A stretch of 56,183 nucleotides of DNA, the filler included, from Jimgerdemannia flammicorona (lineage: Eukaryota), in assembly GCA_003990765.1 (NCBI GenBank). It is 3 parts of 3 records of this genome, joined end to end, with 100 filler letters (N's around TTAATTAATTAA, not from the genome) between each part and the next. Parts side by side here need not be neighbours in the genome. Positions count along the whole stretch, not along the records: positions 18,763 to 37,423 come from RBNJ01002144.1; 2 more parts are not named here. The stretch is one strand, 5' to 3'. A model generated the notes under the pieces. It was not told where the DNA came from, did not search any database, and saw only the letters and a program-made list of their open reading frames with translations. Shown here piece by piece: positions 1 to 56,183 of this stretch. Both the position numbers and the translations under genes were made by a program. Positions within the stretch are counted from its first letter, which is position 1. Each line of letters starts with the position of its first letter.

Positions 1-66
1 GTGACAGTTAGTGCCAGCAGTTATCATGCGAGGGTAACATGCAAAAATATTAACAAGATCGCAAAC

Positions 67-295
67 CTCCAAAGTATACGCTGTTAACTGTTCTTCCCTT
101 CAAGCGATACCGCGGATCTCGAAGGATGTGGGCTAACTCTGTGCATATCGCCGATCTCATGCGTTCATGAGGCGGATTGGCAGGGTTGACGTACTTGTTG
201 AAATTGCAGTAGGTGCACTTGGTCTCGCAATACGGCCAGTGAATATATATCGAGAATGGCTGTTTGGATAGTAAGGCACTCACTCGAGACGCCAT
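67..295 (-). CDS. Radical SAM heme chaperone HemW/RSAD1-like protein, first exon (gene continues off the window)
   Basis: MASRVS...SIYIHWPYCETKCTYCNFNKY...VNSVYFGG: CxxxCxxC radical SAM motif in HemN-like context; GT donor at 66. Confidence 0.85.
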
Positions 296-551
296 TGTTT
301 TGAATGGAGAGAGACAAGCCACAAGTTCGACGACGCAAGTCACTATTGGTTCTGAACGTGAGAACTTTATTTTTTAGCGAAAAGGGCAATGCCTCCACTA
401 AAACGCGACTATACAGTTTGAAAAACGAAGTATGGTACGCTTATAAAGAGCTCAGTTGAGAATTGAAATGAAAAACGGACGTTTACGGCGCCAAACGATG
501 GATATACCGATTCCTTAATCATATTTCACATGAAAGAAACGTAGTGATTAC

Positions 552-1685
552 TTATTTATCGTTCTCCGCCAACACCAACACCGAGGGCCACTGCATCTTG
601 AAGGTCTCCATATCCCTATCTTTCAAACCAAGCACCTCCTGAAGCTTGCGCGCCATCCTCTCGATCGGATCCTCAGCGTCCGGGAACTTCTCGCGGTAGT
701 TGGCATAGGAAGACCAAGTCTTGATGAAGGTCTCGAAGTGATCGAGGGTCATGTCTTGCTCCATGAATGGAAGGGGCGAGACAGAGCCGATATTGTCGCT
801 GTTGAGCTCGTCGTGGGAGAAGTGCCATTGGACATTCTTGAAAGGGAAACTCACGTCGCGGTAGAAGTTATTGAGGATACTGATCCTGGGCTCTGAGTTG
901 AAAGGTAGAAAATATTAATTTTAGAGACGGAAAATTCACGTCGATTGTGATCATGTTATCGGAAGATTTCAAATCTACCCCAGTAGGGGCCCAATTCGTT
1001 GACCCCACAGTCGTAAATGATATTGCTCGCCTCCTTGTTGCCCACGACGATGGCATACGAGTATCCAAAGACAGCTAGTGTGCCTTGCGGCTTAAGGATG
1101 CGCTTGGTCTCCTCAAAGAACTTGGGATGATCGAACCAATGGAAAGCCTGTCCTGACGTGATGATATCGACGCTGGAGTCGGCAAAAGGAAGTTCCTCGG
1201 CGGGGGTTTCCCGGTAGTCGATGTTGGGTTTCTGGACGGCGTGGGAGAGCATCTAGGACGCCAATAAATGGTTCAGGTGCGGAACGGAGGATCGAACAAT
1301 GTGATTTTGGTGAGATATGGTTGGTTGCTAGTGATGACAATGCAACAGATGGCAGAAGTAATATACGTACGATATTTGAGCGGTCAGTGCCGTGAACCTT
1401 TTCAAACTTCTCGCTCAGGGCTTCAGCAACTTGACCATTACCTAATGTAATTCGATATGGAAGGTTCAACGAATTGGAACGCACAGTCATGGTAATTATT
1501 GCTGTAACGTTTTCAAGTCCATAGCTCCAATTACACTTACCCGTCCCAACATCTACCGCGTCCAAAAACTCGCCTCCATTCTCAGCATGAAAGCAGTAGA
1601 TTAGATCGTACAGCGCCGGAGCGTAGGTTGGGCGAAAATTGCGATAGCGCGCGGCGTTGAAAGTTGTGCGGGAGAAGGTGGTCAT
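552..1685 (-). CDS. Class I SAM-dependent methyltransferase (Methyltransf_11, Tmt1/Crg1-like); exons 1685-1541, 1441-1371, 1252-979, 892-552
   Basis: YRNFRPTY, motif I DVGTG|NGQ, AEELPFADSSVDIITSGQAFHWFD, LKPQGTLA, TWSSY; GT-AG junctions restore the frame. Confidence 0.88.
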
Positions 1686-2651
1686 TGTATTATGGATTAT
1701 GTGCAGTATTCTTTTTCAATGAGTGCAAGTGTAGTCTGACAAGGGCGCTTTTATCCTCGCTTCAGGACCACAGCATTAGATCGACCGGCTCATTCCTTTT
1801 CCGCAGTATGCACTGTGAAATTTGATTGGCGAAACGGAGATGCATGGGCTTCTGTGACTAATTCTTACCCGACCTCTCGGGGTTCAAGCATTTAACGCCA
1901 TGCAGGGATATAGCTTTAGGTTTTGTGAATCTTGACGGTGGCTAGTCATAGACATCCGAATTCTCCCGCTTAGAAAGGGAATCATGAATCTACCGTTCCT
2001 CATTCCCAGAATAGAAGTTGCCCTCACTTGCCTAATCCAAAGCAAGCGGCAATCTTCCGATCTCCGATGCCTCCGTTCCTGTGAGTAATTCGCATGTGTA
2101 TATCTGACAAGCGTCCGTCATGAGGTCATGAGCGTCATGTGTATTAAAATGTTATAAGCTGATTGGCACAAAGTTATTTACCAACGACAATGCCCCAAAT
2201 GACCAAAGCGAAACCCTATACGAGCTGTATTTATCATGACTCATGGGATGAAGTTTTGGTGAAATCCAGGCTTGAGTCGGACATCGATAAAATCAATGCC
2301 CCTAAGACACTAAGATCCTAAGGACAGCTCCACCCAGCAAAGCCCAGCAAAATCACTGGCGCATGTATTGAGTTTTTCACGACCCAATCCTTTTGTAAGG
2401 GGCTGGTCCCTGAGTATTTCTTATTGCTTAGTCTTCACTAAAGAATTGACTGAGATATAACTGAGAGGTATTCATATATCATTTATTGGAGCATTGCATG
2501 CCATTTAACAAATAAAGGAAATAACAAAGGGAGAAAAGACCACGAGTGAAATCACATGAAGAGCAAAAAGAAAGAAAAAGTGCATGAATAACCACAAATA
2601 AGGATCAATAGTCAATAGGGATCATTAGCAAAAAAATCCTTGAGCGGTCTC

Positions 2652-4115
2652 TCACTTTTGCAACAGGGTAGTGATCAACCTCTTATACCCGTCCACCGAC
2701 TGTAGCAACTCCTTCTTGCTGATGAACTCGTGCGGTGCGTGCGCGCACAAGATAGACCCGGGCCCGTACAAGTAGGATTTGACAGGACTCTTCCAAGCGC
2801 CGATATCTATCGCAAGCACGGGACGAATAAAATTTGTTTCAACAGAGCGGGGCGAGGATCCAAATCCATATTTCCCGAGAAAACATCAGACACAATGTGA
2901 CTTACCAGTATTATATTTCATGACATCAGTCTCGAACCCTTCCACAACCTCGCACCTGACGGGCTCAAATGTGATCTGCCTAACGAGGCGGACGCCCGGG
3001 CGGTCGCCGACGGCTTCGAGGATGAGGCGCCAGAGGTCGTCGACAGTGGTGGTAACGCGGCACATGATGTCCGCAGAGGCGAGAGCCGGAATCACGTTGG
3101 CCGCCACTCCGCCGGAGAGCAGGCCGATGTTCATGGTCGTCTCACCGAGGCGCGCGTCAACCGGAAGTGCCTGAAGGTGGGTGAAGTGAGTTGGTGAAAT
3201 TCCGGGGATGGAGAGGTGAAGTTGTGAGCCGTACTTACTAGGTGTTTCAGCGTGTAGAGGACCTCTATTAGGGCATCGGTCGCGGAAATGCCGAGCTCCG
3301 GGTAGCCGGAGTGGGCTGGGGTGAGGTGAGGTGAGAGTATAAGCAAGGTTTAATTGAAACTGTGGAATCAAGAAGAACCGACCGCCAAAACTCACCAGCT
3401 TTACCGGTCACCTCCACGCGAAACTTGATGATTCCCTTGTGACCTTTGGCAAGAATCAATTCGGTCGGTTCACCTGTACGCAGCCAGTTGGGAAGACGTT
3501 AGCACACAGTTATCATCCCCATGCCAGACACAGAATGCATCTACACACCGACAATCAAAAACTCGGGTGTGATTCCAAGATTGTTTGCCTCCACCATGCC
3601 GACGTGATCGACCTCCTCGCCAACGACGTAAAGTACACTGAATAATCAAGACGAAGCGAACGTCATCAAATCAGTGGGCAAGGCACCCACTCTAACATAT
3701 AGCAACTTTCCATCCTTCCGTCGACCTACCCCAAATCCCCCTCCCCCAATCTTCCATCTCTCCATAACTCATCCGCGGCAACAATCTGCGCAGCAACGCT
3801 TCCCTTTGCATCAGCACTCCCCCGTCCATACACGTTCTCGTCGTCCTCTCTATACGGAATATAAGGCGGTACGACATCGATATGAGAGTTGAGCACGGCG
3901 CGCACGTTCCGGTTCTTGCCCGGGTAGGCGAAGACGTTCTCGCGCGCCGGGCGCGACCCCTCGGCGGGACTGACGAGTTGGGTCTCGACGGTCCAGCCCA
4001 AGGCGCGGAGGTGCTCGGCGAGGAATACGGAGCATGGATGCTCGTTCTCGGTTATGCAGTCGATGGAGACGAGGGAACGGTGGAGCGCGAGGAGGGCAAA
4101 ATTGGTTGTCGACAT
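2652..4115 (-). CDS. Peptidase M20 family (acetylornithine deacetylase-like), multi-exon
   Basis: NSHIDVVPP, YGRGSADAKG, VGEE, GEPTE, AHSGYPELG, GGVAANVIP, YGPGSILCAHAPHEFI; stop at 2652-2654. Confidence 0.88.
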
Positions 4116-4586
4116 TGAGAGTGGGGTCAGGATGAGTTGTTTCGACAAATTTTTTTGATGGTGCGTCACGTGACAACCGATATATATTCTAACCCTAACC
4201 CCGTCACACAAACGGATGACCTATGAAAGGAGGGTACATTTACGGGAACAAAGACCGAAGAATTTTAAGAATACTCAAGCAAGTCATGCAATGGGTACCA
4301 AAAATGAAATTAGATACAGCATGAAAAGTGTGGAAGGATGAGAAGCGTGAATATATATATATATATAACGACACGTTGTGTCATGTTAGGCCAAACCGGC
4401 TGCTGCCGACCCTGTGATCCGGCCGAGAGAACGTGCGGAGTACACACTCCCGTTGTAACCCATCCCAAATCCGGAATGCACGACGAGGAGATGGCAGTAA
4501 ACACTCTCAACGCTTCCGTTCCGGATCCCAACCAACCACGAACCAACCAAACCCACCAACTAATTCCCCCGGCCATACACGACACG

Positions 4587-7325
4587 CTACGCGCCATAAA
4601 CGTCCGTTGCCTCGAACTTGGAGGTGAAAACGAATCGCTGTTCGTTGACGAGTGCCTCGATCCTGAGCTCGGTGAGGGAGAAGATGAAGTCAATACGCAT
4701 GTCGACACGGTCGCCGATCTTGACGCTGGGCAGGTGCGGGATTTCAATCGGGAAGTCGGCGATCTTGGTTATGCCCCGGTCCGTCACCTGCCGCGGAATC
4801 GGCGGGTCGTCGTCGTACGCGTATAGGTCGGCTGTGTGTTAAAAAAATTGACGTGAGCACATAGAGTAGTGAGAAAGCACAAAACACACAAGAATGGGAT
4901 GAAATATTGTACGCACCTTCCGTGTTCTTGGGATACGTGATCCAAAAGTTCTTACTAATCCTAAAATCAACCCCAATTCTCTGCCCCTTCTTAATATAGA
5001 CATCAAACCTAGTCGAGCACCTCTTAATCCCATCGTTGGTAACGACGGCTGATTCCTCGGGGTCTTTTCCTTCCTCGAACGTCATGCGCGTCATCACACC
5101 ATAACTGCGCCTCGAGATCTTCGACGTAACGATGCGCGGGTTGAGGCCGAAATAGACAGCCCCACGTACGACGGCCAGCTCGCCGCGGGGCGGCGCGGCG
5201 ATCTTTCTGACGCGTGCGTCGAACTGAGCGCGGACGCGGTCGTACAGGTAGTCAGAGGAACCAAATCCTCCCACGAGGAAGATGGCGTCCAAACGTCCCG
5301 GGACCTGCGAGATCTGCTGCTCCATAAGCTCGAGGACTTGCAGGATCACCGGGTCGAATACCTCCGTTTTAAGCTCGCTGGCGGGAAGGCGAAGGACACC
5401 GTCCTGAAGGATGCGGGAGAAAAAAATATTTAGTAAGGAGGTGTGCGATCGAATGTACATCAAAGCACTGCTGGCATATCAACACATAATGTCATCATAC
5501 CTCAAGACCAATCTTTTCGTCCGTGAGTTGGTCCAAATTGGCGGAGGCCGGGAGGTTGATGAATTGATCTTCGTTGCCATCATACCCAGGCTACGCAATG
5601 GAATAAAATTTTATCAATCAACGAATCTCCCATAAACCGACAAATACATCCCATCACAATTTAACCACCAAAAAATCCAGGGCCAAAAAAAAAAAAAAAA
5701 AAAAATTCAACCTTAACCGTCTCAACAAACGAATCCATCATACTCTCAAACGCGCACGCAGGGATCTGCGCCATGTAATCCCTAAATTTATACGCCAGCA
5801 GCCTCCGCATATTATTATCCAGAAATACGCTTCCACACGCGCCGCCATGGCCGGAGGTGACCTCCTTGAGTGTCCTCCCGGCAGAGGTATCCTCGATCTC
5901 GTAGACGATAAGATCAACAGTGCCGCCGCCGGCGTCGCAGATCATGAAGGTGTTGCCGTGTTTCAAGTTCCACTGGTCGCACTTCTTCTCACAGTACAGT
6001 GCCGCGGCCTCGGGCTCCGAGATCAGCATCAAACGTTCGGGGTGGTCGTCCGGTTTCACAATGCCCGAGCGAACGGCGGCCTCGCGCATGGTGGATTTGG
6101 CACGGTCAGACCAGATGGCGGGGACGGTCAGGCACTGAGTGGGACGAGTTAGGATTGTGATAAGATGGAGAGATCGCATTATATATTCTCTTAAACCCTC
6201 CAACACCAACATCATGCTGCCCCCTCCCCCCCTCTCTCTCTCCTTCCTTCCTCCTTCACTCATCTACATACGTATCGGAACTGATGCGGCCCGTAGTTAT
6301 TCGCGAAGCCCTTGCGCAACTCGGCCATAATGTGACCGTGCATGCACTTGAGGTAGTCGACGATAGCGTCGAGGGCCGTGAGCCCCTCGTTGAGAGGAGG
6401 TAGGCCCAGCTTCTCGTAATCGTCGTCGAGGTAGAGCTTGAACTGGTGGAGGAGCGTGCCATCCTTTGAGGTCGGCTATAGGTGTAAGGGAAAGAAATAG
6501 ATGGGTTGGTTGTCGTTCGCTTGGTCTGTGCACGAGTGGAATTGAGCTGTGCGGACTTTGTGTACCGAGATCTCTCAGGTGGGAGAGTATACACAGGATC
6601 GGGCGTACCTTTAGCATGGTCAGTCGCGCTCCGTTACCCCATTCCGTCACCTTTTTCAAACCTTTCCTGTAATACAGAAGGGTCGGCGTCTTTGGGTATA
6701 TGTTGTTGTTTTGCTTGGGCCATTTCGTGATGTCGTGTATGTCAGCTTCGTTCTGCGCGAAGGCGTAGCTACATCCCTGGATTACAAGTCAACACAGAAC
6801 CGTGTTAGTGATTCATTGTTGACACCATCTCGAAAGCGTGACGAACCCGTACCAATCCGAGCCAACCCACCCCACTCCACATACCGAGTACGTCGTGCCA
6901 AAGTCGATGGCAATCACGATCGGGTACTCCTTGTAGTTGAAGTTCGCGCTCTTGGCCGTGTCCTGTTTGGGTGTGGGCCGCCCCTGCTGCGACTGCGACG
7001 AAGGCAAAGGGGAGGGGGAGGGGGAGGGGGGAGCGTGGCTCGGCTGGTGATGGTATTGTTGCTGTTGTGGTGGCAGTGGTGGTGTAGATCCTCCTAGGGT
7101 AGGTGAGCCTGGGTAGAACGGTTGATGGGGCGTGGCATACGACTGAGGGGTTGGGTAGTATGGTGGTCCTCGGGTGGGAAACTGCTGTTGAGGGAGGTTC
7201 TGCGGCCGTGGGGAAATTGGGGAGGCTGAAGGGGATGGTCCCACCGGGGACATTGGGCGACCGTTTGTGAACGGCTGGGTGCTTTTCTGCATAGAAGGGA
7301 TGGATGTTCGGTGTCGTGCGTCCAT
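4587..7325 (-). CDS. HSP70-12A-like actin-fold ATPase with Pro/Gln-rich N-terminus, multi-exon
   Basis: IAIDFGTTYS, LTVPAIW, ISEPEAAALYC, ICDAGGGTVDL, FLVGGFGSSDYL, VVRGAV. Confidence 0.88.
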
Positions 7326-7999
7326 GGGTTCAAATAATAGTAGAAGCCGGAGGAGGGGGTAAGAAGGTGCAAGGACTGTCCTTTGACACACCTTATTTAT
7401 AGTCTGGTCTGCTGCACACCAAAATAAAACATGGTACCTTGGCCATCCCGTAATCTTTCTTTCTTTACCTTCTTTGGTTTTCCCTCCTGTAATCCTGTCC
7501 TTGTTGATTGGCAGAGTCGTCCGCCGACGCTATATTCACTCTGTTCTCATAATAAAAAAAGAAATCAAACCGTTCCACATTAACGCTCTATCTCCAAAAA
7601 GGATTCCACCGTGTCCCCACCCAAGCATATGATGGTCTGCCCAACAAGCACCTTTCGGAAACGTTTGCTGTAATTACCTAGACGCCGATCCAGTAAAACA
7701 ATTACTGCGCGCAGAGGCAGTAATAAGAATGTGGAACACATTGTTTTCTCACGAAATATACATAAACAGATGGGAGCGAATCATATTGAAGTAAACGGAT
7801 CTATAAGTTACGCTGGGCTGAGGGGCAGAAAATCCCAGCGGTGGGCTGAGATCCCAACAGTTTCCAAATCTCGCATTATACTTCAGGAAATGTAACGTCA
7901 AACCAACCAAAAACCATTTTGGGACCAGACATGACGTGCATTTAGAGGGGTGTGTACTTATAGAGATTAGAGTATATGCTATGTGATATGACACCTTTC

Positions 8000-9247
8000 T
8001 CTACTAGTAGCTATCATCCTGATAGTGGCTATCACCCTGACAGTGAATGTCACCCCATAAATAGCATTCTATAGTCAACCAGATAGTGACCAAGATAGCA
8101 ACCACAATGTATAAAATACCCCAGAGACAAGAGTGAATAAACCTCAGTTCCGAAATACAAAGCAAAAGACAAGTTTGTCTACTATACTTCAAGAGATATA
8201 CCTGTCAAAAGCCACTTGATCCTAAAGGAATTGAATTGCAACACTTAGGAGAAATGCCTGCTCTACAGCCACTACTAAGAGATTGTGAGCTTTGCCCCTT
8301 TCCTACTCTGGTCCACTTTCTGTTATAAAGAATGAGTCTGTTTTGGTTTACTTGTTAGATAAGTCTGAAGATTTGCTACCTAAGTTCAAGGAAGAACTTC
8401 ACTGCCATTTCCCAGTAGAAGCCCACTGATTTAGGAAGAATCTGCACTATCTGAGTAGTATTCCCAGTTAAAGCTACTAATTTAGGAAGAATCTGCAATT
8501 CTAAGTTATCCATACCATCTGAGTTATTTCCCAGAAGCCCACCAATTTAGGAGAATTCATGTCATCTGTTATTTCCAAGTTATCTGTATTCCCAGAAGAG
8601 TCTGATTCACAATATCTGAGTTATTCATTTGTTCTCAGTGAGCTGAATCGAGTTATCTGTCAGAAATTGCATACTTTTAGAGATTGTCTCACTACACAAA
8701 TTGTGATATTTCCAGTTGATCCAAATAAAGAACCCAGTCATACTATATAAGATTGTTATACAGAAATTGTATAAAGAGAACTACTAAGTTGCCAGACTGT
8801 CACACCTAGAAGATCATCATACTATATAAGATCATCACTCAGAAATTACATACTTTTGGAGATTATCATACTATATGAAATTCTATCAATTTCCAGTTAA
8901 CTTAAGAAGGAAACTCATTTATACAAATTACCACTATATCCAGAGAACAGTCCCAATAAGGAAACCACTTGCAGATATCCAGCTTTTGACTATTATACTA
9001 CTAAACACCAAGGATCTCAGGAATCTTAGAACATTTTGTTACTTTTTAACAAAGTAACTAGAGGCTCAAGCCAAACTACATCAACCCCCAACCTTATAAT
9101 TTACCTCCATTGAGTCAGGCATGTTATAATATATATTATTAGTATATTATTAATATAGATATTCTTGAAGTAGTATAGTTTTATATATTTGCTAATTATA
9201 AGAGAATTTAGTTTATATAATTTATCTATATTAATATATAATATAAT
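8000..9247. repeat. Degenerate AT-rich repeat-derived DNA with imperfect ~45-50 bp tandem units (8400-8620)
   Basis: CpG-poor; recurring TTCCCAG..AAGCCCAC.AATTTAGGAAGAATCTGCA units; no recognisable protein. Confidence 0.45.
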
Positions 9248-10216
9248 TGTAAGAGAGTTGCTTTTTAGGGTAACCATTATATAGTTCTGGAAGAGTTTTC
9301 TAGAAGTTCTGGATATTCTGGAAGACTGTTTTCTTATGGTCAAGATCAATTTTATATGGAGTACATCCTCTATGCTTATTGATTTCAAGATCAGATTGAT
9401 GTCTCAACCAAAGTCCTTTTTCAGACTAGTTCTAGATATTCAGGATTTTCCATATTTCAGAAAGTTTAAGAAACTAAGACCAGCTTAGTTGAATTGGTGT
9501 ATTGCTGCAGACAATACCCAATTAGGAAATTTCATGATGGGGTTAGGAGTGAGATCTAACAGAGAGCAGATTTACTTAAGAGTAGTTTGTAGATTATTAA
9601 ATAGGTTTATTCACTATTTATGATATTACTATACTAAGAGTAGTTGTGTAAAGAGATATTGTGGAGAAGTGCTCAGGAGTTGTGTTTGGATTGTTCTTGT
9701 CTGGTGGTATTTGACCATGTCTTCCAGAAGGCAGCTGATCTGATAGTAGCTTGAAATTTGTCTAATTTGGTGGGCCTCACTAAGCATATTCAGAGCATTC
9801 CATCAGGCTTCTGTGAAGTAGAGGAGTGCCAGGCTATGGATATTCATAAGGGGCAGAGGGGGTGTGGCTTGGTTGACAATGGCATTCCAAATGTCAGTAT
9901 GGATACAGTTGTAGATCTCAGTGGTCATATTTGTGTATTTAGAAGTTGTGATTATTGTTTGTTTTGGTTTTTTGTTTCAACATGTCTTGGTGCTCGATAT
10001 ATATACATTTGGTTCTAATTGGTAAGATTCTGTTTGTGTAAATCTTGTGTTCCATGACTTCATGTTGACTCAGCTTTGTGTGCTGTGACTTCAGTTTGAC
10101 TCAGCTTCATGATCATATAGATGATTTCCAGATTTATTCAGAGGTTGCATGTGATTTCAGTGGCTTGTTCAGAGGGTGACATGTGATTTCTGTGGCTTAG
10201 AGGTTGTGCACTTACA
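9248..10216 (-). repeat. 3' LTR (short, internally deleted 969-bp form)
   Basis: TGTAAG...CTTACA termini; colinear with 16697-17665. Confidence 0.93.
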
Positions 10217-10230
10217 ACTCTCCCCTTCTT
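10217..10230 (-). other. Polypurine tract
   Basis: AAGAAGGGGAGAGT on the minus strand directly before the 3' LTR. Confidence 0.85.
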
Positions 10231-10659
10231 AGCTTTTGATATCCTCATTGGGGCCTTCTAATTTTGTTCTAGTATTGTTATACTATTTGGGAGATCAAAA
10301 GTCCAGTGAAGTCCATTTTTCTCAGAAAGTGGCATGCTTGTAGTACAGTTGTCTAATGTGTTGGATTCATATATTAAAGGGTCATGTATTCAATATTGTA
10401 CACCAGAAGTAATTCTGACGTCATTCATTGCTGGAGAATTTTCTCTAAAGAATCTTCTTAAATGTCTATACCTCATTTCCCACCAGTAGTATGGAGAGAA
10501 TAGGCTTGCTTTCAGTTTTGCTATTTTTTCAGAGGGTCAGTATTCTTTTGTCTTGACTTACTGAGTTCTTGATTTGATTTATGATAATTATACTGTTCAA
10601 AAGGTAATATATAGTATGTACTAATAGGTGTTAGAGTGTTCAGGTTTCAGTTATTCAGG

Positions 10660-13600
10660 GAATCGTATTCCTGAACTAGGTTGGTAGTATTCTGGAGGTT
10701 AGTCTTAGGTTCCTATATTGTATCATGGATTGGATAACCTTTCCATTTGACAAGATACTCAGGATAGTTCTTGTGATCATGCTTGTTGAGGATTTGTTCA
10801 ACTTCATATTCTTCTTAGTCATTAATAATAACAGATATAGGTGGTTTGATAGTTTGGTTCAGGAATAGCTTGTCATCATTTTCATTATATCACTTGAGAC
10901 ATTGAACATTGAAGACTGGGTGAATCTTAATAGTATCTGGTAGTGCCAATTTGTAGGAAGTAGAAGAGACTTGTGCAATGACTTCAAATGGTCTGATAAA
11001 CTTGCTATTCAATTTTGTAGATGGTCTGTGCTTGAGATTGTCAACTCAGTATCCTCGGATATCTAGTAGAACTTTTTCTTCAATATCAAAGGTTTCTTCT
11101 TAGCAGTGTTGGTTAACATACTGTAACTGTTGTTCTTGAGCTCATAATAAATTCTCAATGGCAATCTGGCTTAGATTGCACATTTAAAGTAGGAATTCTT
11201 CAACAGCTTCAACTGTGGAGGGTTTATCAGTAGTTTGGATAAGTGTCAGAGGGGTGTTTGGGTTTTGTCCAGTATTGACAAAGAATGGGGTCATTTCTAG
11301 AGAGGCTTGCTTGCTATTGTTATAGGCAAACTTGACTGTAGTGAGGTGTTCATATCAATCATCTTGTCTGTAGGAAACATAGTTCCTTAGCATTTGTTCC
11401 AGAGTTTGGTTCATTCTTTCAGTTTGGCCATCAGTTTCTGAGTGAAAGGCTGTGGATAGTGTGAGTTTCATTCCAAGGTATACATAGAGGGCTTTCTAAA
11501 AATGGCTGGTGAATTTCAGGTCTCAATCACTAATAATGATCTTAGAAAGACCATGATAGCAGAAGATATTGTCAAACAAGAGTATAGCTATGTCTGGTGC
11601 TGTTGCAGTAGTAGTAGTTGGTACAAAGTGAGCTTGTTTGCTGAGATAATCTACAAAGACAATAATTGCATTTTTTCCATTCTTGGTTTGGGGTAGTTAT
11701 ATAATAAAGTCTATAGAGATTTATTCCCAATTAGCAGATGATACTGGAATAGGGTGTAGTAAACCAGGTTTTGCTAGTGTTGAGGACTTATTACATTGGC
11801 AGACATTACAGGAAGTGATATAGATCTTTAGTTGATCTGCCATGTGGGGCCAATAGAAGTTTTGTGAGATAACTTCATAGTATTTGTCAAATCCTAAATG
11901 TCCAGTGGTAGGCATATCATAACATTCAAATAGGATAGTCCTTCAGAGGTCTCGGTTGTTTGGAACATACAATCTGTCCTTGTAGTAGATAGTATTGTCC
12001 TTTAGTTGGTATTGATAATACTGAGTATACTTGTCAGCATCATTACTGTTCAGAATTTCTTAGAGTACTTGAGCTTCTTTATCATTAGCATATACTGTGA
12101 TAATTTGTTCTATAATAGAGTTTGTAACCAGGGTGAGGGTTTAGATAACTTCTTCGATTGGTGGTCTAGAGATTATATCAGTAACAATATTTTCCTTGCC
12201 AGGATGATACTGAATTTTATAGTCAAAGTTGGTGAGGACTTTCATCTATCTGGCTTGCTTTTGGGAAAGAGTAGCCTATGTCTTAATATTGACTAATAAC
12301 TTATAGTCAGTTAATACAGTGAAGTATGCTCCTTCTAGGTATGGTCACTATTTGATCAGAGTATCTACAATGGCTAACATTTTCTTCTTGTAAGTTGCAG
12401 GAGTGATAGGCCACAGGATATCCTTCTTGCATGAGCACTGCTCCAAAGACTAGGTCAGAGGTATCAGTAGTAACTTCATATGGTAGAGCAGAGTTTACTA
12501 CTTGAAGTACTAGAGTAGTTATCAAGATATCTTTCAGTTCTTGAAAGGCAGTATCTTGCTCAGATCCCCAATTTACAAGATTGTTGAAGTCTTTCTCTTA
12601 TTTCATGGTCCAGGGCTGTTCTTCTTTCTTACTATGCTTGGTCATTTGGGTGAGAGCAGTGGTGATTTTAACAAATTACCTGTAATAGTTTGCTAATCCC
12701 AGGAATGACTGGAGGTCTTTTAGCTTCTTGGGTCTGGGTCAATCCTTAATTATAGAGATTTTACTGGAGTCCACTTTGATTCCATTTAGTGTGACAATAT
12801 GTCTAAGAAATTGAATTTTCTTCAGAAGGAATTCACACTTACTGAGTTTTGTAAACAGTCAGTTTTCTCAGAGTTTCAGTAATACTAGTTCAAGATGTTC
12901 AAGGTATTCCTCCAGAGTTTTGCTGAAGACTAGGATGTCATCAATGTAGACAACAACGAATTTATCCAGATATGGGTGTAGAATGGTGTTCATCAGTATC
13001 TGGAAGGTTGCAGGAGCATTAGTTAAGCCAAAGGGCATAACCAGGAACTCAAAATGTCCATAGTGGGTTTGGAAGGCTGTCTTGTAGATATCTTCTTCTT
13101 TCATGGTAATTTGCCAGTAACCATTTCATAGGTCAAAGGAGCTCATAAATTGTGGGTTAGTAAGTCTATCAAATATTTCATTGATTCTGAGTAGTGGGCA
13201 ATGGTTCTTGATGGTCTGTTCATTGAGGTCATGATAATCAATGCACATTTACAGGTCTTCTCCTTTCTTGACAACAAAGAAAACTAGTGCACCATAAGGC
13301 AATATACTGGGTCTGATGAATTCTTGTTCTAGGAGTTCATCAATTTCTTTCTTGAGTGCATCAATTTCTCTTGGCAATATAGTAGATTGACTAGAAGGCT
13401 GGCTTAGCATCTGAGATAGTCTTGATTGCATGGTCTATTGCTTGTTTAGGAGGTAGGCCTTTTGGGAGCTTCTTTGGGAATATATTTTGGAATTTCTGGA
13501 GTAGTGATCTGACATAGCTGTCAACTTTGGAAAAGTCTTCTTCAGAGTTCTTGGGTTCTCCTTTAGATGGACAGATAGAGATAGCAAAGAGAGGGCATTT

Positions 13601-16600
13601 CTTGGGCAATTTCTTGAGTTGTAGCTTATTGATGTGGATGATCTTTGGTCCAGAATTACTAGAGTTGAGTGGGTCTTTTTCATCTTGCAGTTTGAAGTTG
13701 TGGTGTCCTTTCTTGATGGTCAGAGAATGATTTACCCAATCAATCATGAGGTTCTCTTATTTCAACCATGGAGTTCCAAGAATGATCTCATTGTCAGAAA
13801 GTGGTACAATTTGAAGGATAACATGTACTTAGTAGTCACTAATTTGGAAGGGTAGATTGCAGACTTCTTTGCTGATAATATGAGAGGTTCCATCAGCTGT
13901 GGCAACTGCTTGAGTTTGTTGTACTGGAGATGTGAAGACCTTGAGTCTGTTGGCTGTTTCTTTATTGGTGAAGTTGCCTGAGGCACTGCTGTCTATCATA
14001 ATCTTGACAGGTGCTTGGTTGACAAAAGCTTGAAGTGTAAGCAGTTTGTCTGATCCAATGCTGGTGATTTCAGTTATAGGAGCTTTCCTTCTGTTAGTTC
14101 TTCTTTGAGCCAGTTTGTTGACATAAGAGAAGTAATCATCAATCATTCAGGAAGAGTACATTCCAATGCTATAGGGACATTGGCCACTTGGTACATATCC
14201 ATCTTCGATTTTCTTATAGAATTGTTCTTCCTTGTTCATAGTAGGTTGGGCTGGGGCCTTGTTTGATGAGCCAAATTCTTTGGATCCTTGGATAGTAGGT
14301 AGTAGTTCAGAGACTTCCTTGACTGTTAGGGTTGACTTGATTTTTTCGAATAGGATCTAGGCAATGTAGAAACCAATGAGAATCTTGAAGAGTGTCCAAC
14401 TATGGTTTTGGATAAGAACAATAATTTCACCTACATAATCTTTGTCAATGACTCCTCCTTCTACTGAGAGTCCTTTTAATGCTAGACTGCTGTGACAGCA
14501 TATTCTTCCAATATATCCTTCAGGGATTTAGATACTAATTTCTATATAGATTTGCTTGACTTCTTAGTTGGAGACTGTAGCTTCTTCAGCTACATACAGA
14601 TCATATCCAGCTGCTTTTTAACTTTCTTTGGTTGGGGTCTTAGCAGTTTGTCTTAACTTGACAAAGTCCAGTATTCTGGTAGTCAGGTTATTGAGATAGT
14701 GTAGAGTAGTAATAGTTGCTCATATTGCTGTTTGGGGTTTTCAGTTAGGGCAGGTACTGGCCATGTGTCCTGTTTTTTGGCAATAGAAGCATGCTCTGCT
14801 TCTTTGAAGTTCATTCCTTTCTCCTTTAGTAAATTTCTTGAAGGTACTTGGCTGAGTGGGTTCATGATTTCTAGATGTCCATGAGGTGGATGTGGAGGGA
14901 GCTCAGGGTGATTCATGCTTGGATTCTTCTTTCTTGGTCCAAGTCTTTTCCTTGTTATTAAATTGTCTTTGAGGCAGAATTGATCTAGCTATTAGAATTC
15001 ACTTGACCATAGTCTTAATTCTTGCCAGGAACCATTGTTGGTGATTGCAACCAACTGGGTGGCCTTGTTCTTGGATTTTTCTAGTAAGCCATTCAGGCAG
15101 GGCATTGAATAAATAGTCTGCTCTTGTACCATTTCGTGCTTCATCATTGGCAATATATCTTAGGTCAATAGTGTTCAGGAGTGACTCAAGTTTTATATAA
15201 AAGGTTTCAAATTCTTCTTTGTCATGTATATCAAATTTGAGGTTGTGGAGTTTTACTCGAGATTCAGCAATCATAGTTTCATTATAGTATTGAGCAATTA
15301 TGAGTTGCTTGAGTCTAGGGGCTGCAGGATGGGTGCCATATCCTGGGGCATTGTTTGCTGCATTCTGGGCAACTACTGCAGGTTGGGTATCCCATATGAG
15401 GGGTTTTTCAGGAAGAGTTTGCCACCATTCTTCAGCAGATCCTTGGAAGAATATAAAAACTTAGCAGACATAGGCTGTAGTGGTAGCAAAGAGTTGTTCC
15501 AGAGTGTGGTCTTGATTGTTTGTCAGAAGGTGGTCAGCAACTCACTCATTGGTCTATTGATTGGCTTTGAAGTTGGTGTCAACTATACTAATAAAGCTTT
15601 GGACTTCTTATATAGTACCATTGAAGATAGGTAGGCTCAGATTTTTAGTAGGTTGGGTTTGTTTGGCTAAGGTAGTAATGGTTGCTGCCATTATTACTAC
15701 CTGGGCTGTAAGGTCTAGAATCTGTTGGTTCACTATATTGTTTACTGGAGGCAGTTGAACTGCTGATAATAGTATTACTGGTACTACTTGAGATACTGGT
15801 ACAGAGTGTGATGGGGTTCTTTGGGTCTGTGTAAGTTGCTGGAGTAGTAATTGTAGGTCTGAAGTAAGGGCTTGATAGATAGCTGTTTGTTGCTATATAG
15901 GTGTATTCTGTTCTGATGGAGGTGTGTCTTCTTCAGTGGTGTATCCAGGATTGAATTCACTGAGATACTCCTCCTCCTCTTCAGTTTGGTCTCTGTATAA
16001 TTGGGTTTGCTCGGCATTAAAGTAGATAGAATTAGTTATATATCTGATTTCAGATAGACTTAATTCAAAGTCAAGTTCTGGTTCAGTATTGGTCTCAGAT
16101 TCAGGTAGAGCTATAGCAGGGCCTGCTTTAGGTTCAGGATCAGATTGTTGATGAAGAGTTTCTCTTACTTCTTCCTTAAGAATATGGTAGGCCTTACTAT
16201 TCTGGAATTGGTAGTATAATGCAGTCTTGGTCCTGGTATGGTGAAAGTTGGTAGAGTTGAGCCACTTAGCTACAGAGGCTTGGGCTTTGTGAGGGACTAA
16301 GACTAGAAAGACTGCTGCTGGTTATCCTAGGTCACTTGGATTTGTGGAGCTGACAAACTCTTATTGAGAAGAGTAAAGAAGGCTTCAATAAGACCTTCTT
16401 CATCTTGATTTGCTGGGTGTAGTGCAAGGAGTTCGGTGAATAGAGTTTCGCCTATTTGCTGGTTTAATTAGAGTACTTCTTTCTTTGAGTGAAGTTTGTC
16501 CCACTTATTGCAAGTGTGGAGGTCAAATTGTCCTTATACATCAGGTTCAATTCTCTCCAGATTGTCAGATGGTTCAGATAAATTCCAGTTCAGAGGTTGG
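10660..16600 (-). pseudogene. gag-pol polyprotein with many stops; 5' limit approximate
   Basis: CFYCQKTGHMASTC knuckle (~14750-14792); protease [39 protein letters not shown]; integrase GHLG..YWP..CNVCQ; chromodomain EYEVEQIL..EYLVKWKGYP (~10690-10815). Confidence 0.92.
14265..14670 (-). pseudogene. Trimeric dUTPase domain inside gypsy polyprotein, between nucleocapsid and protease
   Basis: AAGYDLY, PEGYIGRI..SSLA, GGVIDKDYVGEI, IA*IL, QGSKEFGSS (five motifs, degenerate); in frame with the CCHC knuckle. Confidence 0.9.
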
Positions 16601-16681
16601 GCTTTATACTAACTTATAGAAATTCTCAGAAAGGTTTATAGTGGGGTAAGGAAGCATCTTGAAGTGGAATTGGATTGTAAA

Positions 16682-16693
16682 CTGCTGCTACTA
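16682..16693 (-). other. Primer-binding site, probably tRNA-iMet
   Basis: TAGTAGCAGCAG 3 nt after the 5' LTR; reads as a G>A-mutated TGGTAGCAG-type PBS. Confidence 0.6.
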
Positions 16694-16696
16694 AGT

Positions 16697-17665
16697 TATA
16701 AGAGAGTTGCTTTTTAAGGTAATCATTATGTAGTTTTGGAAGGGTTTTCTGGAAGTTCTGGATATTCTGAAAAACTGTTTTCTTATGGTCAAGATCAATT
16801 TCATATGGAGTATATTCTCTATGCTTATTGATTTCAAGATTGGGTTGATATCTCAACCAAAGTCCTTTTTTAGACTAGTTCTGAATATTCAGGATTTTCT
16901 GTATTTTAGAAAATTCAAAAAACTAAGACCAGCTTAGTTGAATTGGTGTATCACTGCAGACAATACCCAATTAGGAAATTTCATAATGGAGTTAAGAGTA
17001 GGACCTAACAGAGAGTAAATTTACTTAAGAGTGATTTGTGGATTATTAAATAGGTTTATTTGCTATTCATAATATTGCTATACTAGGAGTAGTTGTGTAA
17101 AGAGATATTATGGGGAAGTGCTCAGGAGTTGTGTTTGAATTGTTCTTGTCTGGTGGTGTTTGACTATATCTTCCAGGAGGTGGCCGATCTGGTAGTAGCT
17201 TGAGATTTATCCAATTTGGTGGGCCTTGCTAAGCATATTTAGGACATTCTATTGGGCTTCTATGAAGTAGAGGGGTGTTAGGCTATGGATATTCATGAGG
17301 GGTAGAGGGGGTGTGACTCAGTTGATAATGGTATTCCAAATGTCAGTGCAGATATAGTTGTAGATCTTGGTAGTCATATTTATGTATTTGAAAGTTGTGA
17401 TTGTTATTTGTTTTGGTTCTCTGTTTTGATATGTCTTGGTGCTCAATATATATACATTTGGTTCTGATTGGTAAGATTCCATTTGTGTGAATCTTGTGTT
17501 CCATGACTTCATATTGACTCAGCTTTATATGCTGTGACTTTAGTTTGACTCAGCTTCATGATCATGCAGATGATTTCCAGATTTGTTCAGAGATTGTGTG
17601 TGATTTCAGTGGCTTGTTCAGAGGGTGATGTGTGATTTCTGTGGCTTAGAGGTTGTGTGCTTACA
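16697..17665 (-). repeat. 5' LTR (short 969-bp form)
   Basis: Direct repeat of 9248-10216; TSD ATAAT adjacent at 17666-17670. Confidence 0.93.
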
Positions 17666-17844
17666 ATAATTAAGAGATATTCTTTATTAATTTTGTATTC
17701 AGCAAGATATTGAGTTACTAATATTCAGTCTGGTTCTAATTTATAAAGTAGATTTAGAGATAAGATAAATAAGATAGATAAAATAGATGAGATAGATAAG
17801 ATATAATAGATGAAATATAATATATAAGATAGATATGATAAACA

Positions 17845-18444
17845 GCTCCTTTCTCTGCTATCTTACCAGTTACAAGGTTTGGTAGGCGACCTTCTGAGTC
17901 CCCTTTCCCCTAATATTACCCCCTCTACCTTGGGTTGATTTGCTGTACCTGCTGGGGCATAGTGGGAGGAGGGCAATGGTGCTGAGTTGCCCCTTTATCG
18001 GTATCAGATTAGTGCTTTCTCAACTTTTTTGCAGATTCTGGTGCCTTTAGCTATATCTGGAGTATACCTGTTTTGGTGCAGCACCTTCTTCCTTTTGCCA
18101 TTACCAATAAGGAGTTGTCTCAGTATGTCTTGGGCTATATAGGGAGTCGGCTGACCTTGGGCATCGAGTACTCAGTGTAGGTTACCTGCAGGTCTTCAGT
18201 GCCTATGGTAGGGCCCTCTGGCTTTGGTGAGCTTCCTGGCAAGTATGGTTCTGGCATAGGTGACTGTTTTTCAGGTATTGTCGGGATGGGAGGGGAGATG
18301 GCCATTACAGATAGGAGAATGGATGATAACAGTGAACCAGTAGGGTGTCAGGCTAGGGATGGTCATTGGGGCTGGGGTGGGTGCTGCTTCAGTGGGGCCT
18401 TTTGATTGGTGCAGTGTAGTTAGGTGGTAGGTATCACTCTCGGC
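17845..18444 (+). mobile_element. 5' half of the 1.2-kb poly(A) retroposon family, interrupted by a hAT-type insertion
   Basis: Begins GCTCCTTTCTCTGCTATCTTACCAGT, matching the reverse complement of the element ends at 24840 and 39397. Confidence 0.8.
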
Positions 18445-18662
18445 TAGTGCTCCTAACGAGTCAATTTAATCCGGATTGGATTCGGATTGATTCGGATTGA
18501 ATCCCATCCGGATCAACTCGGATGGGATTCGAATCGGATTCGAATCAACCATTGTTTTGATTTCCAAATTAGACAATTAAATGTTTACATCAATAATTTG
18601 ATGAATAATCATCCAAATTTGATGATCTTGGTGTCATTTGAAAGCCCTTAATAAAGCCTATC
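18445..18662. mobile_element. hAT-type MITE end, truncated by contig end
   Basis: TAGTGCTCCTAACGA terminus like the 22780 element; subterminal TCGGATT/GAATC repeats. Confidence 0.65.
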
Positions 18663-18762
18663 NNNNNNNNNNNNNNNNNNNNNNNNNNNNNNNNNNNNNN
18701 NNNNNNTTAATTAATTAANNNNNNNNNNNNNNNNNNNNNNNNNNNNNNNNNNNNNNNNNNNN
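18663..18762. other. Artificial contig spacer
   Basis: 44 N + TTAATTAATTAA (stop in all six frames) + 44 N. Confidence 0.97.
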
Positions 18763-18923
18763 AAAAAAAAAAAAAAAAAAAAAATCAAATTCAGATATTA
18801 GTTATTGTCACTTACCATGGCCATGATGCTTGATGCATGTTAGATATGTAAATCTATTGTTTGACATATTTATTTATGTTTATCAATCTCCCCCCAGCCT
18901 GCTACTTTATGATCTTTGCTCAG

Positions 18924-21038
18924 GAGGCCTGACGGCCGTGCCAGCCACAGCGGTAAACATGCGACTAGGCTCCACTGCGGCGGCGGGCGGTCCGTCGATC
19001 GTTGGCATGTGAGTGTTTATATGTGTTACATAGGCGGGTACCACCACGCGACCTCTATCATATTCCACCGCAACGCCAACAAGAACGTTTGGAGCGAAAA
19101 TCATGCATCACAATCCATCCCATGCCGCGTAGGTGGATTCGCCACGACCCACGTGTTCCCACCGACCGGCTCGTCCAGTTCGCAGCGCTAGTCTACACGC
19201 GCACGGTGAGGCGCGCGGAAGACGATCACAGGGGGTTGGTGGCCATAATTTCGCAGGACGGTGAGGAGGAGGGGGTGGTGAAGGCGTGGTACCAGGCTGA
19301 GGAGGAGGAGGTAAGTTTTGGGTTTGGTGGGTCGTGGATACCTTATTTTCCACATTCATCCTTAACGTGCGCCGACGAATAACATTTTCATTGTATCAAA
19401 AGCCTCCGGAGTCATCAGTCGAGATCCTTACTGTCACCCACGACCTAGACCTTGCTGCTCTTGAGCGGGGTAACAGTGTCGCGCCGGTCCGGCTCGAGGG
19501 GACAGCGTTTGTGCGGGCCGCGGAGCCGGAGGCGCAGGGTTGGCGGGGGGAGAAAGAACGAAATGTGCAGGAAGTTCGGACGGATTGGAAGCGAAAAGAG
19601 TGGCAGGCGATGGAAATCCGGGACCTCGCGCCGGAGGAGGATCGAAGTTTTGTACGTTCCGAGATGCTGGAGCAGAGCGGATGGTAAGATAAGCCACCTC
19701 ACTGATCTTCTTTTCTGATTGCTTGGTGCTTTCGGAAACGAGAGGAACTACGATTGTATCGATAGCACATATGTAATTAAGTCATGTGCGTTCTTATCCT
19801 TCAGGTTGGAATATGACCGCCATATGCAACTCCCGCCCAGCCTTTTTCGGATACCGCCACGACACACCAACACCCTTTCCGAACCAGATATTGGTGCAAA
19901 TCACTCCATCCCCGTAACGTACAAATCTTCCGCCATCCAGTCACCGATCGTGGCGAAACCTGCCATGGCTACAGTCGGCACCAACACGACATATTTCTAT
20001 CCAAACGACCGACCCGGAAAACCAATGCCAGTCCGACAAAGGGATTCCGCAACAAAAACAAATACGACGATCTTTGCACGGGATTTCGTCGCACCGCGAC
20101 GGCTCGATGCCACCGCTCTATCGTCACGACCCAACGATTTGCGTCGGCAACTACCGGACACTCCACCGCTCCGCACCGAGGATCTCGACCGCACGGCGGC
20201 GATATCGCTCGCCACCAGGGATTTCGACCCGATGGCGATGCAGAACGATGAGACCATGTGGACAGCGCCCGTCAACGGCGTCACGTACCGGCCACTGTTT
20301 GAGGTGGTTGCTGTGCCATCCGTGCGGGTCGACGAAAGTGCGGGGACGGGCGGGCGCATTCGGAGATGGGGAGAGGGAGTCGAGGATCATCAAACTCCGC
20401 CGTTCGATGATCGTAACCGGGAGGAGGATGAGGAGGAGGCGCTGATGCGGAGAGTGAGCGAGGCGTTGACGCCTGTCGGGACGAGCATGTATGATGAGCG
20501 GAGCGTGGTTGAAGGACAAGAAATCATTGCGAGGCTGGTTGATGATCCGGAGAAGACATTTATGTTTTTGGGGGAGGGGGGGGAGAGTGCTGGGGTCGAG
20601 CGCGCGCGCGCGGGGGATCAGGGATCGGATGGACGATACCGGTGGGATGTGGGCGAAACGGTGCAAGAAGGGGTAAGCCCTACTTTATAATTTATGCCCC
20701 AATTTTTATTTATTTTATTTATTTCCTTTCATTTCACTTGGTGGGAGCGTCACCATTTGGCATCAATATTCAAAAGAGCAAAACAGCATAAAATAAATTA
20801 TCATTATTTTACAAATACTCACTGCCCAAACTCGATTCATTTCTTTCGGCTACTAACCGATTACACAACGCAGCCCACCCTCGCCCGCATCACCGCCAAG
20901 TACATGCCGCTGACAGCGTCGGCCTGGAACGCGGTGGAGGGGACGACGCATGGCACAGACGGGTACTCATACGCTACGCTCGAGTACCTGAGAAAGTTCG
21001 AGCTGGTCAATCGGGGCCGCCGGGGATCTGGATCTTGA
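18924..21038 (+). CDS. STIL/Ana2-like centriole assembly protein, 5'-truncated; exons 18924-19008, 19133-19310, 19403-19683, 19805-20672, 20874-21038
   Basis: Spliced product PSIVGMWIRHDPRVPTDRLVQFAALVY...GLVAII...AWYQ resembles the STIL N-terminal domain; C-terminal ARITAKYM...SYATLEYLRKFEL resembles the STAN motif; canonical GT-AG, branch point TACTAAC at 20851. Confidence 0.65.
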
Positions 21039-22158
21039 GAACGGGTCGAGTTGGACTTGAAGGTGGGAGGTGAATTGATGGACTCATTTCGTTCAATGTA
21101 TCTCATTGACCACTTGAATATTATGTAGGTTGGCCGTTTGTAATGTGGAACGTCTGTTGCTCCGTTAGTACTGCGAATGTTAGAAGTCATGAGCAAATGA
21201 TGATCGGGCTTACCGCAAAATTTAGGAGAGATTCAAGTTTAATATTTTAATGTCGCAGGATGGTTGACGAAATCAGATACACTAGATACATCTTTCAACA
21301 CTGTGCTGTGCTGTTTGTAGGAACGATTTCGTTTTGGTTTAAAATTGTTATCACGGTTTTTTGTTTTTGATGTCTTTTTTTCTTTCTCATTCCAGCTATG
21401 ACATTTGCAATCTAAAAACGCTTCACCATCAAATTCCAATAATAATAATAATAATAATAATTTTATCTTGCTTTATATTCTCGGCATTTAGATTTTGGTA
21501 ATCGGTCTATTTGGCGCCCGATGAACGCCCTCAGAAGGACCAGATCGGCTCTTTAGGTTTGCTCCGGTCTCTCTCGTATATGGAAGGATTTAGTCGGTGA
21601 TCGTTGACATGAATAGTACCCGAGCGACGCCACATGTGGCAAAAGCGAATGTCCCGAAAAGCATTGCGCGTACTCCTTTCGCGCCAGGTGTGGTTAGATC
21701 AGTGTAGCTAGGCTATTGGTAGATTGGTCAAATGTTTTCGCGTGATCAACTTTGTTTTTCCACGCATCCGTGCATGAGCATGTGGGTCACCTACGTCAAA
21801 CGGGAGAATGTCGACATTCGTACTAACTCATTACAATCCGTGCATTACGCTTGCTGTGTCAGGAAATATCCCTTTGCGAATGAATTGATATTTTTTGAGA
21901 TGTTAGGTACGTAACAGACATCGTTATATAATAATTGGCCAGCTCAGGTCGTCTGTTTTAAAGTATTATAAAAGCCCAGAGCCTCAGCCAGCTCCATTTT
22001 ATCCTCAGCTCGCGGCAGCGCTAGTATAGACATATCCATCTTTCTCATTAGCTTTTTATTCATCACCTCTACCTCAACTCTTCTCATCCGTCGGAACATC
22101 CCAATCAACCAACAGTATTACTTCAACCTCACTGCCAAACGTGCAATTATTCCATCAG

Positions 22159-22680
22159 ACGCTGCCTGTTGATTGCTTTGAAAATATCTCTCAATGCTTC
22201 AATAAAGAACCTTCAACCCCACCATGGTGGCGCTGCTTGATTGCATTTTGCAACAACCTGATGCAACCTCCTCGTCGTTGACCGACGTTATCGACATCTG
22301 CGCAGCATCCCAAGGACTGTACGACGCGGACCTCAACATCACTCTTACCCCCAAGCCCACCAAGATGTTCCTCCAGTCGCGTGCGCCTAAGACCGCGATC
22401 ACCGCGTATCGCAACAAGCTCATGGAGACTTCTATTGTTCGTAGGAGACAGCCTTTCATGCACCGCGCCAGGAGCACTACAACTCGAGATACCACTCGAA
22501 TAGCTATTCGAGCAACCGTAGGGATATTTATAGTGGCAAGCTATCAGGTGAGTGTTCTCTGTTATGTTGAACAATTGCTTGATTCGATCGCATTATCCAG
22601 TGTTATCCTCTTATATTATGCACATTATTGTGGGAGCCTGCGGCTGAACCAATACCAATGAGGATGACATTGTGGCCTTG
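22159..22680 (+). pseudogene. Possible F-box gene remnant with frameshift
   Basis: TLPVDCFENISQCF then LLDCIL in another frame; GTGAGT and GTAAGC donors; TATAAAAG at ~21967. Confidence 0.3.
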
Positions 22681-22779
22681 GTAAGCGCAACCGCATCGTT
22701 ATGTTTTCCTACTGTGATCAGAGACGACAATGTTGCAAAACAAGTCGTTACCAAACAAAGAACACATCCCTGTAGAAGT

Positions 22780-23073
22780 TAGTGCTCCCAAACGAATCGA
22801 ATCGAAGATATCAAATTGAGATCCAATTTCAATTCAAAATTTTTATCCCAATTTCAAAATGTAATAACTCGATGAAAACACATCCGAATTTAATATTCTT
22901 TGTTGTGCTATATTCACCATAATAAGGTGTATCTAACAAGCTAAAATTCATTAAATTAGGATATGTTTTGGTTGAGTTATTGAATTTTGAAAAATTAGGT
23001 TCGAATCAAACTTTGAATCGAATTGGGCCTCATGGAATCGAATTGGGGTCAATTCGATTCGTTCTGAGCACTA
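22780..23073. mobile_element. hAT-family MITE, 294 bp
   Basis: TIRs TAGTGCTC..AACGAATCGAAT; perfect 8-bp TSD GTAGAAGT (22772-22779, 23074-23081); internal inverted repeat. Confidence 0.92.
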
Positions 23074-23280
23074 GTAGAAGTCTTTTCTCTTACTTAAGGC
23101 TGCAGTCAAAATTTGAGTCAAAAGGTTAGCATTTTGGTGATAAAAATGACTTTGTGATTGATTTAAACATAATGCTTACATTTTAGATTAATGCAATAGT
23201 TCTAAGCTATGCATTTTAAGCAAAGACCTCTGATATCTCATTCCATTTACTATCATATACAAAACAATAAGGTAGATATT

Positions 23281-25706
23281 TATAAGTACACAACCTCTAA
23301 GCCACCAAAATTGCATGTCACCCTCAGAACCAATTTAGAAACCATATGTAAGATCACAAAACAAGTTACTGAAGAGATCACCTGGTTACACAAAATACAC
23401 CAGTATATATGAGAACTTATTGCTAAGATACAAGAATATCAGAAGAAGTACTACAATCATAAGACTGACTCTGAACCTTTACTCATTAAGACAACTAGTC
23501 TTAGTATACTATACTATTATAAAAGAAAACTGAAGTACCAAACTCAAACTGAAATGAGAAGAACCCTATCTTATCTATTAAAGGTTCATGAATCATACTT
23601 ATCAACTCAAGACTAAGATATATTATAACTATATAAGACCTTATTATTTTTTTTTATTTTTTTTTATTTTACAGACTCAGAGTCTTGCAGATTTTATTGA
23701 AAGGAAATCTAGACTATATAGGCCAAAACTCTCTCCTACTACCTATTGAGCACTGCTCTCTTATTTAACCTAAGCTAGCTATTATCCAGCAGCTCAATCA
23801 TACCAAGTATAGTAGAGCCTATAATGGTCTACATCTCATTCTATATACTATACTCTCTCTACTACTAGGGAGAACTCAGCCATATGTCAATGACTGAAAG
23901 CATATGTCCAAAACCCCAATATATATATAAGGTCACACTTAAGTCAAATAGAATAGCCCCTGTCACTCTAAGGAGAATGACAGATAAAGAAAAAAACTCT
24001 TATTAAAATATATCATAGTAGATAGGGCCTGGTTCTTCCAGATGAGATGAGTAAAGAACTTATATATGAGGTGAGAAAAGATCTCCAATACCCCACTATT
24101 TAAGCCTGCAAGCCTCAATTACATTGCCATATCAGCTCCTAGTTTCAGTTGAATATAGCCAAGATATCTAAAATAGGTAGTCTCAGGTCCCCCCAACTCC
24201 TCCAATGACTGGGGTCCAATTCTATGAATTGCCAAAAGAAGCCATGAGTGATATCTACTACCTAACTACTTTACACCAATCAAAAGATCCCACTGAAGCA
24301 GCACTCACCTTAGCCCTAATAACTGCTCTCAGCCTGATATTCTACTGGTTACTATTATCACTTTTTCTCCTATCTATAATAGCCATCTCCTCTTCCATCC
24401 TAACATTACCTAAAAAACAATTACCTATACTAGAACTATACTTACTGAGAAGCTTGCCAAAGCCAGAGGACCTTACCACAGGTATCAAGAACTTGTAGGT
24501 AATCTATACTAGATACTTGATGCTCAAGGTTAGCTAACTTCCTACATAATCCATAATATATTAAGACAACATCTTGTTGGTGACAGTAAAAGAAAGAAGG
24601 TACTGCACCAAAATAAATATACTCTAGATATAGCTGAAGATACCAGAAACTGTAAAAAAGTAGAGAAGATACTAATTCAATACCAATAAAGGAGCAACTC
24701 ATCACTATTGCCTCCTTTCTACTGTTCTGTAATAAATATAGTAAATCAATCTGAGATAGAAGAGATAGTAATTATAGAAAGTAGACTTGGAAGATTGCTT
24801 ATCAAACTAATATGACTAATAAGATAGTAAAGAAAGAGGCATAAGACCTTATTACTTAGCAGAAGTAAAACACATTTGAATATTTCATTTACTCTATCTA
24901 TATCACCTCTATTAGAGAATGATAGATGCTTTATCTGAACTCAAGAAAGTCAATATTGTCAAAACCAATCTCAAGCCTATCTATATGACAGATATTACTA
25001 CTAGAAATTGTCTCAGATTATAGAAAATATCATTTTTAAGAAATTTGAACCCCCAGCTATGACAATGAGAGCTCTTGCCCTAGATAAGGATGGCTAGTCC
25101 TTACAAATATACTAGCAGTCCAAAAAAAAAGAGAACTAAGACCTGTTATTCTTATACAACCACTATCACTAAGGATAGTTTTAATTTTGCAAGAGGCAGA
25201 TATGATGATACCTTTGAAACTGATGATATCAGAAGTCAGAAAACTACTTAGATATTATCAGAGATAATATTATTGATGGTGATGTCATTGAAGACTATCT
25301 AGATAGCATTTAAATCTATAGATAGCCTAGTAGTTATTAGTATAATTAGATTAGCCTTGTATGATATGACTGTATACTAACTCAGCAGTCAGACAATCTC
25401 TTGATATATCAGTTTACACTTATACTATATGACTATATTCTAACTCAGTAAGGCACTAAGTACTATATCCATATTTAGTATAGTCCAGATAGCCTCTTAT
25501 TAATATAAATACTCCCTCTCCCAGACCTCAGAATCTCAGACTTGAACAGATAAGAACAATCTGAATACAATTCTTGAACACTTTCTTACAATATCTCTTT
25601 ACAACTATTCCTAATATAATAATATTATAAATAGTGAATAAACTTATTTAATAACCCACAAACCACTCTTAAGTAAATCTACACCCTGTTAGATCCCACT
25701 CTTAAC
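23281..25706 (+). repeat. Variant LTR of the same family with a different internal segment, split by a retroposon and 3'-truncated
   Basis: First ~80 bp match the LTR start; 25257-25706 matches the ORF tail (IRDNIIDGDVIEDYLDSI*) and downstream LTR; the middle does not match. Confidence 0.75.
23647..24840 (-). mobile_element. 1.2-kb non-autonomous poly(A) retroposon
   Basis: A-rich tail; AATAAA ~20 nt before it; perfect 14-bp TSD ATAAGACCTTATTA (23633-23646, 24841-24854). Confidence 0.85.
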
Positions 25707-26000
25707 TAGTACTTTGATTGAGTCAGGAAAATTTGAATCTGATTTAAATTTGCCAATTATATGTCTGATTTAAGCTAGTTTGAATTTATTACATAATGAA
25801 TTCAAACCAATCTGAATTTATTATGTGATAAATTCAAATCAGTTTAAATTTATCATATGATAAATTTGAATCAGTTCAAATTCATTATATAATAAATTCA
25901 AATCAGTTCAAATTCAAATTTAATATATATTGAGTTCAGGTTGATTTGAATCCAAATTGAACCAGCTCAAATTTACCTCAAGAGTTAGAATCCTGACAAA
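25707..26000. repeat. Hypermutated TAGTGCT-terminus (hAT-like) element with ~30-bp tandem units
   Basis: TAGTACTTTGATTGAGTC start truncates the LTR; repeated GAATTTATTAT..ATAAATTCAAA.CAGTT. Confidence 0.4.
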
Positions 26001-26629
26001 TTCTTCTGATGACAAATCAAACTAAATTAGGAGTCAACTAGTACAAATTAATAAGCCCACCAAAAAGAGCAATTCTTTAGTAGAAAAAAAACCCCCAAAA
26101 AAAGAACACTATATTTGCCAAACTTCTACCAAATATTCAAAAACTATAACATAATATGAAAATCAGTTACCAAATATACAAAATATCTACAGATTTTTTT
26201 GCTCTCCTAAGTTTTTAAAAAATTTATTATAGTAGTATATAGCTTCTAAGGTTCTGTGATAGATACTCAGAGATAAACTATTCAAAACTTCATCTCTAAT
26301 ATGTAACTATCAAACTATATAATTGATTTGGATAAAACACTATCATCATATTAGCCTCTAGTAAAACTCTGATGCCATAAGCCAAATTATAGAATAAACT
26401 CTCAGATTTTGAGATATACTATCTTTTATATTTAATGATACAGAATAAAACAGATATTATGTCTTGATCAGTATGAGTAGGAGAGCTTGCATATTGGTCA
26501 AAAAATATGTTACTGACTTTCACTATATTTTGCTCAAATTGAAATCCTCCAAGTCTAAAATGTATTCTAGATTGATCTAGATTGATCTGACCTCTATCTA
26601 TTTTAGATAATTTCAAAGCTAACAAAGAT

Positions 26630-26790
26630 ACTGATGCTAAAGTTGGGAATGCCAGAGATATCAGAGATACTAAGGATGCTGGGAATGCTGGGGATATCAG
26701 GGATGCCAGGAATACTAAGGATATCAGGGATGCTGAGGATGCTGGAGATACTGAGAATACCAAGGATGCCAAGGATATTGAGATACCCCC
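26630..26790. repeat. Degenerate 9-bp tandem repeat (GGATGCYRR)n
   Basis: Visible periodicity. Confidence 0.7.
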
Positions 26791-27015
26791 TGAAATTTCC
26801 TCAGGAGATAAATAATAAGAAGCATTGAATTGGTCAAAAATTGGGTGAAGCAGGGGAATTTGTCACCACATCTGGTAAGAAGTATTGAAAAGAAATAAAG
26901 CTATCTCTATAATAGCTATTTTATATTCCTTCTATTTATCTTGTCCAATTTTTGGTTTAAAATTATTGAGAGGTATAATACTGTAATACATCTCTCTGAT
27001 ATGTAAGATCCAGTT

Positions 27016-29093
27016 TGTAAGTAAACAACCTCTAAGCTACTGAAATCACACATCACCCTCTGAACAAGCCACCAAAATCACACATGACCTCTGAACAAAT
27101 CTGGAAATCACCTGCTCAATCATGAAGCTAAGTCAAACTGAAGTCACAGTACACAAAGCTGAGTCAATATGAAGTCACAGAACATAAGATTTACACAAAT
27201 AGAATCTTATCAATCAGAACCAAATGTATATATACCAAGCACTGAGATACGTTGAAACAGAGAACCAAAACAAACAATAACTATAACTTCTGAATACACA
27301 CAAATATGACTACTGAGATCTATAACTGCATTCACACTAATATTTGGAATGCCATTATCAACTGAGCTACACTCTCTCTGCTCCTCATGAATATCCATAG
27401 TTTAGCACCCCTCTACTTTATAGAAGTCCAATGGAATGCCCTGAACATGCTTAATGAGGCCCACTGAATCAGACAAATCTCAAGCTACTATCAGATCAGC
27501 TGTCTCCTGGAAGACATGGTCAAACACCACCATGATACAGACATTACCCAGATGTCTCAACACCAGAAACATATTGCCCACAAACACTGAGAACTCTTTT
27601 ATAAGTATAGCACCTTTATTCCCTACCTCTGAGTTACTACCAGCAAAATAGTTACTACTCTGTCCTATGGCCAAATTGATGACATGATACAAGAACTCAA
27701 CTACAAGTATCTAGAATATGTCCAGACCACAGACAGAATCTTCTTGTACCCTGACAACTATATCCTACAAATGCCTTAAGTCAGATACGCTATAAAGAAT
27801 ATCTATAATATAATCTACTTCAATGAAGATGAAGCAGAAGACAATGATCTCTCTGACACTGACATGACCTCTAGCCAAGAATCTCTACCAACTCTGATCA
27901 CACCGCCAACCTTACCAATGAACTTACAATAGTTCATAACCACATATGAAACCTATTGGGACAATGACTACTGGTATAAATACTAACCTGCATTTATCCC
28001 TGATTACTTCAACTATAATGAAGAAACTGGAGAACACAATCTGTACCTCCAGGCAACCCTTGAGATCAAACCAACCACTCCACCACCCGAGTACGAGTGA
28101 TATGAACCACAGTCACCAGCTTACTACAATCCCATGACTTATAGTGCTGTAACCTAAAGAAAATATGCAGACAGTGAATCTGATAAAAGCAAGAACAATA
28201 TATCCCTCCTTCATTCACCAACACCTTATCCAGCATACAAGACTGATGATGCCATTTTGTGGGATGGAGATGAAGTTCCAATGTATTACATATTACCTCA
28301 GTGAACAAGGAGAAGTAATCTGCGAACCACTCTTCCTAGATAACTACTTCATTAGAGATAATACAATTGATAGTGATATCATTGAAGACTACCCAGACAA
28401 CATCTAAATCTATAAATAGTCTAGCAGTTATAGTATAGTTAGATTAGCCTTGTATGACATAACTGTGGACTGACTCAGTACTCAGACAATCTCTTGATAT
28501 ATCAGATCACACTTGTACTATATGACTGCATTCTGACTCAGCAAGGCACTAAGTGCTATATCCATATTTAGCATAGTCCAGATAGCCCCTCACTAGTATA
28601 AATACCCCCTCCCCCAGACCTCAGAATCTCAGACTTAAACAGACTTGAATACACAAGAACATTCCTGAACACTTTTCTATAATATCCCTTCACACAACCA
28701 CTCCTAGTATAGCAATATCATGAATAGTGAATAAATCTATTTAATAACCCACAAACCACTCTTAAGTAAATCCACTCTCCATTAGATCTCACTCCTAACT
28801 CCATCATAAAATTTCCTAATTGGGTATTGCCTGCAGTGATATGCCAATTCAACTAAGCTGGTCTTAGTTTCTTGAACTTCCTGAAATACAGAAAATTCTG
28901 AATATCTAGAACTAGTCTGAAAAAGGACTTTGGTTGAGACATTAACCCAATCTTGAAATTAATAAGCATAGAGGACATACTCTATATGAAATTGATCTTA
29001 ACCATAAGAAAACAGTCTTCCAGAATATCTAGAACTTTCAGAAAACTCTTTCAGAACTATATAATGGTTACTCTAAAAAGCAACTCTCTTACA
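27016..29093 (+). mobile_element. Solo LTR, long 2078-bp form
   Basis: TGTAAG...CTTACA; perfect 5-bp TSD CAGTT (27011-27015, 29094-29098); ends colinear with the 969-bp LTRs. Confidence 0.93.
27306..28407 (+). pseudogene. LTR-embedded ORF, ~365 aa consensus, unknown function
   Basis: MTTEIY...DYPDNI*; the stops checked are sense codons (CGA/CAA/TGG) in sister copies; TATATATA at 27227 upstream. Confidence 0.75.
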
Positions 29094-29623
29094 CAGTTCT
29101 AGCTTGAACTTTGCTATGCAATCTAGCTTTCTGAACTTTGAATGCCTTCTTACAAATATCCATCAAAACTTGACTTACTTGATCTCTCAACATCTCTCTC
29201 TAAACAATAAGAACAACTTCCTCTGTATCAGCATCCAAGAGAATATAATTGTAGTGTGAATTTAGAATACCAGCTAGCAAGATGAAAAACTCCAAAAACA
29301 TTACAATTCAAAAATGATTTTGACACTCTTTTTCTAAAGACTTGACAAAATATTGCTGTTCTACTTCTTCCAAATTTTGTGTATAAAGTATTATTATCCA
29401 GTCTTCTAGAAGATTAAGTCTCAGAATTCTCAGTATTTCGAAATTCTGCAGACTTGGGATACAGAACTGAGTCTGGATAAATTTGGCCTTAAGATTTATT
29501 ATTGATTCAAAAAATCTATTAATAGTATTTTATATTAATCCTTCTTCATTTTCTAAAATTAAAATAAAATGCAAAATAACCTTATAAATAATTTAGATGG
29601 GCATACCCCCACATCTCCTCTCC

Positions 29624-29654
<31 letters not shown>

Positions 29655-30589
29655 TGCTTCAGAAACTTAAATAGTGGGAAGATATTGAAAAATTCAATTA
29701 TATATTTTCTAATCTATCAGAGAAGGGCTCTTAGGAAAATAAAAATACTATAGCTTAGACAATCTCTCATGATAGAAACTTCTAAATACCTTCTAAAGTA
29801 CATTAATTCTTTGCTCCCACATCAATCACATAAGCTAGTGAGCCCAAAAACTTTTCCAAAATATCACATTCTAAGAGTTTTCCAAAATCCAACCCAGGAC
29901 CAACTCTACCAGATAGAAGAGTTGAGAGAATCACTAAAATAGCCTCCAACTCTTATCTTGAAGCAGTTAGCAATTCACTTAGGTCAAAATCAGCAGAGAT
30001 AAAATTGTCTTCTATTTTGCAATAATATACTGGAAAAACCTGATAGTGTAAAGAGAGGGATTATCAGAATGGAAAAAAAAAACAAAACTAATAAGAGATA
30101 TTAAGAGATATAGGAGGATACTAGAGGATATCAGAGACTGGTCATAAGAGGTACTTCTCTAAAGAGAGAGAATATTATTGGTGTAGATCAGGAGTCACTC
30201 TCCTAACTAGTCTCTGGTCATTCTCATGACATTTCTGTCATAGTGAGATAGGTGAGCCCAGCTGCCAAAAGCCCTCCTCCCAAGAGTAAATGCTGGAGGC
30301 CAGCTAGAAGAGATTCTCTGCTAAAGCAAGAGTATGTAGCCAGTACAAATCTGGGAACATCTCTCTGATCAGCCTCCTTGGAATGCTGAAGACTGACTGT
30401 GAGAGGTCCTCCTCTGGAGAGAGAGTACATTATCAGTATAAATTGAGGAACACTCCCCCAAATGGCCTTCTGGATGAAATACTGAAGATAAACTACAAGA
30501 GATTCTCCTCAGAAATGAGAGAGAATATTTTTGACACAGATCAGGAGACACTCCCCCAATCAGTCTTCATGTTACTAGCATATCATTGT

Positions 30590-30939
30590 GGCAAACATCA
30601 GCTTGGCAAACATCAGCTTGACAAATATTGGCTTGGCAAATATCATTATGGAGAATAAATACAATATACCAAAAGCAGTAAGGCAAGGTGAGGTGAGGTG
30701 AGATGGGGTAAGGCAGGTTAGAGAATATACTATAAAGTATCTTAGGCAGAGAGTACAGATGGTTTTTTCAAGTGACAAGGTATGTTGAAGTGGTCAGAAT
30801 AGAGCATAGACAGCCTTTTCAAGCAGTGAGACATGTGGAATATGAGCTGCAAGAAATAGAGAGTAAGAGAAGTAAAGCAGAGCAAGTGAGGGAAGTGAAG
30901 TAGAGCGAGTGAGAGAAGTGAAACAGAGTAAGTAAGAGA
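30590..30939. repeat. Simple and tandem repeats: 15-bp GGCAAACATCAGCTT, (GAGGT)n, ~20-bp GAGAAGTGAAGCAGAG
   Basis: Visible periodicity. Confidence 0.6.
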
Positions 30940-32696
30940 AGTGGTTTGTAGGTTATTAAATAGGTTTATTTGCTATTCATGATATTGCTATACTAGGAGT
31001 AGTTGTATGAAGAGATATTATAGAGAAGTATTCAGGATTTTTCTTGTGTTTTGAGTCTTCAAGTCTTCAAGTCATCAAGTCTGAGATTCTGAGGTCTGGG
31101 GGAGGGGATATTTATACTAGTGAGGGTTATCTAGGCTATGCTGAATATGGGTATAGCACTTTAGTACTTTGCTGAGTTGGAATGTAGTTACATAGTATAA
31201 GTATGATCTGACATGTCAAGAGATTGTCTGACTGCTGAGTCAGTTCACAGTTACATTGTATGAGACTAATCTAACTATACTTATGATTGCTAAGCTATTT
31301 ATAGGTTTAGATGCTGTCTGGGTAGTCTTTGATGACATCACTATTAATGGTATCATCTCTGATGAAGTAGTCATCTAGAAAGAGTTATTCATAGATTAAT
31401 TCTCCTTATTTACTAAAATAATAATACATTGGAACTTCATCACTATCCCACAGGATAGCATTATCTGTTTCATATGCTGGGTAAGGTGTTAGTGGGTGAA
31501 GGAGGGGTGCATTATCTTTGCTTTCATCAGATTCGCTATCTGCATATCTTCTATAAGTTATGGCACTATGAGTTGCAGAGTTGTAGTAAGCTAGTAACTG
31601 TGGCTCATGTTGCTCATACTTGGGTGGTAGAGTAGTTGGTTCAATCTTGAGGATTGTCTGAAGGTACAGGTTGTATTTTCCTGTCTCTTCATTGTAGTTG
31701 AAGTAATTGGGGGGGCAAATGTGGATTAGTATTTGTATCAGTGGTCATTGTCCCAATAGGTCTCATAGGTGGTTATGAACTGTTGTAAGTTCATTGGTAA
31801 GATTGGTGGAGTGATCAAGGTTGGCAGAGATCCTTGGCTCATGGTCATATCAGCATCAGAGGGATCATTGTCTTTTGCTTCATCTTCATCAAATCGGATT
31901 ATATTGTAGACATTCTTCATAGTATATCCAACTTGAGATATTTGTAGGATATGGTCATTGGGGTGCAGGAAGGTTCTGTCTGTGGTCTGAATATACTCAA
32001 GATACTTGTGGTTGAGTTCTTATATTATGTTGTCAATTTGGCCATAGGACAGAGTAGCAATCATTTCAGCAGTAGTAACTTGGAGGTAGGGAATAACAGT
32101 GCTATACTTATAAAAGAGTACTCGGTGTTTGCAGACAATGAGTTTCTGGTATTGAGACATCTGAGTGATATCTGTATCACAGTGGTGTTTGACTATGTCT
32201 TCTAGGAGGTGACTGATCTGATAGTAGCTTGAGATTTGTCTGATTTGGTGGGTCTTGCTAAGCATGTTTAGGGCATTCCACCAGACTTCCACAAAGTAGA
32301 GGAATACTAGACTATAGATATTCATGAGGGGCAGAAGGGGTGTGGCTCGGTTGACAATAGTATTCCAAATATCAGCACAGATGTAGTTATAGATCTCAGT
32401 AGTCATATTTGTATATATTCAGAAGTTGTGGTTATTGTTTATTTTTGATTCTCTGTTTTGATGTATCTTGGTACTCAGTATATATACATTTAGTCCTGAT
32501 TGGTAAGATCCTATTTGTATAAGTCTTGTGTTCTGTAACTTTGTATTAACTCAGCTTTGTGCACTGTGACTTCAGTTTGACTCAGCTTTGTGATCTTACA
32601 GATGATTTCCAGATTTGTTTAGAGGTTGCATATGATTTCAGTGGCTTGTTCAGAGGTGACATGTAATTTCAGTGGCTTGGAGGTTGTGTGCTTACA
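30940..32696 (-). repeat. Long-form LTR copy with ORF, 3'-truncated, abutting the gag knuckle of the second gypsy
   Basis: Reverse-complement match to 27016-28760; ORF 32020-32406 MTTEIYNYICADIWN. Confidence 0.9.
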
Positions 32697-35600
32697 ACCA
32701 CCTGAAGAAATCTGAAGCCTGTTTTTTCTATTGCCAAACAAGACACATTGCAACTAAATGTCCTAAGAAGACTAGTGAACTCTTAAGACCAGTCACTGTG
32801 TTGTCCAAAGATACACCTGTCAATCCCACTATTAGTTAACTTGAGCTCAAGATCAAGAAGCTTTATCTGAAGGCTCAGATCTCTCAATATCAAATAGAAA
32901 GAGACATTGGTCTTGACCTCCACTCAGTCAAATAAGTTACTATTCCAGCCAAAGGCTATACTCTGGTGCCTACTGGAATTACAGTTCAATGCTCTGAAGG
33001 ACATTATGCTAGAATTACACCATGATCAGGACTCAGTATCAAATATCATTTAGATATAAGTACTGGTGTCATTGACCTAGACTTTCAAGGACAAGTTCAA
33101 GTCTTGCTTGTCAACCAGAAGGATCAAGACTACACAGTTAAAGAAGGAGACTGAGTTGCACAAATGATCCTAGAAAAAGCCAGTCAACTTAAGATTACAG
33201 AAATCCAAGAACTCCTTGAAACCAAATGAGATTAAAAGGATTTTGGCAGTACTGATCAAGCAGCAAGTCTTAGTAAAAATCAAGCTCAAGCTATGCTTAT
33301 TTTCAAAGGCCTAGTCAAAGGGAAAGAAGTTCAAGTACTCATAGACAGCAGAGTTGCAGAGAACTTCATCAATCAGAATCTCATTAAAAGCCTCAAGATC
33401 CTCACTAGACCTGTATCCAAGAATAATAGTATAGTTACTACAGACAGTACTCTGCACCCCATCAAGTCAATTGTTGCCAAACTACCCATTAAGATCCAGA
33501 AATATTGAAAATGAGTAGACTTTGAGGTTGCACCACTAGGAGATTATAACTTGATCTTAGGAAAACCCTGGCTTACAAAACACAACTCAGATATTGATTG
33601 GTACAAGAATGAAGTCACTCTACTTTAAGATGGAGCCAACATTATGATCATGATAGACAAAACTATGAGTAAGACCCAGATTGCAATACTGTCAGCTTTA
33701 TAGTACAAGAAAGTACTCAAGAAAGCAATGCATGTCTTCATTGTAATGATCTACTCCAAGAAATAAGATAAGAGACTATTAGTCAATAAAAGCATCAAGC
33801 TACTGCTAGAAGAATTTAAAGATGTCTTTTCAGATAAGCTACCTGGTCTACCACCTACATGAGAAGTTGATCATGAAATCAAACTGACCCCAGGAGCTAT
33901 ACCACCTAAGAAACACATATACTATATATCATCACTTGAAATTGAAACAGTCCAGAAGAAACTAGAAGAACTACTTATACAAGAAGCCATTAAGCCAAGC
34001 AAATCTTCTTATGGCTCACCAGTCTTATTCATCAAGAAGAAGGATGGTATCCTATGAATATGTATAGACTATCATACACTCAATAAACTCACTGTCAAGA
34101 ACCACTATCTGCTATCTTTGATTGATCAAATCTTTGATACTCTCAAGAATGTCAAGTACTTCACCAAGTTAGATCTTATGTCAGGATACCACCAGATTCA
34201 AATCAAGCCAGAAGATATTCCCAAGACTACATTCATGACTCTCTTTGGACTCTATGAATTCCTGATCTTAGCATTTAGTCTCACCAATATACCCACCACA
34301 TTCCAGACTCTGATGAATAAGATATTCAAGGACTAACTATTTATTTTCCTGTTAGTATATCTTTATGACATCCTGATCTTTAGTGCAACTAAAGAAGAAC
34401 ACCTCAAATACATTCAAATAGTCCTAGAGATTCTACAAAAATATAAGCTTTATGCTAAGCTCAAGAGTGTGAATTCTTCAAGGAACAAGTTGAATATCTT
34501 GGCCACATTGTCTCTATATAAGGAATTCAAGTAGACCTATACAAGATAGAAGTAATTGAAGAATGGCCTGATTCTATCAAACCTCACAGAACTCTGATCC
34601 TTTCTTGGTCTAGCTGGCTATTACTGCTGCTTTGTCAGAAACTTCTCTGGTATTACTGAGCCACTAACTAACCTCATAAGAAAGGCTCCACACTCAGACT
34701 ACTATATACCCTACATCTGGGACCTCTTTTGTCAACAAGTCTTTCAAGAACTCAAAAACTACCTGACTCATACTCCAGTTCTGCATAATACAGATCAAGG
34801 TCTAAAATTTATAGTTACTACTGATGTGTCAAATTTTACCATTGGAGCAGTCCTATCACAAGATGATGACAAAGGACATCACCCTATAGCTTTTGAGTTC
34901 TGCAAGCTGGCCCCAGCTGAACAAAAGCTAGCTACTCACAAGAAGGAACTACTAGCAATAATATATGTACTAGACTACTGGTGATACTATTTAGAAGGTA
35001 TTGAGTTTGATGTCATTACTGATCATTAATCTCTCAAATACATCAACACCCAACCTACTCTGTTATATCTATAAGTCAAGTGGAGCCTCAAGCTTCAAAC
35101 CTTCAATCCAACAATCATCTATAAGCCTGGTAAGACACTTATAGTATCAGATGCCTTATCAAGATGCTCAGACCTCACCACAATTATATAAGTTACCTTG
35201 GCATCAGAATTCCTAGACCAAATCAGACAAGCTTACAAAGAAGATACAGTTGCCACTAGAGTTTTCTTGAATGAACTCAAGGATATATATACTGTTGAGA
35301 ACAACTTAATCTATCATTAAGATCAAGTCTACCTATCTGAAAACATGAACCTATGCTACAAGGTTTTGCAAGAACACTATGACTCCTCTCTTACCGGTCA
35401 CCTGGAAATTGAGAAGACTGTCAAGAACATCCAATACCACTACTATTGGCCAAACATGGTCAAGGAAATCAAGAACTATGTTGCCAGCTATAATCTATGT
35501 CAGCACAACAAGTCTACTAACCAAGCACCTGCCAGTTTGTTACAACCACTGTCAATTCCTATCAAGAAGTTTGAGTAAGTCACCATGGACTTTATAACTC

Positions 35601-35939
35601 AACTACTATGAACTCAATCTAGTGCTGATGCTATTGTCATATTTGTTGACTGCCTGACTAAGACTATGGTTGCTGAATCAACTACTATCAATATTACTAT
35701 ATCCAAGATTACAAAAATCTTCTTCAAGTTCATCTTCCATCACTATGGTCTACTCTGAGTAATTATTAGCGATCATGACCCCAAGTTTACCAGTCACTTC
35801 TGGCAAACCCTCTTCAAGACTCTGAGAACCCAATTGGCTATGTTTACTATCTTTTACTTATAAACTAATGGACAAACTGAGTATATGAACAGAACTCTAG
35901 AACAAATACTTAGAAACTATGTTTCTTATAAACAAGATG
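32697..35939 (+). mobile_element. Second Ty3/gypsy internal region (CCHC-dUTPase-PR-RT-RH-IN), degenerate
   Basis: Degenerate knuckle; protease VLIDSRVAENF; RT KLDLMSGYHQI..DIPKTTF; integrase GHLE..YYWP, TMDFIT, IISDHDPKFTS. Confidence 0.92.
32845..33253 (+). pseudogene. dUTPase domain of the second gypsy
   Basis: DIGLDL, VPTG, ARITP*SGL, GVIDLDFQGQV, GD*VAQMI, FGST; in frame with knuckle and protease. Confidence 0.9.
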
Positions 35940-37222
35940 TGTAAGCGCACAATCTGCAAGCCACTGAAATTACACGTCACCCTCTGAACAAACCTAGAAA
36001 TCACCTGCTTGATCACGAAGCTGAGTTAAATCGAAGTCACAGCACACAAAGCTAAGTCAATACGAAGTCATGGAATACAAGATTTACACAAATGGAATCT
36101 TACCAATTAGGACTAAATGCATATATACCGAGCACTAAGACATGTCAAATCAGAGAACTAAAACAAATAACAACTACAACTTCCAAACATATAAACATGA
36201 CCACCGAGATCTATACCTGCATCTGTGCTGACATTTGGAATGCCATTGTCAACTGAGCCACACCCCCTCTGCCCCTCATGAATATCCATAGCCTAGCACC
36301 CCTCTACTTCATGGAAGCCCGATGGAATGCTCTGAACATACTTAGCGAGGCCCATCGAATCGGACAAATCTCAAGCTACTACCAGATCAGCCGCCTCCTG
36401 GAAGATATGATCGAACACCACCACGATACAGACATTACCCAGATGTCTCAACACCAGAAGCTCATCACCTGTAAATATCGAGAACTCTTCTATGAGTACA
36501 GCACCATTATTCCCCACCTCTGAGTTACTACCAGCAAAATGGTTGCTACCCTGTCCTATGGCCAAATCGATGACATAATACAAGAACTTAACCAAAAGTA
36601 CCTCAAGTACGTCGAAACCACAGACTAAACCTTCCCCCACCCCAATGATTACATCCTGCAAATGCCCTAAGTGGGATATGCCATGAAGGATATCCATGAT
36701 ATAAACCACTTCGATGAAGACGAAGCAGAAGACAATGATCCCTCTGATGCTGACATGACCTCTAGCCAAGGATCTCTGCCAACTCTGATCACACCGCCAA
36801 CCTTACTGATGAACTTGCAACAGTTTATAACTGCATATGAGACTTATTGGGACAATGACCACTGGCATGAATACCAATCTGCATTCACCCCCAATTACTT
36901 CAACTACAATGAAGAGACTGGAGAACACAACCTATATCTCCAGACAACTCTTGAGATCGAACCAATCACTCCACCACCTGAGTACAAGCAACATGAACCA
37001 CAGCCACCAGCTTGCAACTCATAGTACTGTAACCTACAGAAGGTATGCAGACAGTGAATCTGACAAAAGTGAAAATGATGCACCCCTCCTTCGCCCACCA
37101 ACACCTTATCCAGCATATGAGACTGATGATGCCATCTTGTAGGACAGAGATGAAGTTCCAATGTATTATTACCTCAGCAAACAAGGAGAAGTAATCTGCG
37201 AACCACTCTTCCTAGATGACTA
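35940..37222 (+). repeat. Long-form LTR copy (least mutated) inserted in integrase, truncated by a TAGTG-terminus insertion at 37223
   Basis: TGTAAGCGCACAA start; ORF fragments 36278-36523, 36671-37024 and the C-terminal part of 36837-37142. Confidence 0.9.
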
Positions 37223-37423
37223 TAGTGCACCGTACTTATACTCAACCTTTTTGCTACTCCTTTTTAATCTATTTAATAAAAAAAAATAAAAAATCGGAAA
37301 TTGATAGAATATTCTATCAAGTTTAATAAAATGAAGAGCTTTTTTAATTATTACATATAATATTTTAATAAAAATAGTTTTTTTATTATTTTATAATAAA
37401 TATTAAGACCAGTCACAATTTCG

Positions 37424-37523
37424 NNNNNNNNNNNNNNNNNNNNNNNNNNNNNNNNNNNNNNNNNNNNTTAATTAATTAANNNNNNNNNNNNNNNNNNNNN
37501 NNNNNNNNNNNNNNNNNNNNNNN
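37424..37523. other. Artificial contig spacer
   Basis: 44 N + TTAATTAATTAA + 44 N. Confidence 0.97.
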
Positions 37524-38175
37524 TTTTTCAGTTTAGTTCTTAGAATACTTACTCATTATTAAATAATATAATTTAATTCATTATCTAAAAAAAGTACAAC
37601 AGACTCATCTGATATTTGATATTTTATACTCTTTAATCTAAAAATATCTATATTTAGATTTACATATATATATAATCTGCTGTAAGCTTATCTATCTTTT
37701 TATAAATAATATCTATAGTCTCTAGATGAACAAGTCTATCAATCTTAATATAAAGCTCAACTTTTATTAAATTTTCAAAAATTAATTTGAGAATATTATT
37801 TGTAATTTAATAGTTTATTATTGAGAAAGAAGAGATTAATAGAATTATAAATTTGAATAAAAACTATAATAAAACTATATACTGATAGAATTAATATATT
37901 ATAGATAATTAAGATAACTATCAGCCCTAAGTTCTGAGTTCTTATGAGGAAGTACTAAGTTCTAATTATCTATTATAGCAATATAGTCTAATATTCTAAG
38001 TTAATTAGGCTCAGAATTATTAATAAGTTAGATCTAAGAATTCTTGACTTATCTGCAGAAGTCTCAACAGATACTTTATTGACCTCTTCTCTTCCTCAAA
38101 CCTCTGTTATCTCAACTATACTGTTATACTTTAAATGTATACCTCCTCTCTCTTCTTTAATACTCTCTTTAATTT

Positions 38176-39397
38176 TTTATTTTTTTTTTTTATTTTTTAT
38201 TTTTTTTTTATTTATTTTTTTTTATTTTATAGACTCAGAGTCTCATGGATTTTTATTGAAAGAGAACCTAGACTATATAGGCCAAAACTCTCCCCCACTA
38301 CCCATCAAGCACTGCTCCCTTATTGAACTTAGGCTAGCTATTATCCAGCAGCTCAACCATACCAGATATAGCAGAGCCTAATATAACCTATATCTCATTC
38401 TGTACACTATACTCTCTCTACCACTAGGGGGAAATTGACTATATACCAATGACTGAAAGTATATATCTGAAACCCTAACATATATACAAGGCTATGCTTG
38501 AGCCAAATAGAATAACCCCTACCACCTCAAGTGAAAATAACAGATAAAGAAAAAACCCTCCTCAAGGTACAGAACAGTGGGTAGAGTCTGGTTCTCCCAA
38601 GTAAGATAAGTAAAGAACTTATATATGAGATGAGAGAAGACCTCCAATACCCCACTACTCAAGTCTATAGGCCTTAATCATATTGCTATATCAGCTTCTG
38701 GTTTCAGTTGAGTATAGTCAAGATGCCTAACTTAGATAGCCTCAGGTCCCCCAGCCACTCTCAATGACTGGGGCCCAACTCTACAAATTACCAAAAGCAA
38801 CCAAGAGTGATATCTATCTAACTGCTCCACACCAATCAAAAGGCCCTACCAAAGCAGTACCTACCCCAGTCCTGATGACTACCCCCAACCTGGTACCCTA
38901 CTAGTCTATTGTTATTGTCCTTCCTTCTATTTGTAATGGGCATCTCTTCTCCCATCCTGATATCATTTGAAAAACAGTCACTTATATCAGAACTATACTT
39001 GCCAGAAAGCTTGCCAAAGTCAGAGGACCCTACTACAAGTACTGAGGACCTGTAGGTAACTTATACTGAGCACTTGATGCCCAAGATCAGCCAACTCTCT
39101 ATATAGCCTATGACATACTGAGATGATATCTTTTTGGTAACAGCAAAAGGAAGAAGATGCTATATCAAAATAGGTATACCCTAGATATAGCCAAAGGTAT
39201 CAGAAATTACAAAAAAGTAGAGAAGATACTGATCTGACACCAATAAAGAGACAACTCATCACTATTGCCTCCCTCCCACTGCTCTACAATAGATATAGTA
39301 AACTAATCTAAGATAGAGAGGGTATTAGTTATGGAAAGTAGACTCAAAAGGTTGTCTATCAAATCTTGTGACTGGTAAGATAGTAGAGAAAGGAGTA
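38176..39397 (-). mobile_element. 1.2-kb poly(A) retroposon, second complete copy
   Basis: Colinear with 23647-24840; A-rich tail; TSD TCTCTTYAATTT (38164-38175, 39398-39409). Confidence 0.82.
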
Positions 39398-41315
39398 TCT
39401 CTTCAATTTCTCTACTTCTAGCTATATATATCTTAGTCTTTAATTTGCCACACTCTTCTATATCACTGTATTAGCACACTTACTCAATATAGCTATAACT
39501 ACTCCAACTTGCCTGATTTCTACCTCACCTACTACCTCTGCTGAGTCTCTTTCAATCTGCCTGTCTTATTCTAGTATATCTTAGTAGCTATCTTTATTTT
39601 TGACCAGCAGACACCTACTGGAGATCTCTTACTTCTCCAATATTCAATTATAACTCCAATATCTACCACTCATTCTTCCCACAACTCTCTCTTCTCTAGT
39701 AAAGGAGAGTTGAGATATTAATATTCAGATTCATCTTTACTTCTACCAAACCATCTATACTTCACAACTCTCAATGATCAGACCAGGAGTACTACTCTAC
39801 TTTTAATATCTTCTAAACATCTAGCTCTTAGTAATCAGCCATCAGAATTCAGTCATTCTTATTTCCAATCTATTCACTTAGTATATATAGACCCTTCTAT
39901 CACCTCATATCTTCCTATCAGTATCTATTAGAGGGCTTAACCACCCCATTTCTTTCTAACTATCTAGACTCCTCACTATAGCCAATAATACCTCTCTCCT
40001 CATTAGTCCTATTTACTAATACATTATATACTATATTAAACCTCTCAGTATATCTATACCTGCTTTGACTAGAGCTCTATATTTCAAAAGTCTATCTAGC
40101 TATTCTACTCAATTACTTCTCACAGCTAGATAATAGTAAGAGTCTACTATTACTAAATTCTATTCTAGCCTTTATTACTTTCTCTATATTAAGCAATCTC
40201 TCCATTCTCTGATTGTATATAATTCTCTCTTGTCTTTCTACACTAAAATCTCTACTCTACTCCTCTAAACTACTATATCATCACATTTGCTTATCTATGC
40301 TTATCTGTTTAATTCCTTCTCATATTGTATATTCTGTACTAGGAAAAGATCTGTCTCTAAGCCCTGCAATTAAGCAAAAATGTTTTAACATCTTATATAG
40401 CCCCTCAGACCTTTGTATTTATTGAGAAAATGTTAGTTATATTGTTTATAAATAAATAATATTTGGTAGAGTTTCCAACTCTCTTATAATTTCATACTTA
40501 TTTTCTCTCTAGCTATATTCAAATTGTGTTCTATATTTGCTTCAATATTCTCATCCTTCTTAGTATCCAATCTAGTCAGTATCTCTGCCATCTTCTCATT
40601 ATTCCAGGTCTTCATCAACTTCTTATACTCCTTATACAATAGCTATTAGATTACTAATCTACTTTGCTGTCTCTACTTAAATTTAGTATACTCTCAATAA
40701 CTATTATCAAATTAGCCTCTCTTTCAGCATTGACATCATAGCCTTTAATCTTCAACATTATAGCCAAAACCTCAGACTTCAGTCTCTCTACTACTTTCTC
40801 ACTACTTAGCACTCTCTTCTAGATTTTCTCACTGATAATATATAGGTCTAACTCTCTTAGCTCATCTATAGCCAACTTTCTCATTATCAAAAACATCTAA
40901 TAAGTATTACCCAGATACTTTCCCTCTGGAGTTACAGGCCTCTCCTTCTTTAATAAAGTAGTATTAGCTCTAATACTAATAGACTCATCTTACTCTACCT
41001 TCAGAAAATCAAGTACTCATCCTTCTCTATCCCAACCACCTGCTCTCTCTTCTTGATATCTAGTACTATAAATCTGATCTTATATATGTCTCTTATCTTT
41101 ATATTCTCTATACCCCCCCTTTTCAGAATATCAGCCTGCACTAGATATTTCATCTCCTTCTCTCAGACTTTGAGCATACCATTCTCATAGAGCTACTGAC
41201 CCTTTATCTCCTCACTCAATACCATAGTCTCTGTTCTCTCTCTCTTCCCACTTATAGCCCAATTACTCTTCTTTGCTCCTTCTATTCCTTCTCTCACCTC
41301 TCTCTTCATTCTCTC

Positions 41316-44300
41316 TTTTTTTTTTTTATAATTATAAGAACTTCCATTTTATTATCAAACTGTCTATAATATACTAATACAAAAAAACCCCCTCACCCAA
41401 TCTAACTCAGAAACTTCCTCTCTCTTTCACCATTCATCTGAAATACTGCTAACCCCCCTGCTACCCCAATTCTCCCCTCACTTTTCCTATAGATTGTCTC
41501 TATCAGTTACCTCTGATACCCCCCACCAGTACCCCCACCTCTCTACCACTCATTCAATAGGTCTGTCATCAGCCACTCCCAACTAGCCACCCTTATCCTC
41601 AATGTCAACCATTAACCCTCCTCAAATATATATAGTATCCTGTAAGTTTGACCCAAATCACTAGTACCTATCTTAATATCAACCACTCATCTCTCAGCCC
41701 CTCCACCAGCCTCCTCCAGAGGTCACCCCACCTCCCTCCTGCTATCAACCCTAGTGGATACACCCCTAGCCATACCTCAAATACCCTTCAAAAGTCACCC
41801 ATCACCTCACACTCCCTAACCAATATTCAGGAGTCTGTACCACTCCTCTCTTCTGCCCAATATCCAGACACTCCTCACACTCCTGGGTACCACCTTCTAC
41901 CAAGTGACCTATCTGGTAGTTCAACATCATATTATGCCATAGAATTCTCCACCATGCCACCCAGAACTTGGGGGAATCCATCTCACCACCTGCTTACTCT
42001 ATAGCCAAATGCCATTCCAGTCTCACTCTTCTCCAATCTCCACCCCCTGCTATATCTCAGACTACAGATCCCTCTCATGCTCCCAAAAGTACTCTATACT
42101 ATCCTCTAAACAGAAGTCCTCCACTGGCACTCTGCCTGACAGAAGGTGGTCCTACCTCTACATCTGGGGTCTCCATTCCTTCTCCCCCTCATCACTCTAC
42201 TATCAGAGACCAATATGGTGAGCCCTATCAACTACTCTCCACCAGAATTCCCTATAGTGCATCCTCTGACTCCCTCCAAAGCCACCAGAGATAGAGGGAG
42301 AACTGGGCCTCCCATATCCTCTATATAAGGAGAATCCACTCTCTACCTCTTAGCTCACTTGCTCACTTTAGCCACCATACTCTCAAGTAATGAAGTTACT
42401 TGGGAAAATCCACTAGACCTAGGTCTCCCCAGTCTACTGGCCAGGTCAACACCTCTCAACCAATCTGACTCTATCATTCTGCCCATATCCAGGTCCTGGC
42501 CATCTTCAATAATTGCTTGACCATCCATATCAGAAAGTCCAAGTAATACTTTAGGTACTATAGCTTAGGTAGCTAGTATATATATATTCAACACTGTCAC
42601 CCTCTCTATTAGAGATATATAATGACTACTCCATCTCAAGAGAGTACTCTCCCACTCTACCAACCACTGCTCCCACCATCTGTGAGATAATAAGGAGCTA
42701 TATACCAAAAAGTAAATATCTAGATAGCAAACAACCTCTCCTATAGGGATAATTGTTCCAATCATATCTCCACCTACAATCTCTCCTCTCAACACCAAAG
42801 TCTCACACTTATGCCAGTTGAACTTAACATCTGAGCATCTCTCATATCACTCTATATATCTTTTAGTACTGCAATATCTTCAGCTAACTCCAGTCTGATC
42901 ACTATATCTTGGTGAAGGCTCCCACCTTCCAATTAATCTCCAGAATGTCCAAACCCTCTACCTTTTACTATATCCTATCCAAAAGAGGCTCCAGAGACAA
43001 TATATATAAGATCAGTGACAGTAGCTCCCCCTGTAGCACTCTCCTATCTAGAGGGAATGAAACTTCCCTATATCCATTCACTATAATTACTACTTGACTC
43101 TCTTCCAGCAGACTGATCAAGGCCTGCTAGACCTCAGAGAGGACTACAATACAATTTAGCACCCCTTCTAACCATACTTGCCAGACTCTATTATAGGCCT
43201 TCTCTTGGTCCAAGAAAGTCAGCCATCTATCTACTCCAGTAGTACAAGCTCTCTCAATGATACTATACACCTAGGCTGTCCTATCTCTGATTAGATATCC
43301 TCCTACAAATCCTCTCTACTCAGCCCCCAGAACCTGCTGAGCCACTCTTTGCAGTCTAGCCACCAGTATCTTTATGACTAGTTTGTAATCTATCTTCAAA
43401 AGTATAATCAGTCTTCAGTTTTTTCACTCCTTCCTCCTCCTCTTATTCTTAAACAGCAGAGCTATAAGACCCAAGCTCTGCCCTCCAATCCATATCTCTG
43501 AGCTAATCACTTCATTGTACATTGCTGTTATTTCCTCCAGAATTATCTCAACTCCTGCCATCTTCTTTCAAAAATCCCACTATAAGCCATTCTCCTCTGA
43601 TGCTATCTCTGAACTCATTGTTGTCAGTACCTACCAAATCTCTTTCTCTCAGACAGCAGCACCAAGATCACCTAAGTCCACTGCTGAATCAGAGTACTAT
43701 TCCTCCAAGTGTCTGTCAATGTCCAGTACCCCCCACCCCCCCATCCTCCTTACTCTACAATTGTCTCTACCATTTGCTCAACTGGTCCAGAATCTCTGAA
43801 GTCTCAACAACCAACTTCCCATCCTCATCTCATTACTGCCATACTCTCCTTGCCTGCAAAAGCTGTGACAAAAACTTAGTAGACCTCTCTCTCTCCTCTA
43901 ATTCCTACTATTATAGCCGGGCCACCATGTCCTTAATCTGTAGGTCCTCCTTTTACCTCAGCATACTCTTCAGCTCCTCTATCTCTAGCCTGATCTGCTG
44001 TATCCTCCAATCCCCCTTCTTACTATTATTCAATAGATCTGCTCAAGACACTAATAGCTTTATCAACCTCTGAGTCACTTTTTTCTCTAAGCACTCTGTA
44101 TTCTTTCTGCCTCCCCCTAGTACTATTGTGCCTCAGATTTCAATCTCTTCCAGCAATCCCCAATCTTCAGCCCTGCTACTCTCCAACCAAGTATCCTGGA
44201 GCTAATATCTACCACCCACACATCCCATAAGAAGGCCTTTCCTAGTAAAGAGGTGTTCAGACATCAATTTCCAGGCCCCTCCTAGCTTTCCCCAAAGCAT

Positions 44301-45130
44301 CCTCCTCCTAGAAGACCCCAGTGATCTGACTACAGATATTAAATAGTTTCCAAAGTCCTCTAGATATCAACTCTCCAGCATTCAGCTTTTAATATCCAGT
44401 CAATCCTCAAGCCCAGTCCCACTACTCAGTAAGTATAGACTCTATAATTCCCCCATCCAAGCCTCTCAGCATTCACTAATGAGCTCAGATGTTTGACTTT
44501 CTCCCAGGCTTCCATTCCACCACTCCTATCTGCCATCCCTCTATCAGTTCTGTCTATTTTTCCATTATATATCATATTAAAGTCCTTTCCTAGATAGTCA
44601 ATTCCTGTCTCTACCAATGCTCTAGACTCTTGTAGCTCTTAAATATATTCCACTTGTACCCTCTTTTCTGCTGGACAATAATATGACCTAACTATTAAGA
44701 GCCTCTAGCCTGGCCTCTTTCAAATACCCCACACTACTCTGCTCCCCAAATGTCCAATGTCTCTAATGTCCCCCTTGCTCTTTCTAACCAGAATGCCCAC
44801 CTGTCCACACCAAATAGCCACACCACCCCATTCCTTCATCCAGTCCAGAATATCTAAGACCCCATCACACTCAATATTCTATAGTAGAAATAAATCTGCT
44901 TCCAATCCCTTCAGCCATCCAAAGATATTTCAACATCTCACTACTTCTTATAGCCCATTGATATTCAATGATAAGATTCTAGTTATACTGTTGAAGAATA
45001 GCTGTCTACTTTACAATTCCATGCTCACCACATCACTAGCAATATCTAGATTCCTCTCTGCTCTGCCTCTCCCTGCTGAGCCTCTAATGCCTCCAAGATC
45101 TCCTGATAATTCACATCATCCACAGCTTCT
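41316..45130 (-). mobile_element. Degenerate L1-like LINE (ORF2 and end of ORF1)
   Basis: Poly(A) at 41316; APE start ILSLNING at ~44960, KDFNM; similar to the adjacent LINE. Confidence 0.8.
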
Positions 45131-45135
45131 ATCTC

Positions 45136-48100
45136 TTTTTTTTATTTTTATTTTTTTTTTTTATAATCACTTGGACTCCACCTTTATTACCAGTCTATGA
45201 ATAAGTATACATCATCACTACCCACTACCCAATTCCCATAGGGGGGCCCCTCTCCACCTCCTCATAAATAAAAATCACCCTTTCACCAACTACTCCAACT
45301 CTCCCCCCACTCTGCCCACAATTTTCTCCACTAAGTGGCACCTCCGACCACTCTGCAGCCCCCAACCAAGCTACCAGCCTGTTAAGGTGTCTTCCATAAG
45401 CCTATGCCACTGCAGCAACTGGTCCCCCAAGCTCTGTCTCCTCCCATCCTCAAAAACAAATAGCCAATGACTGACCAGCCCCACCCAAATAGCCAAAGCC
45501 CAACCCAAAGTAAGCCACTCCTTCCCTATCCCCCCTACCAATCTATCCCTCAAGTCCTCCCACCACCCCCATACTTCATCACCCCTACTCCATACCCCCA
45601 AGTGATCCCCAATTGTCTACCAAAAATCCCCCAACACCTCACACTCTCCTAGCCAATGTTCTGGCATCTGTACATAGCCCCCCTCCTGCCCCACATCATG
45701 GCACTCCTCACACTCGAAGCAACCCCCTACAACAAGGTGCCCTGAATGAAAGTTGAGCATAACATTCCTCTGCAGCATGCACCACCAGACCACCCAATAC
45801 TTAGGTAGCAGCCACATTCTCACTGCAGCACTCCAGGTCCAAATACTATACCAGTTCCACTCTTTGCCAATTCCAACTCCTTGCCAACTGCTAGGCCACA
45901 GATCCTGGCCTGGTCCCCTTTGGTATTCCATTCTATCACCAATGTTGAACTCAACTAAAGGAGTACCACCCAGCAGTATATGATCCCATCTCCACATTGC
46001 CGGGTCCCAATCCTTCTCTCCTTCATTTCCTTACCAATGAATACCAATACAGTGCACCCCTTCTGCAATCCCCCACCAAAAGCCTTTATATCGCAGTTGG
46101 GCAGTGTTCTGAAGCCCAACCAAGGAGAGGAGATCACCAGTTGAGTCTCTTGGCGATGCCTGCCTCTCTCATATCTTCTGTAGCAGAGGAATCCATCCAC
46201 CTCCTCTCAACTCCACTGCCCTCTTCAGCCACCATGCTCTCAAGCAGTGTAACCATTTTGGAAAGTCAATCAGCCCAAGACTGCCTCTTGCCACTGGAAG
46301 AGACAAGGTCTCCCAACTAATCTGACTCTGCTTGCCAGCCCAAATCTATCCCTTCACTGACTTCATCAATCTCTTCACTACCCAGGCCAGGAAATCCAGA
46401 TGATATGCCAGGTACCACAACTTTGGCAGTCAGTAGACATTCAAAATCGAGACCTGCCCTGCCAGAGAGAAATGTCTTCCCCCCCAACTCCACAGGGCCT
46501 CCTCCCAGATTCCAATCCGCTGCTCCCACCAAAGCCTGGGCAGAACTGACCTATAGACTGACAAGTAGATACCTAAGTACTGCACTGCTTCACCAGTGGG
46601 GATGATCGTTCCTATAACTTCCCCTCCCACCAGGCCGTTGCCTAGCACCATCATCTCATACTTATGCCAATTCAGCTTAGCTCCAGAGTACTCCTCATAC
46701 CACTCCACAGTCTTCTTGAGCTCCTCAACATCAGCAATTGAACCCAAACCCACCACTATGTCATCAGCAAAGGCCCCAACTTTCCATCCTATACCAAAGA
46801 CAGAGAGCTCCACTATCCACTGCCTAATTCGGTCCATAAGGGGTTCCAGGGAAAGAGCATACAAAATGGGAGACAATGGATCCCCCTGGGGCACCCCCTT
46901 ATCCAAGGGGAATGCTACCCCTCTATGTCCATTACATGTGAGTGCAGCCCTACTCCCTTCCAGTAGGCTGACCATTGCTGACCAGAATTGATGTGGAACC
47001 CCCATTCTATCCAAAACTTTCACCAGCCAGACTCTGTGCACCTGGTCGTATGCCTTCTCCTAGTCCAAGAAGACTAGACACCCATCCAGTCCACAGGCCC
47101 TTGTCCCTTCGATAATGCTATGCACCCAGGCAGTGCTATCCCTGATGAGCCGACCACCCACAAATCCCCTCTGCTCAACACCCATGACTTGCTGGGCCAC
47201 CTTCTGTAGTCTTGCCACCACCACCTTAGTAACCAACTTTCTGTCTATATCTAGCAACATTATCAGCCACCAGTTCTTCCAATCCTCCTGCCTTCCTTTG
47301 TTTTTGTAAAGCAGTATCACCAGCCCAAGGTCCTGCTCTCCCACCCACCTCCCTCTCTGTAGAATAAGGTCACACAGTGCCGTCATCTCTCCCATTACCC
47401 CTGGGACTCCAACCATTTGCTTCCAAAAGTCCCAGGGCAGACCATCCTCTCCAGGTGCCATATCTGGCGTTGTTGCGGCAAGAACCTGGTGGATCTCATC
47501 CTCCTGTACCGACATCATCAGGTCCCCTAGCCCTTCAACTTGTGGTGGGTGCCAATTCTCCAATGTTCATTCAATTGTAGCGGCATCTGCCCCACCCTCC
47601 TCCTCACTCCACAATCCACTCCATCACTCCTTCAGCAATCCAAGAATATCCTGTACACCATGCACCAGGACACCATCAGAGTCCAATACCCCTTCCCACC
47701 ATTGCTGTACCCGCCTCACCCTAAGGGCCCTTGTAAGAAGCTTGGAAGGCCTCTCTCCTTCCTCCAGATCCTGCCAACGAAGTCGTGCTGCCAAGCTCTG
47801 TACCCTTGCCTCTTCCTCCTCCTGCAGCACCTGTTGAAGTTCTCTAACCTCCATTTTCGCCCTCATTAATCTCCAATCTTCTTCTCTCTCCAACATCATC
47901 AGCCTTGCCCACTCCTCCAGGAGCCTTATCAATCTAGCAGAGGCCCAATGCACTCTTTGCTTTTGCTGCTTCCCTGCCTCCTTGCCAGCCTCCTTCCAGT
48001 AAATCCTGGCCATTTTCTTCATCCTCATCTACTGTGTCCCAACTGAGGCCCCTTCCTGCCTCCAGTTCTCCACCCTCAGCTGAATGTCTTTAGCCCACTC

Positions 48101-51100
48101 ATCCCACTGGGTCTTGTCATCTAACAAAGAGGAATTGAGGCACCAATGTCCAGGCCCATCCCCACTTCCCCCAAAGCACCCCTGTCCCAAAAGCCCCCAG
48201 TGATCCGACCATGGATACCATTCCACCTCCAGTGACTTCCAAACATCAAGTCCCCAGCAGTAGGCCATCAAAATCCAGTCGATTCTAGTCCCCAGACCCT
48301 CTGCCCAATGTGTATAAACCCTCCTATTCCCCCAGCACTCCCTTCCAGCATCTAATAGCACACTTAGTCTTTCTACTTCCTCTCATGCCACCAGCCCTCC
48401 ACTCCTGCTCTCAGCACCTCGTCCTCCATCTGTTCTATCCAGCAGTATGTCCCTAACCATATTGAAATCTCCCCCCAGCATATCCACCCCAGCCTCTGCA
48501 AGTAATCCACTCTTCTGTAAGCCTTTCACCCAATCTACTCGCTCACCCTGTACTGCAGGGCAGTAGCAGGAGCCAACCGTAACTGGCTCTCAGCCTGTCC
48601 AAATCCACTCTCCCCAGACCAGTCTCTCCCCCCAGCACCATATATTCTGTAGCTCCCCTCTGTCTTTCCTAACCAAAATCCCAACCTTGCCCTTCCAAAT
48701 CGCCACGCCTTCCCATTCCTTTGTCCATTCCAACCTATCAGAGTCATCTTCACACTGGACATTCTGTAAGAGGAAGAGATCGGCCTCCAATCCCTTCATC
48801 CAAGTAAAAATATTCCTACATCGAGAAGCGCCCCATAATCCATTCATGTTCAAAGAGAAAATATTGGTTGTACTGTTCATAATGATGATATATGTTATAT
48901 CATCAACCAGTCTCTACTGCTCTATGCTCATCTCCTCCTGCACCTTGTCCAGATTATATTCCTCAGCCACCACCTCCTCTTCTGCCCTCTGAGCCTCCAA
49001 TCCAGCCAGTAGTTCATTTATCTCTCCATCTGCCTTCTCCTCGAACTCCTCTCGGTATTCGATGCATGCCTCCTGCCAGAGCTGTAGTCTATGTCACTTG
49101 GTCCAGCAGTATTCAGCTCTCTCTCCAGCAACGACCACTATCTCTGCCTCCCTCTCCTTATCCACCTCATACTCTTCCTCCTCCAGGTACACTGCAAGAA
49201 TTTCTGCCTTCAATGCCTTCATTACTCCATCCCCCTGCAGTATCCCTGTCCAATGTTCATCACTCATCACTCGCAAGTCCACTTCCCCCAACTCTTCTGC
49301 CACCAGGTTATTTATCATCTGGTACATCCAAAGCAAGTTCCCCACCTCTTTCCCCCCCAGAGTCGCCAGCCTCCCTCCATCCAACATCATGGTGTCAGCT
49401 CCAGCACTTGCAGACTCATCCCATACTTCTGGGACATCTACCAGTTCCTCCTCGCCAGCTGCCACCACCTGTCCCCCATATGCCACCTCTGGAACTCTGA
49501 ATTGCACCCTCTGGGCCCCTCGTATTGGCACATCTTCAACCACCCTGTTCTGGGAAGCCGGGCCATGCCTGATGAGAGAGATAGGAGTAGGGGAGCCCTC
49601 CCAGTCCTCCTCCCAAACCTCCAGTATACCATCCATATATGGGTCCTTCCTAGCCTTCTCCTTGTCCTCCCACACCTCCTTCCTGTGCTTCCCCTCCCCC
49701 TTGCTGGCCCAGACACTTGCTTCGGCTCCCCCTGTGCCCTTCACCTTGCTTGCCTCCCCCAGTGGTCTGCTATCCAGCTTGGCCAGCAACTTCTTCTGTC
49801 TCTTATGCCCCTGAGCCCTTTCCCACTACTCCTTGGTCACTCGAATCTGCTTTCCATCCATCACCTCCAAGTGTGTCAACTCCACAAAAGCCTCCCAAGC
49901 CTTCGCTCACCTCTCTACAGCACCACCCAACTCTTCTAGTGCTTCCAATAAATCCTCCTCCTCCTCCTCACTTCCCTTCACCCTTGTCACCTTATACAGG
50001 ATTGCTCCCCAGACCATTGCTGAAGGCCAGTCCCTTGTCTTCCCTATGGCTTCTTTCTCAGCCAGCCAAATCTACACATCCATCCATGTCACCAGTCCTG
50101 AGCAAGGTCCCTTCCCAGACCCTGAACTCAATATCCACCACCTCTCCAAATTCTGCCATGAAATCCTCAACTCTCTTCCTTGTCTCTATCACCATCACCA
50201 TTAGCACTCCTTTCACCAGCAGTTGGACCACCCTGGGGTCCCACTTCAGGCACTACGCCATTGGAACACATACCTTCCCAACCACCAATCCAACCTTCAG
50301 CATCTCCTCCAGTAGTGCCATTTCCTCAAAACCCATCTCCACTCCTTCCAGGCCCTTCAAAAACTTCACAGACGCCACTCCTGCCACCTGCTTAGCAATG
50401 AGCCCCAGCATCATTTTCACCATCACCGCCAGGCCCTGGAAGCACAGTGTGACTACAAATACCAAAATCGATTTTTTGAGTAATGGGGCCACTGCCAGAC
50501 CCATTATACCATCCGCCAAGTCCCCTTGTCTTCTAAGCCTCAGCCACTCAGCCTCGCTATCAGCTGTCACATCTGGATTTTTTTCCAGATCGACAGTCCC
50601 AATACCATCAGCAGTCACATTCCCCCCAGCCGCTACTCTCCCAGCTCCACTGCCCCCCCTTCCAAGGGCCGCTCCTCCCTGCACTATCACCTTCTCGGTC
50701 TCCTTGCCCTTCCTCAGCCAGCCCTCCAGCCCTGATGTCTGCTGTCTCCCCTTCACCATCTCGTGAAGCTCACCCTCTCAGATCCTAATCCTCTGCCACC
50801 TCCTCCACCCCTTCCACATCCACCCACTAGCAGATCCCTCATACCCCCCCCCAGGCCTGGACCCCTCCCCACCTGGTACCAGTTGAAAGTGCTTGGGCCA
50901 CTCTGCCTAGTATGCACCTCAGGTTGCCTGTCAGTTGCCATGTTGTTAGTCTCTTTTTGCCAAAAACGCTGTTGAAAGTGCCTTCCAAAGGTTGTGTAAC
51001 CTGAATGGTACTGGAAAGAGGATGGCATCTTCCTATCAGTATATAGTTCTGTCCTACTACAAACTTGGTAGGAGCAGAGGGTGGCCATATAAAGAGGAGA

Positions 51101-51120
51101 ACTTTGGGGCTGGGGGGGTT
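45136..51120 (-). mobile_element. Near full-length L1/Tx1-like LINE (~6 kb); ORF1 ~48890-50760, ORF2 ~45300-48880, with stops
   Basis: APE motifs NMNGL, GDFN, TRIDWI, SDH; RT motifs PGEDGLP, QRGFV, GVPQGDPLSP, FADD, YLG; poly(A) tail. Confidence 0.92.
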
Positions 51121-51149
51121 GCTATATCTCTCTGGCAGACTGAGTGTCA

Positions 51150-52461
51150 ATTCTGAATATCTACTGGTTTTCTAAGCTATAGTATTATACTACTTAGACT
51201 TCTCAGCCTGAATAGTAACTAGGTTGTTGAAGCTTATCAAAGACTGAATCTGGACTAGAAGGAGATCTTAGATAAGTTGAGAGGTCTTATTATTATTGGT
51301 AAATTGAGGGGGATTGGGGCTAGTAGATTTCTCTAGGAGACAGCACTGTCTGCAAGTGTGGTGATTGAAATGAGTTATTGAACTATATAGTAGTAGATGG
51401 GTCCCTCTATTGCAGAAGGTCTGTGAAATGAGATACTCTCTCAGGAGATCCTTAGGTAACCTATTGTACTTAGTGAGTCTGGGTAATATCAGATAGCTAT
51501 ATTATAAGAGATTCTAGTGAGAGTGGTGGATGGTACACATCATATTGAGCTATAATGATAAGGTAATATGAATAAGATATAGTAGAATTCAGAGATATAG
51601 AGATGGGAGAGGCTGCTACTGGGGGGTATATCACTAGTTGATTTTGATATTAGAGAGAGAGTGGAGTATTAATAAGATTTGAGACAGAATTTGTAATCTG
51701 AGTGTTGGCAGACTATAGAGATTAGTAAGAAGTGGGACTGGGTAGGAGTCTGGTTGTAGAGTGCTGTAGTGCAGCAGTGGCTTCCCTCTAAGTTCTGGAG
51801 AGTATAGTAGTAGATGCTGAAATAGAATGTTATATTAAATTTCCACTCAGAGCACTTAGTTGATGGGGAACTTTTTGATTATAAGGAGTACTATAATGTA
51901 GAATAGGTAGAGGGTTTTGTCTAGATACCAGAACATTAGCTGGAAGAGTGTGAAGTTCTGTAGAACTTTTGGATAGTAATAGGTGATTGACTTGGTGTTA
52001 AAAGGAGGGTGGATAGAGAGAGAGGTCATTGGAAGGATCTGAGAGAGAGGTTGGTGAAGAGTATAGGTAATAAATAACTTACTTTAGGGTAGATATTAGC
52101 AGTATAGGTAAGATTAGCTAGTTATTGGTTTTATATATTTGAGGAGAGGTAGCAGTTTAGTAGAGTGAAGTGATAGCTGAGATGGGAGGGATTGATGGGG
52201 GATATTCTGTCAGAGTGATAGATAGAATAGAGTCTCCAGAGTGAGTATTATTATTGACTAGTAAAGAGGATCTATAAGCAGAGTAGTGGGTAGATGGAGA
52301 TGGTTAATAGAGTAGTGGTTTTTCATTAGGACAGAATGGAGAATAGGTCCTCTAGAGAGATTGGGTATAGTAGAGATCAGTATATTATTATAGAATTAGA
52401 CTGAGGTATTAATAAAGAATATAGTTCAAGTAACTATAAAAAAAAAAAAAAAAAAAAAAAA
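51150..52461 (+). mobile_element. 3' part of a related LINE, heavily mutated
   Basis: Similarity to the ORF2 C-terminus of the neighbour (e.g. GATACCAGAACATTAGCTGGAAGAGTGTGA); poly(A) 52438-52461. Confidence 0.7.
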
Positions 52462-52473
52462 GGTAATTATAAT

Positions 52474-52813
52474 TAGTACTTTTAAATAAATAAAATTAAG
52501 TTTAATTTAAATTAATATCTCTTTGAATTAAATTGATGTCTATTTTAATTCAAAATTTTTATTATAAATTCAAAATATATTAACTTAATAAAAATATAAC
52601 AAAATTTAATATTCTTTATTATATTAGATTTATCTTAATAAGATATATCTAATAAGCTAAAGTTTATTAAATTTAGATATAGTTTAGTTAAGTTATTGGA
52701 TTTTAAAAAAATAGATTCAAATTGAACTTTAAATTAAATTAAATCTTAATTTGATTTTAATTGAATTAAATTAAATTAGAGTTAAATTTAATTTAATTTA
52801 ATTTAATTTGTAT
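52474..52813. mobile_element. Extremely AT-converted copy of the hAT MITE family
   Basis: TAGTACTTTTAAATAAAT start and internal colinearity with 22780-23073. Confidence 0.65.
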
Positions 52814-52983
52814 TGTTGAAAAATCACTTTCTCTTTAACTATATAAATTAGTGTTAGGATGATAACTTGATATATCAATATGTGACTTATGCCATCTTAT
52901 TAGTTGTATATCATTTATCAGTAATGTGTAAAATATGTAACTTAAGTATTTTGAATAAATTACTTCTTCTATTCATCACAACA
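52814..52983 (+). repeat. Ty1/copia LTR (170 bp) followed by a copia-type PBS
   Basis: TGTTG...CAACA termini; AGTTATGAGCCC at ~52986, matching the GGTTATGRGCCC half-tRNA PBS. Confidence 0.6.
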
Positions 52984-53599
52984 TAAGTTATGAGCCCCTA
53001 TGCTATACGGCAAGGTATATAAGCATGCCAAGTGCGAGTACTCAGTAATAGAAAATGCAGTCCGATTGAAAGCATGGATGAATATAGTCATTACTAGCCC
53101 ACAAATAACTGGATAACGAAATATCCCAAATAACTGATAAGCAGGAAATGTAACTGATGTAGAAGAAAATAATACCGAATGCCTGCGTTGGGATTTTTAC
53201 TAGTGGATTACTGGAGAGAAGCACGTTATTTATTGATGTTCAAGTTACGCGTTATTATGCATTGCAAATTATTGATAAATGACGTCACCGTTGAGATGAC
53301 ATCTACATCCTGTATAAGCTACCAATTTGGAAAGTTACGTGAAACACTTAGAATGTTCCATTTTCTCAAACTTGTCATAGCATCTATTGTCGATATCACT
53401 AGTCCGGCGTCGCAGGAGACGGTGTCGTTACTCCCGCTTAAATCATTGTTACGGATGTCGTTATTCCCGCTTAAATCATTGTCATGGATGTTGTATTACG
53501 GATGATGTTACGGATGCCATTACTCTCGCTTAAATCATTGTTGAATGCTTGTCAATAGGGGATGTTGCTCACCGTCGAAGATGTCGCTTCGGACTTTAA

Positions 53600-55370
53600 C
53601 TTGACAGACGTTGCAGCGATGAATGCGCAGACGTAGGTTATGTGCCGTTGGCGGGTCTCAGGTTCAACGCAGTTGCGAACTTCGTTTCGAACTCTAGATT
53701 TGCCCTTTGGTTATTTCGGCGGTGGTTTCGGCGATGAAAAATAGTCGTCTATCTTAGTCGCCGTAGATTGCTCAGTTGGCATTGTTGCCGGTTATTGTTG
53801 CTGGATACGTCCAAGTTGTTGATACCAGTATAGATGTCATTTGACGTAATTGTAGAATTCGCATGCTGAAAAGGATTTTGTGGCGGTGGATGTCGTTGTC
53901 AAATTCACTTGAATAGTGTGCTGGCGGGGTACACCGTCATTAGTTGCCTTTGACCATTGTTGTCGTATATCGTCGCGCCATTCGAGTGTATATGCATTTG
54001 CTTGTTTCCGCGCGCCATTATTTTCCCATTGAGAATAAATTCTTCTTCAGGTCGGGTGCGTATAGTACGTTGTATAGCATGACGGATGTGTTGGCTACGT
54101 TGCCATTGAGTTGCATATCAATGTTTCCCAGTCCTTTGGCGTATATGATGTTGTTGCCAACCAGTTCGGTAGGGATCGGCTCCTTGAATTCCTTGTATGT
54201 AGACGTAGAGAGCCATTCGCGGTGAGCCGTCATATGTTTGTTGGCGCTGGATTCCATGAACCAAACGTTATCTTCATTGTCATTGGCTGTATTGGCGCTT
54301 TCGCTAGGTGTAGAGCCATAGGCGGTGTTGTTAACGGTATCTGCGCTGTAGACGGTAGTGCTCGCGCTGCTGGCGGCGGGACGTCACCACTTTTCGCTGG
54401 TCCAAAATTGTTGGATTCGTCGATGTCAGGTTGGTGAGAATTTTGCTTGCATGATAAGTGCACCGTTGTCAATGTAGTTGGCTTGGTTGCCGTGGTAATC
54501 GTTGTCTCGATAATAACCGTTGTTGTAGCCGCGCTATCCACGATCATTATTTTCACAGTAATCGTTGCAATAATTCCCTCGATAATCGTTTTGGCACCCA
54601 CGCTGGTTGTGTCCGCGACTCTCCCTTTCCTTGCGATAGCATTCACGTTCACGGTGTCCATGTTTCCCGCAATAATTACAATTACCGTCAAATCTAGGTT
54701 GGTTGTAGTTCCCGCGCTGAGTTTGGGTTCGCCTCCATTGACCTCGTTGGTCTCGTTGGTTTCGTTGGTCTCGTTGACCTCGTTTTTGCTGGCCTCATTG
54801 GTCTCGTTGGTCTCGTTTCTCGTTGACCTCGTTTTTGCTGGCCTCGTTGGTCTCATCGATCTCGTTGCTGACCTCATGGATACTGGCTTCATTGGCCTCA
54901 TTGATCTTGTTTGCCTCGGTAATGATCTCGTTGGCCTTTTCCATGGCCTCGTGCGGGGCATTGTCTGTTTACGGAGCCCGAATCATTTAGGCAGGGCATT
55001 ATGCCAGCAGGCGCACTCGAAGCGGCAAGTAACAATTTGGAATGTTTGGTCGCATTCCTGCCTCCTCATCCTCACCCCCACCCTCCTCTTCTCGCCCTCA
55101 CTCCTACCCTTGCCTTCACCCTTTTTACCCACTTTTCCCTCACCCTCCGGCTGGAAAAAGCCATTTCGTTATCGTAATCGCCTCTGCCACCTGGGCGGGC
55201 TTCTTTATCGAGCAGGCTGGGGTAATCCATCAGTTTTCCATTCTCTTGCATTGTGATGCGCGTCCTTTGCGCGTTTCTTCGCGTGTACATGTAGATCTTT
55301 CAGAGATCGTATTGTTCTTAGAGGATCGTTGGATCTTATCTAGGAGTATATTTGCGCTTTTCTTAGCAAC
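53600..55370 (-). pseudogene. Ty1/copia gag-protease-preintegrase remnant
   Basis: MQENGKLMDY gag; CNYCGKHGHRERECY knuckle; protease WFMESSANKHM...VLYAPDLKKNLFS; WYQQLGRI; NET tandem repeats 54740-54940. Confidence 0.82.
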
Positions 55371-55371
55371 T

Positions 55372-55500
55372 AGCGAGGCTCATGTACTCGACGAAAGCAA
55401 AAATCAGCATAATTTCGAGCCTAAGGCCGACAAGCACATATTCCTGGGTTATAGCTGCAAAGCGTATAGGCTATAGAAGGCGTATAGTGACCTCTCGAGA
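55372..55500 (+). pseudogene. Copia post-integrase SH3/GKGY-like fragment, opposite orientation
   Basis: FEPKADKHIFLGYSCKAYRL. Confidence 0.7.
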
Positions 55501-55738
55501 CATACAGTTCATGTTTATATTCCGGCTCCAACAGCAACAACATCTCTAACGCCAACAGCAACACATAATAATAATGAGAGGCCTCGAGGGAAATAAAGCC
55601 GTATAACTTGAAGCCCTTTGTATGATCGTCAATCATTTATCCCACCAGCGTTCCACAAGTGTGACTGGAAAAGGACTAATGCGAATTTGTCAAACACAAG
55701 CGCGAAAATTTAACATCCAAACACACCGACTCACAAAC

Positions 55739-56183
55739 ATGCAAATATCCTTGTTAAAAGATACCAAAATTGACTACTCCAAAGAGCTCAGGGTCTTCGT
55801 CAAGGTTTCCGCCATCGACGATGAGCAGGCAGAGCTCATTTATAGCCATTCCTTCGATCTTCGACGTCTCGAAGCCGGTCGACCTATTGCTGTAGAAGTC
55901 TTCGACAAGGAACCCAAGTCAACGGAACTCAGAAAATACGGCAAAAAGTTATTCGACGCACTCTTTTCGGATAATGCATGCAGTAACGCATCGAGTTTAC
56001 TACAGGATATATTGCAGCCTCACTCAAAGGGTCGGATCCTCCTTGAGCTAAACAGTGATCCCGATCTTGACGTCATCCCCTGGGAGTACGCATGGGGCAA
56101 CCATGCGTTTCTAGTCCACCAATGCGCATTTTCTCGCATGTACAATACGATTCCCAACCGCTCGAATCGAAGTCAGAAATTTA
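55739..56183 (+). CDS. CHAT (caspase-like) domain protein, N-terminal part; runs off the window and is absent from the ORF track
   Basis: Open 148 codons: MQISLLK...YGKKLFDALF...GRILLELNSDPDLDVIPWEY..AFLVHQCAFSR, a typical CHAT N-terminal signature. Confidence 0.75.
   Translation, partial: MQISLLKDTKIDYSKELRVFVKVSAIDDEQAELIYSHSFDLRRLEAGRPIAVEVFDKEPKSTELRKYGKKLFDALFSDNACSNASSLLQDILQPHSKGRILLELNSDPDLDVIPWEYAWGNHAFLVHQCAFSRMYNTIPNRSNRSQKF

Follow-up and report, generated by a model that had tools for sequence, protein, structure and literature searches.

RIP-like C-to-T hypermutation of transposons in Jimgerdemannia flammicorona, a mycorrhizal fungus of the Mucoromycota

The two LTRs of a Ty3/gypsy chromovirus in the genome of Jimgerdemannia flammicorona differ by a RIP-like scar of C-to-T changes on both strands, in which CpG is hit more than CpA, CpA at least as much as CpC, and CpC more than CpT. 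Judged by its spectrum and by the enzymes reported for this lineage, the scar probably stems from methylation-linked C→T mutagenesis that DIM-2-like enzymes progressively bring about in heterochromatic transposon blocks, and not from canonical RIP. The window, i.e., the whole stretch of DNA analysed, comprises 56,183 nucleotides including filler (three parts of GCA_003990765.1 joined end to end).

Host Genome

Two genes in the window identify the organism:

2553..4220, minus strand: M20 peptidase gene, ends approximate; exon 100% identical to a J. flammicorona protein, spliced in RNA contigs
4568..7340, minus strand: HSP70-12A-like ATPase gene, ends approximate; spliced, matches the neighbouring J. 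flammicorona protein at 143 of 145 aligned residues (identities)

Judging by these protein matches, the host is J. flammicorona, an early-diverging mycorrhizal fungus (Endogonales, Mucoromycota), a phylum that the original prediction had considered; a Pezizomycotina host is ruled out by the same matches. The genome is listed at 231 Mb with 73% repeats (PMC12543289, S1), and the assemblies are about 70% BUSCO-complete. In Dataset S1 of PMC9963178, three DIM2-class proteins stand under J. flammicorona and two under Endogone; in the cited part of that study, RID is exclusive to Pezizomycotina, and Clr4 and HP1 occur across Mucoromycota.

Structure of the Gypsy Element

The element is a Ty3/gypsy chromovirus, with LTRs flanked by a target-site duplication (TSD), the domain order PR-RT-RH-IN and a C-terminal chromodomain:

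9122..17845: older AT-rich element hosting the gypsy insert; about 300 bp without the insert, 17% GC, 0 CpG; possibly a solo LTR
9243..9247: left TSD, ATAAT, 5 bp, identical to the right copy
9248..10216, minus strand: 3' LTR, 969 bp, 1 CpG; 49 of 113 changes (36 G>A and 13 C>T on the plus strand)
10217..10232, minus strand: polypurine tract before the 3' LTR, identified by position and purine run
10662..10808, minus strand: chromodomain, broken (Pfam PF00385, E=1.8e-10, stops read as X)
11448..11957, minus strand: integrase zinc-binding and core domains, broken (PF17921, E=7e-16; rve weak, E=0.006)
12433..13248, minus strand: reverse transcriptase and start of RNase H, broken (PF00078, E=3.4e-29; PF17919, E=5e-9), with frame changes on both sides
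13703..14059, minus strand: aspartyl protease (PF08284, E=4.7e-9)
14264..14644, minus strand: dUTPase domain, broken, between Gag zinc knuckle and protease (PF00692, E=2.5e-25)
14744..14797, minus strand: Gag CCHC zinc knuckle (PF00098, E=2.5e-4)
16697..17665, minus strand: 5' LTR, 969 bp, 1 CpG; 64 of 113 changes (35 G>A, 29 C>T)
17666..17670: right TSD, ATAAT, 5 bp

The shared TSD had been noted before, and the terminal TG of the 5' LTR now reads TA. Across 1831 codons there are 43 in-frame stops, 4 CGN codons and no NCG codon. That these stops are TGA, TAA and TAG had been offered as evidence for mutation, but their identity is uninformative, because no other stops exist. The CpA load of the internal region, measured as TAA/(TAA+CAA), is 17/105=0.16, the same as that of the LTRs (49/158 per LTR pair). 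Comparison of LTR and internal load was tried as a test for RIP of linked repeats and discarded: the loads are equal, and the test does not discriminate in a high-copy family. RNA contigs of runs X1 and X2 give deep coverage of the LTR and scarcely any of the internal region; missing coverage is not counted as evidence, and such contigs do not reveal the transcribed copy.

No close relatives of the element were found in public contig collections; the best viral relative reaches 62% (56 loci, not used further) and the best metagenome relative 72% amino-acid identity (among the best 80 of at least 571 loci, which served solely as controls).

Mismatch Spectrum of the LTR Pair

Alignment of the two LTRs (970 columns) yields 113 transitions, no transversion and no gap column, which confirms the absence of indels throughout; over the first 235 columns there are exactly 25 mismatches, all C/T or G/A, where about 25 had been counted. 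A divergence of 11.6% without any transversion invalidates dating by LTR divergence, as had been anticipated. The expected background looks different: 13 control repeat pairs from unrelated gypsy loci show 337 transitions to 182 transversions (Ti/Tv 1.85). When C/G is taken as ancestral at every mismatch, 32 of 34 CpG sites are changed, 49 of 158 CpA, 21 of 93 CpC and 11 of 123 CpT, so that the claimed hits in CpA, CpC and CpT contexts are real. The three non-CpG contexts are unequal (chi-square p=5e-5; CpA versus CpC p=0.19, CpC versus CpT p=0.007). The proposed broad-context cytosine mutator thus holds insofar as changes reach beyond CpG, and they do so on gypsy, LINE and MITE copies, but its evenness was overstated, since CpG and CpT rates lie about 10- to 40-fold apart.

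The simplest alternative, ordinary CpG methylation decay of old transposons with non-CpG changes as background, can draw on the fact that CpG is the most depleted context, that CpG o/e is below 0.1 in 6 of 80 unrelated metagenome gypsy loci (best 80 of at least 571), and that one of the 13 control pairs (L134) is likewise transition-only (25:0). However, 81 of the 113 mismatches are non-CpG transitions, accompanied by no transversion or indel, and the chance of this is about 6e-16 at the control Ti/Tv of 1.85 and still 4e-7 under an assumed Ti/Tv of 5. Moreover, 49 mismatches are of the type TA versus CA or TA versus TG, which a CpG-only process cannot produce and which need a hit in CpA context. 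The unequal CpA, CpC and CpT rates and a polarity towards T/A also speak against background: at non-CpG mismatch sites, other copies have C/G in 134 of 190 cells, compared to 68 of 1309 where both LTRs are A/T. Ordinary CpG decay is already contradicted by the non-CpG counts and is improbable.

The rate varies with the 3' base, with no clear preference for the 5' base, and CAG is hit as often as other CA sites (13/36 versus 35/121). CpA change amounts to about 0.155 per copy against at most 0.0015 transversions per site and copy (95% upper bound), an at least 100-fold excess. Such an excess exceeds what is usually credited to passive deamination, a point against the methylation-linked reading. 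Its magnitude would favour a dedicated cytosine or 5mC deaminase (AID/APOBEC-like, or TET-coupled) acting on integrated repeats independently of DIM-2 specificity, and the dUTPase of the element could, speculatively, reflect uracil pressure. Yet enzymes of the APOBEC type recognize the 5' base and leave clusters on one strand, whereas the rate here follows the 3' base, which makes such an enzyme an improbable source as well. The LTRs differ from each other in both directions, so the changes arose after integration; APOBEC editing during reverse transcription was rejected on this ground and on that of both strands being affected.

Transposon Blocks and Other Copies

Depletion of CpG extends over two blocks (CpG o/e 0.00-0.38, versus 1.06-1.16 in gene regions):

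7936..18444: CpG-depleted transposon block 1, CpG o/e 0.03-0.16 versus 1.06 in the gene region 1-7900
23074..53007: CpG-depleted transposon block 2, including an assembly gap (37424-37523)
25768..25913: palindromic MITE core; two 73-nt arms, 17 transitions and 0 transversions apart
27015..29093, plus strand: copy C, related longer LTR, 5 of 62 inferred CpG kept
30940..32697, minus strand: copy D, related LTR, 2 of 56 inferred CpG kept
35957..37222, plus strand: copy E, related LTR, less mutated, 15 of 49 inferred CpG kept
45900..51000, minus strand: LINE, partly mutated, ends approximate; CpG o/e 0.16, 54 CpG; RVT_1 E=6e-20 at 46430-47059
52474..52830: heavily mutated MITE, 11% GC, 0 CpG

The C→T changes end at the gene borders, and the large transition excess is confined to repeats, one of the marks by which RIP is recognized. 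Strict absence of transversions, which had been extended to repeats in general, is a property of the LTR pair; independent copies in the window give transition to transversion counts of, e.g., 269:27, 189:13 and 238:19. In leave-one-out alignments of five copies, losses are 0.21-0.35 at CpA, 0.10-0.23 at CpC and 0.04-0.08 at CpT, with the same rank in all five. CpG and non-CpG loads increase together, and copy E is lowest for both (CpC loss 0.10, versus 0.18-0.23 in the other copies). None of the five copies shows a strand bias (Fisher p 0.27-0.78). Changes fall on sites independently, without detectable clustering (permutation p 0.34-0.79), although many rounds of mutation would erase clusters. 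Of five runs tests, one (copy R) reached nominal significance (p=0.034).

In an independent soil run (X6), contigs over positions 1-16690, nearly all on the transposon part, show 806 transition and 60 transversion differences; the skew is therefore family-wide and present outside this assembly. Together with the matching TSD, this counts against a sequencing, DNA-damage or assembly artefact (e.g., deaminated herbarium DNA or chimeric LTRs), for which a fragmented assembly with gaps at repeats might be cited; genes adjoining the blocks are normal in CpG and agree with database proteins and with RNA contigs. An artefact is very hard to credit.

Some repeats escape the process:

18445..18662: CpG-rich MITE end (TAGTGCTC), running into an assembly gap
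22780..23073: MITE of the same family as 52474..52830, TAGTGCTC ends, 8-bp TSD GTAGAAGT, 10 CpG
53008..55500, minus strand: decayed copia relic (stops, frameshift), CpG o/e 1.18; PF22936 E=1.2e-16, PF25597 E=5e-5

These CpG-keeping copies sit at gene-facing edges, the 22.8-kb MITE at the edge of a block and the copia relic just beyond block 2, while the relative of the MITE within the block is saturated: compared with the 22.8-kb copy, 20 of 25 CpA-context and 4 of 9 CpC-context sites are changed. The escaping MITEs may be young; age, copy number and a place at the chromatin edge would each account equally well for the escapers in the window.

Possible Mechanisms

We propose that transposon blocks of J. 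flammicorona are packed as heterochromatin and that DIM-2-like enzymes, perhaps together with a CG maintenance enzyme, methylate their cytosines, CpG most, CpA and CpC less, and CpT least. Methylated (or enzyme-bound) cytosine would then turn into thymine on both strands, much faster than any other mutation, either by passive, unrepaired deamination or with the help of the enzyme, and in mitotic or in sexual cells. Conversion would proceed site by site and accumulate after insertion, so that each copy would decay along a single C-to-T clock: CpG would be lost first, then CpA and CpC, and old nested copies would finish at 11-17% GC. Genes would remain outside the methylated domain, as would some repeats at edges that face genes.

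This proposal, which we hold to be probable, builds on reports of DIM-2-like enzymes, Clr4 and HP1 but no RID in the lineage (PMC9963178, in the part cited). In Zymoseptoria transposable elements (TEs) with Dim2, the cited part of PMC8016269 gives 5mC at 43-61% of CG, 10-22% of CA, 3-8% of CC and <0.01% of CT, and the mutation rank observed here equals this Dim2-dependent methylation rank, which supports a DIM-2 reading. Likewise, 5mC confined to TEs in CG and CHH contexts is described for Phycomyces, a member of the Mucoromycota with a DIM-2 homologue (PMC11258239 and PMC13297926, in the parts cited). However, more than 98% of the mutations in Zymoseptoria fall at CA, and CpG is spared, and RIP by DIM-2 in Neurospora is strongly CpA (10.1101/115501); both tested Dim2 systems are CpA-specific, so it is a pattern of methylation that is matched here and no measured pattern of mutation. 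Compared with their share of methylation in Zymoseptoria, CpC and CpT also take a larger share of the mutations here, which counts against the DIM-2 reading, and Neurospora DIM-2 is said to prefer CT, which implies that its context preference is not conserved.

The main competitor is an analogue of RIP without RID, in which homologous pairing around zygospore formation would trigger CpG-first bursts by a DIM-2-like paralogue via the heterochromatin route. The extreme ratio of the LTR pair (113:0) and the sharp repeat confinement would suit it; DIM-2 of Neurospora can mediate RIP without RID (10.1101/115501); and for two of the three DIM2-class proteins of J. flammicorona, Dataset S1 of PMC9963178 has no row for the C5-MTase active-site pattern, whose absence is reported as a trait of RID/Masc1-class proteins (PMC4352252). 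The copia relic, for which no relative was found at E≤1e-8 among 191 candidates, keeps its CpG like single-copy sequence, although this is weak evidence. On the other side stand the CpG-first spectrum, the lack of detected strand coherence and clustering, a 294-bp MITE left untouched despite homologues in the same window, and a repeat content (73% of 231 Mb) that effective RIP tends to prevent. Mutation is no heavier in the closely linked LTRs than between them, a further but weak point in a high-copy family. Many weak rounds of RIP would equally yield unclustered, two-strand and graded loads; even so, we regard a RIP analogue as rather unlikely. The original term "RIP-like" therefore stands as a description of transition hypermutation of repeats, but does not establish RIP as the mechanism: CpG goes first, CpT is weakly hit, changes are unclustered and without strand bias, the copies carry graded loads, and fungi outside Pezizomycotina are reported to lack RID (PMC9963178, in the part cited).

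A bolder generalization, which we offer tentatively and consider doubtful, is that Endogonales possess an active, RID-independent mutagenic defence, in which divergent DIM-2-like paralogue(s) enzymatically turn repeat C to T. This would be a RIP-like system outside Dikarya, either convergent or derived from a DIM-2 branch of RIP older than the Dikarya-Mucoromycota split.

Comparison With Known Systems

A kingdom-wide screen that included Jimgerdemannia and Endogone found RIP-like signatures restricted to ascomycetes (PMC12543289); as described in the cited part, it used k-mers on scaffolds >50 kb only and contrasted repeats with all non-coding DNA, a design by which, in our view, fragmented, repeat-saturated genomes such as this one could be missed. 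Literature searches that left aside the genome paper (Chang et al. 2019, doi 10.1111/nph.15613) and the per-species supplement tables of PMC12543289 found no published Endogonales case. Non-CpG C-to-T mutation of repeats in a lineage reported to have DIM-2-like enzymes yet to lack RID is relevant to whether DIM-2-type methyltransferases suffice as mutators and to the age of this function. It also means that LTR-divergence ages and timings of TE bursts in Endogonales are inflated unless transversions alone are used.

Canonical RIP (Neurospora crassa, Pezizomycotina) resembles the present case in its dense, repeat-confined C:G-to-T:A changes, in LTRs that are hit independently, in stops that kill ORFs and in AT-rich relics. 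It differs in being CpA-first, whereas CpG leads here (32/34) and CpA (49/158) is not significantly above CpC; RID is reported absent from the J. flammicorona lineage, and neither clustering nor strand coherence was detected. Mitotic mutation by Dim2 in Zymoseptoria tritici (PMC8016269, PMC8497519, in the parts cited) is likewise TE-confined and dominated by C-to-T transitions, with 5mC in the order CG > CA > CC >> CT and a DIM-2-like enzyme that is listed for J. flammicorona too. However, Z. tritici is an ascomycete that has RID as well, and its CA-directed mutation spares CG, whereas here CpG goes first and CpC and CpT are affected as well. Phycomyces blakesleeanus belongs to the same phylum and has TE-confined 5mC in CG and CHH, but the cited part of PMC11258239 describes methylation rather than hypermutation and sees no enrichment in CHG, whereas here CAG is changed as often as other CA sites.

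Basidiomycete TEs (Microbotryum, rusts; PMC4352252) show near-total loss of CpG without RID, although confined to CpG, whereas 81 of 113 changes lie outside CpG here. The TEs of Tuber melanosporum (PMC4352252), a TE-bloated, ectomycorrhizal, truffle-forming fungus with Dim2, share the predominance of CpG with CpA as secondary context, but T. melanosporum has a RID/Masc1 gene. CpA or CpT signatures have been found solely in genomes with RID/Masc1 (PMC4352252), a link that a case from the Mucoromycota would break.

Host and Element

The exon of a peptidase gene matches a Jimgerdemannia flammicorona protein with 100% identity across 96% (the runner-up, from Mortierella, has 65%), 143 of 145 aligned residues of the neighboring HSP70-12A-like exon match the adjacent locus tag, and RNA contigs show splicing of both genes. 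These exon matches place the host in the Endogonales (Mucoromycota), not in the Pezizomycotina, in line with the original prediction of a probably non-Dikarya fungus. A spliced gene, methyltransferase-like by eye (single ORFs without Pfam hit), has very deep RNA-contig cover in sequencing run X1, although contigs cannot rank expression. The features discussed first are:

552-1715 (minus strand), methyltransferase-like gene
9248-17665 (minus strand), Ty3/gypsy chromovirus, "the element"
9248-10216 and 16697-17665, its 3' and 5' LTRs (969 bp)
14264-14644 (minus strand), dUTPase domain (Pfam E=2.5e-25)
27015-29093, related LTR, long form

A Pfam search with stops read as X recovered Gag zinc knuckle, dUTPase, protease, reverse transcriptase, RNase H, integrase and chromodomain; the element has a polypurine tract and is flanked at both ends by the 5-bp TSD ATAAT. 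Some fungal gypsy elements carry dUTPases; here the domain sits between Gag zinc knuckle and protease, which is noteworthy in a chromovirus given the heavy cytosine-deamination pressure on this genome. The LTR family occurs in a long (~2.1 kb) and a short (969 bp, 9248-10216) form, the latter without ~1.1 kb of the middle, and an acidic ORF-like stretch lies within that extra part.

Transition-Only Divergence

The two LTRs align without a gap and mismatch in 113 of 970 columns, every one C/T or G/A; for the first 235 columns, where about 25 such mismatches had been claimed, the count is exactly 25. With C or G assumed ancestral, changes affect CpG (32/34), CpA (49/158), CpC (21/93) and CpT (11/123). 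The 49 mismatches of TA versus CA or TG require a hit in CpA context, regardless of CpG events. At non-CpG mismatch sites, C/G occupies 134 of 190 cells in the remaining copies of the window; the figure is 608 of 724 at sites with C/G in both LTRs and just 68 of 1309 at sites with A/T in both, which implies that the direction of change is C to T. The coding region (1831 codons) contains 43 stops, 4 CGN and 0 NCG codons; its TAA/(TAA+CAA) is 0.16, and its CpA load equals that of a single LTR.

Thirteen long direct-repeat alignments from 12 unrelated metagenomic gypsy loci served as controls and gave 337 transitions and 182 transversions, a ratio at which 81 non-CpG transitions with 0 transversions have P of about 6e-16. 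However, the LTR pair of one control, the unrelated gypsy element L134 (4609-4934 / 9775-10100), differs by 25 transitions and 0 transversions; transition-only pairs are therefore not unique to J. flammicorona, although the L134 spectrum (CG 9/38, CT 10/49, CA 3/38, CC 3/33) is unlike that of the element.

Aligning both LTRs with three related LTRs (27015-29093, 30940-32697, 35957-37222) and scoring every copy against the remaining ones yielded loads of 0.21-0.35 (CpA), 0.10-0.23 (CpC) and 0.04-0.08 (CpT), rough rates because "C if any" polarising counts too few changes at saturated sites and 2-6% seemingly reverse changes remain. CpG is retained at 0/38, 1/31, 2/56, 5/62 and 15/49 sites, and CpA and CpC loads are lowest in the copy retaining most. 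Changes are not strand-biased in any of the five copies (p 0.27-0.78), a single runs test out of five reaches nominal significance (p=0.034), and context-preserving permutation detected no clustering in either LTR.

Other repeat families in the window behave like the element: a probably non-LTR repeat with an A-rich tail has transition:transversion counts of 238:19 and 111:17, and palindromic MITE arms 17:0. Old diverged LINE pairs lack the skew (raw counts 123:116 at 65% identity), as expected where divergence between lineages is the main contributor. Soil run X6 yielded contigs with a summed depth of 250-1070 on the transposon part and under 1 on genes; compared with the window, they show 806 transition and 60 transversion differences, and 478 of these have G/C in the contigs and A/T in the window. 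Between 38000 and 51000, nested LINE copies with a G-rich sense strand show very strong strand skew (GC skew to -0.64), from either intrinsic composition or biased decay.

Mutated Blocks and Escaping Repeats

Gene regions have a CpG o/e of 1.06 and 1.16, and two transposon blocks (7936-18444 and 23074-53007), whose borders are sharp to about 200 bp, have one of 0.00-0.38. Mutation loads are graded among repeats: the repeat hosting the element has 17% GC and zero CpG, the MITE at 52.5 kb 11% GC, the LINE at 45.9-51 kb a CpG o/e of 0.16, and the LTR copy at 35957-37222 one of 0.38. Three repeats escape, each at a gene-facing edge:

22780-23073, MITE, 294 bp, 8-bp TSD, 10 CpG
18445-18662, MITE end, adjoining an assembly gap
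53008-55500, copia relic with stops and frameshift, CpG o/e 1.18, directly adjoining a mutated block

The MITE family (also at 25707-25950 and 52474-52830; ends TAGTGCTC, 8-bp TSD), presumably hAT-like judging from TSD length, exists in untouched and saturated states, with TCGA repeats turned into TTAA; a block-interior relative of the 294-bp copy has lost 20 of 25 CpA-context sites. Youth can explain the escape of MITEs. The copia relic, for which 191 candidates included no protein relative at E≤1e-8, looks old yet keeps its CpG, so transposon origin alone is no trigger. The escaper pattern is compatible with low copy number as well as with protection by active chromatin. Each assembly gap (18663-18762 and 37424-37523, TTAATTAATTAA spacer) adjoins a less mutated repeat, and the contigs joined there may not be neighbors.

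Putative Mechanism

In the accessible parts of PMC9963178, RID-1 is exclusive to Pezizomycotina, Endogonales and Glomeromycota possess DIM-2-like homologues, and Clr4 and HP1 are conserved. The portions of its Dataset S1 covered here list three DIM2-class proteins for J. flammicorona and two for Endogone, and DNMT1 for Endogone, with no such row for Jimgerdemannia. One of the three J. flammicorona proteins has an active-site pattern row (C5-methylase); the other two, 479070 and 483080, lack such a row and are candidates for a divergent, RID-like role. Excerpts of further studies describe Dim2-dependent TE methylation in Zymoseptoria (CG 43-61%, CA 10-22%, CC 3-8%, CT <0.01%) and mitotic C-to-T mutation there, >98% at CA (PMC8016269), a 15-fold increase in mutation rate (PMC8497519), RIP in Neurospora that depends on DIM-2 but not on RID and strongly prefers CpA (10.1101/115501), and CG and CHH methylation confined to TEs in Phycomyces (PMC11258239).

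On this basis, we hold one reading to be reasonably probable: DIM-2-like enzymes would lay down methylation in heterochromatic blocks, where methylated cytosines would mutate progressively and cumulatively. A RIP analogue triggered by homology in the sexual cycle would look identical after many weak rounds, but seems unlikely. Relative to the transversion bound, loss is at least 100-fold higher at CpA and about 1000-fold higher at CpG. Candidate causes of this gap would be absent G:T repair, a long non-replicating dormancy, or enzyme-assisted deamination.

Comparison With Known Systems

According to the available sections of the respective papers, CpA/CpT signatures occur solely in genomes with RID/Masc1 (PMC4352252) and RIP-like signatures in ascomycetes only (PMC12543289); the species table of the latter contains both Endogonaceae, with a filter of 50-kb scaffolds against an assembly N50 of about 11 kb. 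The sections available of PMC13297926 and PMC7928374 do not report the pattern, nor did a literature search, which did not cover the original genome paper, find a published report for Endogonales. The pattern is real and probably represents a variety of methylation-linked transposon mutagenesis, seemingly undescribed in this lineage. The original prediction called it RIP-like, which holds for the outcome, the same as in canonical RIP; however, CpA is not the preferred target and RID is lacking according to the accessible literature (PMC9963178), so the pattern is not classed as RIP. It differs from ordinary CpG decay in extending beyond CpG, and from the Zymoseptoria mutator in extending beyond CA: its mutation order follows that of Zymoseptoria Dim2 methylation, but not of Zymoseptoria mutation, as given in the excerpts of PMC8016269.

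What the first reader, a model, noticed from the sequence alone, without database searches (positions are those of the whole stretch)
18924..21038. Probable STIL/Ana2/SAS-5 centriole-duplication homolog in a fungus
Seen: splicing 19008 to 19133 yields PSIVGMWIRHDPRVPTDRLVQFAALVYTRTVRR...GLVAII...WYQ...VEILT...PVRLE, and the last exon gives ARITAKYM...GYSYATLEYLRKFEL. From memory (to be verified), human STIL has LPLVGIWLSG...VWACCLRY...FIIVLY...EFYEC...FQLLT...PIRCE in its N-terminal domain and NAIALKYL...NMSFATKKYMKRYGL in the SAS-6-binding STAN motif. The domain order matches. Inference: if the host is non-flagellated, this is a retained cartwheel-assembly module, relevant to the centriole to spindle-pole-body transition.
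Basis: partly seen in the sequence, partly recalled or inferred. Interest (0 to 1): 0.75.

Follow-up and report, generated by a model that had tools for sequence, protein, structure and literature searches.

The report
Centriole-building genes in a flagellum-less fungus
A soil fungus with no swimming stage still carries a probable, much-changed copy of the centriole-starter gene STIL together with its two partners PLK4 and SAS-6, which suggests that it kept a stripped-down centriole core that land fungi were thought to have lost.

Summary
The gene is real and spliced. The window holds its 3' half (five exons, 533 codons; three of four introns seen spliced in RNA-like runs). The 5' half lies on another contig, and one middle piece is missing from the assembly. 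Database labels place it in Jimgerdemannia (Endogonales, non-flagellated Mucoromycota), with a 931-aa Endogone orthologue.

STIL identity is likely (~0.8) but not proven. The 5' exon's only Pfam hit is STIL_N (E=0.0045, under the cut-off). Later blocks are colinear with a true STIL_N sequence but weak. The last exon keeps the S-aromatic-A-T core of the PLK4 site S1116. Whole-protein, PDB and fold searches found nothing, and no STIL coiled coil or CPAP-binding motif was found.

The stronger result is the context. The same genome has an open-frame SAS-6 (as far as its contig reaches) and a PLK4 with three Polo boxes, while IFT, axonemal dyneins, PACRG, B9 and delta/epsilon-tubulin were not found. 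Reviews say these genes are confined to chytrids among fungi; one supplement lists SAS-6 in 1 of 14 Mucoromycota without comment.

The parts
18663..18762 (.). Artificial linker (N44, 12 bases, N44) between two separate contigs; not part of the gene
   Evidence: only 1-18662 maps to G000:C2143; the gene maps to G000:C2144
18763..18897 (+). 3' end of an intron cut by the contig start (poly-A run); acceptor AG at 18896-18897. The upstream exons lie on G000:C1480 (minus strand, about 60-1100) plus a piece of about 75 codons missing from the assembly
   Evidence: C1480 matches Endogone residues 117-361; X2 loose end before 18897; loose-end pattern not found in G000
18898..19008 (+). Exon A: start of the second subdomain of the STIL-like N-terminal domain, ending in SIVGM
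   Evidence: (65% to P0123 438-477)
19009..19132 (+). Intron 1 (GT..AG, 124 nt); predicted, retained in the one RNA-like contig that covers it
   Evidence: Endogone model joins the same blocks; X1 record 1 unspliced, no joint listed
19133..19310 (+). Exon B: WIRHD... block, helix and strands of subdomain 2
   Evidence: (56% to P0123)
19311..19402 (+). Intron 2
   Evidence: joint in X1 and X2
19403..19683 (+). Exon C: end of the N-terminal domain (VEILT...PVRLE) and start of the linker
19684..19804 (+). Intron 3
   Evidence: joint in X1 and X2
19805..20672 (+). Exon D: long, mostly unstructured middle with short blocks conserved in Endogone and two short predicted helices; candidate PLK4-docking region, unproven
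   Evidence: 54%; helices 804-815 and 828-838 of P0123, low confidence; no CC_STIL hit
20673..20873 (+). Intron 4
   Evidence: joint in X2
20874..21038 (+). Exon E: STAN-like C-terminus and stop codon
   Evidence: 75% to Endogone, the best-conserved exon
20961..21005 (+). GYSYATLEYLRKFEL; Ser at 20967-20969 is the candidate equivalent of human STIL S1116 (PLK4 site needed for SAS-6 binding)
   Evidence: published peptide SPNNM(pS)FATKK in PMC4477857; S[FY]AT occurs 9 times in 462,514 control residues, about 1e-3 per 54-aa exon

Best explanation
The gene is a fast-evolving STIL orthologue of about 900-930 aa, split across contigs C1480 and C2144, kept in Endogonales together with PLK4 and SAS-6. 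Shown: the gene, its splicing, its orthologue in Endogone, and SAS-6 and PLK4 genes in the same genome. Inferred from the animal pathway: PLK4 docks on this protein, phosphorylates the Ser of the C-terminal SYAT motif, and the phosphorylated tail recruits SAS-6, whose head domains can still pair and close a ring. The product would be a short cartwheel or ring with singlet microtubules at the nuclear microtubule-organising centre, duplicated once per nuclear cycle and bearing no flagellum: a centriole remnant like the nine-microtubule ring seen in the Coemansia spindle pole body.
For: STIL identity: the C1480 exon hits STIL_N as its only family among 24,736 (E=0.0045, 16.4 bits, profile 24-75). 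Against a true STIL_N sequence (L047, Pfam 274 bits) the three top BLAST blocks lie on nearly one diagonal (offsets 271, 264, 269). The best hhalign block of the window-encoded part, which lacks the motif used to find L047, is IVGMWI against LVGIWI, reached by 2 of 150 column shuffles; the middle block by 7 of 150. The last exon has S-Y-A-T where the human S1116 peptide has S-F-A-T, at the C-terminal end, and is the most conserved exon between the two genera (75%). Partners: SAS-6_N 77 bits; five GT..AG exons give 385 open codons up to the contig end; its ETNRFK aligns with zebrafish ETNAFK, where entry 2Y3W carries D for F (that this Phe drives head-to-head pairing is recalled). PLK4: kinase exons plus PB1 32 bits, PB2 79 bits and PB3 matching 4YYP at E=2.3e-5. 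No flagellum: one dynein heavy chain, read as cytoplasmic type; tubulins are 2 alpha, 2 beta, 1 gamma; IFT46, PACRG and B9 gave no match, and IFT57 and RSP3 only matches under the cut-off; 13 of 16 flagellar rows that I read (of 83) are 0 in all Zoopagomycota and Mucoromycota in PMC10406608 Suppl. Data 3. Sanchytrids build nine-singlet centrioles without delta/epsilon-tubulin (PMC8371127).
Against: No piece reaches the STIL_N cut-off of 27 bits; about ten pieces were scanned for one hit at E=0.0045, so the corrected value is near 0.05. Pfam found nothing on the five window exons or on P0121-P0123. phmmer of P0123 over 1.84 billion proteins gave 4 hits, none an animal or chytrid STIL; the word search with residues 252-321 returned only P0123 among 17 candidates. 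With the selecting motif masked, the pairwise match to L047 is not significant (871 of 2000 shuffles reach it; downstream part 122 of 2000; window part 848 of 2000). Sequence searches of the PDB did not find the solved STIL domain 5OI9. No CC_STIL match in this gene, no PRxxPxP or KEN. CPAP (two families), CEP152, CEP85, CEP120 and rotatin were not found, so the microtubule wall has no identified builder. Intron 1 was retained in the only contig covering it; retention would cut the protein short. I found no electron microscopy of the Endogonales spindle pole.
Confidence: 0.58

Rival explanations
1. It is a STIL orthologue that still works with PLK4 and SAS-6, but the trio builds no centriole-like cylinder. 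It acts as a once-per-cycle timer or seed scaffold for duplicating an acentriolar spindle pole body.
For: CPAP, CEP152, CEP85, CEP120, rotatin and delta/epsilon-tubulin not found; no CPAP-binding motif in the protein; animal SAS-6 can bind the yeast pericentrin Pcp1 at the spindle pole body (PMC6559791, passages).
Against: SAS-6 keeps its head domain, the conserved Phe and a long coiled coil. The genome search is weak for divergent genes: it missed the STIL_N exon on C1480 that hmmscan found, so absences of fast-evolving wall proteins carry little weight.
Confidence: 0.17
2. The gene is an Endogonales-specific protein unrelated to STIL, and the motif matches are chance; SAS-6 and PLK4 would then act without it or with another partner.
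For: All wide searches are blank; masked pairwise tests are not significant; the eight-residue motif also turns up in many bacterial sigma factors and in chance frames (119 of 120 loci were not STIL by eye).
Against: The Pfam hit covers 50 residues and is the only one in the library; two further blocks fall in register; a separate C-terminal motif matches the published PLK4 site; both expected partners are present.
Confidence: 0.13
3. The three genes are decaying relics of the flagellated ancestor with no present function.
For: The STIL-like protein has drifted far from the family; intron 1 is retained in X1; other flagellum-linked relics occur in this lineage (apicortin, PMC8293464).
Against: The frame is open over 533 codons here and over 385 in SAS-6; the gene is kept in two genera whose split is dated 340-76 Ma (PMC12592215); conservation is highest at the predicted functional motifs; transcripts are spliced.
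Confidence: 0.06
4. Endogonales have an undiscovered flagellated stage, or the genes come from a zoosporic contaminant of the sporocarp DNA.
For: The trio is otherwise known only from flagellated fungi (PMC6070874; PMC10406608 Suppl. Data 2a); CFAP20 and p25-alpha genes are present; the assembly is fragmented (35,354 contigs).
Against: Well-conserved flagellar genes were not found while the positive control p25-alpha was. The STIL-like gene is in two J. flammicorona records and in Endogone. GC at third positions of the three genes (0.53-0.85) overlaps that of host genes (0.64-0.81).
Confidence: 0.06

Closest known systems
STIL / Ana2 / SAS-5 (animal cartwheel initiator; Pfam STIL_N PF15253; Trichoplax N-terminal domain 5OI9/5OID, PMC5928214)
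   Same: Order of parts: N-terminal domain of about 320 aa, long low-complexity middle, STAN-like C-terminus with an S-aromatic-A-T core; colinear blocks with a true STIL_N sequence; PLK4 and SAS-6 in the same genome.
   Different: Far more diverged than animal members (under the Pfam cut-off); about 230 extra low-complexity residues before the domain; no recognisable central coiled coil, PRxxPxP CPAP-binding motif or KEN box; ends about 20 residues after the STAN-like core; no CEP85 partner found.
PLK4-STIL-SAS-6 module of animals and zoosporic fungi (PMC5095913; PMC6559791)
   Same: SAS-6 with head and coiled coil, and PLK4 with kinase and PB1-PB3, are clear members of their families here.
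   Different: Here the module sits in a genome with no detected IFT, axonemal dynein, transition-zone, CPAP, CEP152 or delta/epsilon-tubulin genes, in a fungus with no known motile cell.
Vestigial centriole-like ring in the Coemansia reversa spindle pole body (cited in PMC6070874)
   Same: A non-flagellated 'zygomycete' with a possible centriole remnant.
   Different: Coemansia shows the structure but no centriole genes were detected (SAS-6 0 of 12 Zoopagomycota); Endogonales show the genes, and the structure is unexamined as far as I found.
Reduced singlet centrioles of sanchytrids (PMC8371127)
   Same: Centriole core kept after loss of delta/epsilon-tubulin and axonemal dyneins.
   Different: Sanchytrids keep a pseudocilium and part of IFT-B and branch outside the terrestrial fungi; Endogonales sit deep inside them.

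Membership tests
STIL/Ana2/SAS-5 | N-terminal domain matching STIL_N (PF15253) by sequence | tested here: inconclusive
   5' exon on C1480: sole Pfam hit, E=0.0045, 16.4 bits, cut-off 27; window exons and whole proteins: none; colinear but weak blocks against L047
STIL/Ana2/SAS-5 | Duplicated MPN-like fold of the N-terminal domain (5OI9) | tested here: inconclusive
   AlphaFold models had mean pLDDT 32.0 and 31.6; fold searches gave no match
STIL/Ana2/SAS-5 | C-terminal STAN motif with the PLK4 site S1116 | tested here: inconclusive
   S-Y-A-T against the published S-F-A-T, at the C-terminus, conserved in Endogone; no STAN profile or alignment was available, and wider similarity is recalled only
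STIL/Ana2/SAS-5 | Central coiled coil that binds PLK4 PB3 (CC_STIL PF25775) | tested here: not met
   No match in this gene by hmmscan or genome search; only two short helices predicted. The 29-position animal profile may miss a divergent form
STIL/Ana2/SAS-5 | PRxxPxP CPAP-binding motif | tested here: not met
   pattern absent from P0122 and P0123
STIL/Ana2/SAS-5 | Binds SAS-6 after phosphorylation by PLK4; sits at the procentriole | not testable with these tools
   needs biochemistry and microscopy
SAS-6 (partner gene, G000:C2129) | SAS-6_N head followed by a long coiled coil | tested here: met
   77 bits; 68 and 19.5 bits on two exons; PDB SAS-6 hits, best E=2.7e-7; 385 open codons
PLK4 (partner gene, G000:C5161) | Kinase domain plus cryptic Polo boxes PB1, PB2 and PB3 | tested here: met
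   kinase exons read; PB1 32 bits, PB2 79 bits; PB3 E=2.3e-5 to 2N19/4YYP
Flagellated (zoosporic) fungus | IFT, axonemal dyneins, radial spoke, PACRG, transition-zone genes | tested here: not met
   fragmented assembly, and no same-family positive control for most; agrees with PMC10406608 Suppl. Data 3 rows read

The most novel reading that the evidence does not exclude
Probability: 0.45. Interest if true: 0.88.

Novelty: new variant of a known kind. Interest (0 to 1): 0.72.

Why it matters
[quoted passage not shown] A PLK4-STIL-SAS-6 set in Endogonales would uncouple the two losses, give a living intermediate, and name the proteins to look for in the ring-shaped remnants seen by EM in other 'zygomycetes'. 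It is also a natural test of how few proteins a cartwheel needs. The SAS-6 and PLK4 part of this does not depend on the weaker STIL call.

Tried and rejected
Pfam on the five window exons and on P0121-P0123: no family. STIL_N six-frame search of G000: 0 of 1 candidate. phmmer over 1.84 billion representatives: 4 hits, all close relatives. Word search with P0123 252-321: itself only. ESM Atlas, two parts: nothing usable. PDB sequence searches with P0123, the C1480 exon and two Endogonales profiles: 5OI9 not found. Two AlphaFold models at pLDDT about 32 and three fold searches: no match, no verdict. Co-fold of the last 60 residues' region with two copies of one SAS-6 coiled-coil exon, no alignment, unphosphorylated: score 0.00, 'no answer', not used as evidence either way. 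The missing middle exon was not found in G000. The CC_STIL match on C1088 (22.3 bits, E=0.05) lies in an AT-rich, stop-ridden stretch and was rejected as chance. IFT57 and RSP3 matches under the cut-off were rejected; I read the frame only for the best IFT57 one, which was repeat-rich. The neighbouring genes left of 18662 are on another contig and say nothing about synteny. Earlier scan notes: three look-ups, one unrelated note.

Full report
OBSERVATION. The window is three contigs joined by N-linkers at 18663-18762 and 37424-37523. Only 1-18662 is G000:C2143; the finding lies at the start of C2144. Five exons (18898-19008, 19133-19310, 19403-19683, 19805-20672, 20874-21038) with GT..AG introns give one open frame of 533 codons from 18899. 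In 4 of 5 listed runs that I laid on the region, joints for introns 2 and 3 appear in X1 and X2 and for intron 4 in X2; both runs are only guessed to be RNA. Intron 1 was not seen spliced: an X1 contig covers 18897-19310 without a gap. X1 differs from the window at four places, so it is another genotype. An X2 contig has 255 further letters before 18897; its last 30 read in frame and resemble the Endogone residues just upstream, so an exon outside the window is spliced on there. That exon is not in the assembly.

HOST AND ORTHOLOGUES. The last exon is identical to P0121 and P0122, both labelled Jimgerdemannia flammicorona, and 75% identical to P0123 from Endogone sp., 931 aa (3 hits among 9 candidates). 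P0121 sits on an 18,661-base contig, the length of C2144. An Hsp70-like gene on the first contig has Mortierellales and Mucorales as its best named hits. Endogonales are Mucoromycotina that make zygospores in underground sporocarps (PMC6899921, passages), within the non-flagellated land fungi (PMC7865070, passages). P0123 maps to G000 in 7 pieces: residues 117-361 on C1480 (minus strand, running off the contig into a homopolymer run) and 438-930 on C2144. The gene is therefore split by the assembly, and about 75 codons are missing.

IS IT STIL? For: the C1480 exon (109 aa) hits STIL_N as its only Pfam family, E=0.0045, 16.4 bits, profile positions 24-75. That is under the cut-off of 27, and about ten pieces were scanned in all. 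A motif scan of metagenomes gave one true STIL_N sequence among 120 loci, L047 (274 bits), which in turn matches the solved Trichoplax domain 5OI9 at E=1e-44 (PMC5928214, passages). Against L047 the three best BLAST blocks of P0123 lie at offsets 271, 264 and 269. L047 was selected by the first block's motif, so only the others count. By hhalign with column shuffles, the window-encoded part's best block is IVGMWI against LVGIWI (2 of 150 shuffles reach it) and the middle block scores at 7 of 150. The last exon has S-Y-A-T where the antibody peptide for human S1116, the main PLK4 site for SAS-6 binding, has S-F-A-T (PMC4477857, passages and section 14). S[FY]AT occurred 9 times in 462,514 control residues; the pattern was chosen after seeing the sequence. 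Further likeness to STAN is recalled only.

Against: masked or motif-free pairwise alignments are not significant (871, 122 and 848 of 2000 shuffles). Library-wide searches and PDB sequence searches found no STIL. Both structure models were unusable and the fold searches blank. No CC_STIL match lies in the gene, and PRxxPxP and KEN are absent. I put STIL homology at about 0.8 and do not file the gene as a proven member.

THE MODULE. G000 has a SAS-6 gene on C2129 (77 bits): five exons, 385 open codons to the contig end, with PDB SAS-6 hits, best E=2.7e-7, and the Phe that entry 2Y3W replaces by Asp (its role in ring formation is recalled). It has a PLK4 gene on C5161 with kinase exons, PB1, PB2 (79 bits) and PB3 (E=2.3e-5 to 4YYP); I did not splice it end to end. 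Eight tubulin matches resolve to two alpha, two beta and one gamma gene, and there is one dynein heavy chain, which I read as cytoplasmic. No match at all: Tcp10_C and the CPAP tubulin-binding domain, CEP152 PLK4-binding domain, CEP85 cc4, CEP120, IFT46, PACRG, B9. Only under the cut-off: IFT57, rotatin, RSP3. Found: CFAP20 and p25-alpha; the latter is the published apicortin relic and served as a positive control (PMC8293464 and PMC10455874, passages). The assembly has 35,354 contigs, and the same search missed the STIL_N exon, so absences are fair for conserved flagellar genes and weak for divergent centriole proteins. CEP135 and POC1 were not searched. Third-position GC of the three genes overlaps that of host genes. 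I did not check Endogone for SAS-6 or PLK4.

MECHANISM. In animals STIL binds and activates PLK4, is phosphorylated in STAN, and recruits SAS-6 to start the cartwheel (PMC5095913, passages). I infer the same chain here, ending in a short ring or singlet cylinder at the nuclear organising centre with no flagellum (0.58). Sanchytrids show that nine-singlet centrioles persist without delta/epsilon-tubulin (PMC8371127, passages), and Coemansia has a nine-microtubule ring in its spindle pole body (PMC6070874, passages and part 1 of 2 of section 5). Rivals: the trio as a timer for an acentriolar pole body (0.17), not STIL (0.13), decaying relic (0.06), hidden flagellate stage or contaminant (0.06).

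WHAT IS IN PRINT. PMC6070874 and PMC6559791 (passages) report centriole-assembly proteins in no fungi but chytrids; I could not see their figures, so I do not know whether Endogonales were sampled. PMC10406608 Suppl. Data 2a lists the SAS-6 group at 0.071 in Mucoromycota (1 of 14), 0 in Zoopagomycota (12 species) and Dikarya, and 1.0 in chytrids, blastoclads and Olpidium. The main text has no occurrence of 'centriol', and 'STIL' did not occur in the supplements as held, of which file 3 is cut. Ten full-text searches listed no paper reporting STIL, PLK4 or a centriole module in Endogonales; most listed papers I saw only as listings. The library lacks most subscription journals, including the Endogonaceae genome paper and Orosz's 2021 fungal TPPP paper, and bioRxiv supplements were closed, so a prior mention is possible. 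PMC12592215 (passages) dates crown Endogonales to 340-76 Ma.

VERDICT. Observation confirmed with corrections; interpretation partly supported. Probable divergent STIL, firm SAS-6 and PLK4, no sign of a flagellum. New variant of a known kind; interest 0.72.

Noticed in passing
G000:C2129:1-1553 minus (L008): SAS-6 gene, five exons, open to the contig end; head-to-head next to what looks like a Vps54 gene (by eye).
   Followed up: yes
G000:C5161 about 4950-8070 minus (L009, L010): PLK4 gene with kinase, a long Glu/Arg repeat in the linker, and PB1-PB3.
   Followed up: partly
G000:C5305:2307-2856 minus (L145, L146): CFAP20-domain gene (109 and 105 bits) in a genome without detected flagellar genes.
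   Followed up: partly
G000:C4348:6177-6278 plus (L150): p25-alpha domain (33.6 bits), the published apicortin relic of Endogonales.
   Followed up: partly
window 19009-19132: Intron 1 is retained in run X1's contig; retention puts a stop right after the SIVGM block and could be a way of regulating the protein. Both deposited J. flammicorona models handle this region differently from the Endogone model.
   Followed up: partly
P0123 residues about 100-165; L003 about 700-900 minus: The Endogone orthologue has a three-fold basic repeat (SKIP..QSKSA) in its low-complexity N-terminus; Jimgerdemannia has one similar copy. Possibly a microtubule-binding SxIP-like motif (guess).
   Followed up: no
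window 4744-7100 minus: Multi-exon fungal Hsp70-like gene with a proline-rich N-terminus; best named hits in Mortierellales and Mucorales.
   Followed up: partly
window 2886-4220 minus: Peptidase M20 gene (Pfam Peptidase_M20 and M20_dimer).
   Followed up: partly
window 552-1715 minus: Gene that reads like a SAM-dependent methyltransferase by eye; the one exon scanned got no Pfam hit at E<=0.01.
   Followed up: no
window 22206-22661 plus: 151-codon frame downstream of the gene, with a promoter-like pyrimidine-rich leader; no Pfam hit.
   Followed up: no
window 34598-34984 plus; 46430-50800 minus; 54018-54983 minus: Degenerate retroelements: a Gypsy-type RT-RNase H piece, a LINE-like RT with very strong strand skew (GC skew about -0.45 over 40-51 kb), and a Copia-type pol piece.
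   Followed up: no
L047 (metagenome contig Ga0187743_1042247, 5004-5830 minus): An intron-free, animal-like STIL N-terminal domain in a JGI metagenome contig.
   Followed up: partly

Follow-up and report, generated by a model that had tools for sequence, protein, structure and literature searches.

A decayed 365-codon reading frame inside the long terminal repeat of a dUTPase-bearing chromovirus family in Jimgerdemannia flammicorona

Open reading frames (ORFs) located inside or overlapping long terminal repeats (LTRs) are found in complex retroviruses, with MMTV sag, nef and foamy bel2 as examples. MMTV sag resembles the locus described here in being a complete ORF in the LTR, and hence present at both ends of the integrated copy. 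It differs in belonging to a mammalian retrovirus and encoding a membrane superantigen, whereas the present ORF lies in a chromovirus of a genome whose dUTPase chromovirus type, transition hypermutation and compact host genes are fungus-like; no sequence similarity joins the two (Pfam is blank for our ORF), and here an upstream TATA box would turn the LTR into a self-standing unit. The foamy-virus gene for Tas/Bel1 offers a second likeness, having a second promoter dedicated to the accessory gene and a product with a structured N-terminal part and an acidic tail, while the bel2/bet coding sequence overlaps the LTR and reaches into U3. The foamy-virus genes differ, however, in lying mostly between env and the LTR, and the activator role that would liken our product to Tas is guessed from its composition. 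Neither these nor other known accessory proteins showed sequence or fold homology to the LTR ORF in Pfam, PDB profile or Foldseek searches.

Where LTR retrotransposons carry extra ORFs, these are known from the internal region, either between the LTR and gag or downstream of pol, ahead of the 3' LTR, and the source portions cited below mention none inside an LTR. The ORF studied here departs from this placement in being wholly inside the LTR. Within the portions of the two sources drawn on here, such additional ORFs (aORFs) of unknown function are reviewed for plant LTR retrotransposons (PMC7264820), and an 'add. ORF' of unknown function is named for fungal chromoviruses in the legend of Figure 3 (PMC2864245); the likeness to our locus is that of an orphan extra ORF of unknown function on a Ty3/gypsy element (PMC7264820, PMC2864245). 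The latter source, in the same portion, describes dUTPase-bearing chromoviruses from Basidiomycota, e.g. the PosPlaTy3 families and Phanerochaete elements. These share with the element reported below a gag CCHC motif, a dUTPase before the protease, RT, RNase H, integrase and a chromodomain, a likeness of domain order alone, and that portion of the text mentions no LTR ORF in them (PMC2864245). Full-text searches of openly accessible papers returned ORFs inside LTRs from retroviruses only. While LTR ORFs in complex retroviruses are known, a chromovirus with a probable orphan accessory gene wholly inside its LTR is, to our knowledge, new.

Long and short forms of the LTR

The window, i.e. the whole stretch of DNA that was analysed, comprises 56,183 nucleotides of the J. 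flammicorona assembly GCA_003990765.1, filler included. An earlier note on this DNA had described a 2078-bp solo LTR flanked by a target-site duplication, and this was borne out: the sequence at 27016-29093 (copy A) opens with TGTAAG at 27016, closes with CTCTCTTACA (TTACA end) at 29093, and is bordered on both sides by CAGTT. BLASTN and MAFFT alignment gave five further copies of the LTR family in the window. The main features are as follows.

27016..29093, plus strand: copy A, long-form solo LTR with TG..CA termini and CAGTT duplication
27011..27015, no strand: left target-site duplication CAGTT, adjoining copy A
29094..29098, no strand: right target-site duplication CAGTT, adjoining copy A
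30940..32696, minus strand: copy B, LTR positions 1-1745; ORF from 32406 to 31310, first 128 codons open
35940..37222, plus strand: copy C, long form to LTR position ~1331; ORF from 36197
25254..25707, plus strand: copy D, fragment covering the final 19 codons together with the stop, TATA box 2 and AATAAA
9248..10216, minus strand: short 3' LTR of a complete element, ~970 bp, codons 1-76 only
10217..16698, minus strand: interior of the complete element, with gag CCHC, dUTPase, protease, RT, RNase H, integrase, SH3 and chromodomain
16699..17665, minus strand: short 5' LTR of the complete element, ~970 bp, codons 1-76 only
27533..28662, plus strand: 1130-bp segment with no counterpart in the short LTRs, holding codons 77-365, the second repeat pair and TATA box 2
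32697..35939, plus strand: pol fragment of a different dUTPase chromovirus family, both ends cut by the 5' ends of B and C

The copies sit in a repeat nest that has accumulated very many C>T and G>A transitions. Copy C is the least mutated of them, with a GC content of 0.45 over the ORF; its 3' side runs into AT-rich sequence and then an assembly gap. Copy D was missing from the copies listed in the earlier note. A tblastn search of the window with the ORF returned no additional diverged copy, and Rfam and tRNA scans of the window gave no match.

The complete element at 9248-17665 has an ATTAT duplication on each side, a primer-binding-like sequence just after its 5' LTR, and the polypurine tract AAGAAGGGGAGAG preceding its 3' LTR. 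Pfam matches in its interior comprise zf-CCHC, dUTPase, aspartic protease, RVT_1, RNase H, an integrase zinc domain, a Tf2-1 SH3 domain and a chromodomain. The domains, the duplication and the polypurine tract of this short-LTR element assign the LTR family to a dUTPase-bearing chromovirus, and the sequence at 27016-29093, both ends of which are 84-90% identical to the LTRs of this element, is thus a solo LTR from a Ty3/gypsy chromovirus family of that type. The earlier attribution to a gypsy element therefore stands. Its other part, an element with two long LTRs, was not found within the window: no element there carries a long ORF-bearing LTR at both ends, and homologous LTRs flank an interior of protease, RT, RNase H, integrase and chromodomain in the short form only.

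The short LTR corresponds to positions 27016-27532 and 28663-29093 of the long LTR joined together, with 1130 bp missing, and the same deletion is present in both LTRs of the complete element. The start of the ORF at 27306 lies 227 nt inside the sequence common to long and short LTRs, and its frame crosses the left edge of the 1130-bp segment without a break. A related metagenome protein, P0005 (see below), spans the same edge. As the frame is unbroken there and P0005 spans it, the simplest view is that the long form came first and gave rise to the short form by deletion. Since both LTRs of the element share the deletion, the deleted form went through a replication cycle; it still transposed, and hence the ORF gene was dispensable in cis.

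That the 1130-bp segment exactly separates long from short LTRs would also be expected if it were another transposon, nested between the halves of a short true LTR, or a remnant of gag/pol. We regard this as very improbable. Against a nested transposon stand the continuity of the ORF over the left junction and the alignment, in which no terminal repeats or duplicated target are seen at the segment edges. Nor does the frame look like a gag/pol remnant: Pfam gave no family inside the ORF at E<=1, and hhalign against the element's own gag found no profile similarity (probability 0.2%).

A different concern is raised by the company the long copies keep. All four long-form copies in the window (A, B, C and D) are solo or truncated, none adjoins a matching interior, and B and C abut foreign pol, so that the long LTRs might represent a lineage apart, or a non-autonomous one, living off the chromovirus machinery, with the ORF as the cargo of this parasite rather than of the autonomous element. 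The ends of the LTRs speak against it: long and short LTRs are 84-90% identical at both ends, on a par with the 88% between the two short LTRs. So do the reading of the short form as, most simply, a deletion of the long one, and a 9601-nt contig from a public run that matches part of the ORF near the contig start and would fit an element with long LTRs. We consider such a lineage quite unlikely.

The pol between copies B and C shares 36-50% amino-acid identity with the pol of the complete element in aligned pieces. It is cut by the 5' ends of B and C and comes from another family, hence B and C inserted into it and are not its LTRs. We also considered B and C as the LTR pair of a single element rearranged by inversion, and rejected this as the enclosed pol is from another family; against this inversion we also found no gag, primer-binding site or LTR remainder at 29094-30939.

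The decayed reading frame and its relatives

The reading frame in question is the following.

27306..28407, plus strand: decayed 365-codon ORF of copy A, broken by nine in-frame stops and, near 28287, by a 4-nt insertion private to this copy

Alignment confirmed the presence of this ORF in A, B and C, and as copy A is a solo LTR that holds the frame, the earlier claim that solo LTRs retain it also holds. All ORF copies in the window are dead and each is broken. There is one private frameshift per copy, +4 nt near codon 330 in A, +2 nt near codon 230 in B and -11 nt near codon 275 in C; the insertion of copy A is absent from eight contigs of the public run X1. Of the ORF columns shared by A, B and C, 759 are invariant, 245 vary by transition only and 23 vary otherwise, and the transitions among copies are mostly in CpA or CpG context. 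The earlier note had proposed that comparing copies repairs the stops, quoting a TGA/CGA pair which we place at codon 20. This proved general: over six copies each of the 23 in-frame stops is a sense codon in at least one other copy, and for 17 of the 23 a T>C or A>G change alone gives another copy's sense codon.

A transition-reverted consensus was built by reading C/T columns as C and A/G columns as G. As the note had anticipated for a back-mutated consensus, it is open for 365 codons with codon 284 as the sole exception (TAA in A, TAT and TAC in B and C), and it ends at a TAA common to all three covering copies. It should be noted that the reversion rule by its nature eliminates stops and shifts the translation from Lys towards Glu and Arg. 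As it clears stops in any frame, and as the codon-aligned antisense frame was left with only 4, one may ask whether there is no gene at all and the frame arose by chance, from A-rich sequence altered by transitions and from the comparison of copies. Under the same treatment, however, the other sense frames retained 14 and 23 stops and the other antisense frames 20 and 18, against none before the shared TAA in the ORF frame apart from the codon noted above. Base composition also differs by codon position inside the ORF (chi2 95.6, p 2e-18) versus p 0.19 in the rest of the LTR.

Variable sites at codon positions 1, 2 and 3 number 111, 54 and 141, and transversion-bearing sites 5, 6 and 13, a skew that is suggestive of past constraint and weak as evidence of selection since second positions are poorer in C/G and copies within one genome drift neutrally after insertion.

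Relatives were sought by an exhaustive phmmer search of 1.84 billion representative proteins, using the translation of copy C with X at stops as the query. There were three matches. P0005 (128 aa) is 84% identical to codons 1-128 of the query, and P0006 (247 aa) is 63% identical over codons 115-272 and runs on to the same C-terminus. The third, P0007, was rejected as a spurious repeat protein. P0005 and P0006 are each a singleton from a metagenome contig of about 1 kb, and each covers part of the frame; P0006 begins at an internal Met, and P0005 ends at the exact site of the first CAA>TAA stop of copy B. Word-index protein searches found no relative beyond these two, and scans of metagenome contigs and of viral contigs found no relative of the ORF. 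The earlier statement that no homolog is recognisable is thus correct with respect to known families and has to be amended for the two metagenome proteins.

These proteins are informative about the reconstruction. The reverted translation is identical to P0005 at 119 of 128 positions (93%), the raw copies at 99-108 of 128 (77-84%), and this gain gives the reconstruction independent support. With P0006 it shares 164 identical and 207 similar residues out of 247, with whole-codon gaps only, so that the frame of a diverged relative stays open over 247 codons and finishes at the same place. The blocks conserved with P0006 are rich in Tyr, Phe and Trp and include TPYPAY and the C-terminal block. 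Among the motifs quoted previously we recover the acidic stretch and the C-terminal DYPDSI, while PPPEY reads PLSEY in P0006.

The reading without a gene is already disfavoured by these comparisons, and we give it scarcely any weight. An open ancestral frame, its codon periodicity and the retention of the frame in diverged relatives all indicate that the ORF was ancestrally protein-coding.

Promoter-like layout and predicted product

Several promoter-like elements surround the ORF within the LTR.

27125..27186, plus strand: two tandem 31-nt repeats with a TGAGTCA-type motif, upstream of TATA box 1
27227..27234, plus strand: TATA box 1, TATATATA, kept in 5 of 5 covering copies, 79 nt before the ATG
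28441..28541, plus strand: two 38-nt repeats, 63 nt apart, each ending CTGACTCAG, upstream of TATA box 2
28597..28604, plus strand: TATA box 2, TATAAATA, kept in 3 of 3 covering copies
28730..28735, plus strand: AATAAA, kept in 5 of 5 covering copies

The TATA-like boxes reported before (27227) and after (28597) the ORF are accordingly present in every copy that covers them. The nearer TGAGTCA/TGACTCA motif, which we take to be a putative AP-1/Gcn4-type site, lies 67 nt before TATA box 1 and 63 nt before TATA box 2. In copy A the motif of the first 31-nt repeat is mutated to TAAGTCA; both motifs are intact in the short LTRs. The short LTR keeps the first module only, from which we infer that this module must have driven transcription of the deleted element. 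In A and B no other ATG comes between TATA box 1 and that of the ORF; copy C and one short LTR (S1) have one in this interval, at a position where the copies differ.

The LTR family, ORF region included, is abundant in four public runs from four studies, which contain small shares of the queried sequence; no RNA run is on record as containing it. Contigs at 80-99% likeness covered 30 of 30 bins in X1 and X4, 28 in X2 and 24 in X3, and the differences are mostly T>C and A>G. In X2 and X3, which are RNA only by guess, depth climbs steeply from 28696; contigs cannot show RNA starts or levels.

The reverted translation contains 68 Asp and Glu against 20 Lys and Arg, along with 31 Pro and 26 Tyr, and the natural P0006 sequence has a similar acidic skew. 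AlphaFold2 predicted five helices over residues 3-120 of the N-terminal 128 aa with low confidence (pLDDT 54.9), and nothing confident for the C-terminal 247 aa (pLDDT 30.7); the ESM Atlas has its own model of P0006 with a pLDDT of 0.39 and gave no usable match for the ORF product. Foldseek with the N-terminal model against PDB returned 0 matches at E<=0.001, and a PDB sequence profile search reached a best E of 0.23, hence no solved relative. A weak match to DUF2783 (E 0.16) was set aside as it falls past the stop, in the read-through of copy B and outside the ORF. By its composition the product would be very acidic, and it would have some 120 helical residues at the N-terminus, followed by a long tail rich in Asp, Glu, Tyr and Pro. 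A structured N-terminal part with an acidic, aromatic-rich tail resembles the build of acidic activators.

At this point one more origin of the ORF has to be weighed, namely that a gene, or a piece of one, from the host or from a mobile element was captured into the LTR as a passenger, was of no use to the element and was later deleted. Dispensability in cis would suit this, as would the fact that neither a function nor a family can be assigned to the ORF, and the two promoter-like modules of like build could mark the seam of a composite. The frame, however, begins in sequence shared with the short LTRs and passes intact over the segment edge, and nothing is missing from its outline: the start, the stop, the TATA before it and the AATAAA after it are each complete and conserved. 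In its excess of A over T and of C over G the strand agrees with the retroelement bodies; no host-type homologue exists among the ~1.8 billion representative proteins searched, and the 63%-identical P0006 is open to the same stop. Altogether we find a passenger unlikely.

A candidate accessory gene carried by the LTR

The explanation we favour, with moderate confidence, is that the 365-codon frame of the long LTR was once a working orphan gene belonging to the element, and that the 970-bp LTRs are a deletion derivative. Promoter use, RNA ends and function are here predicted from motifs. The paired TGAGTCA-type repeats and TATA box 1 would start a transcript whose first ATG is that of the ORF, and this transcript would stop at the AATAAA within the same LTR, some 1.5 kb past TATA box 1. 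If it does end there, every LTR, solo LTRs included, would amount to a full transcription unit. The second module, made up of the TGACTCA repeat pair and TATA box 2 about 130 nt ahead of the AATAAA, may in turn start the genomic RNA of the element. Alternatively, TATA box 1 might start all RNAs, and the ORF would then be within a 1.5-kb R region.

The product probably acted in trans as an accessory factor. Our best guess, held with low confidence, is a regulator of the acidic-activator type. Further, we speculate that the LTR may have had two promoters and that the solo LTRs may have formed a dispersed gene family of an acidic regulator feeding back on the second promoter, i.e. a circuit like that of foamy-virus Tas in a fungal retrotransposon, exploited in trans by later deletion variants; this fuller scheme we ourselves rate as rather unlikely.

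Retrotransposon LTRs are normally viewed as non-coding control regions, a view that would have to change if an LTR can be a gene in its own right. Solo LTRs, which are usually counted as inert scars, could then be coding copies, and accessory genes in the style of complex retroviruses would extend beyond the vertebrate retroviruses. A practical warning is that transition-hypermutated repeats can conceal real orphan genes, revealed only when copies are compared. If the explanation is true, the long and deleted forms would constitute a natural system of cis/trans dependence for studying cooperation and cheating among retroelements.

Chromoviral elements and host genes

Two dUTPase-bearing chromovirus families were detected in the window, together with intron-split host genes on the minus strand (959-4220), as listed below.

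Features found outside the long-form LTR copies
959-1252, minus strand: host gene, methyltransferase exon
2889-3407 and 3729-4220, minus strand: host gene, peptidase M20 exons
9248-17665, minus strand: complete, heavily mutated chromovirus with gag CCHC, dUTPase, PR, RT, RNH, IN, SH3 and chromodomain
17846-18443, 23641-24836 and 38197-39392: another repeat family, three copies, 75-78% alike
32697-35939: pol fragment, second dUTPase chromovirus family
46433-47059, minus strand: RVT_1 match
54021-55473: copia-type pieces (minus strand, Pol beta-barrel domain; plus strand, retroviral SH3-like domain)

The two 970-bp LTRs of the complete chromovirus are 88% alike, and an ATTAT duplication is present at this element. 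The pol fragment shows approximately 36-50% amino-acid identity to it, and abuts on either side the 5' end of a long LTR (copies B and C, which are inverted relative to each other). Across positions 1-8000, which include the host exons, the GC content is about 0.50 and CpG is undepleted (observed/expected 1.05).

Breakpoints and small repeats in the long-form LTR copies

Counted along the long-form LTR from 27016 of copy A, copy C ends (37222) at about position 1331 and fragment D, a short piece of the same LTR, starts (25254) at about 1333-1336, despite lying 10 kb upstream of copy C. These near-equal break positions may reflect a shared breakpoint or a coincidence. Near the 5' end of the LTR, copy A carries two 24-nt direct repeats (27034-27089), and copy C is without 31 nt at this site, approximately one repeat unit.

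Gaps, and other repeats and retroelements

Both gaps (18663-18762 and 37424-37523) hold an identical linker, with runs of N flanking TTAATTAATTAA, which leaves it uncertain in what order the pieces on either side of them lie. For the three-copy repeat family, a Pfam scan of the middle copy, the one copy scanned, gave no match. The stretch 41000-51000 is C-rich and internally repeated, with a GC skew as low as -0.64; it contains the RVT_1 match and belongs to another retroelement.
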